A stretch of DNA of 64,000 nucleotides from an uncultured Acidobacteriota bacterium (GCA_963756355.1 CAVWOD010000006.1:26933-90932), one strand, 5' to 3'; positions 1 through 64,000 are shown, numbered from the stretch's first letter. A program made the numbers and translations. Notes: generated by a model from the sequence alone, not told the origin.

Positions 1-477
1 AGATTGAGGCCAGCTAGCGCGGACGATTCAAAGACAGTGAGGCGCTCTCCTTTTCAAAGGGGCTGTTTAGGCTCCCTTATTGTTTAACTTGACCCGGTGC
101 AATGCGCAAGCGATCCGCCTTGCGGGTGTGTTCAAATCTCTAACAGAGAGTTCAAAATCAGCGGTTTGGCCGCCAGCAGCACAGCGTTTCCTGGACGTAT
201 TGGACTGTTCCGTGCCGCTGCGCAAGGAAGCCATGTAAAACTCCATCCCGCTGCTGCAAAAGTGGTCACATCACCACGCGAAAGGGCCGTTGCAACTGCA
301 GGAATCAGTTATCTTAGGAAGTGCAGGACCTAAAGCACCGTGACCGCGATGCTTGCCGTTCGCTGCCCGGCTTCAACTGGTTCTCTGCATGCGCCCTGCG
401 AAGCTCTAGACGTATTCGAGAGTGGCTGGTTTACTTTGGATCGGAACTAAAGGACGTAAGATACACGGAGCAACTCC

Positions 478-1710
478 ATGCCTGAGGCCGCGTCGATGAC
501 AGAGGTGTCCCAGCCGGCCGATGCGCCGGATCGCGGGTTCGAGGCCGGCAGATCGCCGCGCAAAGCGGGTCAATTGCCGCATGTGCTGTTCCTGATTGAC
601 CGCTACGTGGGGCGCAATGGCGGCGCGGAAATGGCGCTGCATCACATTATCCGCCAGCTATATCCCGATCGCTTTCGATGCACCCTGGGAGTGTTTGGCG
701 TTTATCCGGGAGTGAGGCTTTCCGACCACTTCGATTGCCCCGCTTACGATTTTCCGCTGCGCAGCACGCACGATTGGAATGCTCTGAGGACTGCCGCGCA
801 ACTTTCGCGGATTATTCGCCGCGAACACGTGGATATCACCCACACGTTTTTCGAGACTTCGGATATCTGGGGCGGCACGGTCGCGAAATTGAGCGGCTGT
901 CCTTTCCTGATTTCCAGCCGGCGAGACATGGGCATCCAGCGGGGACGAAAACACGATATTGGATACCGGGTGCTGCGGCCGTTCACGGATTTGGTGTTGC
1001 CGGTCTCGGGCCAGGTGCGGGATTTTTGCATCGAGCGGGACGGGTTGGATGCGCGGAAAGTGGTGACGCTGTATAACGGAGTGGATTTGAGGCGGCTGGA
1101 TCAAGAGGGGGCCAGCGAAGAGTTGCGCGCGCGGCTGGGATTGCGGGATGCGTCGCACTTGATTTCGACGGTTGGAAATCTTCGTCCCATCAAAGGGACG
1201 GATGTGATGATTCGGGCCATGGCGATTGTGCGCCGGAGATTTCCGAGGGCGGTGTACGTGATTGCCGGACTTCCCCACGATCATGGGTATGCGGACCAAT
1301 TGAAAGAACTTTGCACGGAAGTGAGCGCCGCTGAAAATGTGTGCTTTGCGGGCAATCAGGATCATATCGGGCGATTCCTGAAAATGACCCAGGTTTTCTG
1401 TCTGCCGTCGCGCAGCGAGGGATTTTCCAATGCGTTGATCGAAGCGATGGCTTGCAGTCTTCCGTGCGTGGCGACTCGCGTGGGCGGTAACGGCGAAGCA
1501 TTGGAAGAAGGGGTGAGCGGCTATCTGGTGGAAAGCGAAGATGTGGAGGCGATGGCTTCACGGATTTCGGATTTACTGGAAAATCCTGAGCGTGCGCGGA
1601 AAATGGGCGCCGCTGCGCGGCGGGCCGTTGAACAGAGATTTACTGTCGAAGCCATGGCGGGGCGCCTGGCGGAATTGTATGAGAAATTGCTGCAGGAGAA
1701 GGGCAGGTAG
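478..1710 (+). CDS. Glycosyltransferase family 4 (GT-B fold)
   Basis: 410-aa ORF with C-terminal GT4 signature SRSEGFSNALIEAMACSLPCVATRVGGNGEALEEGVSGYLVE. The TAG stop (1708-1710) lies inside the left arm of the palindromic element starting at 1707. Confidence 0.85.
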   Translation: MPEAASMTEVSQPADAPDRGFEAGRSPRKAGQLPHVLFLIDRYVGRNGGAEMALHHIIRQLYPDRFRCTLGVFGVYPGVRLSDHFDCPAYDFPLRSTHDWNALRTAAQLSRIIRREHVDITHTFFETSDIWGGTVAKLSGCPFLISSRRDMGIQRGRKHDIGYRVLRPFTDLVLPVSGQVRDFCIERDGLDARKVVTLYNGVDLRRLDQEGASEELRARLGLRDASHLISTVGNLRPIKGTDVMIRAMAIVRRRFPRAVYVIAGLPHDHGYADQLKELCTEVSAAENVCFAGNQDHIGRFLKMTQVFCLPSRSEGFSNALIEAMACSLPCVATRVGGNGEALEEGVSGYLVESEDVEAMASRISDLLENPERARKMGAAARRAVEQRFTVEAMAGRLAELYEKLLQEKGR

Positions 1711-1793
1711 CGCAGCCACTCCTGGCTGCGTGCTTTTTCTTCAATTCCTTCGAATTAAGCACAAACCCACGTAGCCAGGAGTGGCTGCGCTAC
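1707..1793. repeat. Palindromic REP/MITE-like element, copy 1 (87 nt)
   Basis: Left arm GTAGCGCAGCCACTCCTGGCTGCGTG and right arm CACGTAGCCAGGAGTGGCTGCGCTAC pair at 25 of 26 positions around a ~35-nt loop. A near-identical copy lies at 2304-2390. Confidence 0.85.
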
Positions 1794-1838
1794 CCTCCCG
1801 CCATTGCTTTTCGATGATTCCCACCGTATCGTGCAGGC

Positions 1839-2297
1839 ATGACGCTCAATCGAATTGCAATTTGTGTGTTGCTTTTCGCGATCGCCTCGCCGCTTTTCGC
1901 CAGTAACTCGCCGAAGCAATTGGAGCAGGTGGCGGAACGCGCGGTTGCCGCGCGGGAAAAGATGATGCAGCAGGACGCTACCGCGGCCGATGTGGACGCG
2001 TTTCTGGCGTTCTGCACAGACAGTTTGATTTACGAAGATCCAGTTGTGAAGATGAAAATCGAAGGCAAGGAGCAGATTCGCAAAGGCATGCTTAGCTTCT
2101 TGGGAGTTTCACGGAATGTGCGGAGCGTGGTGACCAAGCGGATCGCGGCGGCGAATGTGGTGGTTCTTGAGCAAACTGTTTCCTTCGAGGCGAAACAACC
2201 GGATGATCGCTGGAAGCCACAGAGCCGCCAGCAGGTGACAATTTTCGAGTTTGAAGGGTTACAGATCCGGCGAATTGCGGATTATTGGGCGCGTTAG
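1839..2297 (+). CDS. SnoaL-like / NTF2-fold protein with N-terminal signal peptide
   Basis: 152-aa ORF with hydrophobic N-terminus MTLNRIAICVLLFAIASPLFA. The fold assignment rests on size and the C-terminal pattern ...VTIFEFEGLQIRRIADYW typical of the SnoaL/NTF2 family. Confidence 0.55.
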   Translation: MTLNRIAICVLLFAIASPLFASNSPKQLEQVAERAVAAREKMMQQDATAADVDAFLAFCTDSLIYEDPVVKMKIEGKEQIRKGMLSFLGVSRNVRSVVTKRIAAANVVVLEQTVSFEAKQPDDRWKPQSRQQVTIFEFEGLQIRRIADYWAR

Positions 2298-2303
2298 GCA
2301 TTT

Positions 2304-2390
2304 GTAGCGCAGCCACTCCTGGCTGCGTGCTTTTTCTTAGACCCTGGGCTCTTGAACGCAAACCCACACAGCCAGGAGTGGCTGTGCTAC
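2304..2390. repeat. Palindromic REP/MITE-like element, copy 2 (87 nt)
   Basis: Same terminal inverted repeats as copy 1 (GTAGCGCAGCCACTCCTGGCTGCGTG ... CACACAGCCAGGAGTGGCTGTGCTAC). It starts 7 nt after the stop of the SnoaL-like gene. Confidence 0.85.
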
Positions 2391-2406
2391 CCACGATCCG
2401 CTGTTA

Positions 2407-2435
2407 TTGACAGGGTTCCTGCCGCACCGTACTCT
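2407..2435 (+). promoter_or_regulatory. Candidate sigma70-type promoter for the xdhC/mocA-like pair
   Basis: TTGACA (2407-2412), a 17-nt spacer, then TACTCT (2430-2435), about 70 nt upstream of the ATG at 2508. Confidence 0.3.
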
Positions 2436-2507
2436 CGAAAGTGTGCTGGCGGCGGACCAATTTACGTCGCGTAGCGATTGTCGCGCTGGCGCCGGCTAAA
2501 GGAAGCG

Positions 2508-3339
2508 ATGGACCTGTTCGAAGAGATCGTGCGGATGCGGCGGGCCGGGCAGCGCGGCGCGCTGGCTACGATTGTCCACACCAACGGCTCGATTCCCAGC
2601 TATGAAAGTTCGCGGATGCTGGTGCGCGAAGATGGCTCGATTGCGGGGACCATCGGCGGCGGATGCGTGGAAGCAGAGGTATGGGCGGCGGCCAAGGAAG
2701 TGATTCGCGCGGAGCAGCCTCGCAAAATGACGTTTAATTTGAACAACGAAGCGGCGTACGATGCGGGATTGATCTGCGGAGGCACCCTGGAGATTTTCGT
2801 CGAGCCGATTCTGCCGCAGCCGAAGCTGTATCATTTTCGGCGGCGGCCACGTTTCCTCCGCGGTGGCGCGCGCGGCCAACTCGGCGGGATTCACGATCGG
2901 AGTGGTGGATGACCGGGATGCCTTCGCGAATGCCGAGCGCTTCCCGATGGCCGCGCGAGATATACACCGTCTACGAGGAAGCATATGACAAGATTCAGCC
3001 GAACTGCGTCGACTACATCTGATCGTCACGCGGGGACATAAGGACGACATGCGCGTGCTGGCATGGGCGGTGCGACCGAGGCGCGCTACATCGGGATGAT
3101 CGGCAGCAAGCGCAAAGTGATTTCCGTTTATAAGGCGCTGGAAAAGGAAGGCACCGCCGATGGAGAAATTTGAACGCGTGCACGCCCCCGTGGGGCTTGA
3201 AATCGGCGCGCTCACTCCCGAGGAAATTGCCGTCAGCATCACCGCTGAGTTGATTGCCGTGCGGCGCAATGCCGAAACGGCGGTGACCAGCAAGGCCCTG
3301 AAGCTCGACCAAATTCCCAGCCACACTTCCGACGATTAG
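2508..3339 (+). pseudogene. xdhC: XdhC/CoxI-family molybdenum-hydroxylase accessory protein, interrupted by about 5 frameshifts
   Basis: The N-terminus MDLFEEIVRMRRAGQRGALATIVHTNGSIPSYESSRMLVREDGSIAGTIGGGCVEAEV is typical of XdhC. The rest is recoverable only by frame-hopping near 2830, 2957, 3020, 3076 and 3165: IFGGGHVSSAVARAA.., IYTVYEEAYDKIQP.., IVTRGHKDDMRVLAWA.., ARYIGMIGSKRKVISVY.., FERVHAPVGLEIGALTPEEIAVSITAELIAV. Confidence 0.8.
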
Positions 3340-3342
3340 GGC

Positions 3343-4047
3343 ATGCTTGCCGCCGTCATTCTGGCTGCCGGCAAATCGCGCAGGATGGGCGAGCCGAAAG
3401 CGCTGGTTGATTTTCACGGGCGCACATTTTTGCAGCGCTTGCTGGAAGCGACCAGGCATCCGCGCGTGGGCGTGACACGCGTGGTGCTGGGCGCGCGTGC
3501 CGAAGAAATTCGCGCGGCGCTGAAACTCGATCCTGCTATTGTTGTAGAAAATTCCGATTGGCGGCAGGGGCAGCTTTCTTCGATCCAAGCAGCGATTCGC
3601 AGCTTGCAACCGGGTAGCACAGCCACTCCTGGCTGTGTGCCTGGATTGTCACAAAGCAAAATCTCACAGGCAGGAGTGCCTGTGCTACCAAGAGCGGACG
3701 CCACTCGCATCCTGGCTTCGGAGCCAACCGAGGGAATGCTGCTCTGCCCCGTGGACCATCCGCTGATTCCGGCGAGCGTGGTGGCAGAGCTGATCGAGCG
3801 ATTCGATTCCAGCAGTGCGCCCATTGTGCTGCCCACATTTCGCGGACGGCGGGGGCATCCCGTATTGTTTCGCAGCGATTTGTATGGCGAGTTGCTCTCC
3901 GCGCCGCCCGATGTAGGCGCGCGAGCAGTCGTTTGGGCGCACTCGGCGGAGGTGCTGGAAGTGCCGGTGGAGGATGAGGCTGTCGTTTTGAATTTAAATG
4001 ATCCAGAGGCTTTGCGATTGGCGCGGGAGCGCGAAGACCTTACTTGA
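3343..4047 (+). CDS. MobA/MocA-like nucleotidyltransferase (molybdenum cofactor cytidylyl/guanylyl-transferase family) carrying an in-frame 25-codon palindromic-element insertion
   Basis: N-terminal LAAVILAAGKSRRMGEPKAL and downstream GMLLCPVDHPLI, RGRRGHPVLF motifs. Element copy 3 (3614-3688) encodes GSTATPGCVPGLSQSKISQAGVPVL in frame. Confidence 0.75.
   Translation: MLAAVILAAGKSRRMGEPKALVDFHGRTFLQRLLEATRHPRVGVTRVVLGARAEEIRAALKLDPAIVVENSDWRQGQLSSIQAAIRSLQPGSTATPGCVPGLSQSKISQAGVPVLPRADATRILASEPTEGMLLCPVDHPLIPASVVAELIERFDSSSAPIVLPTFRGRRGHPVLFRSDLYGELLSAPPDVGARAVVWAHSAEVLEVPVEDEAVVLNLNDPEALRLAREREDLT
3614..3688. repeat. Palindromic REP/MITE-like element, copy 3 (75 nt, more diverged), inside a CDS
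   Basis: GTAGCACAGCCACTCCTGGCTGTGTG ... CACAGGCAGGAGTGCCTGTGCTAC. Its length is divisible by 3 and it is read through in frame. Confidence 0.8.
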
Positions 4048-4405
4048 TCGTTTTCAGCAGCGCATCGAGCGCGTCGCAGGCGAGCTGCGCGCCGTGTGCG
4101 GTGGCGGGCGGAAGGCCGCCCATGATATCGGATAGTTGAGCTGGAGTGATGCGCCGCGCTTCTTCGATGGTCTTGCCGTGCAGAATTTCCGTGAGCAGCG
4201 AACCGCAGGCAATCGCCGTAACACATCCCTGAGTTTTGAAGCGCGCCTCGACGATTCGGCCTGCTTCCACGCGCGCGCCCAGCCGCAGAATATCCCCGCA
4301 AACGGGATTTGAAACTTCCACTACCGCCGTAGCTTCAGGTAAATCCCCGGCGTTGCGCGGATTCTTGAAATGATCGAGAACTTTTTCACTGTAGAGGCTG
4401 TGCAC
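4040..4405 (-). CDS. IscU/NifU-N-like Fe-S cluster assembly scaffold
   Basis: 121 aa with SNPVCGDILRL, FKTQGCVTAIACGS and the C-terminal HGAQLACDAL motif. These are the three conserved Cys of U-type scaffolds. Confidence 0.85.
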   Translation of the reverse strand: MHSLYSEKVLDHFKNPRNAGDLPEATAVVEVSNPVCGDILRLGARVEAGRIVEARFKTQGCVTAIACGSLLTEILHGKTIEEARRITPAQLSDIMGGLPPATAHGAQLACDALDALLKTIK

Positions 4406-4813
4406 ACGCGCAGTATCGCAGAGGCGTGCGCGGCATTCAACGCCCTCCGTTTAATCGCGGTTCGCGCGGGATCCCTCAATCCGTTCGGGATGACTGCATC
4501 AGCCATAGCCAGGAAGAAGCGCGGGGTGGTGAAGAAGCACGGCCTACAGGTAGCGCTGTTGTACCGGACGTAGTTCGGAGCTTGGCAAGGGTTGCGCGTG
4601 AGGACGAGGGGGCGGCTGAAGCCGGCCCCTACATTGGGATTGGGGCGGGCGCGAGGCGCTGGCCGGTGCTGGCTCGGCGCGGTCAGCCTGGAACATCGCG
4701 GGCGGCGTTTCGGCTGCGGGCGGCAAATCAAAAAACGAGCTTCCGCCGGAATCAGCGCGATTGGCGCCGATGCCAGCGGAAACTCGTGGGGTCGTTCTAC
4801 AAACTTCGCAGTG

Positions 4814-5158
4814 TTAGCGGCCGGCAGCTTTGGCGGAAACGATGGATTTATATCCGCAGCTTCCGGCTTTCTTCAACGCTTCGATCGATTCCGCGGCGGT
4901 CATCAGCGGAGTGGTTTTCACGGATTTGCACGCCCCGCCTCCGGCGAAGGCAATGGCGATCGCAGCGGCGGAAACGTTGTCGGGCATCTCAAGAATTCCC
5001 ACCACGTCGTGGTCACCGAATGCGAAATAAAACGTTTCCATTTTTCCGCCGAGCTTTTCGATCGGTTTTCTCACGATGTCGATGCGGTCCTGCGGATTCT
5101 TCATCAACGCTTCCCAGGCTTGCGCGGTATACGAAATTTCAGCCAGGTAATGCGGCAT
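4814..5158 (-). CDS. GYD domain protein
   Basis: MPHYLAEISYTAQAWEALMKNPQDR...ETFYFAFGDHDVVGILEMPDN matches the GYD family pattern. The start is placed at the internal ATG at 5158 rather than the ORF-track start at 5227. Confidence 0.8.
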   Translation of the reverse strand: MPHYLAEISYTAQAWEALMKNPQDRIDIVRKPIEKLGGKMETFYFAFGDHDVVGILEMPDNVSAAAIAIAFAGGGACKSVKTTPLMTAAESIEALKKAGSCGYKSIVSAKAAGR

Positions 5159-5394
5159 GGGGACCTCCAGTCCTCCAAATATTGGAACCTGTGCGCGGAT
5201 ACTGGCAAAGCGGGACGGCAAAGTCAAGGCAGGTGCCAGATCGCTCCGATCGCCGCGAACCCGGCGGCTCGGCGGCGTTGGTTATGGGAGGGAGCGAGCC
5301 AGACAGGCCAATACGGATGGCCCGATCGAGAGGACGCCGCAGCGTGGCTTCTTGCCGGCTGGATGTTGGCGTGGTAATTCTTTTCGCATAACTT

Positions 5395-6339
5395 GTGATG
5401 CACGCGCACACACACCGGCCGGCGTGGAAAACCTTGCTGGCGTTCGCGATTATTTATTTTGTGTGGGGATCGACGTTTCTTGCGATTCGCGTCGGTGTGG
5501 CCGAAGTTCCGCCGTTTCTTTTGGCGGGGATTCGTTTTCTGGTTGCCGGGATCGTGCTATTCGGATGGACGGTAGCACGGGGCGAGCGGAGGCCCAGCAG
5601 GAGCGAGTGGGCGTCGGTATCGCTGCTGGCCGTGCTGATTTTTGTGATCGATTACGGATTGCTGTTCTGGGCTGAGCAGCGCGTGCCATCGGGAATCGCC
5701 GCGGTGATGATGGCTACCATCCCGGTATTTATGGCGCTGTCTGAAATTATTTTTCTGCGAACGCAGAAGCTGACGTTGCGACTGGGCCTGGCGCTATTGA
5801 TCGGGCTGGGCGGAGTGGCCGTGCTGGTGATCCGCTCGCTGGACTTGGGCGGCGCGCCAATCGACCGGATGGGGGCGATGGCGTTGCTCATCGCGTCAAT
5901 CAGTTGGTCGGTAGCGTCGGCATTCGCGCGCAAATTGCCGCTGCCACATTCCAAGGTGATGAGCTCGGGAGCGCAGATGCTAGCCGGCGGAGTGTTTCTC
6001 TCCGTCACCGCGGCCGCGCTGGGCGAATTCCGTAATTTCCATCCGTCGGCCGTTTCGCGCGGCGCGTGGCTTGCGTTGCTTTATCTGATTGTGGCCGGCT
6101 CGATTATCGCGTTCACCGCCTACGTCTGGCTGATCCATCACGAATCGCCCACAAAAGTCGGCACCTACGCCTACGTGAATCCAGTGGTGGCCGTGCTGCT
6201 GGGATATTTGCTGGGCGGCGAAGCACTGGGACCGCGAACAATTCTGGGCACCCTGTTCGTTCTAATCAGTGTGGTGGTGATCACCACAACCAGAACGAAA
6301 AAAGCCGCAATCGCAGCCCCAGTCGAAGACATGGGCTGA
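5395..6339 (+). CDS. EamA/DMT-family transporter
   Basis: 314 aa, about 10 hydrophobic segments and a duplicated EamA-like pattern (FAIIYFVWGSTFLAIR...; ...LYLIVAGSIIAFTAYVWLI). Confidence 0.85.
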   Translation: MMHAHTHRPAWKTLLAFAIIYFVWGSTFLAIRVGVAEVPPFLLAGIRFLVAGIVLFGWTVARGERRPSRSEWASVSLLAVLIFVIDYGLLFWAEQRVPSGIAAVMMATIPVFMALSEIIFLRTQKLTLRLGLALLIGLGGVAVLVIRSLDLGGAPIDRMGAMALLIASISWSVASAFARKLPLPHSKVMSSGAQMLAGGVFLSVTAAALGEFRNFHPSAVSRGAWLALLYLIVAGSIIAFTAYVWLIHHESPTKVGTYAYVNPVVAVLLGYLLGGEALGPRTILGTLFVLISVVVITTTRTKKAAIAAPVEDMG

Positions 6340-6552
6340 CAAGCGTTTGTCGAATCCGTGGACATCCTGCTAGCACGTGTCCGGGTACCGCGTTAACCGT
6401 CCAAGTGCCGAGACTGTTTTCTTGGATTACTCCCTCGAACGAGGTTTCGGGATAACTTCCGTGTAGGCGACAATCCGTCCAGTATCCGGGTGCGACACTT
6501 CAACGAGTAGCGCGTTACGCGTTCTAGTGACCAGGGAAGGTCTATGCTGGCA

Positions 6553-7665
6553 TCACACGACCGCGACCTTGACGTTGTGAATCGGGGGCAGCGAATCGAA
6601 CAGGCAGTCCCACTGCTCACCGCCCTCCCTCCCGATCCACAGCTGACCGGTCGTCGTGCCGAAGTAGAGTGCGGGTGCCTTGAGCCGGTCGATGTCCATC
6701 GCGTCGCGCAGGACGGTGAAGTAGCTCTGCTTCTTCGGCAGCCCACGCGCGAGCCGGCTCCACGACTCGCCGCCATTTTCGCTGCGCCACACCGCTGGCG
6801 CGCCGCCCGGACAGGAGCGCGTCGCCGGCTCAAGGGGCATGACGTATACCGTGTCGGCGTCGTGCGGGTGGACCACGATGGGAAATCCGAAGTCCGACGG
6901 CAATCCCTTGGCGATCGATCGCCACGAGTGGCCGTAGTCGTCGCTGCGCAGCACGCCGATGTCCGGCCGCGGCCCGCCAGGCCCGGTCCAATCTGCCCAT
7001 CCGCCGTGGTTCTGCATGTAGAGCCGGCCGGGCGCGTCGTCGTGCCGCGCGATCTTGTGCACGCACTGACCGAACTCGGGATAGGGATCGGGCGCGAAGC
7101 CGGCGCCGACGCCTTGATTGGACGCCCTGAATGTTTCGCCACCGTCCTCGCTCAGATAGTGGCCGCCGGTCGAGATGCCGAGGTGCACGCGATTCCCGTC
7201 GCGAATGATCGTGTGCATGCAGAGCCCGCCGTTGCCGGGTTGCCACTTGCGCGCGTGATCGTGGTTGCTGATGCCGGGCACCAGGTCCCACGAATCGCCG
7301 CCGTCATGGCTCCTGAACAAGGACGCCGGCTCCACGCCGCACCATAGGTCCTTCTTGCCGCCGCCGGCCTCGAGTGCCCAGATGTTGGCGAGCGCGCGTC
7401 CGTCCTCCTTGGGGAACGCCGGCGCCGACTTCGTCTCCTTGAAGCTCTTCCCCATGTCCGTCGAACGCAACACTTTCATGCCGAAGAACGGATTGCAGCT
7501 CGAGGCATACAGGCGCGGTGTGCCGCGCGTGTCGATCAGCGTCGAGTACACAGGGACGCCGGGACCGAAGGGCCCGCGCAGCGCGAAGCTGCGCCTCGGC
7601 TTCGCGGCATCGGCGACGAACACGCCCTTCTTGGTGCCGATGGTGAGAATGATTCGATCCGCCAT
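6553..7665 (-). CDS. BNR/Asp-box repeat beta-propeller protein (sialidase-like fold, function unknown)
   Basis: Repeated S/T-x-D-x-G-x-S/T-W/F motifs (STDMGKSF, SHDGGDSW, SEDGGETF, SDDYGHSW, SENGGESW). Start chosen at ATG 7665, preceded by GGAGG 6 nt upstream. The ORF-track start at 7671 is TTG. Confidence 0.75.
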   Translation of the reverse strand: MADRIILTIGTKKGVFVADAAKPRRSFALRGPFGPGVPVYSTLIDTRGTPRLYASSCNPFFGMKVLRSTDMGKSFKETKSAPAFPKEDGRALANIWALEAGGGKKDLWCGVEPASLFRSHDGGDSWDLVPGISNHDHARKWQPGNGGLCMHTIIRDGNRVHLGISTGGHYLSEDGGETFRASNQGVGAGFAPDPYPEFGQCVHKIARHDDAPGRLYMQNHGGWADWTGPGGPRPDIGVLRSDDYGHSWRSIAKGLPSDFGFPIVVHPHDADTVYVMPLEPATRSCPGGAPAVWRSENGGESWSRLARGLPKKQSYFTVLRDAMDIDRLKAPALYFGTTTGQLWIGREGGEQWDCLFDSLPPIHNVKVAVV

Positions 7666-7667
7666 CT

Positions 7668-7940
7668 TCAACCTCCTGAGACCGCCGGCAGGATCGTTAC
7701 CACGTCCCCCGGCGTCAGCGTCGTGTCGACCCCGTCGAGGTCGCGCACATTGTCCGAGTTCACGAACACGTTCAGGTGCCGGCGCACCGTACCCGTTTCG
7801 TCACAGACATTGCGATACAAAGCGGACTGGCTCCGCTGGAGGTCCTCAAGTGCGGCGCGCACGGTGTGCGCCGAGATCGAGAGTTGCGCTGCGCCCGCAC
7901 AGTACGTGCGCAGCGGGCCCGGGACATGGATCGTGATGGT
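7668..7940 (-). CDS. MoaD/ThiS-family small sulfur-carrier/ubiquitin-like protein (5' end uncertain)
   Basis: C-terminal ...GDVVTILPAVSGG followed by the stop. The frame stays open upstream through ITIHVPGPLRTYCAGAAQLSISAHTV with no ATG. The ORF-track start at 7862 is an internal GTG. Confidence 0.6.
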   Translation of the reverse strand, partial: TITIHVPGPLRTYCAGAAQLSISAHTVRAALEDLQRSQSALYRNVCDETGTVRRHLNVFVNSDNVRDLDGVDTTLTPGDVVTILPAVSGG

Positions 7941-8224
7941 CGGCGATTGGGCCCATAGTGTGAGACGAAGCTTATCATTGGCGGTTGGGATGATGCAACC
8001 AACGCGATTGCAGACTGGGATCTGGCTCTGCTACCGGTGTCCCGTAGAAATGAAGCAAGTCGCCATCCGCTGGCGGTTAAGTCCTGAGTTAGGCTAGTGC
8101 TTTATCTGAGGCGCGCTTTCACCACAAAGTGTGGGAAAGGGCGGTGCTCCGGCGCGCGTTCGATAAAGCACAAGCGTTTATGAGGAACCTGTTGGCGCCC
8201 GGCACGATCGCGTGAGTAAAGGGC

Positions 8225-8981
8225 TCACCCCTCGACGAGTTGCTGGCCGCCGTCGATGTCGTACGTTGCTCCGGTGACCGCTGTGTTCGTCATGAGATGG
8301 ATGGCGAGCGCCGCGATGTCCGCCGGGCCGACCACGCGCCGGATCGGCAGCGTTGTGCGGAGCTGCTCGCGACGCGCATCCAGCTGATCGCCGAGCAGCG
8401 ATGCCGACAGCGGCGTGTCGACGAAGCCAGCCGCGATGAGGTTGACGCGGACAGGTGCAAGCTCAAGAGCGAGCGCCTTGATGAGCGCGGGCATCGCGGC
8501 GGTGAACGCCGTGATGAGCACGCCCGAAGACGGCCGGCGACCGCCCGTTCCGCCGATGAACAGGAGCGTTCCGCCCGGCCGCACCTTGCCGATGGCGCGT
8601 CGAGCGATGTGGAGCGGCAGCCATAAGACTGGTCAACGTTGCGACGCGCCTCTACAAAGTCGATGTCAGCCAGCCGCGCGTAGTACGGGCTGCCTGCGGT
8701 GACCAAGACGTGGTCGATCGGCGTCGGCAACTCGTCGAAGAACCGATCGAGGCGCTCGAAGTCGGTGGCGTCGAACGCCGCACCGCTCAGCGCGCCGAGT
8801 TCGCGTGCGGCGTGCTCGAGCGCGTTCCGGGTTGCGGCCGGTGAGAATCAGCTTGGCACCCTCAGCCCGTGCTCGTCGAGCCGTTTCGAGGCCGATGCCA
8901 GAGCTGCCGCCGATCACGACGACCGTTTGCCCGAGGAGTTGCGATTCGCGCTGGATGGGCGAGGGCGGATGCGGTGCTCAT
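8225..8981 (-). pseudogene. Short-chain dehydrogenase/reductase, about 3 frameshifts
   Basis: ATG at 8981 follows GGAGG. The segments TVVVIGGSSGIGLETARRA.., PIDHVLVTAGSPYYARLADIDF.. and GGTLLFIGGTGGRRPSSGV...TGATYDIDGGQQL lie in three different frames. Confidence 0.7.
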
Positions 8982-9085
8982 AATTCCTCCGATCAGCATT
9001 CGGATACTGCGCCGTTGGCCAACGCCACTTGATCCACGGTGCTCGCCCGGCGAGCCGCGGCCGACGACGATCACGTCCTAGTCGT

Positions 9086-9714
9086 TCACTGCGGCAGCTC
9101 TTCGCCGGCCTGCTCGCGCACCATGTACTCGGCGTACCAGTCGGGCCAGTTCGGGTCGGCTTGCGCCGATCGCGCTTCTCGTGCTCGCCGTGGGCGGCCG
9201 CCGCACGCCGAAGCGCGCTCGCCAGATCGTTCGCCGACGCGAAGGTCGTCGTCGCGGGGTCGATGCGGCCGGGCAGCCGCGTCGTGATCTCCTGGAACAG
9301 CCAGCCGTTGCCGTCCGGATCGCTGAACGAGGCGAACGAGCGGTAGCTGCGATGCTCGGGATCCGGACCGCTGACCCGGAGCCGCCCAAACAGGTAGGGC
9401 TCGTCCGTGCCCGCGTACACGCCGGCGGCGTCGTGGAACACCTCGCTGATCTCGACGCCGCGATCGAGCAGCTCTTTGCGGGCGGCCTCGATGTCGGAGA
9501 CGATCAGGTACAGGCCCTGGGCGGAGCCGGGCGCCGCCGCGGTGACGTTCTTGCCGAAGATGACCGAGCACCCGGAGCCCGGCGGCGTGAACTGGATCAC
9601 GCGGAAGTCTTTACCGCTGTCGAAGTCGGCGTCGAGCCGCCACCCGAGCTTCGCGTAGAACTCCTTGGCGCGGTCGACATCCGAGACGGGGATGACGACG
9701 ATCTCGAACTTCAT
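9086..9714 (-). pseudogene. VOC/glyoxalase-family protein, one frameshift near 9165-9190
   Basis: MKFEIVVIPVSDVDRAKEFYAKLGWRLDADF...SFSDPDGNGWLFQEI is an intact two-VOC-repeat body. The conserved tail DPNWPDWYAEYMVREQAGEELPQ is in another frame (ORF 9086..9571). Confidence 0.7.
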
Positions 9715-10077
9715 GTCGACTGTCGCGACGCCCGCGTCGCTGGTCGGGTCATTCGTACGGACTGCGCTTGGTGCTCATGGCTGCCTCCTTCGTTGTGTGG
9801 GATGACCGTTGGGATTTCACCATTCCGTCGCGGACCACGCTACGTAGGTGGCGGCTCGGGCCGGCCGGGAGATCGATCATCGAGCCGCGGCTTGCCGCAG
9901 TTCGGTCGCGTCAGCCAGTGAAGGGAAAAAAGCTAGCACAATTGCTGGTCCCGTGCATTAAATTCCGGTAAATCGGGAGACCGGGCATCTACTTTCGATC
10001 ATGGGAAAGATTCAAAATGTCGGGCTCTTCCTCTTGGCGGCATCGGGGCCAATTTGTTTGCAGACAGGGTCACGCTG

Positions 10078-10616
10078 CTACATTTTCATTCCCTTCATCT
10101 CGCTCGACGGGGGGACCAGACCCTTCATGCGCAGGTACACCACCACGTTTCCGTAATGTCCCAGGTGTGCCACAAATTCCAGTTCAACATTTCAAAGCGG
10201 GTCTGGGTGCCCTTGCCAAACTTGACCATTTCCGCGCCTGAAGCATCCGTCAGCGCGTCGTATGCGCCATCGCAATACGCGAAAGCTTCCTTGAGCGCGG
10301 CGACCAATTCCGCTTTCTTCGAAAGTGTTTTTTCGATCTCGGTATACGACCCCTTCCGGGTCTCACCTTTGGCTGGAGCGCACAGGTTGTATTGGTCGTC
10401 GGCAACGTGCGCTACTTGTTGCGCGAAGATGCGCACGTCGGGAGACGGCTTGAATCCATACTCCGCTTCGGGCATCTTTTCGGCAGACCGGATGAAATAG
10501 TCTCTTACAGTTTTGTAATCTTTTTTAACATCCGAGCTCAGCGGATTGCTTTGAGCCCGCAACGTCGCTGGCTCAATCATTGCAAGCGCCAGTGCCAATA
10601 CTAAAATTCTCTTCAT
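10078..10616 (-). pseudogene. DinB-family protein with signal peptide, one frameshift near 10190
   Basis: ATG at 10616 follows GGAGG, with MKRILVLALALAM.... The C-terminal DinB signature LEFVAHLGHYGNVVVYLRMKGLVPP is readable only after a 1-nt shift. Confidence 0.65.
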
Positions 10617-10792
10617 GTCTGATCCCTCCGACACACCACACCGCTATTTAAGATTTGGACTCAGCTGCCCATAGTCGGTTAGCGGGGTTATTGGAAGCTC
10701 ATTCACATCAGGGAGCCAGTCCGAGTTGTGGCAAGGCGAAGCCACGATTAGAATGGCGCAGACACATGGCCAACCATCCAGCGCGGCAAGGG

Positions 10793-11544
10793 ATGCGCAT
10801 CGTTTCACTGGCACCGAGCGTGACTTCGATTTTGGTGTCGCTCGGCGCTGGAAAATTATTAGTAAGCGTGAGCAAATGGTGCGCGGATGTGGCGGAGGTG
10901 GGACGCCTGCCGCGCCTGGGAGATTGCTGGTCGCTCGATACCGGCGCGATAATGAAATTGCGGCCCGACGTGGTGATTGGCTCCGTGCCATTCAAAACGG
11001 GGGCCGTGGAGAAATTATTGGCGCTCCCTGTGGCGTTTGTGGCGATGAATCCGCGGCTGCTGGCTGACGTTTACTCTGATATCCGGCTGCTGGGAAGAAT
11101 TGCCGGGCGGGCTGCGGCTGCCGAAAAATTGATTCATCAGATGCGACGGGAATTTGCTGCGATTTCAGCAAAAGCCCGCCGCATGAAATCGCGTCCCAAG
11201 ATTTATTGTGAAGCCTGGCCGAATCCGCGAATCACTTCCCCGCCCTGGGTTCGCGAACTGGCCGCAATCGCCGGTGCGCGATGATGCTCGAACCTGGTTC
11301 ACGCGTGACCGACGAGCAAGTGGCGCAAGCGATGCCGGAGGTGATTGTGATCGCCTGGACCGCGACCGGCGACCGGCCATCGGCGCGCAAGACGCTCGAT
11401 AATCCGGCTTGGCAAAATGTCCCTGCGGTGAAAAATCGCCGTGTAGTTGTGTTGCGCGACGAATTATTGAACACGCCGGGCCCGCCGCTTGTTCACGGTG
11501 CAAAAGAATTATTTCGCGCGATTCATTTGAGTGGGGCGAAGTAA
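10793..11544 (+). pseudogene. BtuF-like periplasmic-binding-protein-fold (cobalamin/siderophore binding family) protein, one frameshift near 11280
   Basis: MRIVSLAPSVTSILVSLGAG...PDVVIGS (N-lobe) continues as MPEVIVIAWTATGD...NRRVVVLRDELLNTPGPPLV (C-lobe) in a different frame. No signal peptide is evident. Confidence 0.6.
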
Positions 11545-11632
11545 GGAAAGAAGCCACCCTCCCGACTGAATTCGCCGGGCGAGAAAGGGTGGCGCTACAC
11601 AAGATGTGGCTCACAGGAAGGGTGAGGGCGCA

Positions 11633-12037
11633 ATGCTGGTTGTGGTGGCGGGACTGATCGAACAGGAAGGCGCGCTGCTGGTCTGCCAGCGAAGCAAAAA
11701 CGGCACGTTCGCCCTGCAATGGGAATTTCCAGGCGGAAAAGTGCGTCCGGGCGAAGCGCTTCCAGCGGCACTGGCTCGCGAGTTGCACGAGGAACTGGGC
11801 GTCACCGCACTGATCGGCGCGGAACTCTTCCGCACGCGGCATCGCTACAAAGAGCTTTCCACTGAAATTGAGCTGGTGTTTTTTGCCGCGCAGGTGGATG
11901 CGAAGGCAATTCGCAATATCGTTTTCGAACAGATTCGGTGGGCTAAGCCGGCCGCGCTCCCGGCGATGGATTTTCTTCCGGCGGACCGGGAGTTGATCCT
12001 AAAACTGGCCAGCGGCGAGTTAGACCTTACGCAGTAG
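11633..12037 (+). CDS. NUDIX hydrolase (MutT-like)
   Basis: Nudix box WEFPGGKVRPGEALPAALARELHEELGV. Start placed at ATG 11633. Confidence 0.85.
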   Translation: MLVVVAGLIEQEGALLVCQRSKNGTFALQWEFPGGKVRPGEALPAALARELHEELGVTALIGAELFRTRHRYKELSTEIELVFFAAQVDAKAIRNIVFEQIRWAKPAALPAMDFLPADRELILKLASGELDLTQ

Positions 12038-12051
12038 CGCCTTCCGGAAGA

Positions 12052-12069
12052 GACCTGGGAACGCCATTC
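12052..12069. repeat. 18-nt exact direct repeat, copy 1 (GACCTGGGAACGCCATTC)
   Basis: An identical 18-mer recurs at 15088-15105. The two copies bracket the aceE reading frames. Confidence 0.8.
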
Positions 12070-12190
12070 GAGAGGTATGGTTTCAGTACTCCCATCCACA
12101 ATTAGTACCGCTCTCCGTTTGGCGCGCGTTGCGTTCAGTAGTATTCTATAGCGTGAAAAATAATCGAATGGTTGCCGCGGATGTCCCCAG

Positions 12191-14925
12191 GTGAGCGAGT
12201 CGGCCGACGGCAAAGGACAAACAGAGAACATGAGCGAGAGTGTGATTTCCCGGCCATCCGCGTCGGAAGAAATTGAAATCCAGGAGTGGGTTGAGTCTCT
12301 GGACGCGGTATTGAGGATCAGCGGCCGCGAGGAAGTAAGTCACATCCTGAAAAGGTTGCGCGAGTACGCTGCGAAACGCGGCGTGACCCTTCCCTTCACC
12401 GCGCAAACCCCCTATGTGAATACCATTTCGCTGAGCCAGCAGGCCATGTTTCCCGGCGACCAGGAAATCGAGCGGCGCATCAAGAGCCTGGCCCGCTGGA
12501 ACGCGCTGGCCATGGTGGTGCGCGCCAACCGCGTGGAGCACGGCATCGGCGGCCACATTTCCACCTATGGTTCGGCGGCGACGCTATACGAAGTTGGATT
12601 CAATCATTTCTTCCGCGGCGCGGACGAAGAGTTCGAAGGCGACACCGTCTATTTCCAGGGCCACGCCTCTCCCGGCGTCTACGCGCGGGCGTTTCTGGAA
12701 GGGCGCCTATCAGCGTCGAGCAATTGGAGAATTTCCGCCGCGAGCTGAAGCCCGGCGGCGGGCTTGTCTTCCTATCCGCATCCCTGGCTGATGCCGGATT
12801 TCTGGGAGTTTCCCACCGTATCGATGGGCCTGGGCCCGATCATGGCCATTTATCAGGCGCGCTTCAATCGCTACCTCGAAAATCGCGGCCTGAAACCGGT
12901 CACGGACGCAAAGTGTGGGCGTTCCTTGGCGACGGCGAAACGGACGAGCCGGAATCGCTGGGCGCGATCACTCTGGCGTCGCGCGAACAGCTCGACAATC
13001 TGATTTTCGTGATCAATTGCAATCTGCAGCGGCTCGACGGCCCGGTGCGCGGCAACGGCAAGATCATTCAGGAACTGGAAGCGGCGTTCCGCGGCGCGGG
13101 CTGGAACGTGATCAAAGTGCTCTGGGGCAGCGATTGGGATCCGCTGTTCGCAGAGGACACCGAAGGGCTGCTGGTCAAGCGGATGGGTGAAATGGTGGAC
13201 GGCGAATACCAGAAGCTGGTCGTGGAGTCGGGCGCGTACGTTCGCGAGCATGTTTTTCGGCATCGATCCGCGCCTGCTTGAAGATGGTCGAGCACCTTGC
13301 CCGACGAAACAGCTCCGCACGCTGCGGCTGGGCGGGCACGATCCGCGCAAGGTGTATGCGGCGTACAAAGCCGCGGTGGAGCATCAAGGGTTCGCCGACA
13401 GTGATTCTGGCGCGCACGATCAAGGGCTATGGCCTTGGCGAGAGCGGCGAGGGCCGCAACGTCACTCACCAGCAGAAGAAAATGAACGAAGACGAATTGC
13501 GGCAGTTCCGCTCGCGCTTCGGAATTCCCATGAGTGATGAGCAGATGGCGGAGACGCCCTTCTACCGCCCGCCGGAGGACAGCCCGGAGATTCAGTATCT
13601 GCGGGCGCGGCGCGAGGCCTTGGGCGGCTACGTTCCGACAGCGTACGGTGCGCTCCAAGCCCCTGGTGGCAGCCGGCCACGACGATCTGTTCCAGGAATT
13701 CCTCACAGGCAGCGAGGGCCGCGAAGTTTCCACCACCATGGCTTTCGTCGCGCATGCTGAGAAGATGCTGCGCGATCCGGAAATCGGCAAACTGGTCGTT
13801 CCGATCGTGCCGGATGAGGCGCGCACCTTCGGCATGGAATCGCTATTCCGCCAGGTGGGAATCTATTCGCAGCACGCGGCCAGCTTTATGAGCCGGTGGA
13901 TATTCATACACTTGCTTTATTACAAGGAAGCGAAGGACGGGCAAATTCTGGAAGAAGGCATCACCGAAGCGGGATCGATGTCGTCGTTCATCGCCGCCGG
14001 CTCGGCCTATGCGACGCACGGAATCAACACGATTCCCTTTTTCATTTTTTACTCCATGTTCGGCTTCCAGCGGATTGGCGACTTGATCTGGGCCGCCGCG
14101 GATATGCGCTGCCGCGGATTCCTGCTGGGCGGCACCGTCGGGCCGCACCACGCTGGCCGGGGAAGGATTGCAGCACCAGGACGGCAATAGCCACGTTCTG
14201 GCGCTTCCCGTTCCCAACCTGCTGGCTTACGATCCCGCGTTCGCCTACGAAGTTGCGAGTAATCATCCAGGACGGCATTCGCCGGATGTACAAGGAAAAC
14301 GAAAGCATCTTTTATTACATCACCGTGATGAATGAGCCGTACCCGATGCCCCCAATGCCCGACCGGTTGCAAGGACGGGATTCTGAAGGGCATGTACCGC
14401 TTCCGCGCTTCGGAAAATAAAAAATCGAAACTTCGCGCGCAGCTATTCGGCAGCGGCGCGATTTTGCGCGAAGCCCTGCAAGCGCAGGAAATGCTCGAGG
14501 AAAAATATCGGAGTGGCTGCGGACGTGTGGAGCGTGACCAGTTATAAGCAGCTTTACAACGACGGCTCGATACCGAGCGATGGAACATGCTCCATCCCGC
14601 TGAAAAACAGCGCGTTCCCTATGTGACGCAATGTCTGGCAGATGCTCCCGGTGTTCTGGTGGCCGCCTCGGATTATTTGAAGGCGCTGCCCAACGTGGTC
14701 AGCAAGTGGATGCCCCGCCGTCTATCCGCTTTGGGCACGGACGGCTTCGGCCGCAGCGAGAGCCGCGCTTCGTTGCGCAACTTCTTCGAAGTGGACTCGC
14801 GCTTTATCGCCTATTCCGCCCTGGTCGAATTGCTGCGCGAAGGGAAAATCGAAGCCTCCGTAGTGCAGAAGGCGATTCAGGAACTCGAGATCAATCTGGA
14901 AAAATCCAATCCCCGCACCTCCTAG
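12191..14925 (+). pseudogene. aceE: Pyruvate dehydrogenase E1 component (homodimeric AceE type), fragmented by about 14 frameshifts
   Basis: Conserved AceE blocks are spread over all three frames: GGHISTYGSAATLYEVGFNHFFRG; [32 protein letters not shown]; [20 protein letters not shown]; PTVILARTIKGYGLGE; STTMAFV...IVPDEARTFGME; LLYYKEAKDGQILEEGITEAG; [15 protein letters not shown]; LSALGTDGFGRSESR. Confidence 0.85.
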
Positions 14926-15087
14926 CCGGCAGGCGGCGAACGGTCGTGGCCGATTGCAGGGACGACGGTCGCCGCATCCTTTCCGGTTTCATTGGGAAGA
15001 GTGGGGTTCTTCGCATTGCGGTTTTACTTGCAAAAAATTCCCCGTTCCCATATCGCCCCGCCCAGCAGGGCAACGCGCCAGCGGGTT

Positions 15088-15105
15088 GACCTGGGAACGC
15101 CATTC
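15088..15105. repeat. 18-nt exact direct repeat, copy 2 (GACCTGGGAACGCCATTC)
   Basis: Identical to 12052-12069. Here its 3' half forms the left arm of an 8-bp hairpin, CGCCATTC-tcct-GAATGGCG. Confidence 0.8.
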
Positions 15106-15295
15106 TCCTGAATGGCGATTGACCAGGCGCCAATCGAGCGATCGTCCTTCCCCGGGGACCCTGTGAATGACGCTTCGTGATTCGCGCGTTTGGCGCGCCA
15201 CGCAGCCTATGCATCCCACCCCAACATCGAACATTGCCAGAGCGAATTAGTCAGTGACATAATCGCGCGCTACAAATATCCGCTGGGGGTCAATC

Positions 15296-15652
15296 ATGCT
15301 GGAAGTAAAATCGTGGGAAAAGATCGAAACCGAGAAGTTGAACTCGAAGATTGGAAGAAAAATGCTGACCGGCAAGAACGCCACCGTGGCGCAGATTCTG
15401 CTGGCGCGCGATGCTGTTGTTCCCCGCCACTCGCACGAAAACGAACAATTCACCTACATTCTTTCCGGCGCGCTGAAATTTACGTTCGACGATCAGGAAT
15501 CCGTGGTGGTTCACGGCGGCGAAGTGCTGTTTATTCCCTCGAATGTGCCCCATTCCGCTGTGGCCCTGGAAGATACCCTGGACCTCGATATTTTTGCGCC
15601 CCGCCGCGAAGATTGGATCAATAAGACCGATGCATACCTGCGCGGGGAGTGA
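15296..15652 (+). CDS. Cupin domain protein
   Basis: 118 aa with cupin motifs PRHSHENEQFTYILSG and GEVLFIPSNVPHSAVA. Confidence 0.8.
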   Translation: MLEVKSWEKIETEKLNSKIGRKMLTGKNATVAQILLARDAVVPRHSHENEQFTYILSGALKFTFDDQESVVVHGGEVLFIPSNVPHSAVALEDTLDLDIFAPRREDWINKTDAYLRGE

Positions 15653-15674
15653 TCGTCAATCGAGGAGCTGAACC

Positions 15675-16466
15675 ATGGACTTGGGATTGAACGGACGCGT
15701 TGCAATTGTCGCCGCGGCCAGCACGGGCCTGGGGCGAGCCGTGGCAATTGAATTCGCTCGGGAAGGCGCGGAAGTTGCCATCTGCGCCCGCCGCGCCGAA
15801 GAATTGGAAAAAGCCGCGTTAGAAATCCGGAAGGCAGGTGGATGCGAAGCGCTCCGCCAGGTCTGCGACGTCACCGATGATTCGGCTATCCACAAGTTCG
15901 TCGAAGCGGTGGAGAACAAATTTGGCCGGGTGGATATTTGCGTCACCAACGCCGGCGGCCCGCCCTCGAAAAAATTCCTCGAAACCACGAATGAAGAATG
16001 GCGCAGAGCGGTGGAGATGAATTTGATGAGCGCGGTTTCATTCGCGCGAGAGGTGCTTCCCCGCATGCGTAAGAATCACTGGGGACGCTTGATTACCATC
16101 ACTTCCATGTCCGTGAAGCAGCCCGTGGAGGGATTGATTCTGTCGAACTCCATTCGCGCCGCCGTCGCGGGGCTTGCCCGCACCTTGGCCAATGAATTCG
16201 GCGCCGACGGCATTACTGTGAATAACGTCTGCCCCGGCTATACCGCCACGGATCGGCTTAATGAACTGGCAGACAAGAGGGCCGCCACCGCAGGTCTCTC
16301 GCGCGAAAAGATTTTTGAACAAATGGCTCTGCAAATACCGCTGGGAAGAATTGCCAAACCGGAAGAATTCGCGGCCATGGTCACGTTCCTAGCGTCCGAA
16401 CGGGCCAGCTATATCACCGGTACCACGACTGCCGTGGACGGCGGCTGGGTGAAAAGCCTGCTGTAG
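15675..16466 (+). CDS. SDR-family oxidoreductase
   Basis: Cofactor-binding region VAAASTGLGRA, the NAGG motif and a C-terminal ITGTTTAVDGGW tail. Confidence 0.85.
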   Translation: MDLGLNGRVAIVAAASTGLGRAVAIEFAREGAEVAICARRAEELEKAALEIRKAGGCEALRQVCDVTDDSAIHKFVEAVENKFGRVDICVTNAGGPPSKKFLETTNEEWRRAVEMNLMSAVSFAREVLPRMRKNHWGRLITITSMSVKQPVEGLILSNSIRAAVAGLARTLANEFGADGITVNNVCPGYTATDRLNELADKRAATAGLSREKIFEQMALQIPLGRIAKPEEFAAMVTFLASERASYITGTTTAVDGGWVKSLL

Positions 16467-16491
16467 GCTCAGGCATCGGCGCAAAACAGAT

Positions 16492-16522
16492 CCGGCGCAG
16501 CCGTGGGGTGCGGCTGCGCCGG
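16492..16522. terminator. Bidirectional stem-loop between convergent genes
   Basis: Perfect 12-bp stem CCGGCGCAGCCG / CGGCTGCGCCGG with a 7-nt loop, between the stops at 16466 (+) and 16556 (-). There is no clear U-tract. Confidence 0.5.
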
Positions 16523-16555
16523 GTGGCTGAGAGGGCTAAGGCTAGGGCTGCTTGG

Positions 16556-19380
16556 TTATGGGGCCGCCTGGATCAGCGGGTTGATGATGTTGGCCAGCGC
16601 TGCGTCGGAGATGGTCTTCTCGATGTAGAAACGCTGGTTGGCTGGCGATTGCGTCCAGGTGTTGGCTCCGGTCGAGGCGTCTACCGTGGTGTTGCCGTTC
16701 GATCCGCCGAAGACGAAGGTGGTGCCCAGGCCGCGCACCGCGTACAGGATCGCGGCTTGCGTCCACGCTCCCACCATATTCGAGCAATACTTTCCATTGC
16801 TGCAGAACAGGTTGTAGGCCAACTTGATCGGGTTGCTGTTCGGATCGGCGTTGGCTGCCGGGCCGGTGATGGTCGAGCCGCCTACTTCATTTCCCACCGA
16901 AATGATGGCCGTGGGCCAGTTGGCGAACACATAGCTGGCTGCCACCGAATCGAATGCGAAGTTCGACGTGCCGGGATTTCCCGAACTGGGGAACCAGCCC
17001 GACGCCGGAATCAGCGCCGCCACTTTCTGGGCTACCAGTTGCGAGCCGGTCTTCGGGCTGATCGAATCCGCCGGACTCTTCAGCAGGGCCATCAGCGGTT
17101 CGTAGAAGCCGCCGGCCACGATGTAGACGCTGCCATTCGGCGCCGCCGCCAGCGCTTGCCGGTAGACCGTGGTGGAATCCGGGAAGTTCGCGCGGGTCTG
17201 GCTGGAGTTGCCGAATTGCGCGGCCACTTGCTGGGTGTAATAGCTGAACGTGCTGCTGTAGCTGTTCGGCGTGTTGCCTTGATACGCGCCGATGGGCGTG
17301 GCGGCGTGATTGTAATAAGAGGCTATCGCAGCCGCTGCCGGTGCGCTGTAGGGATTGGTGGACGAGATGATGATCGCCAGCACGTTCGATTCTTTCCGTT
17401 TGGTGAGCTGCCACAACAGCGCCATGTCGCCCACGTCGTCGGTGTCATCCGCCAGGTCGTCGTCCAAAATCACATTCACCGCGCCAGCGGTAAGCGGCGG
17501 GGTAACGTTGATGGTGGTCTGAGCGGTGGAAGTGCCGCCGTTGTTCGTCGCGGTCAGCGTGTAGGTGGTAGTCACCGTGGGCGAAACCGTGATCGAGGAA
17601 GTTCCCGTCACGCTGCCCACTCCGCCGTTGATCGAAAGCGTCAGCGCTCCGGTGACGGACCATGAAAGAGTGGAGCTTGATCCCGAATTAATCGCCGTGG
17701 GATTCGCCGTGAACGAACTGATGGCCGGCTTGGGATTCGATACCTTCACCGATACGGCCGTGGAAGTTGCCGAGTTATTCGACGTATCGGTAGCGACCGC
17801 GGTCAGAGTGTGATTGGCGTTGGTCGCCGGCGTGGTATCCCACGACATCGTGTAGGGCGCAGTTGTGATCGCGCTTCCCAGATTCGCTCCGTCCAACTGG
17901 AATTGAACGCTGGCCACGGCCACGTTGTCTGAAGCATTGGCCATCAGGGTTACCGTGCCGTTCACCGTCGTTCCCGCGGTGGGCGAGGTGATCGAAACCG
18001 TGGGCGGAACCGTTTCCGCCGTGACGGTGAGGGTCGTCTGCGAAGTCACCGTGCCGTTGCTGTTCGTCGCCGTCAGCGTGTACGTGGTGGTCGTCGTGGG
18101 AGACACAACTTTTGAGGTGGTTCCCGTAACCGTGCCCACTCCGCCGCTGATCGAAAGCGTGGGCGCCGGCGTGCCCGTGACCGTCCACGATAACGTGGAC
18201 GAGTTGCCATTCGAGATCGACGCAGGCGTGGCGATAAACGATGAAATCACCGGAGGCGTATTCGAAACGGTGACCCCGACGCCAGCCGAAGTGGCGGTGT
18301 TCCCGGAAGTATCGGTGGCCACGGCCGTCAAGGTGTGCGCGGCGTTCGAAGCTGCCGTGGAATTCCAGGAAATCGAATAAGGCGAAGTAGTGATTGCCGC
18401 GCCAATGTTGGCGCCATCGAGCTTGAATTGCACGCTGGCCACGGCAACGTTATCGGCTGCGTTGGCGGACACCGTAACCGTGCCGGTCAAAGTGGATCCC
18501 GCGGTGGGAGCCGTCATCGAAACCGTGGGAGGAGTGGTGTCGGAGGCCGGCGTCGTGCCCGTGAGCCCGACTTGGTGCGGGCTGCCCGCGGCGTTGTCTG
18601 AAATGGTGACCGAGCCGGACTGGCTTCCCGAGACCGTCGGAGAAAATTTGACGCTGATGGTGCAACTCGCGTTGGCAGCGAGCTTCGAAGGGCTCAGCGG
18701 ACAGGTGTTCGTCTGTGAGAATGGCGCGCCGGCTGCGATGCTCGAAATGGTGAGGGCCGCGGTACCCGTATTGGTGAGCGTGACGCCTTGCGCCGCGCTG
18801 GTGGTGTTCACTGCCTGATTCGCAAACGTCAAGCTAGCCGCCGACAACGTAACGGCCGGCGCTGTTGTAACGGTTCCCGTGCCAGAAAGGCTGATGGATT
18901 GAGGGCTGTTCGCTGCGTTATCCGCGGCCAGGAAAGTTGCCGTGCGCGTGCCTGCCGCGCTGGGCGTGAAAGTGATGTTGGCGGTGCAGGACGCGCCTGC
19001 TGCCAACGAGAATGGACAGTTGGTGGTGAACGAAAAATCGCTGGCGTTGCTTCCCGTAAATGAGCCGCTGACCAACTGCAGGGCTAAGGTTCCGGTATTC
19101 GTTACCGTCAAAGTTTGCGCCGCGCTCTGCGTGCCTACCGTTTGGCTGGCGAAGGTGAAGCTCGAAGGCGCCAGGGTGACTACTGGCGAACCCTGCGCCT
19201 GCACCGTTCCCGGCGCCACGATCGAAAATCCAACCAGGATCATCAGCAGGACGAGCACTTTCCCGGGGCGCAGTCGAGCGAGGAGTTCTGCTTGGGCATC
19301 CCCAAATGACTGAGAATGTGAGCGAGACCGGCCGTGTGCGGGGCCTGTACCATGCTGTTGACAGGTCACTTGCTCGTTCA
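16556..19380 (-). CDS. Secreted multidomain protein: 2 choice-of-anchor-D/HYDIN-type Ig domains, 2 x ~172-175-aa (Ig-like + beta-sandwich) modules, C-terminal nucleoside-hydrolase-like domain
   Basis: Start assigned to GTG 19380 (GGAGG 6 nt upstream). Signal-like KVLVLLMILVGFSIVAPGTVQAQG. Domain repeats of the type SLTFA.Q.V.T.S..Q..TLTNTG...L.I. A diverged tandem module pair lies at 18541-18017 and 18016-17501. The last 307 aa (17479-16559) begin VNVILDDDLADDTDDVGDMALL, resembling the IUNH DxDxxxDD motif. Confidence 0.7.
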
Positions 19381-19771
19381 CAAACCACCTCCGGAGGGAT
19401 GATCGTTCCACAGTACTGCCAGCCGTTAGAGACACGCGAAGCTTGCCCATGCAGCCTCTAGGTGCAATCCAAAGCCCATACCATCTCCAGCTAAATAAAG
19501 GGGTTAGCGTGTACAGCCTAGGAACACAAGAGGCCATTTGCCCAATCCACTTCCACAGAAGAGAAATCCCTTTCCCTCCCCTCCTGTACCAAAGGACAGA
19601 CACAAACTGTCCGTTAGGACAGGCCCCCCACCTGTACCCCCCACCTGCACCTGCCAGGCGCGCAAAAAAGGAATTGTGAGCGAGCGAAACGATTTGCCAA
19701 TGGGAAGTGCATGAGACGCGAACGAGAAACGTGGGTGCGTCCAAATTGCGAAATACTTTTGGGCAAGAAAA

Positions 19772-21088
19772 CTAGTGAGAAAGAAGAATGCGAAAATCGC
19801 GCAAATTATTTCCGGTAGGACCTGTGATGATCGCGTCGCTGAGGCGCTCAAAGAAGGAATAAGAGTCGCTGCGTTTAAAAAAGTCCGCTGGATCAAGGTT
19901 CGCCGCTTGTGCCCGCCGCAAGGTATCACCGTCGGCCACCGCACCAGCCGCCATGCTATTGCCATCGATTCCGTCGGTTCCCGCGCTGAGAACGGAAACC
20001 GGGCGGCCGGCAATTTTTTCGACGCAGGCGAGGACTAAGGCGGAGTTTCGTCCGCCCAAACCGTTGCCCGTCACAGGGCTGCTGACTTCTCCATCCGAAA
20101 TCACAGCTACTGGTATCCCGGGTTGGGTCAATTGAAGTTCGGCAAGCTGCGCGAGCAAATAATCGGCGGCTTTTTCGATCGGCCAGCCGTCCGTTGAATC
20201 GTCGCAGATAGCCAGAAAGCCGTGCGCTCCGGCGGCCTGATGTCCGTGATGAAACAAATCGTGCATGCCGAGCAGGAGAGAGAAATCGGCACGGGCGAAT
20301 GCCGGATCATTTTCCTTGGGAGTTTCGCGAAGTGTTTGCGCAAGAAAAGTTTCTTGAATTGCCGGCGGCAATTTAGGCAGCAGGGAAAATTCCCGCACAA
20401 CGCGCTGGGCATCTTGCACCGTGGTGGGATCGGGCAAAGTGGGCCCAGAGGCCAGAGCCGACTCGTGGCCTTGCGGAACATCGGAAACGCCCAGGGTAAT
20501 TTTCGTCGCTCGTGGAGCGGCAGCGGCCAGACGGCCGCCCTTGGTGGCAGAAAGATGTTTGCGCACTGCGTTGATCTGTTCGATCGGAGCGCCACAGGTG
20601 ACGAGCGCGCGATGAAGATGCTGAAAATCCTCGAGCGAAATATTAGGATCCAGCGGCTGCTCGACAAGCGCCGACCCTCCGCCGGACAGCAAAAAGAAAA
20701 TAAGCGTGCGTTCATCACACGCGGAGAGACGGCGCAAGATTGCGTTTCCCGCACGAAAACTTTCCGCCGTCGGCACGGGATGGCCGGCGACAATCATCTC
20801 CCAACCGGGCAGCGTTCTCGGCGGTACAGAGGACGTAACCAGAATGCCGCTGACTTCAAAATCCGGAGCCAGAAGGTCCGCGAGACCTTCGGCCATTGGG
20901 AAAGCAGCTTTGCCGATGGCGATTCCGACGATTTCTTCATACCCGGCAAGATCGATTGTGCGATCCGCAACCTGAATGCAAGTACCACTGCGAGCGAGCT
21001 TGTCTACCAGCGTGGAGCGAATATCGATTGCAGCCAGCGTTTCTTGAAATATCTTCAGCGCGATATTCTTCAAGTCTTGCAAAGGCAC
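19772..21088 (-). CDS. Glycerate kinase, MOFRL family (DUF4147 + MOFRL; glycerate 2-kinase / hydroxypyruvate reductase-type annotation)
   Basis: 438 aa with VAGHPVPT, FLLSGGGSAL and the C-terminal SAGTDGIDGNS...TGPTGNNLRDF pattern. Confidence 0.8.
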   Translation of the reverse strand: MPLQDLKNIALKIFQETLAAIDIRSTLVDKLARSGTCIQVADRTIDLAGYEEIVGIAIGKAAFPMAEGLADLLAPDFEVSGILVTSSVPPRTLPGWEMIVAGHPVPTAESFRAGNAILRRLSACDERTLIFFLLSGGGSALVEQPLDPNISLEDFQHLHRALVTCGAPIEQINAVRKHLSATKGGRLAAAAPRATKITLGVSDVPQGHESALASGPTLPDPTTVQDAQRVVREFSLLPKLPPAIQETFLAQTLRETPKENDPAFARADFSLLLGMHDLFHHGHQAAGAHGFLAICDDSTDGWPIEKAADYLLAQLAELQLTQPGIPVAVISDGEVSSPVTGNGLGGRNSALVLACVEKIAGRPVSVLSAGTDGIDGNSMAAGAVADGDTLRRAQAANLDPADFFKRSDSYSFFERLSDAIITGPTGNNLRDFRILLSH

Positions 21089-21126
21089 AACTCCCCGATC
21101 GGGCGATCCGCACCAGCTAAGAACTC

Positions 21127-21561
21127 TCAGGCTTTCTCTAACACGAGGGCTCCGGCGCGAGCCACGTCAACGTCCTGGTCCTCCGTGCCAGCACTGACAC
21201 CGATAGACCCGACCGGCTGGCCATCCACGATCAGAGGAATCCCGCCGCGAATCGGAATTTGATATTTGGGGCAGGCCAAGGCAAGCCCCAGAGCCAGCAC
21301 AACATTTGGCTGGTCGCCAGACATTGCGGGACCGGTGGGAGAGCGGCGGACGGCCGCGGCTCGAGCTTTCACCATCGCGATCTCGATGGAGGATAGTTTC
21401 GCTCCATCCATGCGGGAAAATAAGAGCAAATGGCCGCCTTCATCCATGATCGCAATGCTCATGGGGCAATTCATTTCCAAAGCGCGTTGCTGGGACGCAG
21501 CGAGCACCGCGCGGGCGCCTTCTAGAGTCAATTTAGGATGATTCCGCGTAACCAGATGCAT
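21127..21561 (-). CDS. glcG: GlcG/HbpS-like heme-binding protein (DUF336)
   Basis: 144 aa with IAIMDEGGHLLLFSRMDGA and GGIPLIVDGQPVGSIGVSAGT motifs. Confidence 0.8.
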   Translation of the reverse strand: MHLVTRNHPKLTLEGARAVLAASQQRALEMNCPMSIAIMDEGGHLLLFSRMDGAKLSSIEIAMVKARAAAVRRSPTGPAMSGDQPNVVLALGLALACPKYQIPIRGGIPLIVDGQPVGSIGVSAGTEDQDVDVARAGALVLEKA

Positions 21562-21598
21562 GAATATCTCCGAGATTCTTTAGTTTTATGGAGCGCTG

Positions 21599-22576
21599 CT
21601 ATTCGAGCACTTCGGGATTCAGAGCGTTGGGCGGACGCTTGCCCTGGAACAGAGCCACGACATTTTCCGCCGCCATCACAGCCATTTTTGTGCGCGTTTC
21701 GACTGATGCGCTGGCAATATGCGGGGCCAGGATCACGTCTTTGCGCTCGATGAGCGCCGGGTGTGCTTTCGGTTCATTCTCGTAAACGTCGAGACCAGCG
21801 CCCGCTAACTTTTTGGCCTCCAGCGCCGCGGCCAATGCGCCTTCGTCCACCACTGGCCCGCGCGAAGTGTTGATCAGGTACGCGGTCGGTTTCATCTTGG
21901 CTAGATTCTGAGCGTTGATCAAGTGCCGTGTGGAAGGAAGCAAAGGAACATGCACGGAAATGAAATCCGATTCAGCAAAGAGGCGATCCAGGCTGACGAA
22001 CTCCGCGTGAAGTTCTTTTTCGACTTCGGGAGAAACGCGTTGCGCGTCGTGGTAAATAACACGCATGTTGAAGCCATGCGAGCGGCGAGCGAGCCCACGG
22101 CCAATCCTGCCGAATCCGATGATGCCAAGGGTCTTCCCCCAAACATCGCCACCGCAAAGCTGGTCCAGGTCCCAGCCCGGCCAGGTTCCCGAGCGCATCC
22201 AGGCATCCGCTTCGACCAGCCTGCGCGCCACCGCCATGATTAGAGTCCAGGCAAAGTCCGCGGTTGTGTCGTCGAGCACGCCGGGAGTATTTGTAGCGAC
22301 AACTTTGTGCCTGGAGCAGGCGGCGAGATCTATATTGTCGTATCCAACGGAAACGGTGGAGGCGATGCGCAGTCTGGGAGCGGCTTCGAGCAACTCTTCG
22401 TTTACTTTTTCAGTGAGCAGGCAAACCAGAGCGTCTTTATCCGCAACCCGCTGGAGCAGTTCGTGGCGGGAAATTCGATCCGGATCCGTCCAATATTCCA
22501 CTTCGAAATGCTGGTTGAGAATGTTTCGCGCCGCTTCGAACAGCGGGCGCGTCGAAAGGACCTTTGGCTTACTCAC
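21599..22576 (-). CDS. D-2-hydroxyacid dehydrogenase (glyoxylate/hydroxypyruvate reductase type)
   Basis: NAD motif LGIIGFGRIGRGLARR and the catalytic region INTSRGPVVDEGAL...LDVYENEP...PHIASAS. Confidence 0.85.
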   Translation of the reverse strand: MSKPKVLSTRPLFEAARNILNQHFEVEYWTDPDRISRHELLQRVADKDALVCLLTEKVNEELLEAAPRLRIASTVSVGYDNIDLAACSRHKVVATNTPGVLDDTTADFAWTLIMAVARRLVEADAWMRSGTWPGWDLDQLCGGDVWGKTLGIIGFGRIGRGLARRSHGFNMRVIYHDAQRVSPEVEKELHAEFVSLDRLFAESDFISVHVPLLPSTRHLINAQNLAKMKPTAYLINTSRGPVVDEGALAAALEAKKLAGAGLDVYENEPKAHPALIERKDVILAPHIASASVETRTKMAVMAAENVVALFQGKRPPNALNPEVLE

Positions 22577-22835
22577 GCATCACCCCAGAGTGCAAAATTA
22601 AGAGTTGGTCAGTAGCATAGAATCGAGAGAAGTGTCAACGCAGCGTACCGAAAGATATTGCGGCAGAGCGCGCAGAAGAAGCGCAATCGCGCGGAATCTG
22701 CAGCGGTGAAAATTTAGCATGGGAATGGGATGAATATGAACACCGGCCGGCATGACGGCGCGTTCGTTGACTCCGCGGCGGACGCGCGACTATAGTGGCA
22801 AACGAGGCGCGGCGAATTTTCCCCTCCTGAAATCC

Positions 22836-24278
22836 ATGGACGCAAAACTGCTTCGCGAACTCGAAGATGTGCTCGGCCCTCACGGCGTGCTGCATACGCA
22901 AGATGATCTTATGCTTTATGAGTACGACGGATCCGTGGAAATCGCGCGGCCGGATTGCGTGGCCTTTCCGCGGGAGACAGCGCATGTAGTTAAGATTGTC
23001 GAACTGGCGAACCGTTACCAAATTCCGATGGTGGGCCGCGGGTCCGGCACCGGACTTTCGGGCGGGGCGATCGCAAGGCATGGAGGAATCCTTGTGGTTT
23101 TTTCGCGAATGAATCGAATCCTGGAAATTGACATTGAGAACCAGCGCGCCGTGGTTCAGCCAGGCGTGGTGAATTCTGATTTGTCGTTGGCAGTCAAGCA
23201 CGCGGGGCTGCACTACGCTCCTGATCCATCGAGCCAGAAAGCGTGCACGATCGGCGGCAATGTCTCCGAGAATGCCGGCGGGCCGCATACACTGGCCTAC
23301 GGGGTAACGGCAAATCACGTCCTCAGCCTGGAAATGGTGATGCCCACCGGCGAAACAATCCGGGTGGGCGGAAAAGCACTCGATTCTCCCGGCTACGATT
23401 TAACCGGGCTTTTCGTTGGTTCGGAAGGCACCTTCGCCTTCGTCACTGAAATCACGGTGAAATTAACCAGGAATCCCGAAACCATCAAGACCCTGCTGGC
23501 GATTTACGACCGGGTGGACGACGCCACAGAGAGCGTTGTGGAAATTACGGCGCGAGGGATCACTCCTGCCGCGTGCGAAATGCTGGATGGCTGGACGATT
23601 CGCGCGGTAGAAGCCTGGGTGCATGCAGGTTTTCCGCCGGATTGCACCGCACTGCTGCTGCTGGAAGTGGATGGACTGCGTGAAGCCGCGGAGCCCCAAG
23701 CAGAGGAGATTGCCGAAGTATGCAAGTTGCACCACGCACGCGAAGTGCGAGTGGCGCGCGATGCGAAGGAGCGCGACCTGCTTTGGAAGGCGCGCAAGAA
23801 TGCATTCGGAGCCGTGGGCCGGCTGTCGCCCACCTATTACACACAAGACGGAGTAATTCCCCGCACCAAACTGCCGGCAACGCTCCGGCGAATTGAAGAG
23901 ATCGGGAAGAAATATGGTTTCGAGGTTGGCAATATCTTTCACGCGGGCGATGGCAATCTCCACCCGATTATTCTGTTCGATGCGCGCGATCCGGAACAAT
24001 TCCGGCGCGCCGTGGCCACGGCGGATGAAATCATTGCGTGGTGCGTCGAGGCGGGCGGCACAATCACCGGCGAGCACGGCGTGGGAATGGAAAAGGACCG
24101 GCTGATGCCGCTGCTTTTTAGCGAAGAGGAACTCAAGTTGATGCGCAGCGTGCGCGACGCCTTCAATCCTCAAGGACTTTTGAATCCCGGCAAGATTTTC
24201 CCGAGCGGCAAGGGCTGCGGCGAAATCCATGTGCGGCCTTTGCCGGTGAAGGGCGATCCATTGGCACCTTCCAGATGA
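22836..24278 (+). CDS. glcD: Glycolate oxidase subunit GlcD (FAD-linked oxidase)
   Basis: FAD-binding PCMH pattern VGRGSGTGLSGGA and C-terminal GGTITGEHGVGMEK. Followed by glcE and glcF. Start taken at ATG 22836. Confidence 0.85.
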   Translation: MDAKLLRELEDVLGPHGVLHTQDDLMLYEYDGSVEIARPDCVAFPRETAHVVKIVELANRYQIPMVGRGSGTGLSGGAIARHGGILVVFSRMNRILEIDIENQRAVVQPGVVNSDLSLAVKHAGLHYAPDPSSQKACTIGGNVSENAGGPHTLAYGVTANHVLSLEMVMPTGETIRVGGKALDSPGYDLTGLFVGSEGTFAFVTEITVKLTRNPETIKTLLAIYDRVDDATESVVEITARGITPAACEMLDGWTIRAVEAWVHAGFPPDCTALLLLEVDGLREAAEPQAEEIAEVCKLHHAREVRVARDAKERDLLWKARKNAFGAVGRLSPTYYTQDGVIPRTKLPATLRRIEEIGKKYGFEVGNIFHAGDGNLHPIILFDARDPEQFRRAVATADEIIAWCVEAGGTITGEHGVGMEKDRLMPLLFSEEELKLMRSVRDAFNPQGLLNPGKIFPSGKGCGEIHVRPLPVKGDPLAPSR

Positions 24279-25672
24279 CATTCGCGGCCCGCAGCACTGT
24301 TACGGCACAGCTTTGCGATATCGTGGGCAGCGAGCATTTGACCGCTGACCAGGGGCAACTTGCCGGCTACGAGGTCGATGGCGTGCGGCCTTTCGCAGCG
24401 GCGCGCCCGGGGACTGCGGAAGAGATCTTGGAATTGGTCCGGCTTTCCGTTGCAGAGAAGCTTGCAGTGATTCCTTGCGGGTCGCGAACTAAATTGCAAA
24501 TTGGAATGCCTCCGGCCCGATATGATCTGGCGATCGAATTGACGCGGATGAACCGCGTGCTGGACTACGAGCCAGATGATCTTACGCTGGGCGTCGAAGC
24601 TGGAATCCCACTGCTCGAATTGCAGATAGCGCTTGCGGAGCGGAATCAATTCCTGCCGCTAGCGGCGCCGTTTTTCAGCCGAGCCACGATGGGCGGCACG
24701 ATCGCGTCCAATGTGGATACGCCATTTCGCCAAGCTTACGGGACAGCACGGGATTTTGTTCTGGGGATGGAATTTGTGTCTGGCGAAGGCGTGAAGATGA
24801 AGAGCGGGGCCCGGGTGGTGAAAAGCGTCACCGGATACGATTTGCACAAGCTGATGATCGGGGGGCTGGGGACACTGGGCATCATCACGCGCATTAATTT
24901 CAAGACATTTCCACGGCCGCGGGCAAGCCGGACTTTTCTCGCAACATTCACGGATGCGAATGACGCACTTGAGCTCCGCAATAAGATCGCCCAATCGGTA
25001 TTGACCTTGAACACGCTGGAAATTTTGAATCTACCAATGTGGCGAATGCTCGCCGGCAAAGCGACCGGCAAAATCGAGTCCTCGCTGGTTCTCGATTTCT
25101 TGGGTTCCACATCCGAGTGGATTGTAGCAACCAGCTATAGCGGCAACGAACAGATGCTCAAGCGTTGCACAACCGACCTAACAAGCATGGCGGAAGCGTC
25201 GAGCGCTGTAAGTACGTTTGTGCCTGAAGAGGCAGAAAGACGATGGGTTTGGGATCGCTTGTGCGAAGCGATTCCGATCGTGCTCGAGGCCTATCCAGCA
25301 GCCACGATTGTTCGAATATCCGTATTGCCAACGGAAATGGGAACCCTGTTCGCCAATCTGCAGCAAATCGCGGAGCAGTGCCAACTGCCAACGGCAATAC
25401 TCGCGCGAGGAATTGGAGTTATTTATTGCGCCCTGTTGCCCAGCGCCAGAGAAGATCCGCTACACAAATTAGTCAATGCTTGCGGCGCGATTTTTGGAAC
25501 AGCCCAGAAACTGGGCGGGCACGCGATGATTCCGTGGTGCCCGGCGGCGTTGAAACAGGATGTAAACGTGTGGGGCCAGCCGCGCAACGATTTTATGCTG
25601 ATGAAAAAGATAAAAAAGGTTTTTGATCCCCGTGGCATCTTCAGCCCCGGCCGCTTCGTGGGAGGGTTGTAG
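24275..25672 (+). CDS. glcE: Glycolate oxidase FAD-binding subunit GlcE
   Basis: FAD_binding_4-type protein overlapping the glcD stop by 4 nt, positioned between glcD and glcF. Confidence 0.75.
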   Translation: MTFAARSTVTAQLCDIVGSEHLTADQGQLAGYEVDGVRPFAAARPGTAEEILELVRLSVAEKLAVIPCGSRTKLQIGMPPARYDLAIELTRMNRVLDYEPDDLTLGVEAGIPLLELQIALAERNQFLPLAAPFFSRATMGGTIASNVDTPFRQAYGTARDFVLGMEFVSGEGVKMKSGARVVKSVTGYDLHKLMIGGLGTLGIITRINFKTFPRPRASRTFLATFTDANDALELRNKIAQSVLTLNTLEILNLPMWRMLAGKATGKIESSLVLDFLGSTSEWIVATSYSGNEQMLKRCTTDLTSMAEASSAVSTFVPEEAERRWVWDRLCEAIPIVLEAYPAATIVRISVLPTEMGTLFANLQQIAEQCQLPTAILARGIGVIYCALLPSAREDPLHKLVNACGAIFGTAQKLGGHAMIPWCPAALKQDVNVWGQPRNDFMLMKKIKKVFDPRGIFSPGRFVGGL

Positions 25673-25676
25673 GTTC

Positions 25677-26993
25677 ATGGCCGAGGTTCCCATTGCAACC
25701 GTGCCGCTTGAGAGTGGATTCCGCGGTTCCGAAAAACCTCAATATGAAGATCTGGCACGCTGCGTCCATTGTGGACTGTGCCTGAATCACTGTCCCACAT
25801 ACCGTCTTTGGGGAATGGAGGCGGACTCACCGCGTGGGCGAATCCGGCAAATGGAGCTGGTGGATCAAGGCAAGATGGCAGTGACGGAATCGTTCGTCAC
25901 GCATATGGACCGTTGCCTGGATTGCCGGGCGTGTGAAACGGCATGCCCTTCGGGCGTGGAATACGGCAAGCTGGTTGAATTGACGCGCGGGCAGATTGCG
26001 CAAGTTTACCGGCGGCCCTTCTTTTCCCGCGCCATAAGCGACATTGTGTATCGCAAGCTGCTGCCAAATCCTGGGCGGATCGCGGCGGTTGCCCGGCTGC
26101 TGCGGCTGTACCAGAAATCCGGCTTGCAGCGGCTGGCGCGTGCCGCGGATTTTTTGGGAATGGCGGGGCTGCGGACTAAGGATTTACTGTTGCCGCCGAT
26201 TGATTCCGATTTTTTCTTTTCACGTTTGGGCCAGACATTTCCTGCCACCGGCGTCCGGCGCGCGCGTGTGGCATTTTTTGCGGGCTGCGTGGCACAGGTA
26301 ACATTTTCAGCGCTTAACGAAGCCACCATTCGCGTGTTGCAGGCGAACGGATGCGAGGTGGTGGCGCCGCCAAGGCAACTCTGCTGCGGCGCGCTTGCCG
26401 CACATGCCGGAGTGCGCGAAACGGCCCGAGAATTAGCGCGCGCGAACATGGATTCTTTTTCCGGTGATGGTTTCGATGCCATCGTCACAAACGCGGCTGG
26501 CTGCGGATCAACGCTGAAGGAATATACGCATCTGTTTTCCGGCGTTTCCGCGGAACACGAGCGGGCCGCGGCCTTTTCGAGCAAAGTGAGGGATGTGACG
26601 GAATTCCTCGCGGAGCTCGGATTGACGGCGCGACTGAATGCATTGCCGATGCGGGTGACGTATCAGGACTCCTGCCATTTGCTGCACGGGCAGAAGATTC
26701 GCGAAGCTCCTCGCAAGCTAATCCAGTCAATTCCAGGGATTGAATTTGTCGAGATGCCGCATTCGGATTTGTGCTGCGGCTCGGCGGGCGTTTACAACGT
26801 TACGCAACCCGAAGCCTCAATGTCACTGCTGAAAGACAAGATGGCCAACGCACGGTCAACGGCTGCCCCGCTGATTGTGACGGCAAATCCGGGCTGTATC
26901 CTGCAACTGCGGGCCGGGGCAAAAATTCACAAGACCGGACAGGAAGTTCTCCACGTGGTCGAACTTCTGGAGCGTTCCATTGCCGCACCGTAG
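25677..26993 (+). CDS. glcF: Glycolate oxidase iron-sulfur subunit GlcF
   Basis: Two 4Fe-4S motifs (CVHCGLCLNHCP, CLDCRACETACP) plus two CCG cysteine-rich domains. Confidence 0.85.
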   Translation: MAEVPIATVPLESGFRGSEKPQYEDLARCVHCGLCLNHCPTYRLWGMEADSPRGRIRQMELVDQGKMAVTESFVTHMDRCLDCRACETACPSGVEYGKLVELTRGQIAQVYRRPFFSRAISDIVYRKLLPNPGRIAAVARLLRLYQKSGLQRLARAADFLGMAGLRTKDLLLPPIDSDFFFSRLGQTFPATGVRRARVAFFAGCVAQVTFSALNEATIRVLQANGCEVVAPPRQLCCGALAAHAGVRETARELARANMDSFSGDGFDAIVTNAAGCGSTLKEYTHLFSGVSAEHERAAAFSSKVRDVTEFLAELGLTARLNALPMRVTYQDSCHLLHGQKIREAPRKLIQSIPGIEFVEMPHSDLCCGSAGVYNVTQPEASMSLLKDKMANARSTAAPLIVTANPGCILQLRAGAKIHKTGQEVLHVVELLERSIAAP

Positions 26994-27171
26994 TCACATC
27001 TCTGTAACATTTCTTAGGACACGGAATAGGATACGATCTTGACCCACGGGGTAGCGTTTCGTACTTTATAAGGCGCTGCTCAAGGTTGGCGATTGTCTTT
27101 GCAGGCCAATCACTTGGCGTCGCTGCTGGGACGAAGAGTCCAAATCAGAATCTAGCTAATCCGGAGGCACC

Positions 27172-29124
27172 ATGAGCGAGTTTGACCCGCACGTCCTGGA
27201 TGAAAAGCGAATTGCGCCGCCGGAGGAATTCAGCAGCCGGGCCCGCGTCAAGTCACTGGAACAGTATCAGGAGATGTACGATCGGGCCGCGAAGGATCCG
27301 GAAGCTTTTTGGGGCGAACAGGCGGGGATGCTCGACTGGTTTGAGACGCCGACTAAAATATTGGAATGGGAGGTGCCGCATGCCAAGTGGTTTGTGGGAG
27401 GCAAACTCAACGTTGCCTACAATTGCCTGGACCGTCACCTGGAAAAGAACGGGAATAAGCCCGCAATCTATTGGGAAGCCGAAGATGGCGCGACACTGCA
27501 ATACACGTACGCCGAGCTGCACGAGCGCGTTTGCAAGTTTGCAAACGTGCTGCTGACGTTGGGAGTGAGGGCCGGGGATTGCGTGGCGATTTACCTGCCG
27601 ATGATCCCCGAATTGCCGATTTCGATGCTGGCCTGCGCTCGAATCGGCGCGGTGCATTCGGTGGTGTTCGGAGGATTCAGCGCTCCGGCGCTGGCGGACC
27701 GGATCAAGGATGCCGGATCGAAACTGCTGATCACCGCCGATGGCGGATATCGCCGGGGACGAGTGATCCCCCTAAAAGAAACGGCGAATGCAGCGGCCGA
27801 TAGCTGCCCGACGATTGAGAAAGTGATTGTCGTCAAACGCACCGGTGAAAAGGTGGCCTGGAAAGAAGGGCGTGATCTGTGGTGGGAAGAATTGGAAAAG
27901 AAAGAGAATTCGAGCTGCCCGGCCACGCCGTTTGATTCGGAACAACCGCTCTACATCCTTTATACCAGCGGCACAACCGGGAAACCGAAAGGCGTGATGC
28001 ACACTTCGGCAGGATATTTGCTGCAATGCATGTGGAGCACGCGGCTGGTATTCGATTTGAAAGAAGAGGATGTGTATTGGTGCACGGCTGATATCGGCTG
28101 GGTGACTGGACACAGCTACATCGTTTACGGGCCATTGGCGAACGGCGTGAGCATGGTGATGTATGAAGGCGCTCCAGACCATCCGCGGCGCGACCGCTTC
28201 TGGGAATTGATCGAGCGCTACAAGGTGACGATCCTTTATAGCTCGGCTACCGCCGTGCGCGCTTTTATGCAATGGGGGGACGACTGGCTGGCCAAGCATG
28301 ATTTATCCAGCCTCAGGTTACTGGGAACAGTAGGAGAACCGATTAACCCGGCCGCTTGGAAGTGGTATTTCGAAGTAATCGGGAAAAACCGCTGCCCTAT
28401 TGTGGATACCTGGTGGCAGACAGAGACAGGTTCGATCATGATTTCACCGCTTCCCGGAGCCACACCGACCAAACCGGGCTCGGCAACGATGCCGCTGCCT
28501 GGCGTGGCCGCCAAGGTGGTGAACATGCAGGGCGTGCCTGTGAAGCCGGGCGAGACCGGTTACCTGGTGATCGAAAAGCCGTGGCCATCGATGTTGCGGA
28601 CCATTTATGGGGACGACGAGCGTTATCGCCGCGATTATTGGGGCAAAATTCCCAATGTCTATTTTACTGGTGACGCGGCCCAATGCGACGCGGATGGCTA
28701 TTTCTGGGTACTGGGGCGAGTGGATGACGTAATCAAAGTGGCTGGCCACCGGCTCAGTTCGATGGAGATTGAGAGCGCGCTGGTGAGCCATGCCGCCGTA
28801 GCGGAAGCGGCGGTAGTGGCGCGGCCTGATGATATCAAGGGCGAGGCGATTGTATGCTTCGTGACGCTGCGGACGGGGCAGGCGCCCAGCCTGGAAATGA
28901 AGCGTCTGTTGTCCGATCACATCGCCAATGTGATCGGCACGATTGCCCGCCCCGCGGAGGTGCGCTTCGCAGATGTGCTGCCGAAGACACGCAGCGGCAA
29001 GATCATGCGGCGGCTTCTGCGGGAGCTTGCGCACAAGGGCGGAATCACGGGTGACACGACTACCCTGGAAGATCTCTCCGTGATCGCCCACCTGGCGCAA
29101 CAGAAGAGTGACGATGAAGTCTAA
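27172..29124 (+). CDS. acs: Acetyl-CoA synthetase
   Basis: 650 aa with [12 protein letters not shown], the WWQTETG hinge and the C-terminal [11 protein letters not shown] motif. GGAGG precedes the ATG. Confidence 0.95.
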
Positions 29125-29163
29125 GGAATGGCAAGTCGCGCGACGTGATTTCTTCGGCTGGTA

Positions 29164-29952
29164 CTAATTTGAGGATGGCTCGAACAGTTTGGCGGCGACG
29201 CGGGTAACCAGCCGGCGCGGGGCGAGCCGCTGGCCTTGGACACCAAGTCGATTAGCCGTTCCGGAAATTACACTGCTTTTTCCCTTCGCTAGAGCCTCCA
29301 AACCAACTTGTGCCACTTTTTCGGCTGATTCCGCATGACGGAATGAGCGGTCTGGCTGGCCGGCGACCTGTTGGAATTCCGTGCGTGTGGAACCAGGACA
29401 TAGCGCGCAGACCCGCACGCCGAATCCCTTTACTTCTTCAGCCAGGGCTTCGGCAAAAAGCAGGTCGAATGCTTTGGAGGCAGCGTAAGTGGTAATGTAT
29501 GGAACACCTTGAAACGCTGCCGTGGAAGCCACGATGAGAATGTCTCCGCGTTTCCGCTCGATCATTCCCGGAAGATAGAGGTGAGTGAGGTGGACTACGG
29601 CGGAAACGTTTACCTGGATCATCTGGAGCTGGCGGGCCCGGTTGGACTTCTGGAATGCGCCATAGGCTCCAAAGCCGGCATTGTTTACGAGCAGGTCTAT
29701 TTGGATTCCCTTCGCTTGCGTGAAGGCGAATATTTCATCGGGGGCATTGGGGAGAGATAGGTCGGCGGCGTAAAATTCGGTTCGAATTTTGTTCTTTTCG
29801 CTGAGCTTGGCAGCCAATTGCTCGATGCGCTGGTGGCGCCTGGCGGTCAATACGAGATTCGTTCCCACTGCCGCCAACTTCTCGCAGATCGCGCGGCCAA
29901 TTCCGGCGCTAGCGCCTGTTACGAGCGCCCACTTCCCTTTCCAGCGATCCAT
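29164..29952 (-). CDS. SDR-family oxidoreductase
   Basis: WALVTGASAGIGRA, NNAG and YAASKAF motifs. Start at ATG 29952. Confidence 0.85.
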   Translation of the reverse strand: MDRWKGKWALVTGASAGIGRAICEKLAAVGTNLVLTARRHQRIEQLAAKLSEKNKIRTEFYAADLSLPNAPDEIFAFTQAKGIQIDLLVNNAGFGAYGAFQKSNRARQLQMIQVNVSAVVHLTHLYLPGMIERKRGDILIVASTAAFQGVPYITTYAASKAFDLLFAEALAEEVKGFGVRVCALCPGSTRTEFQQVAGQPDRSFRHAESAEKVAQVGLEALAKGKSSVISGTANRLGVQGQRLAPRRLVTRVAAKLFEPSSN

Positions 29953-30060
29953 TTGCAGGGTCCCCCTATGGAGAATGGGAAATAAGAGCACAATTTATAC
30001 TGTTTTGCAGAGGAAAATAAGTGGAGGACGAAGGGAAAATTAATTAAAGCAGCCTTGAAC

Positions 30061-30312
30061 CTAAGCAGCGCGTGGACGATCAGACGGAAGCACAGCTTCG
30101 CGGAGCCGCACGCCCTGTTTTTTCATATGATCGAGCAATCGGCGAGCCCAAACGAATTCCGCAGCCAAGAGGCTAAGTGCAAAGAGGATAGTAAGCCATC
30201 CGGGACCGGGAGTGAGGAGCATGACAACTCCGACGGACAACAAAGTGTAACCACCTGCGATTTTCAGGTAACGCTTTGCCGCATTCGGCTTCTCTGCTTC
30301 CTTTTCGGGCAA
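30061..30312 (-). CDS. PGPGW-motif small membrane protein
   Basis: 83 aa with two hydrophobic helices and the literal LLTPGPGWL motif. Confidence 0.7.
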   Translation of the reverse strand: MPEKEAEKPNAAKRYLKIAGGYTLLSVGVVMLLTPGPGWLTILFALSLLAAEFVWARRLLDHMKKQGVRLREAVLPSDRPRAA

Positions 30313-30509
30313 CTGGGTTCCTCTCAGCTTCGATGTGTGTTAGATGCAACAGGAAGCATTTCGGATGTTAAAGTTGCAAGTGCAGGGCCAAATTTTTCCG
30401 CCGCGGAGATTTCACAAGCCCTGTGCTGTTAATGGCAAGAGGAAGAGGGCGGAAATATTCAGCGCTGGATCGCTCTCATTCTGGAAAAAATTGCGGACCG
30501 AGGATCGGA

Positions 30510-30992
30510 ATGCAACTCAAAAGCGTGCGAACGGAAATTCCCGAAGGGTCGAATCTAATCCTTGGGCATAGTCACTTCATAAAGACGGCCGAGGACCTTT
30601 ACGAAATTATCGTGAATACGGTGCCCGGCGCCAAGTTTGGCATTGCCTTCAATGAAGCTTCGGGGCCGTGCCTGGTGCGGGTCGAATCCAATGATGACGA
30701 GCTGCGGCGGCTCGCCGTTCAGAATGCGCAAGCGATTGCCGCCGGACACTTGTTCGTTATCCTGGTGCGCCAGGCGTATCCCATTAATCTGCTCAGCCGA
30801 ATCAAGGATTGCCTCGAAGTTTGCTCGATCTTCTGCGCAACCGCGAATCCTGTGGAAGTGATCGTGGCGGAAACGGAACAGGGGCGGGGGGTGCTGGGCG
30901 TGGTGGATGGCTCGTCCCCGAAGGGAGTGGAAGGGGCGGAGGACGTCCGCAAACGCCGGGAGTTCTTACGTAACATCGGCTATAAGCTCTGA
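30510..30992 (+). CDS. Adenosine-specific kinase family protein (PF04008-like)
   Basis: About 160 aa. SHFIKTAEDLYEIIVNTVPGAKFGIAFNEASGPCLVR and ...CATANPVEVIVAETEQGRGVLGVVDG fit my recollection of this family. Confidence 0.6.
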   Translation: MQLKSVRTEIPEGSNLILGHSHFIKTAEDLYEIIVNTVPGAKFGIAFNEASGPCLVRVESNDDELRRLAVQNAQAIAAGHLFVILVRQAYPINLLSRIKDCLEVCSIFCATANPVEVIVAETEQGRGVLGVVDGSSPKGVEGAEDVRKRREFLRNIGYKL

Positions 30993-31390
30993 ACCAAGCC
31001 GGAATATTCGAGCGGAAATTGCTTTCTGGCATAGTTCAGTGGATCGTTTTGGGGAGCCCGAATGCTTGCGGCTCGCCAACATCTTTCCTTTTTGTGCCGA
31101 GCATGCTCCTGTTTGCTTTGGCCGGAGGGCGGATGGCGCACGGGAATGGGTATTGAGTACCGGCCTGCTCGATGCTGCTCTTGGGTCTGGGCGGCATAGG
31201 TCGCTATCGCAAAGGTTCAAGCCGCCGGCACCCAAAGCCGAACTTTTTGGAAAACAATCCTAGGTGAAATCGGAATCAAGATCACGTTTCCCATGGCTCA
31301 GGCCGCCCGGATTGTGAACATGATCCCGAAAGAATGAGGTGGGGCCAGTGGCATCGTGAAGATCGAACGGTACGTCGATTGGAAGATGAA

Positions 31391-31483
31391 TGGCGGAGAG
31401 GGTGGGATTTGAACCCACGAGCCCGGTTTTGCCAGGCTACCCGCTTTCGAGGCGGGCTCTTTCAACCGCTCAGACACCTCTCC
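31391..31483 (-). tRNA. tRNA-Ser (anticodon CGA), CCA encoded
   Basis: The reverse complement folds as a cloverleaf. Acceptor GGAGAGG/CCTCTCC. Anticodon arm CCCGC-CTCGAAA-GCGGG. Long variable arm GCCTGG..CCGGGC. T-arm GTGGG-TTCAAAT-CCCAC. Discriminator G followed by CCA. Confidence 0.9.
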
Positions 31484-31593
31484 GTGCCGGTTGATCAGCA
31501 GCAAGATTAGCAGAGGAGTTGGCGGCGAACAACTGGCGCTGCCGCGGAACGTGACGAGACCAGAAGCGGAACGGCGGCGCTGCCGCAAATGAT

Positions 31594-33183
31594 CTATCGC
31601 GAATTCGACTTCGGCAAGAGAGCAATTTTCAATCGCCCATTTTCGTGCCAGCCGGCAATGATGCGATTCGCAAGCGGGAAGGGCCGATCCGGATCGCTAT
31701 ACTCCTTGGCCAGCGAAGGCGGATCCAGAATCCAGATAGGGCCATACTTCCCAATCCACAAACTGTGGCGATGTCCGCTGATGACGGCGAACTCCGCATT
31801 CGGCCTCTGCACCACGGCTTTTTCGAGAATGGTAAGCAGCTTTTGTCCACTGGTAGCCTGGTTCCCCAGCGATCCGTATTCAAAGATCTCAGTTCCCTGC
31901 CAGGACCAGGGAAACCACCAACGATCGGGACCGCTTCCCAGGATTTCATCGCTGCGTCCGGTGGGAGGATGATGATCCAGGATGAAAATTGTATCCAGGC
32001 TGGAGGGCAGCCCGGTGTCCAGCAGCGCGACCAGCGCCCGTAATTGGTCATCATCGATGTCGCCAAAGGCGGTTCCGTCTTCCCTCTGGCCGGAAGAAGA
32101 ATTGAGGATGATCACGGCGGTTCGGGAATCCGAACCGACCCAGTAAAGAGGAAATGCCGTACTAATCAGGGAATTCCAAAACTGTTCCCGCCGGGATTGC
32201 ACGACGCGTTCCAGCAAAAGAACCGGCGGCAAACCGATGGGCTTTCCGCGCCAGTCCCGGGGAGCAAAGACGTTCCACTCTTCGTCGGATTGGCGTTGTA
32301 AATTCTGCAATTCTTGCGATGTCAGGTTGAGGCTTGGTAGAGCCTTTAATTCCTCGGCCAGATTGCGACCGCTGCGCACTCGAATTTCCGGAGCTTTTTC
32401 AGCGACGAAAGTCAAATATGCCCCCGCCATGCCGGCAATTCCGCCGCGGTCCGGTCCCGTGGAAATGTCGTGGTTGCCAGGAGCCGCCAGCACAGTGAGG
32501 CCAGGGGAAGATTTTTCGATTAACGAGGTGAGAATGGTCCATGCCTTTGGATTCCCGCGATCCGTTAAGTCGCCGGAGATGAGCAAGAGCTTTGGCTTGC
32601 ACGGAAGTCCGCCGAGTAAAGACTGCAATCTAGCCGGGGATGAAAAGCCATTCAACTGGTCAGAAGTATCTCTGGTCGCCTTGATGTGGAAATCGCTCAG
32701 GGCCACGAAATCACAGTCAGCGGGAGAGGTTCGGGAAATCAATTGTTCAATATTCAACTGCTGCGCCTTGGGCACGGCCCGCGACTTCAGAAACCCGCTG
32801 GCTAATATCGCGCCAAAGCAGAAGTACACGAAAACCGCGAGCGTCAACAGTTGAATCAGGTAGAGATTAAATCGCCGTCCGGGCCAGCGCTTGGTCCAGC
32901 ACAGCTTCAGAAACCATCCGAAAATGAGGAAAACCAGAAGCCCCAGCAAGATCGCCATGGACGCGCCGCTCGAAAACGCGGGAGCGACGAACAGAAGCAC
33001 CGCGCTGGCCGCGACCAACGGCAACCAATAAGCTAATAAATTTTCGGGCAGATCCCGCAACGCGACTGCAAATTCTGAATTATTCCCTTCGTCTTTCCGC
33101 GACCGGCTTCTTTCCCCAAGCAAAACAACCACTTCGAACTCGATCAGACAAAGGAGCAGGAAGAATGGAACGGGAGCAGGCAT
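31594..33183 (-). CDS. Polytopic membrane-anchored metallophosphoesterase (calcineurin-like)
   Basis: About 5 N-terminal hydrophobic helices, then the full motif set: ALSDFH, SGDLTDRGN, APGNHD, LDHHPP, SGHRH. Confidence 0.75.
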   Translation of the reverse strand: MPAPVPFFLLLCLIEFEVVVLLGERSRSRKDEGNNSEFAVALRDLPENLLAYWLPLVAASAVLLFVAPAFSSGASMAILLGLLVFLIFGWFLKLCWTKRWPGRRFNLYLIQLLTLAVFVYFCFGAILASGFLKSRAVPKAQQLNIEQLISRTSPADCDFVALSDFHIKATRDTSDQLNGFSSPARLQSLLGGLPCKPKLLLISGDLTDRGNPKAWTILTSLIEKSSPGLTVLAAPGNHDISTGPDRGGIAGMAGAYLTFVAEKAPEIRVRSGRNLAEELKALPSLNLTSQELQNLQRQSDEEWNVFAPRDWRGKPIGLPPVLLLERVVQSRREQFWNSLISTAFPLYWVGSDSRTAVIILNSSSGQREDGTAFGDIDDDQLRALVALLDTGLPSSLDTIFILDHHPPTGRSDEILGSGPDRWWFPWSWQGTEIFEYGSLGNQATSGQKLLTILEKAVVQRPNAEFAVISGHRHSLWIGKYGPIWILDPPSLAKEYSDPDRPFPLANRIIAGWHENGRLKIALLPKSNSR

Positions 33184-33452
33184 CGAGCCCTCGCACGAAA
33201 CATTCGAAGCATCGTTTGAGTAAATCCCCCAGAGATTAAACTAAGCGCGTGCTCCAGCGTCCGAAACGATGAAGATGCTCAGATTCGCGCGCGAGGGCAA
33301 GTGCCTGTTTTTGGTAGTCTAGCAGAAGCCTCGAAATCACTCACAAAATCGCGTGGAATAAGGTTACAAGATGCTCAATGGTTTGCGCATCTGCGCTCTC
33401 GGTTTCCTTCGGTTTCCTGCGGGTTTATCAATATTTGTGAGTACCGGAACTG

Positions 33453-33458
33453 TTGACA
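33453..33458 (+). promoter_or_regulatory. Possible -35 hexamer (TTGACA) upstream of the giant secreted protein gene
   Basis: TTGACA lies 35 nt upstream of ATG 33493. Only a weak -10-like GATTAT follows, at non-ideal spacing. Confidence 0.15.
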
Positions 33459-33492
33459 TTCATTCAGGTACAGCAGAGATTATTTGGCACCT

Positions 33493-36400
33493 ATGAAGAC
33501 ACGTCATCTTGCAGCAACTTCTGTCGCACTGTTTTGCCTGGTCATCAGCGCGGTGGCCTGGCCTAACTGGCGAAGCGCCCCGCTGGCCACGAACAACGTG
33601 AACTCAAGCAGCGCTGCTTCGCCGGCTATCGTTCAACAGTCCATAAATGCAGTGAGAATCGCACCGGCGGCAGCGAGCCTGGGACGCGTGAAGCCATTCG
33701 CGTCAGTGGTGCCTGCGCCGCCTGCCGCGGCGCCCCCGAACGCTCCGGTGCTTTTCGCGCCGAACAATGGGTCGACGGGAATTTCGAGCCCCTCGACGCT
33801 GGATGTGAGCGTTTCCGATCCCGCCGGAAGCAGTATGACGGTTACGTTTTTCGGAAGGCCGGCAGCCACGCCCGGCGCGGACTTCAATTTAATCGTACTG
33901 CCGGATACGCAATATTACTCCTCCACGATGAACGGCGGAACGCCGTCGATGTTTTATGCCCAGACACAGTGGATTGTCAGCAATCAGGCCGCGCTCAATA
34001 TTCCTTACGTTACGAGCGTGGGCGATGTGGTGCAGACCGGCGACAACGACGGGAACAATACGGAGTGGATCGTCGCCGATACCGCTTACAAAATTCTGGA
34101 GAATGCAGGGATTCCTTACGCGGTTGTGCCAGGCAACCACGATGAAGGCAACGACCTGAGCAATCTGGGCAGCGCCAGTATCACGGACCAGTTCAACAAT
34201 TGGTTTGGCGTGTCGCGGTTCACCGGCCGGCCGTATTACGGCGGCCACTTCGGAACCGCCAACGACAATCATTATGATTTGTTCAGCGTCAGCGGTATGG
34301 ATTTTATCGTGATTCATTTTGCGTACGATGAGAGTCCAACAGGGACGCGCTTCCAAAACGTATTGACGTGGGCCAACGGAATTCTAAAACAGTTCCCGAG
34401 CCGGCGGGCGATTCTGGTGAGCCACTACATTCTAAATAATGGCAACCCGGCCACGTTTGGCCCACAGGGACAAACTCTTTTTACCGCTTTGAGCAATAAT
34501 CCGAATCTTTTCCTCACCCTATCGGGGCACATCGGTTTTCCGGGCGAAGGGCAGCGCAGCGATACCGTGAACGGAAACGTGATCCAGAGCGTTATGTCGG
34601 ATTTCCAGGATCGCGCCAGCGGCGGAGACGGCTGGATGCGAATCATGACGTTTTCACCGGCGAATAACACCATCAGTGTGAAAACGTTTTCGCCGGTGCT
34701 GAATCAGAATATGACGGACGTTGGAAGCCAGTTCACGCTGCCCTATAACATGCAGAACAATGGATACGCCGTTCTGGGAACGGTCACGGGCGTGGCGTCT
34801 GGCGCGCGCGCGCAGGCGGCGTGGAACGGGCTCAATGCGAATTCTTCGTATCAGTGGTATGTAACCGTGAACAATGGAACCAGCACCACCACCGGTCCGG
34901 TGTGGAGCTTTACCACCTCCAGCGGCGGGGCGGGACCGGCGGTAAGTCTTTCACAGAGCAGCCTTACTTTCGCAAGCCAGCAAATCAACACCACCAGCGG
35001 TTCACAATCGGTGACATTGACGAATACCGGTGGAGCGACGCTGAACCTGACCAGTATCGTGCCAAGCGGCGATTTCGGGAGCACGAATACTTGCGGCAGC
35101 ACGTTGGCGGCGAATGCGAATTGTTCGATCAGCGTAACGTTCACGCCGACTGCGACGGGGACGCGGACGGGAGCGATCACGATTACCGACAACGCCGCGG
35201 GCAGCCCACATTCGATCAGCCTGACGGGCGTGGGAACTTCACCCAATCCGGTGGCAAGCTTCTCGGTTCCAAGCTTGAATTTCGGGACGCAGCAAATCAA
35301 TACGGCCAGCGCGCCGCAGAGCGTGACTCTTACAAATACTGGGAACTCCGCGCTGACCGTTTCAAACATCGTGGCCAGCGCGCCTTATTCGCAAACAAAC
35401 ACCTGCCCCGCATCGCTTGCCGCGAACGCCAACTGCACGATCAGCGTCACATTTACGCCGACGGCGACGGGCACCCAAACCGGGTCGCTCCAAGTTACGG
35501 ACAATGCTGCGGGAAGCCCGCAATCGGTCAGCTTGACCGGGGTTGGCGCGACAGCGGTGATCTCGGGCGCTTCGCTTTCGACCACCGGCTTGACGTTTGC
35601 CAGCCAAACTACTGGCACCACTAGCGCACCGCAAAGCTTCACATTGACCAATACCGGCAACGGCACGCTGAGCATCACCAGCATCTTGCCCAGCGGAGAT
35701 TTCGCACAGACGAACAACTGTGGCGGCTCGGTGCTTGCCGGGGCTATCTGCACCATCAATGTGACGTTTACGCCCACCGCCACCGGCGCGCGGAGCGGCG
35801 CAGTCACGTTCACGGACAATGCTCCAACCTCGCCGCAAGCTATCACCCTGGCTGGCACGGGGGCAGCTTCGAGTATCAAGTTCATTCAAAGCGCTTCGCT
35901 GGCCAGCACCAGTTCGACCGCGTTGGCGAAAGCGTTCACGTCCGCGACGACGCAGAATAATCTTTTGGTGGTCGGCGTTTACACCTGGGGAGGAACGGTT
36001 TCGAGCGTAACCGATTCCCTGTCCAATACCTTCACACTGGCAACCTCGGGCGCCACCGCCAGCGGCAACAACCTCTACGTTTTTTATGCGATTAGCAAGG
36101 CTTCCGGGGTAGACACGGTGACGGCACATGTATCCGGTGGCGGAGTGATGGAAGACATTCACGAATACTCCGGGATCAGCACCACCTCTCCGCTGGATCA
36201 AAAGAAAGTTTCCCTGGGAACCGGCACGGCCATCAATTCCGGCACTGTGAATACACTGCTGCCCAACGAACTGATTTTTGGGTTTGCCGGCGTGGATGGA
36301 AATTCAGTGACCAGCGCGGGCGCTACCTTTACCTTGCGCCAAAATACCGGCAGCGGCGAACTGAGCGAAGACAAGATCGTCGCAGCCACTGGGGCCTACA

Positions 36401-37752
36401 GCGCTACGGCTACGTGTCCTTCCACAACCTGGGCGGGAGCGATCGTGACGTTCGCAGGCGCGGGCACAACTTCTAATGTGAGCCTGTCGAGCGCTAGCCT
36501 GACGTTTGCCAGCCAGCAACTGAATACTCCCAGCACGGCGCAGAACGTGACCTTGACCAACACGGGCGGCGCAACGTTAAACATTTCCAATATCGGGCTG
36601 ACCGGCGCGAACACTGGCGACTATAGCTACACCACCACCTGCGGCCTCACGGTAGCCGCAGCCGGCAACTGCACCTTTAGCGTCACCTTCACACCGACGG
36701 CCACGGGCAGCCGCACCGCCGCCGTCACGATCACGGACGATGCCGGGGGAAGTCCACAGGCAATCAGCCTGACTGGCACGGGGGCCGGTGCTCCGGCTCC
36801 TGCTGTGACTTTGGCGCCTCCTAGCCTGACGTTCACGAGTCAAACGATTAACACAACGAGCGCGTCCAAGCCCGTCACACTCACCAATAGCGGAAACGCG
36901 GCCCTGACCATCAGCAGCATTGCGGCCAGCGCGCAGTATGGGCAGACGAATAATTGCCCGGCCAGCCCTGCCACGCTTGCTGCTGCCGGTACATGCACAA
37001 TTAACGTTACATTCACACCGACGGCCACCGGCACACAGACTGGCTCGGTTACGATCACGGACAACGCCTCCGGCAGCCCCCACGCGATCAGTTTGAGTGG
37101 AACTGGCGCCGGTGCTCCGGCTCCTGCTGTGACTTTGGCGCCTCCTAGCCTTACGTTCACGAGTCAAACGATTAACACGACGAGCGCGTCCCAGCCCGTC
37201 ACACTTACCAACAGCGGAAACGCGGCCCTGACCATCAGCAGCATTGCGGCCAGCGCGCAGTATGGGCAGACGAATAATTGTCCGGCCAGCCCTGCCACGC
37301 TTGCTGCTGCCGGTACATGCACAATTAACGTTACGTTCACACCGACGGCCACCGGCACACAGACTGGCTCGGTTACGATCACGGACAACGCCTCCGGCAG
37401 CCCGCATGCGATCGGCCTTTCGGGTACGGGCGCTGCCGCTGGCGCACCAGGTGTGAGTTTAACGCCCACGAGTCTCTCGTTTCCCGCGCGGACCGTGGGG
37501 ACGACCAGCGCCGCCAAAACGGTGACGCTGAAGAATACAGGGACCACAACCCTGACGATCACCAGCATCGCGACGAGCGGCGATTATTCGCAGACGAATA
37601 CTTGCGGAGCCTCGCGCACGGCAGGCCAGAGCTGCACGATCAGCGTGAAGTTTAAGCCAACGGCAAAGGGAACGCGGACTGGAACGCTTACGGTGATCGA
37701 CAACGCAACCGGCAGCCCGCACACCGTAAGTTTGACGGGAACCGGAAGGTAA
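33493..37752 (+). CDS. Giant secreted protein: N-terminal metallophosphoesterase domain, FN3-like domain, about 9 choice-of-anchor-D/HYDIN-type Ig domains, one uncharacterised central domain
   Basis: Signal peptide MKTRHLAATSVALFCLVISAVA. Phosphoesterase motifs VLPDTQYY, VGDVVQTGDN, VPGNHDE, LVSHY, LSGHIG. Repeated ...SLTF..Q.INT.S..Q.VTLTNTG...L.I.SI......Q.TN.C......A...C.I.V.FTPTATG...G...ITDNA.GSP modules. The ORF-track start at 33484 is TTG. Confidence 0.8.
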   Translation: MKTRHLAATSVALFCLVISAVAWPNWRSAPLATNNVNSSSAASPAIVQQSINAVRIAPAAASLGRVKPFASVVPAPPAAAPPNAPVLFAPNNGSTGISSPSTLDVSVSDPAGSSMTVTFFGRPAATPGADFNLIVLPDTQYYSSTMNGGTPSMFYAQTQWIVSNQAALNIPYVTSVGDVVQTGDNDGNNTEWIVADTAYKILENAGIPYAVVPGNHDEGNDLSNLGSASITDQFNNWFGVSRFTGRPYYGGHFGTANDNHYDLFSVSGMDFIVIHFAYDESPTGTRFQNVLTWANGILKQFPSRRAILVSHYILNNGNPATFGPQGQTLFTALSNNPNLFLTLSGHIGFPGEGQRSDTVNGNVIQSVMSDFQDRASGGDGWMRIMTFSPANNTISVKTFSPVLNQNMTDVGSQFTLPYNMQNNGYAVLGTVTGVASGARAQAAWNGLNANSSYQWYVTVNNGTSTTTGPVWSFTTSSGGAGPAVSLSQSSLTFASQQINTTSGSQSVTLTNTGGATLNLTSIVPSGDFGSTNTCGSTLAANANCSISVTFTPTATGTRTGAITITDNAAGSPHSISLTGVGTSPNPVASFSVPSLNFGTQQINTASAPQSVTLTNTGNSALTVSNIVASAPYSQTNTCPASLAANANCTISVTFTPTATGTQTGSLQVTDNAAGSPQSVSLTGVGATAVISGASLSTTGLTFASQTTGTTSAPQSFTLTNTGNGTLSITSILPSGDFAQTNNCGGSVLAGAICTINVTFTPTATGARSGAVTFTDNAPTSPQAITLAGTGAASSIKFIQSASLASTSSTALAKAFTSATTQNNLLVVGVYTWGGTVSSVTDSLSNTFTLATSGATASGNNLYVFYAISKASGVDTVTAHVSGGGVMEDIHEYSGISTTSPLDQKKVSLGTGTAINSGTVNTLLPNELIFGFAGVDGNSVTSAGATFTLRQNTGSGELSEDKIVAATGAYSATATCPSTTWAGAIVTFAGAGTTSNVSLSSASLTFASQQLNTPSTAQNVTLTNTGGATLNISNIGLTGANTGDYSYTTTCGLTVAAAGNCTFSVTFTPTATGSRTAAVTITDDAGGSPQAISLTGTGAGAPAPAVTLAPPSLTFTSQTINTTSASKPVTLTNSGNAALTISSIAASAQYGQTNNCPASPATLAAAGTCTINVTFTPTATGTQTGSVTITDNASGSPHAISLSGTGAGAPAPAVTLAPPSLTFTSQTINTTSASQPVTLTNSGNAALTISSIAASAQYGQTNNCPASPATLAAAGTCTINVTFTPTATGTQTGSVTITDNASGSPHAIGLSGTGAAAGAPGVSLTPTSLSFPARTVGTTSAAKTVTLKNTGTTTLTITSIATSGDYSQTNTCGASRTAGQSCTISVKFKPTAKGTRTGTLTVIDNATGSPHTVSLTGTGR
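36784..37431 (+). repeat. Tandem duplication, 2 x 324 bp (one 108-aa Ig-type domain each) inside the giant gene
   Basis: 36784-37107 and 37108-37431 are nearly identical, with about 9 substitutions in the first ~300 nt and divergence over the last ~20 nt. Confidence 0.9.
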
Positions 37753-38111
37753 CCGTATCAAGCATGGCCCGCCCTATTTGTTGAGCGTGCGAGACTGGCT
37801 GCAGGCCTCCGCCGGTTTCGCACGCTTCCAGTTCTAATTCCGAAAAGATCGATTGAATCCCGCCGTTCGATCCCTGCTCAAACAACTCCAGGATTCAGTT
37901 GTCCCCAGCAGCGCCGTTCCCAGATCGGAAATGTTCTATTGAAATCGACGGTGGCTCTTCGGAGTTCGCCGCTTTCGGTTGGGTTTCCTCGCTCACCCGT
38001 CGAGGAGGAACCAGGGGAGAAGTTTGCACTTGGCGCAGTGGTGGGGTTATATGAAACTATTGAAGTCCCTTCGAAATTCGCCCTCGGGCGTTGATTTGAG
38101 AGGAGTGTGCT

Positions 38112-39464
38112 TTGAAGATTTCAGTGATTGGATCGGGGTATGTCGGCTTGGTGACGGGGAGTTGCCTGGCGGAAATCGGGCACCAGGTGATCTGTACGGA
38201 TAGTGATGCGGCGAAGATTCAGATCCTGGAATCGGGCAAGCTGCCGATTTACGAACCGCACCTGGACGAAGTGGTGGCCAAAGTGCGCCGGGAAAAGCGG
38301 CTGAGCTTTTCCGCGAACCTTGCCGAGTCCGTCGCGACCGGCGAAGCGGTGTTTATTTGCGTGGGTACGCCGCCGCTGCCGAGCGGCGACGCGGACTTGA
38401 GTTCGATCGATCGCGTGGCGCGGCTGATTGCCACCGAATCGCGCACGCCCAAGCTGGTGGTGGAAAAAAGCACCGTGCCGGCCAAGACGGGCGAGCAATT
38501 GAAGCGGGCGCTCTCCATCTATGGGCGAAAAGCGGGAGCAAGTTTTCAAGTGGCTTCGAATCCTGAATTTTTGCGCGAAGGAACGGCAGTGGAGGATTTT
38601 CTGCATCCCGACCGCATCGTGATCGGAGTGGAAGACGCGAGCGCCGAAAAACAGTTGCGCGAAATCTATGGCCCGGTTCTGGAACAGAAATTTCAATGCC
38701 CGGTTCATGCACCGTCCTGCCCGGTGGTGCCCAAACCGGCGTGGGTAGTGACGACGATCAACAGCGCGGAGCTGATCAAGCACGCCTCGAATTCCTTCCT
38801 GGCGCTGAAAATTTCCTACGCCAATATGGTGGCCGACCTGGCGGAGCGGCTGGGGGCGGATATCGAAGAAGTGACGCGCGCGGTGGGCATGGATCCGCGA
38901 ATCGGCACGTCGTTCCTGCGCGCCGGATTGGGATTCGGTGGATTCTGTTTGCCGAAAGATTTGCAGGCGTTCGTGCAATTGGCCGAGCGGGTGGGAGTGG
39001 ATTTTTCCCTGCTGAAAGAAGCGGAACGAATCAATCACCGGCGCATCGATCACTTTCTGGAAAAGGCGCGGCGGGCGCTGTGGGTGGTGAAAGACAAGCA
39101 GGTCGGGCTGCTGGGACTGGCGTTCAAGGCCAATACGGACGACATTCGTTTTGCGCCTTCACTCGATTTGATCGACCGGTTGCTGGCCGAAGGCGCTCAT
39201 CTTCGCGCGTTTGATCCGGTGGCGATGGATCGCGCTCGCGAACGATTCCCGCAGATTCACTACGGCGCGGATGCTTACGAAGTGGCCCGTGACGCGGAAG
39301 CGTTGATGATCGTGACGGAATGGCCCGAATTCCGCAAACTGGATTGGGAACGTATTCGGGATTCGATGGCGCGGCCGCTGGTGCTGGATGGCCGCAATTT
39401 GCTTTCGCCCACGGAGATGAAGGGCCTGGGATTCGAATACCATTCCATGGGCCGCGCGATTTAG
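38112..39464 (+). CDS. ugd: UDP-glucose 6-dehydrogenase
   Basis: TTG start. KISVIGSGYVGLVTGSCLAE, the catalytic GFGGFCLPKD motif and a C-terminal UDP-binding domain. Confidence 0.9.
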   Translation: MKISVIGSGYVGLVTGSCLAEIGHQVICTDSDAAKIQILESGKLPIYEPHLDEVVAKVRREKRLSFSANLAESVATGEAVFICVGTPPLPSGDADLSSIDRVARLIATESRTPKLVVEKSTVPAKTGEQLKRALSIYGRKAGASFQVASNPEFLREGTAVEDFLHPDRIVIGVEDASAEKQLREIYGPVLEQKFQCPVHAPSCPVVPKPAWVVTTINSAELIKHASNSFLALKISYANMVADLAERLGADIEEVTRAVGMDPRIGTSFLRAGLGFGGFCLPKDLQAFVQLAERVGVDFSLLKEAERINHRRIDHFLEKARRALWVVKDKQVGLLGLAFKANTDDIRFAPSLDLIDRLLAEGAHLRAFDPVAMDRARERFPQIHYGADAYEVARDAEALMIVTEWPEFRKLDWERIRDSMARPLVLDGRNLLSPTEMKGLGFEYHSMGRAI

Positions 39465-39490
39465 CGCGGCAGCGGCGCTCGGCGGATTTT

Positions 39491-40453
39491 TTAGCTCCTG
39501 GCGGAATCCACGCGGCCGGTCTCCGCGATTTTCTTCTGGAAATATTCGTGCGTGCGGCGCAGCCCTTCGTCCAGATTCACTTTCGGCTCCCATCCCAGAA
39601 TCCGGCGCGCCTTGGTGATGTCCGGGCAGCGGCGCTTGGGATCGTCCTGCGGCAGCGGATGAAATTCCAGCGGCACTTTCGCGCCGGTCAGCGCCAGGAT
39701 GCGCTCGGCAAACTCGAGCATGGTGATTTCATGCGGATTGCCGATATTCACCGGCTCGTGCTCCTGCGATTCAAGTAGACGATAAATTCCCTCGATCAAA
39801 TCCGAAACGTAGCAGAAGCTGCGCGTTTGTTTCCCATCGCCATAAACGGTGAGCGGCTGGCCGACCAGCGCCTGGTAAAAGAAATTGGGCAGCACGCGGC
39901 CGTCGTTCAATCGCATGCGCGGGCCGTAGGTATTGAAGATGCGAATGATGCGCGTATCCACGCCGTGCGCGCGGTGATAGGCCATGGTCATCGCTTCGCT
40001 GAAGCGCTTGGCTTCGTCATACACGCCGCGCGGGCCGATGGGATTTACGTGTCCCCAATACGTTTCCACTTGCGGGCTGATTTCGGGATCGCCGTAGCAT
40101 TCCGAAGTAGACGCCAGAAAATACCGGGCATGTTTCGCCAGCGCCAATCCGAGCGAATTGTGCGTGCCCAGCGAACCCACCTTCAAAGTTTGAATCGGCA
40201 ATTTCAGATAGTCCACCGGGCTGGCGGGAGAAGCGAAGTGCAGCACGGCATCGACGGGACCGGGCACTTCGATATATTTCGAAACATCCTGATGAGTGCA
40301 ACGGAAGCGCGGATGCTTGCTTAGATGGGCGATATTTGCTTGCGAACCGGTGACGAAATTATCGAGGCAGACCACTTCCCAATCGCGCTCGATCAAGTAA
40401 TCGCACAGGTGCGATCCCAAAAAGCCGGCTCCGCCCGTCACCACTGCGCGCAT
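39491..40453 (-). CDS. uxs: UDP-glucuronate decarboxylase (UDP-xylose synthase)
   Basis: [34 protein letters not shown] and IFNTYGPRM motifs, typical of UXS-type extended SDRs. Confidence 0.85.
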
Positions 40454-40551
40454 GAACCCTCCTCCTCACAATCCAATCGCAATTGTAGCCAGCGCACCCG
40501 CAATCACAAAGCCCCCCGCAAACCCTTGTTGTGAGGATGGAAAGGAACGGT

Positions 40552-41226
40552 TTAACCGCAATCGACGAGGCGATGATTGACGGAAAAAAGCGCTAGTTCA
40601 AGGCGGTTGGAAACACCGAGCTTGTCGAATATGTTAGTAAGGTGATGCTTTACGGTTTGTTCGCTGAGCGAGAATTTCTGGGCGATATCCTTATTGGTGT
40701 AGCCTGCAACAATTGCGGAAACGATTTGTAATTCGCGCGGGGTGAGTTTCCACTTCTTGCTGGGGTCATTGCCGTTGGAATTAGCCGCTTGTTCCTGAAT
40801 TTTGCGGACCAGCTCAGGAACGCTGTCGCGCCCGATCCAATACTCGCCCGCCATCACGCTCTGAATGCTCTTGCGCAGAAGTTGGGTGGCCGATTCCTTG
40901 AGAATGATGCCGCGCGCGCCGTGCTGCAGGGCTTCGAGGATTTGCGTTTTCTCGACGGTGGCAGTGAGAATCAAGGTGCGAACCGGGAGCGACATGCCGG
41001 AAAGTTCCCGCAATGCTTCCATCCCGGGATGGCGGGGCATGGAGAGATCGAGGAGAAGGATATCCGGATTCATCTCCCGTGTGAGCTTTACGGCTTCCTT
41101 GCCGTCGCCTGCTTCAGCGATGACACTGAATCCAGGCTCGGATTCGAGGACCATTCGCAAGCCGAAACGAAATACGGGATGATCATCCGCGATAATCACT
41201 CGGATCGAACTGGCCGCATTATCCAT
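40552..41226 (-). CDS. Response regulator, NarL/FixJ (LuxR HTH) family
   Basis: Receiver domain IRVIIADDHPV...DILLLDLSMP and C-terminal LTPRELQIVSAIVAGYTNKDIAQKFSLSEQTVKHHLTNIFDKLGV. The ATG at 41226 overlaps the kinase stop. Confidence 0.9.
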   Translation of the reverse strand: MDNAASSIRVIIADDHPVFRFGLRMVLESEPGFSVIAEAGDGKEAVKLTREMNPDILLLDLSMPRHPGMEALRELSGMSLPVRTLILTATVEKTQILEALQHGARGIILKESATQLLRKSIQSVMAGEYWIGRDSVPELVRKIQEQAANSNGNDPSKKWKLTPRELQIVSAIVAGYTNKDIAQKFSLSEQTVKHHLTNIFDKLGVSNRLELALFSVNHRLVDCG

Positions 41227-42559
41227 AGACCTCTTTGGGGAGCTCAATTTCCAGCCGCGAACCGTGCCCTGGATTGGATTCCACCGAAAGCTCGGCGCCA
41301 ATGGTGTGAACGCGTTCCTTGATGACCGCCGGGCCCTTCCCAGCAGCGTCTAGCTCCATGTGGGAGAGGCGGCCGACAAAATCGAATCCACAGCCGTCAT
41401 CGTCAATCACAAATTTCCACCTGCCCTTCTCCATGACAAACTGGACCAGGACGTTGTGGGCGGAACTATGCTTCCGGACGTTCACTAGAGCTTCTTGCAC
41501 GATTCGTGCCAATTCGTGTCTGATACTGGGGGGAAATGGAACGCGGTCCACTTCGGAGATAAATTGGGCTTTAATTCCCGTCTCGTCCTGGAACTTTTGT
41601 ACTAGTTCCGCCACAAACCCGACCAGACCCTGTGGACCGAGGTCCGGCGGACGATAGCGCTGGACGAGTTCACGAACCGCGACGATATTTTCCTGCAGAA
41701 GTTTTTGAACCCGAGTGAGGCCGTCGTTGATTTGGGAAGGGTTGGTGGCGTTCTGGCGGCGCATCACATCAATCTGACACTCGGCCGAATACATCACCTG
41801 GATCACGCCATCGTGAATTTCGCGCGCAATGCGCGATCTTTCCTTCTGCGCACCGCGTGCTGAAGCTTCCAGCCGAATCTGCCGTTCTTTTCGAGCCAAA
41901 TAGCCAAGAAGCGCTCCCGCCATGCAGAGATACAAAATTGCCGCCAAAAAACGTGACGGGAAGGGCTGAGAGGCAAGCGGCCACAAACTGAACCGAGTGT
42001 CAAAGCTGCCCAGTAACAGAAACAAAGACAAAAAGGCAACGCACACCGCAACAGTCTTTAGAGTACCCGCAAAACCCCAACGATGGGCGGACGCAGCCAG
42101 AACAAACAGCAGGAATAGAGGCACTGGCGCGGGGCTATGCGTCAACAGGCAAAGAAGCCCCATCCAGAGGACATCGACAATATGGAGCCAAGACGAGAGA
42201 TTCGGAACGTAGGTGCTGCGGCGATGGGAACGCAGCCAAATCAGCACCAGAGCGCTGTAAGCGACGTAGGAAAGCGCGCAGATCTCGACCAGCAGATAAT
42301 CCTGACGGATGGGCGAACGCTGGAAAGTGAGCGCGATCATCACCCAGATTGAGATCCACACCCGAGCGACGGAGAGAGTGCGTTCGGCGCTTTCGAGATC
42401 GAGCCCTTTGCGCACGAATGACGAATTTGATCTGGGAGCTGGAGCCAGACCCATAATTTCACCCCAAGCTTTAAGGGCGAACTTGGCAAGTGGGTTCCAG
42501 ACACGCCACGAAAACGCGGCAAGCATTGTGATGCGTGTGCTTGCGCGTGAACGCGACAA
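41219..42559 (-). CDS. Sensor histidine kinase (HisKA_3 / NarX-DesK type) with multi-pass membrane N-terminus
   Basis: H-box RIAREIHDGVIQ, HATPase_c block FVIDDDGCGFD...GHGSRLEIELP and about 6 hydrophobic helices in the N-terminal half. Confidence 0.85.
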   Translation of the reverse strand: MSRSRASTRITMLAAFSWRVWNPLAKFALKAWGEIMGLAPAPRSNSSFVRKGLDLESAERTLSVARVWISIWVMIALTFQRSPIRQDYLLVEICALSYVAYSALVLIWLRSHRRSTYVPNLSSWLHIVDVLWMGLLCLLTHSPAPVPLFLLFVLAASAHRWGFAGTLKTVAVCVAFLSLFLLLGSFDTRFSLWPLASQPFPSRFLAAILYLCMAGALLGYLARKERQIRLEASARGAQKERSRIAREIHDGVIQVMYSAECQIDVMRRQNATNPSQINDGLTRVQKLLQENIVAVRELVQRYRPPDLGPQGLVGFVAELVQKFQDETGIKAQFISEVDRVPFPPSIRHELARIVQEALVNVRKHSSAHNVLVQFVMEKGRWKFVIDDDGCGFDFVGRLSHMELDAAGKGPAVIKERVHTIGAELSVESNPGHGSRLEIELPKEVYG

Positions 42560-42793
42560 CCCTCGCCTGCGCGAGTTCAGCCCCGTAGAGTCTTGCTAAA
42601 TGGGACCGTGCCTGGGGACGTTGGCCTCGCCAACTGACCAAAAGTGCTCCGGATCAGCCAGCGATTGGGCGTAGTTTCACAGAGTAGAACAAGCGGGTCA
42701 AGACAAAATCACAGGACTAGGAGTACCGAATTTCGTTCGCCCTATTGACGAGCAATGGAGAGATTTTTCGGGTAATCCCCATAAAAACGCCTA

Positions 42794-42812
42794 TTTGTAA
42801 AATCTTTGTAAA
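42794..42812. promoter_or_regulatory. Direct repeat TTTGTAAA-N3-TTTGTAAA (11-bp period) in an AT-rich patch of the divergent intergenic region
   Basis: 42794-42801 and 42805-42812 are identical octamers. They lie between the HK/RR operon (minus strand) and the PilZ/UpxY/EPS genes (plus strand). Confidence 0.35.
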
Positions 42813-43109
42813 CAACGATGGGAACATTAGTACCAGAGTTTGGAAGATATTTTCCTCTGAGCAGCCCCCGGTTCCCTCCCAGGGTTCGAGTTTGGGCCAG
42901 CGGAATGGGCCAGTCAAAAAGCGGCGTAGGGATGAATCGGTGCAATTGGCTCTTTTCAGCCGGTGCCATGGGGTGATGGCACTCCCTGGCTAGCCCGGTG
43001 CCACCTTCGAGCCATTGCCGATATTTACAGAACATTTATATTCAGACTCACAACTGAAGCACGAATTGCCCTGCGGTATTTGTGTCTTGTGACGGAGAGA
43101 CGACGAGAG

Positions 43110-43583
43110 ATGGCGCGCCCACGAAAAGCGGATGGCAACCGGGACCTACGGCGAGCGCCACGTTTTCCCATTCGAGTGCCGCTGATGTATCGCGTTCACG
43201 GCGAAGCAACCTGGCGAACGGGAAAGACCGAAAACATCAGTTACAACGGGGTCTTGTTTCTGTGCGAGCAAGCGGTGGAACGAGAAACGCGAATCGAGAT
43301 TAATTTCACCCTGCCTGGAGAACGCACCAAACAGCAGGGCGCCGAAGTGGTGTGCCACGGCGACATTGTACGCCGCGAATCGATCGTGGAGGCCAAGGGC
43401 CCGATCGTGCTGGCAGCGCGGATCTGGGACTACCGGCTTAAACGAGGCAAGGAAGCCATCAAAATTGAAATGGCCGAAGAAACACGGAGCGCGCCGGAAG
43501 GAAGCGCTGCAAGCGCGGCCAACAGTTTGGAAATTGAATTAGACAAGGCAAAAGATCGTAAGAGGCCTCGCAACAAGGAGTAG
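43110..43583 (+). CDS. PilZ domain protein (putative c-di-GMP receptor)
   Basis: Canonical RxxxR (RRAPRFPIR) and D/NxSxxG (TENISYNGV) motifs, followed by a charged C-terminal tail. Confidence 0.75.
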   Translation: MARPRKADGNRDLRRAPRFPIRVPLMYRVHGEATWRTGKTENISYNGVLFLCEQAVERETRIEINFTLPGERTKQQGAEVVCHGDIVRRESIVEAKGPIVLAARIWDYRLKRGKEAIKIEMAEETRSAPEGSAASAANSLEIELDKAKDRKRPRNKE

Positions 43584-43720
43584 GCCACTTACCCGGCAAG
43601 AGAAGCACAAGCCGGGGAAAAAGTTGAGTTCCCTTTCTCCGCTGAGAGCAGTTGAGGAAATGCGCGGGAAAAGGCGGCATACAGGGAAAACATCCCTGTA
43701 AGTCACAGGGGCGAAGCCAT

Positions 43721-44323
43721 ATGCGGATGGCGGATCACAATCTGAAATCCGGTGAAACAGAAGCAAACGATTGGTATGCGCTGTACACGCGGCACCAGCA
43801 CGAGAAAGCCGTCACCGATTACCTATCCTATTTCGGCATCGAAACATTTCTGCCCCTGTATGACGTGGTTCATCAGTGGAAAGACCGGAAGAAGCATCTC
43901 TCGCTGCCCTTGTTTCCCTGCTACGTATTTCTGCGGGGAGGAATGGAGAAGCGGCACAGAATCCTATCCGCACCCGGAGTTTACCAAATCGTTGGGACCG
44001 CGGGGCAGCCAATTGTGATTCCGGCTGTGGAAATCGAGGCGATTCAACGCGCCGTGAATAGCACTTTTCGAGTGGAGCCTCATCCCTTTCTGCACTGCGG
44101 AGACCAGGTTCGAGTGCGACGCGGACCACTGGCCGGGATCGAAGGGATACTGCTTCGCAAGAAAAATCTTTGCCGTCTGGTTCTTTCGGCAACCTTGCTC
44201 GAAAAATCGCTAGCCGTTGAAGTGGATGCGGATTGCATTGAACGCATTGGTCCGGGAATCATCGCACCATCCATGATCCCGCAGAGATCACAGACCTACG
44301 AACGTGAACGCGCCGCAGGATAG
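43721..44323 (+). CDS. UpxY/RfaH-like NusG-paralog transcription antiterminator
   Basis: NGN domain WYALYTRHQHEKAV...LPLFPCYVFLRG and KOW motif GDQVRVRRGPLAGIEGIL. First gene of a long same-strand EPS gene string. Confidence 0.75.
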   Translation: MRMADHNLKSGETEANDWYALYTRHQHEKAVTDYLSYFGIETFLPLYDVVHQWKDRKKHLSLPLFPCYVFLRGGMEKRHRILSAPGVYQIVGTAGQPIVIPAVEIEAIQRAVNSTFRVEPHPFLHCGDQVRVRRGPLAGIEGILLRKKNLCRLVLSATLLEKSLAVEVDADCIERIGPGIIAPSMIPQRSQTYERERAAG

Positions 44324-44357
44324 CTGCCCAGCGCCACGTGAAAACTGAGGAAGCGCC

Positions 44358-45104
44358 ATGATGCAAAATAAAACTCTACGAATACTCGGTGCCTTTTTAT
44401 TTCTGGGAACGGGATTGGGTGTGGCCGCTGGCCAGGATAAGCCACCCCTGGATCCAAAGACCGAGGTTCGCCCTGCCGACGATCAAACGCCTGCAGATCC
44501 GGTTCCGGATCCGGTTGTATCGAAGGACCGTCCCGCTCTGCAGAAGCGCAATCCTCGCTACCTGGTGCGTAGCAGCGACATTCTGCAGATTTCGTTTCCG
44601 GTGACTCCGGAATTCGATCAGACAGTGACTGTCCAGCCGGATGGATACATCAGCCTGCACGGAGCCGGCGACCTTTATATCGAAGGGAAGACGGTGCCGG
44701 AAATTATCGAACTGATTAAAGGCGCCTACGCAAAAATTCTGCACGAGCCCATCATTGACATCCTGCTGAAGGACTTCGAAAAGCCTTATTTCATCGTGGG
44801 CGGCCAGGTGAGCCGCCCCGGTAAATACGATTTGCGCGGAGACACTACCGTAACGGAAGCCGTCCAGATTGCCGGTGGCTTCACTGAAAAGTCCAAGCAT
44901 TCGAAAGTGGTGATCTACCGCCGGGTCTCCGAGGGCTGGGTGGAAGTGAAAGAGCTCGACGTAAAAAAGATGCTGGCGAAGAACGATCTGAATGAAGACA
45001 TCCACCTGCACCCGGGCGACATGATTTACGTGCCGCAGAATGGCGTCTCGAAAATCAAGGCGTTTCTGCCCTCCACCGGGTTGGGCATGAGCATGCCCTT
45101 CTAA
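44358..45104 (+). CDS. Short outer-membrane polysaccharide export (OPX) protein: Poly_export + one SLBB domain
   Basis: Signal peptide without a lipobox Cys. Poly_export block YLVRSSDILQISF...VQPDGYISLHGAGDLYIEGKT. SLBB block YFIVGGQVSRPGKY...IHLHPGDMIYVP. The protein ends about 20 aa later. Confidence 0.8.
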   Translation: MMQNKTLRILGAFLFLGTGLGVAAGQDKPPLDPKTEVRPADDQTPADPVPDPVVSKDRPALQKRNPRYLVRSSDILQISFPVTPEFDQTVTVQPDGYISLHGAGDLYIEGKTVPEIIELIKGAYAKILHEPIIDILLKDFEKPYFIVGGQVSRPGKYDLRGDTTVTEAVQIAGGFTEKSKHSKVVIYRRVSEGWVEVKELDVKKMLAKNDLNEDIHLHPGDMIYVPQNGVSKIKAFLPSTGLGMSMPF

Positions 45105-45133
45105 CACGGCCGCAACTGCCAGGGAGATTCGGT

Positions 45134-46642
45134 ATGGAAGATCTGAAACAATCCGCGCGCATCACGCCCCAGATGGTGTTCGACCAGGCCAAGAAGTGGA
45201 GGGGAGCAGCGCTGCGCCACCGGCGCCTGGCCGCGCTTTCTTTCCTCGGAGTTTTCATCGGAGCCGTGGTGGCGGCAGCAGTGATGCCCTTGCGCTATCA
45301 GGCGGAAACGAAACTGCTGGTCAAGCATGAACGGCAGGATCCGATCGTCTCGGCCGAAGCCAATACTTCGATGACGCAGATGCCCACGCTGGTGAGCGAC
45401 ATGGAATTGAACTCGGAAGTGGAGCTGATCCGCAGCCGCGATTTGATCGAAAAAGTGGTGGTGGAATGCGGGCTTCAAAATCAGGTCAGCCAGAAAAGCT
45501 GGCGCTCGCTCTTCGGGCGGCGCAAATATTCGACGGAAGCAGAAGTGATTGCGGCGGCCGGACGCGAACTTGAAAAGAACCTGAAGATCGAACCTTTGCC
45601 GAAAACCAACCTTATTTCGCTGACCTATGATTCCGGCAAAGCGGATCAGTCCGCACGAGTGCTGACGACTCTCGTCAATTTCTACCTGGAAAAGCACGTG
45701 GCGGTGCACCGCCCCGTCGGAGCGTTCCTCTTTTTCGAGCAACAAACCAAAGAGTACGAGAAGCAACTGGCGGCCGCGCAGGCGAACTTGCTGGCTTACA
45801 GCCAAAGGACGGGAGTGATCGCACCCGGCGCGGAAAAGCAAGGAGCGCTCGAGAAACAAATGCAACTGGATGCCGAGCTGAAGCAAACCAGGGCGGCGAT
45901 TTCGGAAACCCAACAGCGCATCGCTCAGCTCGAATCACAGTCCTCGACGGTTCCGAAACGATTGACCACCCAGGTGCGCAATTCGGACAACCCGCAACTG
46001 ATGGGTCAACTGAAGTCCACCCTGCTGACCCTGGAACTGAAGCGTACGGAGCTTCTGCAGAAATTTGATCCGAGCTACCGGCTGGTGCAGGAAGTGGATA
46101 TGCAAATCGCGCAGACTCGATCCGCTATTGAGAATGCGGAGAAAGCGCAACTTCGGGAAGAAACCACCGATCAAAATCCCACCTACGAATGGGTCAAGTC
46201 CGAGCTGGCCAAGGCTCACAGTGACCTTGCCGGCCTCGAGGCGCGCGCCGAGGCCCTGACTCGCAACGTGAAAATGTACCGGTCTGCCGCCAGCGACCTG
46301 GACCAAAAAGAAGTGGTGGACCAATCGTTGCAGCGGGATGTGAAAGCAGCGGAAGCAAATTACCTGCTCTATCTGCACAAACAAGAAGAAGCGAGGATTT
46401 CAGAGGCGCTGGACCGCAGCCAAATCGTCAACGTGGCGGTGGCAGAGCCAGCCATGGTGCCGATGCAACCCATTCGGCCCCGGATGCTGGTGGTGGTGCT
46501 CGGGTTCCTGCTGGCTCTGTTGGTCAGCGTAGGATCGGTGATCGCAGCTGAGTATCTGGATCCCGCGCTGGGCACCTCGGATGAAGTGAAAGAGTTTTTG
46601 GACGTGCCGCTTCTTGCATCGGTAACGGGCCAAGGCCAGTAA
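45134..46642 (+). CDS. GumC/Wzz-type polysaccharide co-polymerase (chain-length determinant) without kinase domain
   Basis: Two TM segments (N-terminal LAALSFLGVFIGAVVAAAVM, C-terminal MLVVVLGFLLALLVSVGSVIAA) flank a long coiled-coil region. Wzz motif LRYQAETKLLVK. Confidence 0.8.
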   Translation: MEDLKQSARITPQMVFDQAKKWRGAALRHRRLAALSFLGVFIGAVVAAAVMPLRYQAETKLLVKHERQDPIVSAEANTSMTQMPTLVSDMELNSEVELIRSRDLIEKVVVECGLQNQVSQKSWRSLFGRRKYSTEAEVIAAAGRELEKNLKIEPLPKTNLISLTYDSGKADQSARVLTTLVNFYLEKHVAVHRPVGAFLFFEQQTKEYEKQLAAAQANLLAYSQRTGVIAPGAEKQGALEKQMQLDAELKQTRAAISETQQRIAQLESQSSTVPKRLTTQVRNSDNPQLMGQLKSTLLTLELKRTELLQKFDPSYRLVQEVDMQIAQTRSAIENAEKAQLREETTDQNPTYEWVKSELAKAHSDLAGLEARAEALTRNVKMYRSAASDLDQKEVVDQSLQRDVKAAEANYLLYLHKQEEARISEALDRSQIVNVAVAEPAMVPMQPIRPRMLVVVLGFLLALLVSVGSVIAAEYLDPALGTSDEVKEFLDVPLLASVTGQGQ

Positions 46643-46651
46643 GGAGAATCG

Positions 46652-48571
46652 ATGTTTCTGGAATTCTACGGACTTCACGAGCAGCCTTTCGGGGTTACAC
46701 CCGATCCGCGCTTCTTATATATCAGTTCCACGCACCGGGAAGCCTTGTCCTCGCTTTATTACGGCCTGGAAACCTCACGGGGATTTCTGACTTTGATCGC
46801 TCCCCCGGGGATGGGGAAGACAACGCTGCTCTTCCACCTTCTGGAACGGCTGCGCAGCACGGCGCACACCGCTTTCCTGTTCCAGACGCAGTGTGATTCC
46901 CGCGAACTGTTCCGCTATTTGCTCTCCGACCTGGGGATCGATGCTGGGGATCAGAATCTGGCGCGCATGCACGAGAAATTGAACGAAGTGCTGATCAATG
47001 ACGCGCGCGCCGGGAAGCGATTTATTCTGGTGATCGACGAGGCGCAGAACCTGGAAGACTCGGTTCTGGAAACGGTTCGTTTGCTTTCCGATTTCGAAAC
47101 GCCGCAAGCGAAACTGATGCAGATCGTGCTGGCCGGGCAGCCGCAACTGGCGGACAAACTGACCCGTCCCGGCCTGGCGCAACTACGGCAACGCATATCG
47201 ATCGTCAGCCGCCTGGAACCGTTCACGCCGGCCGAAACGGTGATGTATATCGACCACCGTTTGGCTGTGGCGGGGCACAATGGAGATCCGATCTTCACCT
47301 ACGACGCTTTGGCGCTGATCGCGGTGCAGAGCGGAGGGATCCCGAGAAACATCAATAATATGTGCTTCAATGCGATGTCACTGGGATTTGCCAAAGGGCA
47401 AAGGAAGATCGATGCAGCAACCGTTCGAGAAATTCTGTCCGATTTGAACCTGGATCTGCTCGGCTCGTTACGGGATGCAGCTCGCTACGTGACTCCTATC
47501 TCCTCTTCTGCCGCCGAATCAAATTGGAAATCCGATGTGGTTGACCGGGAAGTGCAGGCAGCGGCACGGGCGGTGCGCGAGCTTCGCACATCTCCTTCGA
47601 CTGAACTTCCGGCCGCGGACCGGCACCGGGGCCAATCGAATCAGCGCGAGGGAGAGCGAAATCATCGAGAGCGTATGGAGTCTGCGCGAGCGACAATGGG
47701 CCCAGTAGAGATGCCCAACCCGGCCGAAAATATTCCAGTCGAAGAAGTGCAAATGGACACCGATTCGAAGGTGGAAACGGACCGGGATTCACGGAACAAA
47801 TCCGCGGTCGAACTCTCTGAGATCGAGAGATCTGCTCCGGAGGCGAAAGAATTCCGGGTCAATTTAAAGAAGCAGGAGGCGTCTCGCCCAGAACAGCAGA
47901 GGAACGAGAGCGAGGCAGCGCTGCCGGCGGTTTCCGGGGAACCCGCAAGCACCCCTGCTCAATCGGAAGCGGTGAAGCGAGGGCACAAAGAAACCGCTGA
48001 ACAGAGCGTGGAGAAAAAATGGAAGCAAGCGAGCGGTGGCGAAAAGGAATCGCACGCTTCCCTGCCACAAATGGGCGTAGCTGCCATGGAAAAAGTTCAG
48101 CCGGCAATGCAGAATCCTTCCGCGTCCATTATTCAGAGAAGCGGGCAGGTGTGGCGGAGAATCTTTCGCAAAGGCGCTTTTTCCTACGGCTTGGTGCTGT
48201 TACTGGGCCTGGCCTTCCTGTGGCCGAACCGGCACCTCACTGCTGTTCGCGCGACACCGGCGATTGAGCCGCAGAAATCGGTGCAGGAACCCGAAGTGAA
48301 GACGCCTTTAGCTGCGGACTCTGCGGCTGCCAAACCAGCCGACAAGGCGCCGGTGACCATCGTGGTCCAGGCCGATGAAACGCTTTCGAATCTCGCTCAG
48401 AAGCACATCGGAACCTACAATGAGAAAGCGTTAGCGGAGATCCAAGCGCTTAATCCCGCAATCAAAGATCCGAATTTGATCGTGGTCGGACAGAAGATTC
48501 AAATGCCCCATGCGGCCCGCGAGACCAACGACCCCAACACTTCGGCTACCGACCAGCAAGTTCCTCGCTAA
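46652..48571 (+). CDS. ExeA/GspA-like AAA+ ATPase, disordered linker, single TM helix, C-terminal LysM domain
   Basis: Walker A APPGMGKTT and Walker B FILVIDEAQNL. An acidic low-complexity stretch of about 230 aa. TM segment AFSYGLVLLLGLAFLW. LysM-like VTIVVQADETLSNLAQKHIGTYNEKALAEIQALNPAIKDPNLIVVGQKIQMP. Confidence 0.75.
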   Translation: MFLEFYGLHEQPFGVTPDPRFLYISSTHREALSSLYYGLETSRGFLTLIAPPGMGKTTLLFHLLERLRSTAHTAFLFQTQCDSRELFRYLLSDLGIDAGDQNLARMHEKLNEVLINDARAGKRFILVIDEAQNLEDSVLETVRLLSDFETPQAKLMQIVLAGQPQLADKLTRPGLAQLRQRISIVSRLEPFTPAETVMYIDHRLAVAGHNGDPIFTYDALALIAVQSGGIPRNINNMCFNAMSLGFAKGQRKIDAATVREILSDLNLDLLGSLRDAARYVTPISSSAAESNWKSDVVDREVQAAARAVRELRTSPSTELPAADRHRGQSNQREGERNHRERMESARATMGPVEMPNPAENIPVEEVQMDTDSKVETDRDSRNKSAVELSEIERSAPEAKEFRVNLKKQEASRPEQQRNESEAALPAVSGEPASTPAQSEAVKRGHKETAEQSVEKKWKQASGGEKESHASLPQMGVAAMEKVQPAMQNPSASIIQRSGQVWRRIFRKGAFSYGLVLLLGLAFLWPNRHLTAVRATPAIEPQKSVQEPEVKTPLAADSAAAKPADKAPVTIVVQADETLSNLAQKHIGTYNEKALAEIQALNPAIKDPNLIVVGQKIQMPHAARETNDPNTSATDQQVPR

Positions 48572-48580
48572 GTTCCTGAT

Positions 48581-49465
48581 ATGAGCAAAAACTTCGAACT
48601 CCTACGACAAGCGCAACGAGACAAGGGACTGCTCGACCGGGAATTCTCGGCCGCCGCTTCGAACAGCAAAATGCATGAAGTGTTGCGGCAGGCCAATCGT
48701 GGCCAGGATTTGCTCAATACTTCGGTAGCGGCGAAGCCTTTCCCTCTTGAACAGCCGCAAGCCGTTCCCAGCCGTTTCTCGAGGGAAGAAACGTACAAAT
48801 TGGTTCAGCGAATGTTTCTGGCAAACCGCCAGGCAGCGCCGCAGATGATTGTGTTTTGCGGCGTAGCTGACGAAAGCAAATATGGCTGGATTTGCGCGCG
48901 CTCGGCCGAGCATCTCTCCAGCCAGGTGAAGGGCTCGGTCTGCGTTGTGGATGCGAACCTGCCGCATCCTTCGCTGCACAACTCCTTCAAAGCGGATGGA
49001 TCCAGGGGACTCCGGGAAGCCTATAACGAATCGAAGCCGGCGCAGAATTTCGTTCAACGGATCGGCACTGGAAACTTGTGGCTGCTGCCCGCCGGATCAA
49101 CGGGCGGGAACATCAACCTCCGGACATTCATGACCTCGGAGCGCTTGCGGACGTTACTAGCCGAATTGCGCACGGAATTCGATTATGTGCTGATCCATGC
49201 CGCGCCCTTGGCGGCCGAGCGCGATTTCAGCTTCCTGGCAGCCCAGACGGACGGCGTGATCCTGGTGATGCAGCCAAATAGCACGAGCTCAAAAATGGCG
49301 CTTAAGGCGAAAGACGATTTGCATTGTGCCGGCGCCCGCGTGCTGGGTGTGGTGTTCAACGAACAGCCTTGGAACCTGGCTGAGAAGTTTGCCGAACTGC
49401 GGTCCAAGGCGCTGCACTACGCCATGCAGCGAACCACTTGGCGCAAAACAATATCCAATCGCTAG
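48581..49465 (+). CDS. BY-kinase (CpsD/CapB/Wzc-C) homolog with degenerate Walker A and B motifs
   Basis: Walker A' is retained (VCVVDANLPHPSL). The Walker A position reads FCGVADESKYGW with no GK[ST]. The Walker B position reads YVLIHAAP, where His replaces the expected Asp. There is no C-terminal Tyr cluster. Confidence 0.65.
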   Translation: MSKNFELLRQAQRDKGLLDREFSAAASNSKMHEVLRQANRGQDLLNTSVAAKPFPLEQPQAVPSRFSREETYKLVQRMFLANRQAAPQMIVFCGVADESKYGWICARSAEHLSSQVKGSVCVVDANLPHPSLHNSFKADGSRGLREAYNESKPAQNFVQRIGTGNLWLLPAGSTGGNINLRTFMTSERLRTLLAELRTEFDYVLIHAAPLAAERDFSFLAAQTDGVILVMQPNSTSSKMALKAKDDLHCAGARVLGVVFNEQPWNLAEKFAELRSKALHYAMQRTTWRKTISNR

Positions 49466-50973
49466 AAGCGCTTCTCGTAGCAAACCTCGATACCGATCTA
49501 AATTACAAATCAATAGTACAACTGAGGCATTCCGTGGGTACCGCACGTCGACAATTACTTCCGAACCTGTACAAGCTATTCGAAGTGGCAATCGCGGCTG
49601 CAGCTTTTGTCCTGGCTCTGTTGCCCCAAATAGAGCCAGGCGATGGGATGTCGCTCAGAGCGATTCTCGCGATGCGCGTAAGCATTCAGGAGCTTACGCT
49701 GTTCTGCCTCTTTCTAGTGCTGTGGCACATGATATTCGCGTCGTTTGGGCTGTACGATTCCAAGCGGCTTTCCCGGAAGTGGGAAGAAGTTTTTGAAGTG
49801 CTGGAAGCCACCACGATGGGCGTCGCCATTCTTTTCCTGGCTCGCCAGATGTTCCACCTGCCGTCGCTGACTCTTCCCTTCCTCGCAACTTTCTGGGCTG
49901 TGGATACCGTGACGGTGGTGGTGATCCGCAAGATCGTGCGGGCGGCTCTGGAACGCATCCGGATGAGGGGCCGCAATCTCCGGCACGTCCTGATCGCGGG
50001 GACAAATTCAAGGGCGATCGAGTTTGCCCGCGACATCGAGGCAAATCCGGGGCTGGGTTACCGGATCATCGGATTCGCCGACGAGGACTGGAGCGGAGTA
50101 GCCGATATTGAAAAAGCGGGTTACCAGCTCGTCTGCGCATTGAAGAACTTCCGGGAGTTCTTGCGCGAGAACGTGGTGGATGAAGTGGTGGTGGCGCTGC
50201 CCATGCAATCCCATTACGCCCACGCTTCGGAGATCGGGGCGATTTGCGAAGAGCAAGGCCTGGTGATTCGATTCATCTCGAGCATCGTGAGCCCGAAGCT
50301 GGCGCATACCAGGACCGACGAACTGGCGGGCAATTCCTTCATCATGATTTATCCGCGGACGCCGGAATATTTGTCCCTGTTCGTCAAGCGCGCGTTTGAT
50401 TTCACTCTGTCGTTGATCGGACTGATCGTGCTTCTGCCGGTGTTCCTGGTCGTGGCCATCCTCATCAAGCTCACATCCCCGGGTCCCGTGGTTTTCGCTC
50501 AGAAACGGCTGGGATTCAACAAGCGGATATTCTCGGTCTACAAATTCCGGACCATGGTAATCGACGCCGAAGAGAAATTAGCCGAGATCGACCACTTGAA
50601 TGAAGTCAGCGGACCGGTATTCAAAATCAAGAACGATCCTCGAGTAACCGGGCTTGGAAAATTCTTACGGAAAGCCAGCATTGACGAGCTTCCACAACTT
50701 TTCAACGTCCTGAAAGGCGAAATGAGCCTGGTGGGCCCGCGCCCCCTTCCCGTGCGCGATTACCTTGGATTCCGGCAGGACTGGCAGCGCCGGCGCTTCT
50801 GCGTTCGCCCAGGACTTACGTGTCTTTGGCAGGTGAAAGGCCGGAGCAGCATCCCGTTCGAGGAGTGGATGGCGCTGGATATGCAATACATCGATCACCG
50901 CTCTTTATGGCTCGATTTGCAGATTCTAATCCGGACCATTCCCGCCGTGCTGAAAGGATTGGGAGCCGCCTGA
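49438..50973 (+). CDS. Polyprenyl-phosphate glycosyl-1-phosphate transferase (WbaP/EPS priming sugar transferase)
   Basis: N-terminal TM helices, a central Rossmann-like region (VLIAGTNSRAIEFA) and C-terminal bacterial sugar transferase signature RPGLTCLWQV / DELPQLFNVLKGEMSLVGPRP. The start is uncertain because the ORF overlaps the upstream gene by 28 nt. Confidence 0.85.
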   Translation: MAQNNIQSLEALLVANLDTDLNYKSIVQLRHSVGTARRQLLPNLYKLFEVAIAAAAFVLALLPQIEPGDGMSLRAILAMRVSIQELTLFCLFLVLWHMIFASFGLYDSKRLSRKWEEVFEVLEATTMGVAILFLARQMFHLPSLTLPFLATFWAVDTVTVVVIRKIVRAALERIRMRGRNLRHVLIAGTNSRAIEFARDIEANPGLGYRIIGFADEDWSGVADIEKAGYQLVCALKNFREFLRENVVDEVVVALPMQSHYAHASEIGAICEEQGLVIRFISSIVSPKLAHTRTDELAGNSFIMIYPRTPEYLSLFVKRAFDFTLSLIGLIVLLPVFLVVAILIKLTSPGPVVFAQKRLGFNKRIFSVYKFRTMVIDAEEKLAEIDHLNEVSGPVFKIKNDPRVTGLGKFLRKASIDELPQLFNVLKGEMSLVGPRPLPVRDYLGFRQDWQRRRFCVRPGLTCLWQVKGRSSIPFEEWMALDMQYIDHRSLWLDLQILIRTIPAVLKGLGAA

Positions 50974-51067
50974 TCTTCACTGCAACCAGGGATCAGCGGA
51001 GCAAGGCAGTAGAGACGGAACGCGGTTGGACCCAGTCATCGTGAAAGAGAAACTGAAAACTTTCGAC

Positions 51068-52471
51068 ATGTCAGCCAAAAACGGAAACGGCAACGGGAGG
51101 GCGGCTGAAGCCCGCTCCACGGCATCCGCGCAAATTGCGCAGCCCGGAGAGCTGGATTTCCTGAGCTGCCTGTTTTGCGCGCTTGGCCAGGAAGGGATCC
51201 GCTACTGCGTTTTGCAGCGCTGGGATGCCCTTCTCGATGAACTGCACACCGACCACGACGTGGACTTGGTGGTCCACCCAAAAGACGCGGGCAAACTGCG
51301 CTTCGTCTGGCAAGCGCTCCTGAAGCGAGGCTACACGCCGATTCATCTGTTGAATCATGAAGTAAACGCCTACGCATTTGTGTTCGCCTGGTTCGAAGAC
51401 CTCGCGATGAGAACCGTGATGGTTGATATCGCCTTCGAACACCGCCAAAGCGGCCTGATTTGGAAATCCGGCGAGGAGCTTCTCGCCGGGCGCCAAATGC
51501 AAGGCAACATGTGGGTGTCTGATCCCGGGGTAGAGCTGGCTTACCTGCTCGTGAAGAAGATGCTGAAAGGATCCTTCAAAGCGTCCCGTGAATTGCGCTA
51601 CCAATTGCTGGTCGGGAGAGTGGGGCGCGAGCGAGCGAAGGAAATTATCACGGAACTATTCGGCGAGGAACGAAGCGAGGCGGTGCTTGAGGGGTGCGAA
51701 AAAGCGAATCTGGGCCCCGTGCTTCGGCCGCTCCGAAAGAGTTTTCTTCTGAAGAGCTACATTCGCAACCCTTTCAACCTGGTTCGCTACGTACTGGCAA
51801 ATGATTTGCGTCTGGCCCGGCGCTGGTTTCAACCGACCGGCTTGACGCTGGCGCTCTTAGGAACTAGTTCTCTGCGGGAAGGCAATGTCTATCAGCGGGT
51901 GGTGGAAGTGCTTACTCCCGCGTTTGGGGAAAGCAACATCCGATGGCGGCAGCGTCCCGCGGTTGCCGGAAATGATCCGGAATCGGTCGAAACCTTTGTC
52001 TACGGACATTCCAAGGGAACTTTGGGATCGAGCATTGGCCTGGTGGCTTGGTTCTGCAACTACTGGGCGCGATATGCATTTCACATTCGGCCGCTGGTCG
52101 TGCGCACTCACCTGGTCGTGCTTGACCGCTATTTCCATGACGGCCTCGTTGACCCCACTTCCGGAAAGCTGAAAGGCCCCGTGTGGATGGCGCGATTGCT
52201 CAGCCGATTCGCTCCTAAACCTGATCTGCTTCTGTTCCTGGGCTCGAAAGAAGAGGCGATGCCTGGAGATGCGAGAGTGGCGGCGGGGAAAGAAAAGCAG
52301 TCAGGGAACGGGAGCTCACGGGAATTTCTGCTGCCCTATCGGAGCGTTCGCCTGGTTGATACCAACTCGAAAATGGATCAGACCGTGCGAGAGGCTTCCC
52401 AATTGTTCATGGAACATCTTGCCCAGCGATTCCAAAACCGGCACGCGCGCTGGATCGGCGTGCAATCCTAA
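51068..52471 (+). CDS. Uncharacterised two-domain protein, paralog A: NTase-like N-half with acidic DVD motif, P-loop-kinase-like C-half with Walker A lost
   Basis: N-half ...HTDHDVDLVVHPKD...VMVDIAFE. C-half aligns to paralog B (RRWFQPTGLTLALLGTSSLREGNVYQ versus LRWKQPTGLSLILLGPDGVGKSTLVS; VVLDRYFHDGLVD versus VIFDRYYYDLLVD). Start is ATG 51068 or TTG 51026. Confidence 0.6.
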   Translation: MSAKNGNGNGRAAEARSTASAQIAQPGELDFLSCLFCALGQEGIRYCVLQRWDALLDELHTDHDVDLVVHPKDAGKLRFVWQALLKRGYTPIHLLNHEVNAYAFVFAWFEDLAMRTVMVDIAFEHRQSGLIWKSGEELLAGRQMQGNMWVSDPGVELAYLLVKKMLKGSFKASRELRYQLLVGRVGRERAKEIITELFGEERSEAVLEGCEKANLGPVLRPLRKSFLLKSYIRNPFNLVRYVLANDLRLARRWFQPTGLTLALLGTSSLREGNVYQRVVEVLTPAFGESNIRWRQRPAVAGNDPESVETFVYGHSKGTLGSSIGLVAWFCNYWARYAFHIRPLVVRTHLVVLDRYFHDGLVDPTSGKLKGPVWMARLLSRFAPKPDLLLFLGSKEEAMPGDARVAAGKEKQSGNGSSREFLLPYRSVRLVDTNSKMDQTVREASQLFMEHLAQRFQNRHARWIGVQS

Positions 52472-52492
52472 ATCAGCAACACAAATACCTGC

Positions 52493-53920
52493 ATGAATGA
52501 ATTTATGAACTTAAACGCCGCTGCTCAAAATGCGAGCATTCCGAGTGGCACGCGAGAGACGATCCGGCTCACTCCCAGCGGTGCGCAGATTTCGCGTCCA
52601 AGCCTGGCGCACTTTGTGCGCTCGCTTTTTATCACGCTCGAGCAGAGGCAAGTTCGCAACTGCGCGATGCAGGGGTGGGAAGCAGTCCTGGATCGAAGCC
52701 AAAAAGAATTTGCAATCGAACTCGCCGTTCATCCGGACGACCGCGCCAAACTGTATTCCGCCTTTGATCTTTTGAGCAAGGACGGATACCGGCTGGTACA
52801 AGAATTGAACTACAGCGCCCGAGTGAGCGCCCTTACTTTCGCCTGGTTCGAAAATCTCTTGCTGAAGACAATTCGAATCGATTTTGTGTTTGAACCTCCC
52901 AAGAACCGGCACAAGGCAAAAAATCTGTGGATCGCCGATCCGTCGCTGGCTTTCGCTGGCACACTCCTGAGTTGCATTGCCAGGGGAGCGGTGAGCCCCC
53001 GGCAGGAACGGCAAATTGACGCCTTCGTCGAGAAACTCGGACGCACGGGCGCCGAAGGAATCGCAGGCGAACTCGTCGGCAGCCGATTGGGGAAACAGAT
53101 CGTCGAAGCGAGCCAAGCGGGACGCCTGGAAGAAGTGCTCACGAAGCTCGGGCCGGCCCTTGCGTGGAGGCAATTTCTGAAGAAGCCTTCACAGGCAGTG
53201 CGTTTTTTCCGGGGCGAAGCAGGACGAAAAATTCTGCGCTGGAAGCAGCCGACTGGCCTTTCCCTGATATTGCTGGGCCCTGATGGGGTGGGAAAAAGCA
53301 CCCTGGTGAGCGGGATGATGACCTCACTGGCCCCCCTTTTCAGCGGCGAGCACGTTTCACATTGGCGTCCGGGCGTGGTGATTCCCATCCGGGATGGGGA
53401 CAAATCAGAGGTCAATCCGCACGATGATCCGCCGCGCAGTGCATTCGTTTCCACCTTGTATTTGCTTGGTTTCTGCCTGGACTTTTGGGTGGGCCACGCG
53501 GTTCGCATTCGCCCTCAACTGACCCAATCTAAATTCGTAATCTTCGACCGATACTATTACGACTTGTTGGTGGACCAGGTGCGCTATCGCTACTCCGGCT
53601 CGGAGTGGCTGCTGAGGTTTCTGTTGCGCTTTATTCCAAAGCGCGAACAAATTGTGCTCATTCTCGACGCCCCGGAAAATGTGATCCTGTCCCGCAAGCA
53701 GCAACTGACACTCGCGGAACTCCAGCGCCAGCGTGTGGCCTACCGAGGCCTTACCAAGACGCTGAACAACGCTCACATCATTGAAACACAGCACGGAATC
53801 GAGCAGGCACTGGCGGCGGCCTGCCATGTGGTAACCGAGCAAATGGGCCAGCGGATCGAGGCCCGGCACGCGGCTTCCTTCGCCACGCGTCCAACTGAAA
53901 TCTCTGGAGGTTCGCTGTGA
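52493..53920 (+). CDS. Uncharacterised two-domain protein, paralog B: NTase-like N-half with acidic motif altered, thymidylate-kinase-like C-half with intact Walker A
   Basis: Walker A LLGPDGVGKST (53275-53301) and a DRY-type motif FDRYYYD. The N-half has AIELAV where paralog A has DVDLVV. It shares FAWFE(D/N)L and (V/I)DxxFE blocks with paralog A. Confidence 0.6.
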   Translation: MNEFMNLNAAAQNASIPSGTRETIRLTPSGAQISRPSLAHFVRSLFITLEQRQVRNCAMQGWEAVLDRSQKEFAIELAVHPDDRAKLYSAFDLLSKDGYRLVQELNYSARVSALTFAWFENLLLKTIRIDFVFEPPKNRHKAKNLWIADPSLAFAGTLLSCIARGAVSPRQERQIDAFVEKLGRTGAEGIAGELVGSRLGKQIVEASQAGRLEEVLTKLGPALAWRQFLKKPSQAVRFFRGEAGRKILRWKQPTGLSLILLGPDGVGKSTLVSGMMTSLAPLFSGEHVSHWRPGVVIPIRDGDKSEVNPHDDPPRSAFVSTLYLLGFCLDFWVGHAVRIRPQLTQSKFVIFDRYYYDLLVDQVRYRYSGSEWLLRFLLRFIPKREQIVLILDAPENVILSRKQQLTLAELQRQRVAYRGLTKTLNNAHIIETQHGIEQALAAACHVVTEQMGQRIEARHAASFATRPTEISGGSL

Positions 53921-55122
53921 ACGAGGTGCTTCTTCGAGCGTTCGCACAGTTGACCGGTAATCCCGACGGTCCCGCGGTACACGGCGGAAGCTGCGCGGCG
54001 GAGAAGGACGCTGTTGGGGCGCCGACCGTGATTTCCACGGATTCCGGGAATAGTACGACACGAGAACTGGCGGATCAGGGGTACACACGCACGCACAAAT
54101 TCGCGGTGCTCCCCTCCCGCAGCGAGCCGCGCTGGCTATTGCCCCTGGGAGACGCGCGCCGGACCCGTGAAGGATTTCGAATCTACACGCCGTATGCCCC
54201 CGTGGCGCGAATCCTGAAGAACGTAGCCGTAACGGTGATCGAAGCGGGTTGGACGGGTTGGTCCAAAAATCAGGTCCTGTTGGCCTCTCGCAAGCCGTTG
54301 CCCATCGAGGATCTGGTCCGCGAGGTGACGGGAGAACGCGACCCGATTTTTGCTTTGTCTCTGGGCGCACCAGGCAAGTACAGGAAATTGACCGTGCAGG
54401 TGATGCGCCCGGGATCAGAGATCCTGGGCTATATCAAATTGCCTCTGACGGAAGCGGCGAGCGGACGAATTCGGCGCGAAGCTTCCGCATTGCAGCGGCT
54501 GTGGAATTACCCTGAATTGCAGCCACACCTTCCCAAAGTGTTGCACACCGGAGAGTGGGAGAGCGGCCACCTCCTGTTTCAAACCGGCGGCCCCGCCGGT
54601 TCCAGCCAAACGGAGTTTAGTCCTATTCACGATGCATTCTTGAAGTCACTTTGGAAGGCTAGGCAGGTGGTGAAGCCGGCTGAGGTAATCATCAAGGACA
54701 CGGCAAACCGCTGGCTAAAGGCTGCGCCTCGATTGAGCGACGAACGGCGCGCGCTGGGAGACGCGGCACTGCAGAAAGCAAGCAGCGTTTTGGCCGGAAG
54801 CAAGATTGCCTGCGGCATTATGCACGGAGACTTCACTCCCTGGAACACGCGGGCCGAGGATGGCCGGCTGTTTGTCTACGACTGGGAAACCATCGAATGG
54901 GAAGCGCCGAACCTGTGGGACGTTTTTCATTTTCATTTGCAGGTGGAAAGCCTGCTCAACCGCAAAGGAAAGAACGGCGCGCAGAACGGCAGATCGTTGG
55001 TGGATCGAGCGTCATTCTGGCTTTATTTGTTGCGATCGATTTCTCAGCACGTGGACGAAGCGGCGCCGGGAAGCTTCGGCGCGGAATTCCGCTTCCAAGT
55101 GCTTGCCCGCGAACTTTCCTAG
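53917..55122 (+). CDS. Aminoglycoside-phosphotransferase/choline-kinase-fold (protein-kinase-like) phosphotransferase
   Basis: GTG start overlaps the upstream stop (GTGA) and GGAGG lies 6 nt upstream. Catalytic loop IMHGDFTPWN, metal-binding VYDWE and a candidate beta3 lysine in YRKLTVQVM. Confidence 0.7.
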   Translation: MNEVLLRAFAQLTGNPDGPAVHGGSCAAEKDAVGAPTVISTDSGNSTTRELADQGYTRTHKFAVLPSRSEPRWLLPLGDARRTREGFRIYTPYAPVARILKNVAVTVIEAGWTGWSKNQVLLASRKPLPIEDLVREVTGERDPIFALSLGAPGKYRKLTVQVMRPGSEILGYIKLPLTEAASGRIRREASALQRLWNYPELQPHLPKVLHTGEWESGHLLFQTGGPAGSSQTEFSPIHDAFLKSLWKARQVVKPAEVIIKDTANRWLKAAPRLSDERRALGDAALQKASSVLAGSKIACGIMHGDFTPWNTRAEDGRLFVYDWETIEWEAPNLWDVFHFHLQVESLLNRKGKNGAQNGRSLVDRASFWLYLLRSISQHVDEAAPGSFGAEFRFQVLARELS

Positions 55123-55137
55123 GACAAAATATTCTTC

Positions 55138-56472
55138 ATGTCTTCTCCATCCACAGAACTGGCCGCCTACACGATCACCGAACGCCTGATCGCCGTCCGA
55201 ACCTCGGCGATCGCGTGGATCGACAAGGTGATTTTTGCGGTTCTCGATCAAGGTTTGATTTCAGGATCGAATTTTGTGATGGGGATACTGCTGGCTCGCT
55301 GGCTTTCGGAAGAGCAGTACGGCGCATACGCACTGGCGTTCTCACTTTTTCTGTTGCTCTCGCAGTTTTACACTTCTCTTCTGCTCGAGCCAATGGCCGT
55401 ATTCGGTGGTTCGATCTACCGGACGCGGCTGCGCGGCTATCTGGGCACGCTGGTTTGGATGCATCTGGGAACAGCGTTTGTGATTTTCCTGGTTCTGGGA
55501 ATTGCGGCTTCGGTGGCGCGCTTTATGCATGCGGGCGCGAATCTTCCCAGCGCACTCCTGGCCGTGACGGTCGCGTCTCCCTGCATTCTGCTTTTCTGGC
55601 TGATGCGGCGCGCTTTTTATCTCGAGCTATCTCCGGCGGCCGCGGTGCTCAGCGCCGTCTTCTATTGCGTGCTGGTGATGGGCGGCCTGTTCATCATCTA
55701 CCGCCATGGTTTCCTTTCCGCTTTCACAGCCTTTCTGCTGATGGCCTTCGCCGCGCTGATGACCAGCGCCTTCTCGATGTTGCGATTGAAGCCGGTGCTT
55801 CAATTGATGCAGCTTTCGCCGAGTCTGCGGGAAAGCTGGAGCGAGCACTGGGCTTACGGCCGCTGGTCGCTTGCTACTGCGGCTCTGCTTTGGCTGCCGT
55901 CCAATTTTTATTTCCCGGTGGTCAGCGCGTCCGCGGGCATGGCCGGCGCCGGGGAATTGAAAGCATTACTGAATCTTGCCTTGCCCATCGGCCACACGGC
56001 GACTGCTCTTTCCCTGCTGTTTCAGCCTTATGCGTCGCGCATCAATCATCAGCATGGTTCTGGTCCTCTTAAGACATTTACCGGGAAAGTCTCGATGCTC
56101 TACGCGGGCGGCGGACTTGCCTATTGGAGCCTGCTGGTGATTTTCCGCGCGCCGATCGTGCATTTTCTCTACGGCGGCCATTACGAAAACCTGGTGGCGC
56201 TGGTTCCCTGGCTGGCGCTCGCTTCCGTGCTGCAAATCTCGCTCGCTGGTCCTTCGATCGGCTTGCGCGCAATGGAGTCACCCGCTTCGGTGTTCGTGGC
56301 ATACGCGGCTTCGGGTGCCGTCGCGGTTCTCGCTGGAATCCCGCTGACATGGAAATTGGGCGTTCAGGGCGTGATCGTCTCGATGATGCTCTCGAGCGTG
56401 GTGGGATTTGCCGTTGCGTTGTTCTTGCTACGCCGCAAGGCTAACGCCCTGGCGATCGCTGCAACTCTATAA
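55138..56472 (+). CDS. Wzx-like oligosaccharide flippase (MOP superfamily)
   Basis: 444 aa with about 12-14 hydrophobic helices. N-terminal LDQGLISGSNFVMGILLARWLSEEQYGAYALAFSL is typical of polysaccharide biosynthesis (PST) flippases. Confidence 0.65.
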   Translation: MSSPSTELAAYTITERLIAVRTSAIAWIDKVIFAVLDQGLISGSNFVMGILLARWLSEEQYGAYALAFSLFLLLSQFYTSLLLEPMAVFGGSIYRTRLRGYLGTLVWMHLGTAFVIFLVLGIAASVARFMHAGANLPSALLAVTVASPCILLFWLMRRAFYLELSPAAAVLSAVFYCVLVMGGLFIIYRHGFLSAFTAFLLMAFAALMTSAFSMLRLKPVLQLMQLSPSLRESWSEHWAYGRWSLATAALLWLPSNFYFPVVSASAGMAGAGELKALLNLALPIGHTATALSLLFQPYASRINHQHGSGPLKTFTGKVSMLYAGGGLAYWSLLVIFRAPIVHFLYGGHYENLVALVPWLALASVLQISLAGPSIGLRAMESPASVFVAYAASGAVAVLAGIPLTWKLGVQGVIVSMMLSSVVGFAVALFLLRRKANALAIAATL

Positions 56473-56479
56473 AAATCTG

Positions 56480-57748
56480 ATGCGCATACTTGTTTCAGCT
56501 TATGCATGTTCGCCGGGCCGCGGCTCGGAGCAAGGTGTCGGCTGGCATCGCATTCGCCAGCTTGCCCGCTTCCACGAGGTGTGGGGAATCACCCGCGTCA
56601 AAAATCGCGAGTCGATTGAGGCTGCGATGGAACGCGAGCGGATGCCCAATGTTCATTTTGTCTATCACGATTTGCCGCGCTGGGCGCGTTTTTGGAAGAA
56701 GGGCCGCCGTGGAATTCACCTTTACTACTATCTGTGGCAATTGACGGCCTTCCTGAAAGCGAGAAAACTTCACCAGCAAGTGGGATTCGACCAGGTACAC
56801 CACGTCACCTTTTGCAATTACTGGATGCCCAGCTTCATGGCCCTGCTTCCAGTTCCCTTCCAGTGGGGACCGGTAGGTGGTGGTGAAGCTCCGCCGTTCA
56901 GTTTCTGGAGTTGCTACAGCACTCGTGGAAAAGTTTTCGAATTTCTACGTATCGCGGCACAGCGTCTGGGAGAGATGGATCCCTTTCTGCGCGCGACTGC
57001 GCGGCGGGCTGCGGTAGCGCTGGCAACCACCGATCGCACAGCGGAACGACTGAAAATTCTGGGCTGCCGGGAAGTGCTGGTTTATTCGGAAGCCGGATTG
57101 CCGCAAGAGGAAATCGAGCGATTGGGCGCGATACACAGCCGCGGCAGCGGATTGTTCCGGCTGGTGAGCCTGGGTGATCTGCTGCACTTGAAAGGTTTCG
57201 AGCTTGGATTGAGAGCCTTCGCACAATTCCAAAAAACGTTTCCGTCAAGTGAATACTGGCTGATGGGCGAAGGCCCCGAGCGGGATCGCCTGCAGAAAAT
57301 CGCCCGTGAGCTGGGAGTGGAAAAAAGCGTCAAGTTCTGGGGACGGATTCCCCGCGCCGAAGTCCTACGGAAACTCGCGGAGTGCGATGTGCTGGTGCAT
57401 CCGAGCTTGCACGATTCGGGCGGCTGGGTATGCCTGGAAGCGATGGCTGCTGGCAGGCCTGTTATTTGCCTGGATATTGGCGGGCCGGGTCTCCAGGTGA
57501 CCGCTGAAACAGGCCTCAAGGTGAAAGCGATTTCGCCAAAACAGGCCATCGAAGAAATGGCCGCGGCAATGGAACAATTGGCACAAAATCCCGAACTGAA
57601 AAATCGCATGGGCGAAGCTGGACGCGAGCGCGTTCGTGAAATATTCGCCTGGGACAAAAAGGGAGAATGGCTGCGCGATCTGAGCGCGCGTATCGAGCGG
57701 GTCGATGCGCGGGCCGCTCTCGTCGAAGGAATCAAGAATGCCGGGTAA
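56480..57748 (+). CDS. Glycosyltransferase family 4
   Basis: MRILVSAYACSPGRGSEQGVGW N-terminus and C-terminal HPSLHDSGGWVCLEAMAAGRPVICLDIGGPGLQV. Confidence 0.8.
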   Translation: MRILVSAYACSPGRGSEQGVGWHRIRQLARFHEVWGITRVKNRESIEAAMERERMPNVHFVYHDLPRWARFWKKGRRGIHLYYYLWQLTAFLKARKLHQQVGFDQVHHVTFCNYWMPSFMALLPVPFQWGPVGGGEAPPFSFWSCYSTRGKVFEFLRIAAQRLGEMDPFLRATARRAAVALATTDRTAERLKILGCREVLVYSEAGLPQEEIERLGAIHSRGSGLFRLVSLGDLLHLKGFELGLRAFAQFQKTFPSSEYWLMGEGPERDRLQKIARELGVEKSVKFWGRIPRAEVLRKLAECDVLVHPSLHDSGGWVCLEAMAAGRPVICLDIGGPGLQVTAETGLKVKAISPKQAIEEMAAAMEQLAQNPELKNRMGEAGRERVREIFAWDKKGEWLRDLSARIERVDARAALVEGIKNAG

Positions 57749-59216
57749 CCAGGCTATCAAGCGAGTTGCGGCATTTGCGGGCTTCGCCTCGCTTGGATAC
57801 GTTGTTTTCCAGTATCCGCAGGCAGCCATGGTTCCGGTGGGGCTTATCCTCGCGGCTCTTGCGTTCACGAAACCTTCGATTGTGAAGCTTGGAATTGTCG
57901 GCCTGGTGCTGGTGCCTACCGAGGGTTTTTTGCGCAGCTCTGAAGCCGTAACCAATGCCATGCAATTGGCGCAAAGTATCGAATCGGGCAGCATGCTCAA
58001 CCGCGTCGCCGGCACGCTTCTGCTCGCCACGGGAATCATTTGTCTGGTCTGGGGCCGCCAGAGGATTGGCCGAGTCAACCTGATTCCCTGGGTCGGCGCA
58101 TTCATCTTATTCGCATTTCTTTCCATCGTGTGGTCACAGGGCCCCTCGCAGACCTTGCGGCGGGCGGCGGAAGCGCTTTTCGTCGCTGTGTTTGCCTTGG
58201 GAGTAGGAGCCGTTTACTTCGACCGGAAACCAGAAGGCTCGACCGAACTCATTCGCACGATGTGCTGGGCAAGTTCACTGCTGTCCTTTGCCGTGATCGT
58301 CGTCTCTGTGGCTCACGGAGACTTTCACATCGCGAATCCAGCCTGGCGGTTGGGCCGAATCGGAATCGAAAATCAGATCGGGTGGTGCGCATCGGTGGGA
58401 TTTCTGGCGGCCTGGGTTACGCGAGCCCGAAAGGATATTTGGACCCGGAAAGAATACTTGTGGTTCAACCTTTGGATTCCGGGGATGGTCGCGTTGCTGA
58501 CGAAATCGCGGGAAACCTGGCTCGGCGTCCTGGCAGCCCTTTTCTTTCTGGAGTTTCTGAAGCCTCGGCCCCTCAAAAAGAAAATCTATGGTGCGATGGC
58601 GGTCATGAGCATCGTTGTTCTCTTCACTCAAGTTCCCGCCCTGAAGCAGATGTGGAATCGCGGCGAAACCGATGAAGACATGCAAACGGCTTCCGGCAGA
58701 ACGCAAATCTGGCAGCAGGCACTTCCGATGATCCAGAACCACTTAATGCTCGGTCATGGATACGGCGCGTTCTGGATCGGAACCACCGTCCTCACCTTTT
58801 CCGCGGACTGGAGTCCCACGTCGCTGCATAACGGCTATCTGGACTCGACGGCGGAAGCGGGCTTGATTGGACTGCTCTTGATCGGAATCGGAGTGTGGGT
58901 CTCCAGCAGAAACGCCTGGAGATTAATGAAATATCCCGGACAGAGCGAAATCGCGCTGGTTCTCCTGGCTCTCACGGTCAATTTCATGGTGATCAATCTG
59001 TTCGGCGCAGTGCTCGAAGTTTTCAATTATTTCCCGGTGACGGCTTTGCTGGTTTACTCTTTTTTCGTCTCTCATCGCCTCGACTCCTTCACCCGGAAGC
59101 AGATACAGGACGGCTCATCATCACAGGCCACAGGCAACGGATTCGCAGGCCGGCCGGAAGAGTTTGCCTGGGCGGCAAGTTCTCAGCTCCACAGAGAACC
59201 CTATCCACACACATGA
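57738..59216 (+). CDS. O-antigen polymerase/ligase family membrane protein (Wzy-like)
   Basis: More than 10 TM helices. Wzy_C-type block LLTKSRETWLGVLAALFFLEF ... GHGYGAFW. Confidence 0.75.
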   Translation: MPGNQAIKRVAAFAGFASLGYVVFQYPQAAMVPVGLILAALAFTKPSIVKLGIVGLVLVPTEGFLRSSEAVTNAMQLAQSIESGSMLNRVAGTLLLATGIICLVWGRQRIGRVNLIPWVGAFILFAFLSIVWSQGPSQTLRRAAEALFVAVFALGVGAVYFDRKPEGSTELIRTMCWASSLLSFAVIVVSVAHGDFHIANPAWRLGRIGIENQIGWCASVGFLAAWVTRARKDIWTRKEYLWFNLWIPGMVALLTKSRETWLGVLAALFFLEFLKPRPLKKKIYGAMAVMSIVVLFTQVPALKQMWNRGETDEDMQTASGRTQIWQQALPMIQNHLMLGHGYGAFWIGTTVLTFSADWSPTSLHNGYLDSTAEAGLIGLLLIGIGVWVSSRNAWRLMKYPGQSEIALVLLALTVNFMVINLFGAVLEVFNYFPVTALLVYSFFVSHRLDSFTRKQIQDGSSSQATGNGFAGRPEEFAWAASSQLHREPYPHT

Positions 59217-59266
59217 GCCCGTTTCACAGCGTCTCCAGGACAATCAAGGATCGAAGGAGAAACAAA

Positions 59267-59971
59267 ATGAGCTTAGGCGCAATTTTGGGATCATTTGCAA
59301 GGAACCTCGACCACCGATTTGGCATTCAGGCCTTGTTGAACGGCGAACCCAGGCCGCCGATTGGTGGATTCGATTTAAAGGGTGAGAAATTTCTGGACTG
59401 GGGCTTTGTATGCGCTAACTTGCCGCCGGGCCCCAAGCGGGCGCTCGAAATTGGCCCCGGCCGTTCTCCCATCATTCCAGCGATGCTTGCTCTGGGCTAC
59501 GACGTCACCGCAATCGACATCGCCTCCGATCTTTCCAAGCAATTCGCGGGGATCCGCTTTATCAAGGGCGATTTCACGGGTGAGCTGCTGGAGGCAGGGT
59601 TCGAAATGATCGTGGCCTGCTCCACGGTCGAGCACATCGGGCTCTCCGGCCGTTACGGCTCCGCCGAGGATCCGGATGGCGACCTGAAAGCGATGCGCAA
59701 AATTACGGAACTTCTCCATCGGCAGGGATGGTTGTTCCTCACCGTCCCGGTGGGAATTGACGGAGTTCACCGCCCTTTCCACCGCGTCTATGGAAAAAAT
59801 CGGCTGCCGAAGCTGCTCAAGGGATTTGAAGTGGTGAAGTCGCGATTCATGGTGAAGGAACCCTGGGGCCCTTGGCGCTCGTGCGACCGCCCGACCGCGC
59901 TCGATTATCCGGCGAGCGCCCGCCGGTATGCTCTGGGCGAGTTTTTGCTGCGTAAGGAACGAGAGGAATAA
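59267..59971 (+). CDS. Class I SAM-dependent methyltransferase-like protein
   Basis: ATG 59267 is preceded by AAGGAGA. SAM motif I-like ALEIGPGRSPI, followed by VTAIDI. The ORF-track version (58895 start) overlaps the Wzy gene and is probably too long. Confidence 0.6.
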   Translation: MSLGAILGSFARNLDHRFGIQALLNGEPRPPIGGFDLKGEKFLDWGFVCANLPPGPKRALEIGPGRSPIIPAMLALGYDVTAIDIASDLSKQFAGIRFIKGDFTGELLEAGFEMIVACSTVEHIGLSGRYGSAEDPDGDLKAMRKITELLHRQGWLFLTVPVGIDGVHRPFHRVYGKNRLPKLLKGFEVVKSRFMVKEPWGPWRSCDRPTALDYPASARRYALGEFLLRKEREE

Positions 59972-60083
59972 GGCGCGGCGCAAGATGATGCTGAAGCGTA
60001 GGCCCCGCGCCGGCCGCGGCCAATAAAACAAGAAAACTTGTTTCGGGCCAGTGAAGATTAAAGGACCAAAGGAACCTCAAAAC

Positions 60084-60992
60084 ATGAATGAAGCGAAAGC
60101 ATTCCCCAAGATTTCGATCGTCACCGCCTGTCTGAATCACGGCGAATATCTCGAAGACGCCATTCTGAGCGTCATGCGCCAGGGATATCCGAATTTCGAA
60201 CATATCGTCATAGACGGCGTTTCGAAAGACAACACGATCGAAGTCTTGAAGCGCTATCCGCATGTCCGCTGGATCTCGGAACCCGATCGAGGCCAGTCGG
60301 ACGCGTTGAACAAGGGATTTAAGATGGCGACGGGCGATCTGGTCGGATGGATGAACGCCGACGAGTACTACATGCCGGGCGCGTTTGCTGCCATGGCCAA
60401 AGCCGCCGTGGCCAATCCCAAGACCGATGTCTTCTATGGCGACGTGCTGTTTGTTGATAAAGACGGAAGGCTGCAACGTTCCAAGACCGCACATGATTTC
60501 GACTTTAACGTTTTGCTCTACTACGGCTGCTTCGTGGTCACCGCAACCACGTTCTTTCGCCGCCAGATCTTTGACGAACAGATGATGCTGGACATGGACT
60601 ATCGAGTGGTGATGGATTTCGAATACTTTGTCCGGCTGGCTTCCCAGGGAAAACAATTCCAGTACGTCAATCAGATTATCGGAGCGTTCCGCTGGCTGGG
60701 CACGAACGCCAGCTTGCAGCACACCCGGCGGCGCATGGAGCGGCTGCGCGTGCAACGCACCTGGAGCCCGCGGAAAATGTCGGACCGCGGCTACGACGCT
60801 CTTGCGAAGTTCTACCAGACCAAACGCCTGCTGATGAAAACTTTCAACGGCGCCTATCGCAAGGAGTTCAGGGTTCTGCGGCACGCGCCGAAACAAACTT
60901 TGTGGTTTCGAACCCACCAAAGTTTCGAGACCTGCCGGAGCCTCATGTCCAAACGGCGGCCAAGCACCATGGACCCCAACTTCGCCACGTAG
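60084..60992 (+). CDS. Glycosyltransferase family 2
   Basis: ISIVTACLNHGEYLEDAILSVMRQGYPNFEHIVIDGVSKDNT and the DxD-type region WMNADEYY. Confidence 0.85.
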   Translation: MNEAKAFPKISIVTACLNHGEYLEDAILSVMRQGYPNFEHIVIDGVSKDNTIEVLKRYPHVRWISEPDRGQSDALNKGFKMATGDLVGWMNADEYYMPGAFAAMAKAAVANPKTDVFYGDVLFVDKDGRLQRSKTAHDFDFNVLLYYGCFVVTATTFFRRQIFDEQMMLDMDYRVVMDFEYFVRLASQGKQFQYVNQIIGAFRWLGTNASLQHTRRRMERLRVQRTWSPRKMSDRGYDALAKFYQTKRLLMKTFNGAYRKEFRVLRHAPKQTLWFRTHQSFETCRSLMSKRRPSTMDPNFAT

Positions 60993-61058
60993 GATTCGAG
61001 CGCCGCGAACCCAGGAATTGCAGTCCAGGCTGCATCTAAAAAGAGGTGTCTGACAGCA

Positions 61059-61859
61059 GTGGAACATACAACAAAAATTGTTACCACCAGTTGGGATGAC
61101 GGAGACCCGGCGGACCTGAAAGTCGCCAGCCTGCTGAGCGCGCGAGGTCTGCCCGGCACCTTCTTCGTTCCTATGACCGGCTACCGCGGGCGGCAGACGT
61201 TGATGCCGGCGGATCTGCGGTCCTTGTCCATGGAAGGATTTGAGATCGGAGCCCATGGCCTGACGCACAGAACTCTTTATGGTTTGCCCCAGCCGGAAGT
61301 TGAGCACGAAGTGCGGGGCAGCAAAGCCGCCCTGGAAGGAATCCTGGGAAGCGAAGTGCCGATGTTCTGCTACCCGCGCGGCAAATTCGACAGGAGAGTT
61401 TCCGACCAGCTCAAGGCTGCCGGTTTCCGCGGCGCTCGCACCACCCGGATGCTCTCCATTGAAACCGAATTTGCACGATTCGAGATGCCCACCAGCCTGC
61501 AAGTGTATCCGCATACTGCCTGGACCTACGTCAAGAATATTGCCAAGGCGCGCAAGGCTGGACGCCTGTTTGACTACTGGAGCCGGTTTCGCGGCACGGA
61601 AAACTGGGTGGCGCTTGGAAAGATCTTGTTCGATCGCGTAATGAAAGAAGGCGGCATCTGGCACCTCTACGGCCACTCCTGGGAAATCGAGGAACTTGGA
61701 TTGTGGAGCGGCTTGGCCGAGCTGCTGGACTACGTGCGTGGGCGTGAAGGAGTTCAATACGCTTCGAACACCGGCACGCTGAATGCAGTCACAGGTTATG
61801 GCCGGCCAATCCCCTTATTTCGAGAACACCTTGAAACTCAAAATTATTCTCGTTCATAA
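61059..61859 (+). CDS. Polysaccharide deacetylase (CE4 / NodB homology)
   Basis: GTG start. TSWDDGDP, GTFFV, EIGAHGLTH and FCYPRG motifs. Confidence 0.8.
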   Translation: MEHTTKIVTTSWDDGDPADLKVASLLSARGLPGTFFVPMTGYRGRQTLMPADLRSLSMEGFEIGAHGLTHRTLYGLPQPEVEHEVRGSKAALEGILGSEVPMFCYPRGKFDRRVSDQLKAAGFRGARTTRMLSIETEFARFEMPTSLQVYPHTAWTYVKNIAKARKAGRLFDYWSRFRGTENWVALGKILFDRVMKEGGIWHLYGHSWEIEELGLWSGLAELLDYVRGREGVQYASNTGTLNAVTGYGRPIPLFREHLETQNYSRS

Positions 61860-63183
61860 CTCGTACCAGCAGCCGGGTGGCGAGGACGTCATATTCGAGC
61901 AGGAGCGCAAGCTGCTGGAAGATGCCGGGCAAACGGTAATCGCCTATCGCCGCAGCAATTTCGAAGTCGAACAATTTTCCGGGGCTGGGCGGCTTACGCT
62001 GATTCAGCGGACCATCTGGTCAAACGATACATACAAGGAATTCAGCCGGTTGCTTCGCCAAGAAAAACCGGATCTGGTCCATGTACACAACACTTTCATG
62101 ATGATCTCGCCATCCATTTATTCGGCGTGCCACCAGGCGGGCGTTCCGGTGGTTCAGACTCTGCATAACTACCGCCTGCTTTGCCCCGGCACAAACCTTT
62201 TCCGCAACGGTAAAGTGTGCGAGGAATGCATCGATCATTCCCTGCTACGCGGGGTCCTTCACGGCTGCTATCGCGATTCGCGCGCGGCCACAGCAACCAC
62301 CGCGTTGATGCTTGGTGTTCACCGCGCGCTCGGCACCTGGCATGACAAGGTGAGTGCGTACATCGCCACCACGGAATTCGCCCGTCAAAAATTTGTGGCC
62401 GGAGGATTGCCTGCCGATCGGGTTCATGTGAAACCGAATTTTCTGGATGTCGATCCCGGGCCGAAACAGGAAGCCGGCGATTCCGCGTTGTTCGTCGGCC
62501 GGCTCGCTCCGGAAAAGGGCGGCGATATTCTTCTGGACGCCTGGGAACGTTTGAGTTTGCCGATTCCGCTGCAAATTATCGGCGACGGGCCGATGCGGGA
62601 ACAGCTTCAGGCCCGAGCGGCTCAACGGGGCCTCTCCCATATTCAATTTCGCGGCCAGATGCGGCGTTGCGAAGTAATTGACGCAATCAAAAAATCCCGC
62701 TTCGTGATTGTCCCCAGCCAGTGCTATGAGAATTTTCCGGTGACGATCGCTGAGGCGTTCGCCTGTGGCACCGCTGTGATTTGTTCGCAGCACGGCGGCA
62801 TGAAGGAAATCGTCGCCGATCAGCGCACCGGGCTGCACTTCACTCCCGGCGAGCCGGCGGATCTGGCGGCCAAGGCCGCGTGGGCCTGGATGCACACTCG
62901 AGAGATGGACGAGATGGGAAAAGCAGCGCGCCTGGAATATGAAGCGCGATACACCGCTGATAAGAACTACGCCATCCTGGCCGGCATCTATGCGCAAGCG
63001 CTCTCTTTCCGCAAACGGACGAATGACGCTGTCCAATCCTACGAGTCTGTTCAACCGGAAATGGCCACTACGGAGAGTCCCATCGCAGTTTCTGGAACCG
63101 CCAGTTTTCTAAGCAGGGAACCTGAGGGTAGTTCCTCGGCTCGTTTTTCCAGCGGCCAGAGGAACATTTTACCGCGTAGCTGA
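61783..63183 (+). CDS. Glycosyltransferase family 4
   Basis: KIILVHNSYQQPGGEDV N-terminus, a CxxC...C pattern and C-terminal PSQCYENFPVTIAEAFACGTAVICSQHGGMKEIV. The start is uncertain: 61783 or TTG 61831. Confidence 0.8.
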   Translation: MQSQVMAGQSPYFENTLKLKIILVHNSYQQPGGEDVIFEQERKLLEDAGQTVIAYRRSNFEVEQFSGAGRLTLIQRTIWSNDTYKEFSRLLRQEKPDLVHVHNTFMMISPSIYSACHQAGVPVVQTLHNYRLLCPGTNLFRNGKVCEECIDHSLLRGVLHGCYRDSRAATATTALMLGVHRALGTWHDKVSAYIATTEFARQKFVAGGLPADRVHVKPNFLDVDPGPKQEAGDSALFVGRLAPEKGGDILLDAWERLSLPIPLQIIGDGPMREQLQARAAQRGLSHIQFRGQMRRCEVIDAIKKSRFVIVPSQCYENFPVTIAEAFACGTAVICSQHGGMKEIVADQRTGLHFTPGEPADLAAKAAWAWMHTREMDEMGKAARLEYEARYTADKNYAILAGIYAQALSFRKRTNDAVQSYESVQPEMATTESPIAVSGTASFLSREPEGSSSARFSSGQRNILPRS

Positions 63184-63218
63184 AACGCACACATATTATT
63201 CCACTCAAGGAGAAACGA

Positions 63219-64000
63219 ATGTCGAATACGAAGCGAATTTTGGTCACCGGAGCGGGCGGTTTCATCGGCCACCACCTGGTTCACCGGTTGAAAGTCCGAA
63301 GGCAATTGGGTCCGCGGCGTCGATATCAAGATGCCCGAATACGAAGCTTCTTCGGCCGATGAGTTCGAAGTCCTCGACTTGCGCCGCTTCGATAATTGCC
63401 TGATCGCCACGCGCAATATCGACCAGGTTTATAACCTGGCCGCGGACATGGGCGGCATCGGTTATATCACCGCGTTCCTCGCGCAGATTTCCGTCAACAA
63501 CACTCTGATCAACGCGCACATGCTCGAAGCCAGCCGCATCAACAACGTGAAGCGTTTCCTGTTTTCGTCATCGGCCTGCGTCTACGCGCAATACAAACAG
63601 AAAAGCGCCGACGTCACTCCCCTGCGCGAAGAAGATGCCTTCCCCGCCGATCCCGAACCGGGCTACGGATGGGAAAAACTCTGGTCCGAGGAACTGTGCC
63701 GCTATTTCATGAAGGACTACGGCATGGAAACTCGCGTGGTGCGCTTCCACAATGTTTACGGCCCGCTGGGCACCTACGACGGCGGCAAGGAAAAATCCCC
63801 CGCGGCAATTTCCCGAAAAGTAGCGCTGGCGAAAAACGGCGGCGAAATCGAAGTGTGGGGCGACGGCGAACAAACGCGTTCCTACATGTACATCGACGAT
63901 TGCGTCGAAGGCCTGATTCGCCTGATGGCTTCCAATTGCGCCGATGCCCTGAATTTGGGCACCGACCAACTGGTCAGCATCAATGAACTGGTCGACCTGG
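63219..64000 (+). pseudogene. NAD-dependent epimerase/dehydratase (GDP-mannose 3,5-epimerase-like extended SDR), one frameshift near 63293; runs off the window
   Basis: MSNTKRILVTGAGGFIGHHLVHRLK stops after about 48 codons. A +1 shift restores SEGNWVRGVDIKMPEYEASSADEFEVLDLR...SSACVY...GYGWEKL...RFHNVYGP, which continues to the window end. Confidence 0.75.

What the first reader, a model, noticed from the sequence alone, without database searches (positions are those of the whole stretch)
51068..55122. Three-gene kinase-like cassette in the EPS operon: paralogous two-domain proteins with reciprocal motif decay plus an APH/ChoK-fold kinase
Three tightly packed genes lie between the priming transferase and the Wzx flippase (21-nt gap, then a GTGA overlap). 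I cannot assign them to any characterised polysaccharide function. Genes A (51068-52471) and B (52493-53920) are clear full-length paralogs. Shared blocks include FAWFE(D/N)L, (V/I)D..FE, QPTGL(T/S)L.LLG and V(V/I).DRY(F/Y).D.LVD. Each pairs an N-terminal half resembling a minimal nucleotidyltransferase (pattern h-D-h-D-L-h-V ... h-D-h-h-F-E) with a C-terminal half resembling a thymidylate-kinase-type P-loop kinase. The catalytic signatures have decayed in opposite directions. A keeps DVDLVV but has GTSSLREGN where B has the Walker A GPDGVGKST. B keeps the Walker A but reads AIELAV at the acidic motif. This suggests subfunctionalisation, possibly into an obligate heteromer with one active site of each type. 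Gene C is a protein-kinase-like-fold small-molecule kinase (HGDFTPWN, DWE). Together they may form a phosphorylation or nucleotidylylation module that decorates the repeat unit or makes an unusual activated precursor.
Basis: partly seen in the sequence, partly recalled or inferred. Interest (0 to 1): 0.75.

Follow-up and report, generated by a model that had tools for sequence, protein, structure and literature searches.

The report
Split nucleotidyltransferase-kinase pair in polysaccharide operon
Two neighbouring genes in a soil bacterium's slime-polysaccharide operon are duplicates of one two-part enzyme that have each kept a different working half, and with a third kinase and the adjacent flippase they form a widespread, uncharacterised module whose chemistry is unknown.

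Summary
A (51068-52471), B (52493-53920) and C (53917-55122) are tightly packed genes between the priming transferase and a Wzx-like gene. A and B are full-length paralogs (28% identity, E 2e-65).

AlphaFold and Foldseek show a Pol-beta-type nucleotidyltransferase (NTase) domain plus helical bundle, followed by a thymidylate-kinase-fold P-loop domain. C is an APH/choline-kinase-like kinase with its catalytic residues intact.

The reciprocal decay is real and lineage-wide:
- 73 single-copy relatives keep both active sites.
- 13 A-type proteins keep the NTase carboxylates but lose Walker A and the lid.
- 15 B-type proteins keep every kinase residue, but only 5 keep the first NTase Asp.
- The dead halves remain under purifying selection.

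The conserved unit is the domain set, not the three-gene triad. NTase, TMK-like and APH-like domains co-occur in 47 of 65 genome loci across many phyla. They are often fused into one protein, and sometimes fused to the Wzx-like protein encoded next door (55138-56472). An independent split exists in Acidobacteriaceae.

The family has at least 2,400 clusters, named only 'hypothetical' or 'thymidylate kinase'. Its function is inferred only: ATP/NTP-dependent tailoring tied to the lipid-linked repeat unit.

The parts
49438..50973 (+). Priming polyprenyl glycosylphosphotransferase. This is context: the gene immediately upstream of the cassette.
   Evidence: TIGR03025 at 413 bits, above its cut-off. 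The same position is kept in L001, L002 and L075.
51068..52471 (+). Gene A, 467 aa from ATG 51068 (alternative starts TTG 51026 / GTG 51041). It combines an NTase domain with intact catalytic residues and a degenerate TMK-fold pseudokinase domain.
   Evidence: dN/dS against L008 is 0.087 for the N-domain and 0.153 for the K-domain.
51128..51820 (+). A N-terminal domain (aa 21-251): Pol-beta-type NTase core plus helical bundle.
   Evidence: AF2 pLDDT 92.9 and pTM 0.88. Foldseek matches 4o8s/4ok0 at E 3e-5 to 1e-4, then Pol mu, CCA-adding enzymes and OAS.
51257..51274 (+). A DVDLVV motif (D64, D66): the metal-binding DxD of the NTase, on strand beta-2.
   Evidence: Both Asp are conserved in 13/13 A-lineage proteins and in 64-69 of 73 single-copy relatives.
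51416..51439 (+). A VMVDIAFE block containing D120, the predicted third NTase carboxylate.
   Evidence: This Asp is in a column at least 90% conserved family-wide.
51860..51886 (+). A GTSSLREGN, the degenerate remnant of Walker A.
   Evidence: It aligns with GPDGVGKST of B. The P-loop Lys column is K in 6/13 A-lineage proteins and the lid R/K survives in 0/13.
52493..53920 (+). Gene B, 475 aa. It combines an NTase-fold domain with a degenerate active site and an intact TMK-fold P-loop kinase domain.
   Evidence: AF2 pLDDT 88.2. Foldseek matches TMPKs at E about 1e-6 with target TM 0.6-0.72. Pfam Thymidylate_kin scores 25.2 bits, below the 27-bit gathering score. dN/dS is 0.303 for the N-domain and 0.090 for the K-domain.
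52712..52729 (+). B AIELAV, the degenerate NTase motif (first Asp replaced by Ala, second by Glu).
   Evidence: Only 5 of 15 B-lineage proteins keep the first Asp.
53276..53302 (+). B Walker A motif, GPDGVGKST.
   Evidence: Conserved in 15/15 B-lineage proteins and 73/73 single-copy relatives.
53543..53563 (+). B FDRYYYD, a DRY motif of thymidylate-kinase type, followed by the family-specific DLLVDxxRYRYxG.
   Evidence: D352, R353 and Y354 are invariant in alignment A3.
53690..53704 (+). B SRKQQ, the lid R401/K402.
   Evidence: Conserved in 15/15 B-lineage proteins and 70-73 of 73 others, but in 0/13 A-lineage proteins.
53917..55122 (+). Gene C, 401 aa: an APH/choline-kinase-like kinase. Its start is translationally coupled to B through the GTGA overlap.
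   Evidence: Pfam APH scores 17.6 bits for C itself, and most homologs carry PF01636. The family profile hits LicA choline kinase 4r77 over the catalytic loop. dN/dS is 0.05.
54823..54846 (+). C HGDFTPWN, the catalytic loop (Brenner motif) with D305 and N310.
   Evidence: D305 and N310 are invariant in the 50-sequence alignment A4.
54880..54888 (+). C DWE, the Mg-binding Asp322 (equivalent of DFG).
   Evidence: D322, W323 and E324 are invariant in A4. The putative beta-3 Lys K174 and helix-C Glu E188 are also invariant.
55138..56472 (+). Gene D, 444 aa: a divergent MOP/Wzx-like membrane protein and the fourth member of the module.
   Evidence: D itself has no Pfam or NCBIfam hit. It is homologous (E 1e-10 to 1e-95) to proteins that co-locate with the module in 29 of 65 loci. 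It also matches the membrane domains of the fusions D-NT-TMK-C (L024, P0330, P0358), D-NT-TMK (L041, P0372, P0392), D-TMK (L029), D-C (L030, L044) and NT-TMK-D (P0325, P0349). Those fusion domains give weak MurJ, Polysacc_synt or MatE hits.

Best explanation
**What A and B are.** A and B are tandem duplicates of a widespread bifunctional enzyme. That enzyme has a Pol-beta-type nucleotidyltransferase domain, a helical bundle and a thymidylate-kinase-fold P-loop kinase domain. After duplication in a Terriglobia lineage, A lost its kinase site (Walker A and lid) and kept the NTase site. B kept the kinase site, and its NTase site then decayed; in this genome DxD has become AxE. This is domain-level subfunctionalisation. 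The cell now needs A for nucleotidyl transfer and B for phosphoryl transfer. The dead halves persist as folded, selected scaffolds, probably because the TMK-fold domains pair as TMPKs do.

**What they belong to.** Together with C (an APH/choline-kinase-like kinase) and D (the locus's Wzx-like MOP transporter), they form a conserved four-component module. It sits on the cytoplasmic face of Wzx/Wzy polysaccharide pathways.

**Most likely function (inferred, not shown).** The three catalytic domains carry out consecutive ATP/NTP-dependent steps. These are phosphorylation by C, nucleotidyl transfer by A, and a second phosphoryl transfer by B onto a phosphate-bearing or nucleotide-bearing intermediate. 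Together they would install or activate a phosphate-linked substituent on the undecaprenyl-diphosphate-linked repeat unit just before D flips it.

**Shown versus inferred.**
- Shown: the folds, motif states, paralogy, lineage-wide reciprocal decay, selection, co-occurrence and fusions.
- Inferred: catalytic activity, the order of steps, the substrate and the A-B heteromer.
For: - **Paralogy.** A and B align over their full length.
- **Folds.** Both domains were confirmed by AF2 and Foldseek. Pfam matches Thymidylate_kin in 59/76 members and NTP_transf_5 in 7/76.
- **Ancestral state.** Both sites are intact in 73 single-copy relatives, whereas the A-lineage (13 proteins) and B-lineage (15 proteins) decay reciprocally.
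- **Domain conservation.** A orthologs keep the N-domain at 58-88% identity against 25-79% for the kinase domain. B orthologs show the reverse, 33-63% against 54-88%.
- **Single duplication.** The A and B lineages are sister clades in the N-domain tree.
- **Selection.** dN/dS against L008 is 0.087 (A N-domain), 0.153 (A K-domain), 0.303 (B N-domain) and 0.090 (B K-domain), so the dead halves are relaxed but still selected.
- **Synteny.** The order PGT-A-B-C-D-GT4-Wzy-methyltransferase is kept down to about 45% identity.
- **Module conservation.** NT, TMK and C co-occur in 47 of 65 genome loci from many phyla, and 22 of those also have D.
- **Fusions.** Of 141 new representatives, 49 have the architecture NT-TMK-C, and others are fused to D at either end.
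- **Partner domains.** Other fusion partners all act on glycans: GT4, a hexapeptide acyltransferase, a polysaccharide deacetylase and a methyltransferase.
- **Independent parallel.** In Acidobacteriaceae a stand-alone live TMK gene sits next to a C-NT-deadTMK fusion.
- **No separate transferase.** No LicD-, Stealth- or EptA-like transferase is present in the window or in the loci examined in detail.
Against: - There is no biochemical evidence for any activity or substrate.
- Pol-beta-type NTases normally use hydroxyl nucleophiles, so the proposed order of steps is speculative.
- The closest relatives of the TMK-like domain phosphorylate free nucleotides, not glycans.
- Consecutive-step fusions fit a soluble donor-synthesis pathway equally well.
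- Fusion to a flippase could be regulatory rather than catalytic.
- About a quarter of the loci lack a detectable C, so NT-TMK may work without it, although some of these contigs are truncated.
- The A-B heteromer was not modelled because no multimer tool was available.
- Some B orthologs (P0002/P0003 with ELD, P0012-15 with DxD) may still be active NTases, so subfunctionalisation is complete only in part of the clade.
Confidence: 0.5

Rival explanations
1. The module is a soluble donor-synthesis pathway. In this reading C phosphorylates a small molecule or a free sugar, for example at the anomeric position. The NTase converts the phosphate ester to an NDP-linked donor. The TMK-like kinase either regenerates NDP from released NMP, such as the UMP produced by the adjacent priming transferase, or phosphorylates the nucleotide moiety. 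The resulting activated precursor is then used by a neighbouring glycosyltransferase. The logic is like LicA/LicC, AmgK/MurU, or the kinase-NTase-P-loop-kinase order of CoA, PAPS and Campylobacter MeOPN synthesis.
For: - Frequent NT-TMK-C fusions suggest consecutive steps.
- C's only solved sequence relative is the choline kinase LicA.
- The TMK domain keeps the NMP-kinase apparatus: P-loop, DRY and lid.
- NT-TMK is fused to GT4 in CPR and Nanoarchaeota genomes, and a GT4 gene follows the module in several loci.
- A PEP-mutase cluster family is flanked by 'thymidylate kinase' and a PF14907 NTase, hinting at small phosph(on)ate substrates (PMC8942020).
- The pathway analogies themselves come from established knowledge and were not tested here.
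Against: - To my knowledge, known sugar-1-P and phospho-alcohol nucleotidylyltransferases are Rossmann-type, not Pol-beta-type.
- Repeated, independent fusions of the catalytic domains to the Wzx-like membrane protein are hard to explain for a soluble pathway.
- Housekeeping NMP kinases would make a dedicated one redundant.
Confidence: 0.27
2. The module is regulatory rather than biosynthetic. The kinase-like and NTase domains would modify proteins such as the flippase, the degenerate BY-kinase-like protein or the co-polymerase. Alternatively they would sense nucleotide pools and thereby gate flipping or polymerisation. A comparable case is the pseudokinase domain fused to the MOP flippase MviN in mycobacteria.
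For: - The domains are fused to a MOP-family transporter.
- Pseudo-enzyme halves are retained under selection.
- The locus's BY-kinase-like protein looks degenerate by eye.
- The MviN precedent comes from my own knowledge and was not checked here.
Against: - All three active sites are strictly conserved in single-copy members.
- C has the small-molecule-kinase HGDxxxxN/DWE signature, and its closest solved relative is LicA.
- The other fusion partners are glycan-modifying enzymes.
- Reciprocal retention of one live copy of each site argues that both catalytic activities are needed.
Confidence: 0.12
3. There is no functional partition. On this view A is a decaying duplicate on its way to loss, B is simply a thymidylate kinase supplying dTDP-sugar synthesis as public annotations say, and the motif pattern is drift.
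For: - JGI and UniRef name the relatives 'thymidylate kinase' or 'dTMP kinase'.
- TMPK is the best match by both fold and sequence.
Against: - A's N-domain is the most conserved part of either paralog (dN/dS 0.087, catalytic Asp 13/13), and its ORF is intact across 13 orthologs down to 45% identity.
- B scores below the Pfam and NCBIfam TMPK cut-offs: 25.2 against 27 bits, and 23 against 83 bits.
- B is only 17-20% identical to TMPKs, and the kinase domain is usually fused to an NTase domain: all 141 new top representatives but 2 carry both, although a few lineages encode a stand-alone TMK.
- The family carries specific invariant motifs outside the P-loop, DRY and lid, such as HWRP and DPxRYRYxGP.
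- An independent lineage shows the same live/dead partition.
Confidence: 0.05

Closest known systems
Thymidylate kinase (Tmk; PF02223 / TIGR00041)
   Same: The C-terminal half of B has the same fold (Foldseek E about 1e-6, target TM 0.6-0.72). It also has a P-loop, a DRY motif and a basic lid.
   Different: Identity is only 17-20% and scores fall below the curated cut-offs. The domain is usually joined to an N-terminal NTase domain. It has a long insertion after the P-loop helix and family-specific Arg-rich motifs. It is encoded in polysaccharide loci. In A the P-loop and lid are lost.
JHP933 / DUF1814 (AbiEii-type) and PF14907 NTP_transf_5 nucleotidyltransferases
   Same: The N-terminal halves share the Pol-beta NTase core plus a helical bundle. 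4o8s and 4ok0 are the top PDB matches, and 7 of 76 relatives hit PF14907. A has the DxD motif and a third carboxylate.
   Different: Structural similarity is low (TM 0.42-0.49, about 11% identity). Neither A nor B reaches any Pfam threshold. There is no toxin-antitoxin context. The substrate is unknown.
LicA/LicC and AmgK/MurU (an APH-fold kinase paired with a nucleotidyltransferase to make an activated surface-glycan precursor)
   Same: An APH/ChoK-fold kinase is genetically coupled to a nucleotidyltransferase in a cell-surface glycan context. C's only solved sequence relative is LicA.
   Different: To my knowledge, LicC and MurU are Rossmann-type NTases rather than Pol-beta-type. Those systems have no P-loop kinase partner, no fusion to a flippase and no LicD-like transferase equivalent here.
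Kinase, then nucleotidyltransferase, then P-loop kinase logic of CoA (PanK/PPAT/DPCK), PAPS (ATP sulfurylase/APS kinase) and C. jejuni MeOPN (Cj1418/Cj1416/Cj1415) synthesis
   Same: The same set of three activity types is present, ending in a P-loop kinase, and MeOPN decorates a capsule. This comparison rests on my own knowledge and was not tested here.
   Different: The folds of the first kinase and of the NTase differ. There is no sequence relationship. Here the domains are fused to each other and to a Wzx-like protein.
WbdD (kinase plus methyltransferase O-antigen chain terminator) and the LPS core kinases WaaP and KdkA
   Same: These are protein-kinase/APH-like folds that phosphorylate glycan hydroxyls on the cytoplasmic face. 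A C-family member is fused to a methyltransferase (P0210), and a methyltransferase gene is syntenic with the cassette.
   Different: No detectable sequence match was found. WbdD works in ABC-transporter pathways, whereas this locus is Wzx/Wzy-type. WbdD has no NTase or P-loop partner.
Aminoglycoside nucleotidyltransferases (ANT, Pol-beta fold) and phosphotransferases (APH)
   Same: The same two folds each modify sugar hydroxyls with NMP or phosphate.
   Different: Those are resistance enzymes acting on free antibiotics. No close homology was found, and they do not occur as a coupled module.

Membership tests
Thymidylate kinase (PF02223 / TIGR00041) | Score above the curated family cut-off | tested here: not met
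   B scores 25.2 bits against a 27-bit Pfam gathering score, and 23 against 83.25 bits for TIGR00041. A scores 13.3 bits.
Thymidylate kinase (PF02223 / TIGR00041) | P-loop GxxxxGK[ST], DR[YHF] motif and basic lid | tested here: met
   Met in B: GPDGVGKST, FDRYY and SRK. In A only the DRY motif survives, as LDRYF; the P-loop and lid are lost.
Thymidylate kinase (PF02223 / TIGR00041) | TMPK fold | tested here: met
   All but one of the top 50 Foldseek PDB matches for the B model are TMPKs (E 5e-7 to 2e-5, target TM 0.57-0.72; the exception, rank 24, is JHP933 matching the N-terminal half).
Thymidylate kinase (PF02223 / TIGR00041) | dTMP-binding residues and dTMP kinase activity | not testable with these tools
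   This needs a structural superposition with ligand, or an enzyme assay.
Pol-beta-superfamily nucleotidyltransferase (clan of PF14907 NTP_transf_5 / DUF1814) | NTase core fold | tested here: met
   The A N-domain model (pLDDT 92.9) matches 4o8s/4ok0 at E 3e-5 to 1e-4, then Pol mu, CCA-adding enzymes, OAS, GLD-2 and Pol beta.
Pol-beta-superfamily nucleotidyltransferase (clan of PF14907 NTP_transf_5 / DUF1814) | [DE]h[DE]h metal-binding motif plus a third carboxylate | tested here: met
   Met in A: D64, D66 and D120, conserved in 13/13 A-lineage proteins. Not met in B, which has A74, E76 and D130.
Pol-beta-superfamily nucleotidyltransferase (clan of PF14907 NTP_transf_5 / DUF1814) | hG[GS] motif preceding the DxD | tested here: inconclusive
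   The family consensus is L(H/Q)(S/G/R)W(E/D). Gly or Ser is present in many members, but A has QRW and B has QGW.
Pol-beta-superfamily nucleotidyltransferase (clan of PF14907 NTP_transf_5 / DUF1814) | Significant Pfam PF14907 match | tested here: inconclusive
   A and B have no hit at E <= 1. Seven of 76 relatives hit at E <= 0.1, the best at 6.4e-5.
APH / choline-kinase phosphotransferase family (PF01636) | Brenner motif HxDxxxxN and Mg-binding D(W/F)E | tested here: met
   HGDFTPWN at aa 303-310 and DWE at aa 322-324. D305, N310 and D322 are invariant in 50 homologs.
APH / choline-kinase phosphotransferase family (PF01636) | N-lobe ATP-binding Lys and helix-C Glu | tested here: inconclusive
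   K174 and E188 are invariant and lie at the expected spacing.
APH / choline-kinase phosphotransferase family (PF01636) | Score above the Pfam gathering cut-off | tested here: not met
   C itself scores 17.6 against 23.2 bits. Most homologs at 45-50% identity do carry a precomputed PF01636 hit, and the L024 fusion scores 31.6 bits.
MOP-superfamily Wzx flippase (PF01943 / PF13440 / PF03023), for gene D | Sequence match to a MOP family model | tested here: inconclusive
   D itself has no hit. Its homologs in fusion proteins give sub-threshold hits to MurJ (22.8 bits), Polysacc_synt_3 (22.9), Polysacc_synt (22-23) and MatE (18.3). D is the only candidate flippase in the operon.
Domain-level subfunctionalisation after duplication (DDC model) | The ancestor was bifunctional, each duplicate loses a complementary function, and both are retained under selection | tested here: met
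   Single-copy relatives keep both sites. The A and B lineages are sister clades with reciprocal loss. dN/dS is below 1 in all four halves. Loss of activity itself is inferred from the motifs.

The most novel reading that the evidence does not exclude
The NTase, TMK-like kinase, APH-like kinase and Wzx-like transporter together form a previously unrecognised and very widespread pathway. In it, a phosphate placed on the lipid-linked repeat unit is nucleotide-activated in the manner of a ligase (glycan-O-P to glycan-O-P~NMP). The activated phosphate then forms a phosphodiester or pyrophosphate-linked decoration or cross-link. The released NMP is re-phosphorylated on the spot, and the whole process is physically coupled to flipping. 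This would be a new way of building phosphodiester substituents without a soluble activated donor or a LicD/Stealth-type transferase.
Probability: 0.15. Interest if true: 0.85.

Novelty: new variant of a known kind. Interest (0 to 1): 0.62.

Why it matters
**A large unexplained family.** A family with at least 2,400 clusters at 50% identity sits in Wzx/Wzy polysaccharide loci of many phyla. These include Acidobacteriota, Bacteroidota (gut genera among them), Cyanobacteria, Verrucomicrobia, Planctomycetes, Proteobacteria, CPR bacteria and Nanoarchaeota. It is currently annotated as 'thymidylate kinase' or 'hypothetical'.

**Strong functional linkage.** Rosetta-stone fusions tie three catalytic domains and a flippase into one functional unit. 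That points to an unknown ATP/NTP-dependent step in exopolysaccharide or capsule assembly. It could explain phosphate-containing decorations, flippase specificity, or precursor activation.

**A natural experiment.** In this window the two activities of the bifunctional enzyme lie on separate genes. That makes genetic dissection much easier: delete A for the NTase, or B for the kinase. It also gives a clean, replicated example of domain-level subfunctionalisation with retained pseudo-enzyme halves.

**Annotation.** The result flags a systematic mis-annotation in public databases.

Tried and rejected
- **Direct sequence searches** of A, B and C against Pfam, NCBIfam, PDB sequences and PADLOC gave no hit above a curated cut-off and no defence-system hit. 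A defence-island reading was dropped, because the context is a polysaccharide operon in every locus examined in detail.
- **Genome scan with alignment A1** failed because the A-lineage rows destroyed the conserved stretches. It was redone with A3.
- **Single-linkage clustering** of all locus ORFs, meant to find further conserved partners, was uninformative because the fusion proteins merged families. It was replaced by HMM scans for the four domains.
- **Literature searches** for PF14907/NTP_transf_5, 'thymidylate kinase-like' plus polysaccharide, thymidylate kinase plus Wzx, Acidobacteria EPS plus kinase, and flippase-kinase-NTase fusions found no characterisation. The only find was a remark that a PEP-mutase cluster family is flanked by thymidylate kinase and PF14907. 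That paper's supplements were not available.
- **Missing data.** The P0115 (Dasania marina) context look-up failed, and DNA for the P0008 and P0013 contigs was not retrievable.
- **Rejected reading: a genuine Tmk for dTDP-sugar supply.** This fails on sub-threshold scores, the family's usual fusion to an NTase domain, and its family-specific motifs.
- **Rejected reading: A as a dying pseudogene.** A's N-domain has dN/dS 0.087 and fully conserved catalytic residues.

Full report
**1. The observation**

The three ORFs exist exactly as described.
- A runs from ATG 51068 to the stop ending at 52471. Possible earlier starts are TTG 51026 and GTG 51041.
- After a 21-nt gap, B runs from ATG 52493 to the stop ending at 53920.
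- C starts at GTG 53917, inside a GTGA overlap preceded by GGAGG, and ends at 55122.
- The next gene starts 15 nt later, at 55138.

A and B align over their full length at 28% identity, E 2e-65.

The surroundings are one polysaccharide operon. In order it encodes:
- a UpxY-type antiterminator;
- a Wza-like exporter;
- a chain-length determinant;
- an XrtA/PEP-CTERM-type ATPase with a LysM tail;
- a BY-kinase-like protein;
- the priming glycosylphosphotransferase (49438-50973);
- A, B and C;
- a membrane protein (D, 55138-56472);
- a GT4 glycosyltransferase;
- a Wzy-like polymerase;
- a DUF268 methyltransferase;
- a GT2 glycosyltransferase;
- a polysaccharide deacetylase;
- a second GT4.

The closest public sequences are Terriglobia (Acidobacteriota) metagenome-assembled genomes.

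**2. What the proteins are**

No curated family claims A or B.
- B scores 25.2 bits against Pfam Thymidylate_kin (gathering score 27) and 23 bits against TIGR00041 (cut-off 83).
- A scores 13 bits.
- C scores 17.6 bits against APH (gathering score 23.2).

An AlphaFold2 model of B, built on a 76-sequence alignment, is confident (pLDDT 88.2, pTM 0.85). Its C-terminal half matches dozens of solved thymidylate kinases (Foldseek E about 1e-6, target TM 0.6-0.72). Its N-terminal half matches the H. pylori putative nucleotidyltransferase JHP933.

A's N-terminal domain, modelled alone (pLDDT 92.9), gives JHP933/4ok0 as the only matches below E 1e-3. These are followed by Pol mu, CCA-adding enzymes, OAS-like proteins, GLD-2 and Pol beta. 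This is a Pol-beta-superfamily NTase core followed by a helical bundle. In agreement, 7 of 76 relatives hit Pfam NTP_transf_5 (PF14907), the best at 6e-5, and 59 of 76 hit Thymidylate_kin.

C belongs to a large, well-conserved family of about 403 residues, and most of its members carry PF01636.
- K174, E188, D305, N310 and D322 are invariant in 50 homologs.
- The family profile's only solved sequence relative is the choline kinase LicA, aligned over HGDxxxxN...DWE.

**3. The reciprocal decay is real, lineage-wide and ordered**

I aligned 101 full-length family members and scored the catalytic columns.

| Group | n | NTase carboxylates (D74 / D76 / D130, B numbering) | Kinase residues |
|---|---|---|---|
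| Single-copy relatives | 73 | 64 / 69 / 72 | P-loop Lys and DRY in 73; lid R401 in 73 and K402 in 70 |
| A-type proteins | 13 | 13 / 13 / 13 | No intact GxxxxGK[ST]; lid R/K in 0 |
| B-type proteins | 15 | 5 / 8 / 12 | Every kinase residue in 15 |

The ancestral enzyme therefore had both sites.

Domain-wise identity tells the same story. Orthologs of A are 58-88% identical to it in the NTase domain but only 25-79% in the kinase domain. Orthologs of B are 33-63% identical in the NTase domain and 54-88% in the kinase domain.

dN/dS values against the L008 ortholog, where dS is 0.70-0.83 and so not saturated, are:

| Region | dN/dS |
|---|---|
| A NTase domain | 0.087 |
| A kinase domain | 0.153 |
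| B NTase domain | 0.303 |
| B kinase domain | 0.090 |
| C | 0.050 |

The degenerate halves are thus relaxed but still under purifying selection, as expected for retained scaffolds rather than dying sequence.

In a neighbour-joining tree of the NTase domain, the A and B lineages are sister clades, which indicates one duplication.

Deep B-type orthologs (P0012-P0015) still have DxD, while their A-type partners already lack Walker A. A's kinase site was therefore lost first. B's now-redundant NTase site decayed later, and only in some sub-lineages, including this one (AxE).

This is textbook degeneration-complementation at the level of domains. Loss of activity itself is inferred from the motifs, not measured.

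**4. Is the triad conserved as a unit?**

Within the clade, yes. The order PGT-A-B-C-D-GT4-Wzy-methyltransferase is kept in L001 (98% identity), in L008 (73-82%) and in L075 (about 45%). The A/B/C partners also share contigs in several other metagenomes.

Outside the clade, the conserved unit is the domain set rather than three genes. A scan of one genome per species returned 66 loci (65 after dropping L009, which duplicates L002) from many groups:
- Acidobacteriota, Cyanobacteria and Rhodothermia;
- Methylophilaceae, Thiobacillus and Bacteroidota;
- Verrucomicrobia, Planctomycetes and Myxococcales;
- a CPR bacterium and a nanoarchaeon.

I built HMMs for the NTase domain, the TMK domain, the C family and the D family. 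With these, 47 of 65 loci contain NTase + TMK + C within 8 kb, and 22 of those also contain D. Many of the remaining loci are truncated contigs.

The architectures are permuted:

| Architecture | Examples |
|---|---|
| NT-TMK next to C | the commonest form |
| NT-TMK-C in one protein | L004, L015 |
| D-NT-TMK-C in one protein of about 1,360 aa | L024 |
| D-NT-TMK | L041 |
| D-TMK | L029 |
| D-C | L030, L044 |
| NT-TMK-GT4 | L064, L067 |
| NT-TMK-hexapeptide acyltransferase | L027, L040, L070 |

C-family members are also fused to polysaccharide deacetylase or methyltransferase domains.

An exhaustive profile search of 1.84 billion representative proteins found 2,428 clusters at E <= 1e-30 and 5,287 at E <= 1e-10. 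The 141 new top representatives break down as follows:

| Architecture | Count |
|---|---|
| NT-TMK | 84 |
| NT-TMK-C | 49 |
| NT-TMK-D | 2 |
| D-NT-TMK-C | 2 |
| D-NT-TMK | 2 |
| TMK alone | 2 |

**5. The downstream gene belongs to the module**

D (55138-56472) has no Pfam or NCBIfam hit of its own. It is nevertheless clearly homologous (E 1e-10 to 1e-95) to the membrane domains of the fusion proteins and to neighbours of the module in many loci. Those relatives give sub-threshold MurJ, Polysacc_synt and MatE matches. D is the only flippase candidate in the operon.

It is therefore a divergent Wzx-type MOP transporter that co-evolves with the three catalytic domains and is repeatedly fused to them.

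**6. An independent replicate of the split**

Several Acidobacteriaceae and Korobacteraceae genomes (L037, L039, L047, L061) encode a stand-alone, intact TMK domain. Next to it is a C-NTase fusion whose tail is a truncated TMK remnant without Walker A (VVGGDGTLRAE).

These domains are most similar to single-copy relatives of the P0093/P0081/P0106 type, not to the A/B clade, so the partition arose separately. A live NTase has thus kept a dead TMK-fold appendage on two occasions. This suggests the TMK fold is also needed structurally, plausibly for pairing with the live kinase, since TMPKs are dimers (established knowledge).

**7. How it most likely works**

*Shown:*
- three catalytic domain types, each with a conserved active site;
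- one live copy of each retained in this genome (A for the NTase, B for the P-loop kinase, C for the APH-like kinase);
- tight operon packing with translational coupling;
- pervasive fusion of the three domains to each other, to a Wzx-like transporter and to glycan-modifying enzymes;
- no LicD-, Stealth- or EptA-type transferase in the window or in the loci I annotated.

*Inferred:* the domains catalyse consecutive ATP/NTP-dependent steps at the cytoplasmic face of the membrane.

My preferred reading carries about 0.4 for the chemistry and 0.5 for the explanation as a whole. In it the substrate is the undecaprenyl-diphosphate-linked repeat unit made by the upstream priming transferase and the glycosyltransferases. 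C would phosphorylate a glycan hydroxyl. A would transfer an NMP. B would perform a second phosphoryl transfer on a phosphate-bearing or nucleotide-bearing intermediate. The modified unit would then be the substrate of D.

The main rival (about 0.27) is a soluble donor pathway in the style of LicA/LicC, AmgK/MurU, or the CoA/PAPS/MeOPN logic, feeding a neighbouring glycosyltransferase.
- For it: the NMP-kinase character of the TMK domain, the GT4 fusions, and a literature remark that a PEP-mutase cluster family is flanked by 'thymidylate kinase' and a PF14907 NTase (PMC8942020).
- Against it: the flippase fusions, and the Pol-beta rather than Rossmann type of the NTase.

A regulatory role (about 0.12) and 'just a Tmk plus a decaying duplicate' (about 0.05) are less likely, for the reasons given in the rival explanations.

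**8. Comparison with what is known**

By fold, the parts are a thymidylate kinase, a JHP933/NTP_transf_5-like NTase, an APH/choline kinase and a Wzx-type MOP transporter. By membership, none of A, B, C or D passes the curated threshold of its nearest family, and A and B each fail one catalytic-motif test. They are best described as a distinct, unnamed family.

Public names are only 'hypothetical protein', 'thymidylate kinase' or 'dTMP kinase'. My literature searches found no characterisation. Those searches cover open-access full text only, so a description in a subscription journal cannot be excluded.

**9. Verdict**

It is also improved in three ways:
- the conserved unit is a four-component domain set that includes the flippase;
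- the split has an ordered history;
- the split has an independent parallel.

The enzyme folds and the general theme, cytoplasmic tailoring in a Wzx/Wzy locus, are known. The combination, its breadth, its coupling to the flippase and its chemistry are not. I rate it a new variant of a known kind, with interest 0.62.

Noticed in passing
window 48581-49465: The BY-kinase-like ORF matches TIGR01007 and TIGR03018 only weakly. By eye it has a degenerate Walker A (FCGVADESKYGW), a degenerate Walker B (YVLIHAAP) and no C-terminal tyrosine cluster. It may be a pseudo-BY-kinase.
   Followed up: no
window 46652-48571; L001 4158-6079 and 12646-13984: The XrtA/PEP-CTERM-type ATPase carries a long linker and a C-terminal LysM domain. 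In the 98%-identical contig L001, both this gene and gene D are split into two ORFs. These are probably frameshift errors in that long-read assembly rather than biology.
   Followed up: partly
P0008 (JGI sample 3300050821, 2.66-kb contig): This single gene has an N-domain 90% identical to an A-type protein (P0126) and a kinase domain 91% identical to a B-type protein (P0007). It sits between PGT-like and C-like genes. It is either a natural recombinant that re-fused the two live halves or an assembly collapse of the tandem paralogs.
   Followed up: partly
window 33484-37752; L006 15451-17487: A 1,422-aa protein with a calcineurin-like phosphoesterase domain and many Ig-like repeats lies upstream of the operon. 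A different phosphoesterase (PF04185 plus Big_7) sits beside Wzy in the Binataceae locus. A link to a phosphate-bearing polysaccharide is possible but untested.
   Followed up: no
L037 7761-11025, L039, L047, L061, L051, L043: Acidobacteriaceae, Korobacteraceae and a Myxococcales genome encode the module as a stand-alone TMK gene plus a C-NTase fusion with a dead TMK remnant, or as three separate genes. This is an independent split of the same enzyme.
   Followed up: yes
window 59246-59971; L001 16781-17344; L075 10077-10790: A DUF268-type SAM methyltransferase is syntenic with the cassette across the clade. One C-family protein (P0210) is fused to a methyltransferase, which recalls the WbdD kinase-methyltransferase architecture.
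   Followed up: no
L002 18304-19863, L006 12512-13894, L022 10188-12038: A right-handed beta-helix (NosD/pectate-lyase-like) protein recurs near the module in distant phyla. It may be a glycanase or epimerase for the same polymer.
   Followed up: no
literature: PMC8942020: A PEP-mutase gene-cluster family (GCF 540) is reported to be flanked by 'thymidylate kinase' and a PF14907 nucleotidyltransferase. The same domain pair may therefore also occur in phosphonate biosynthesis.
   Followed up: partly
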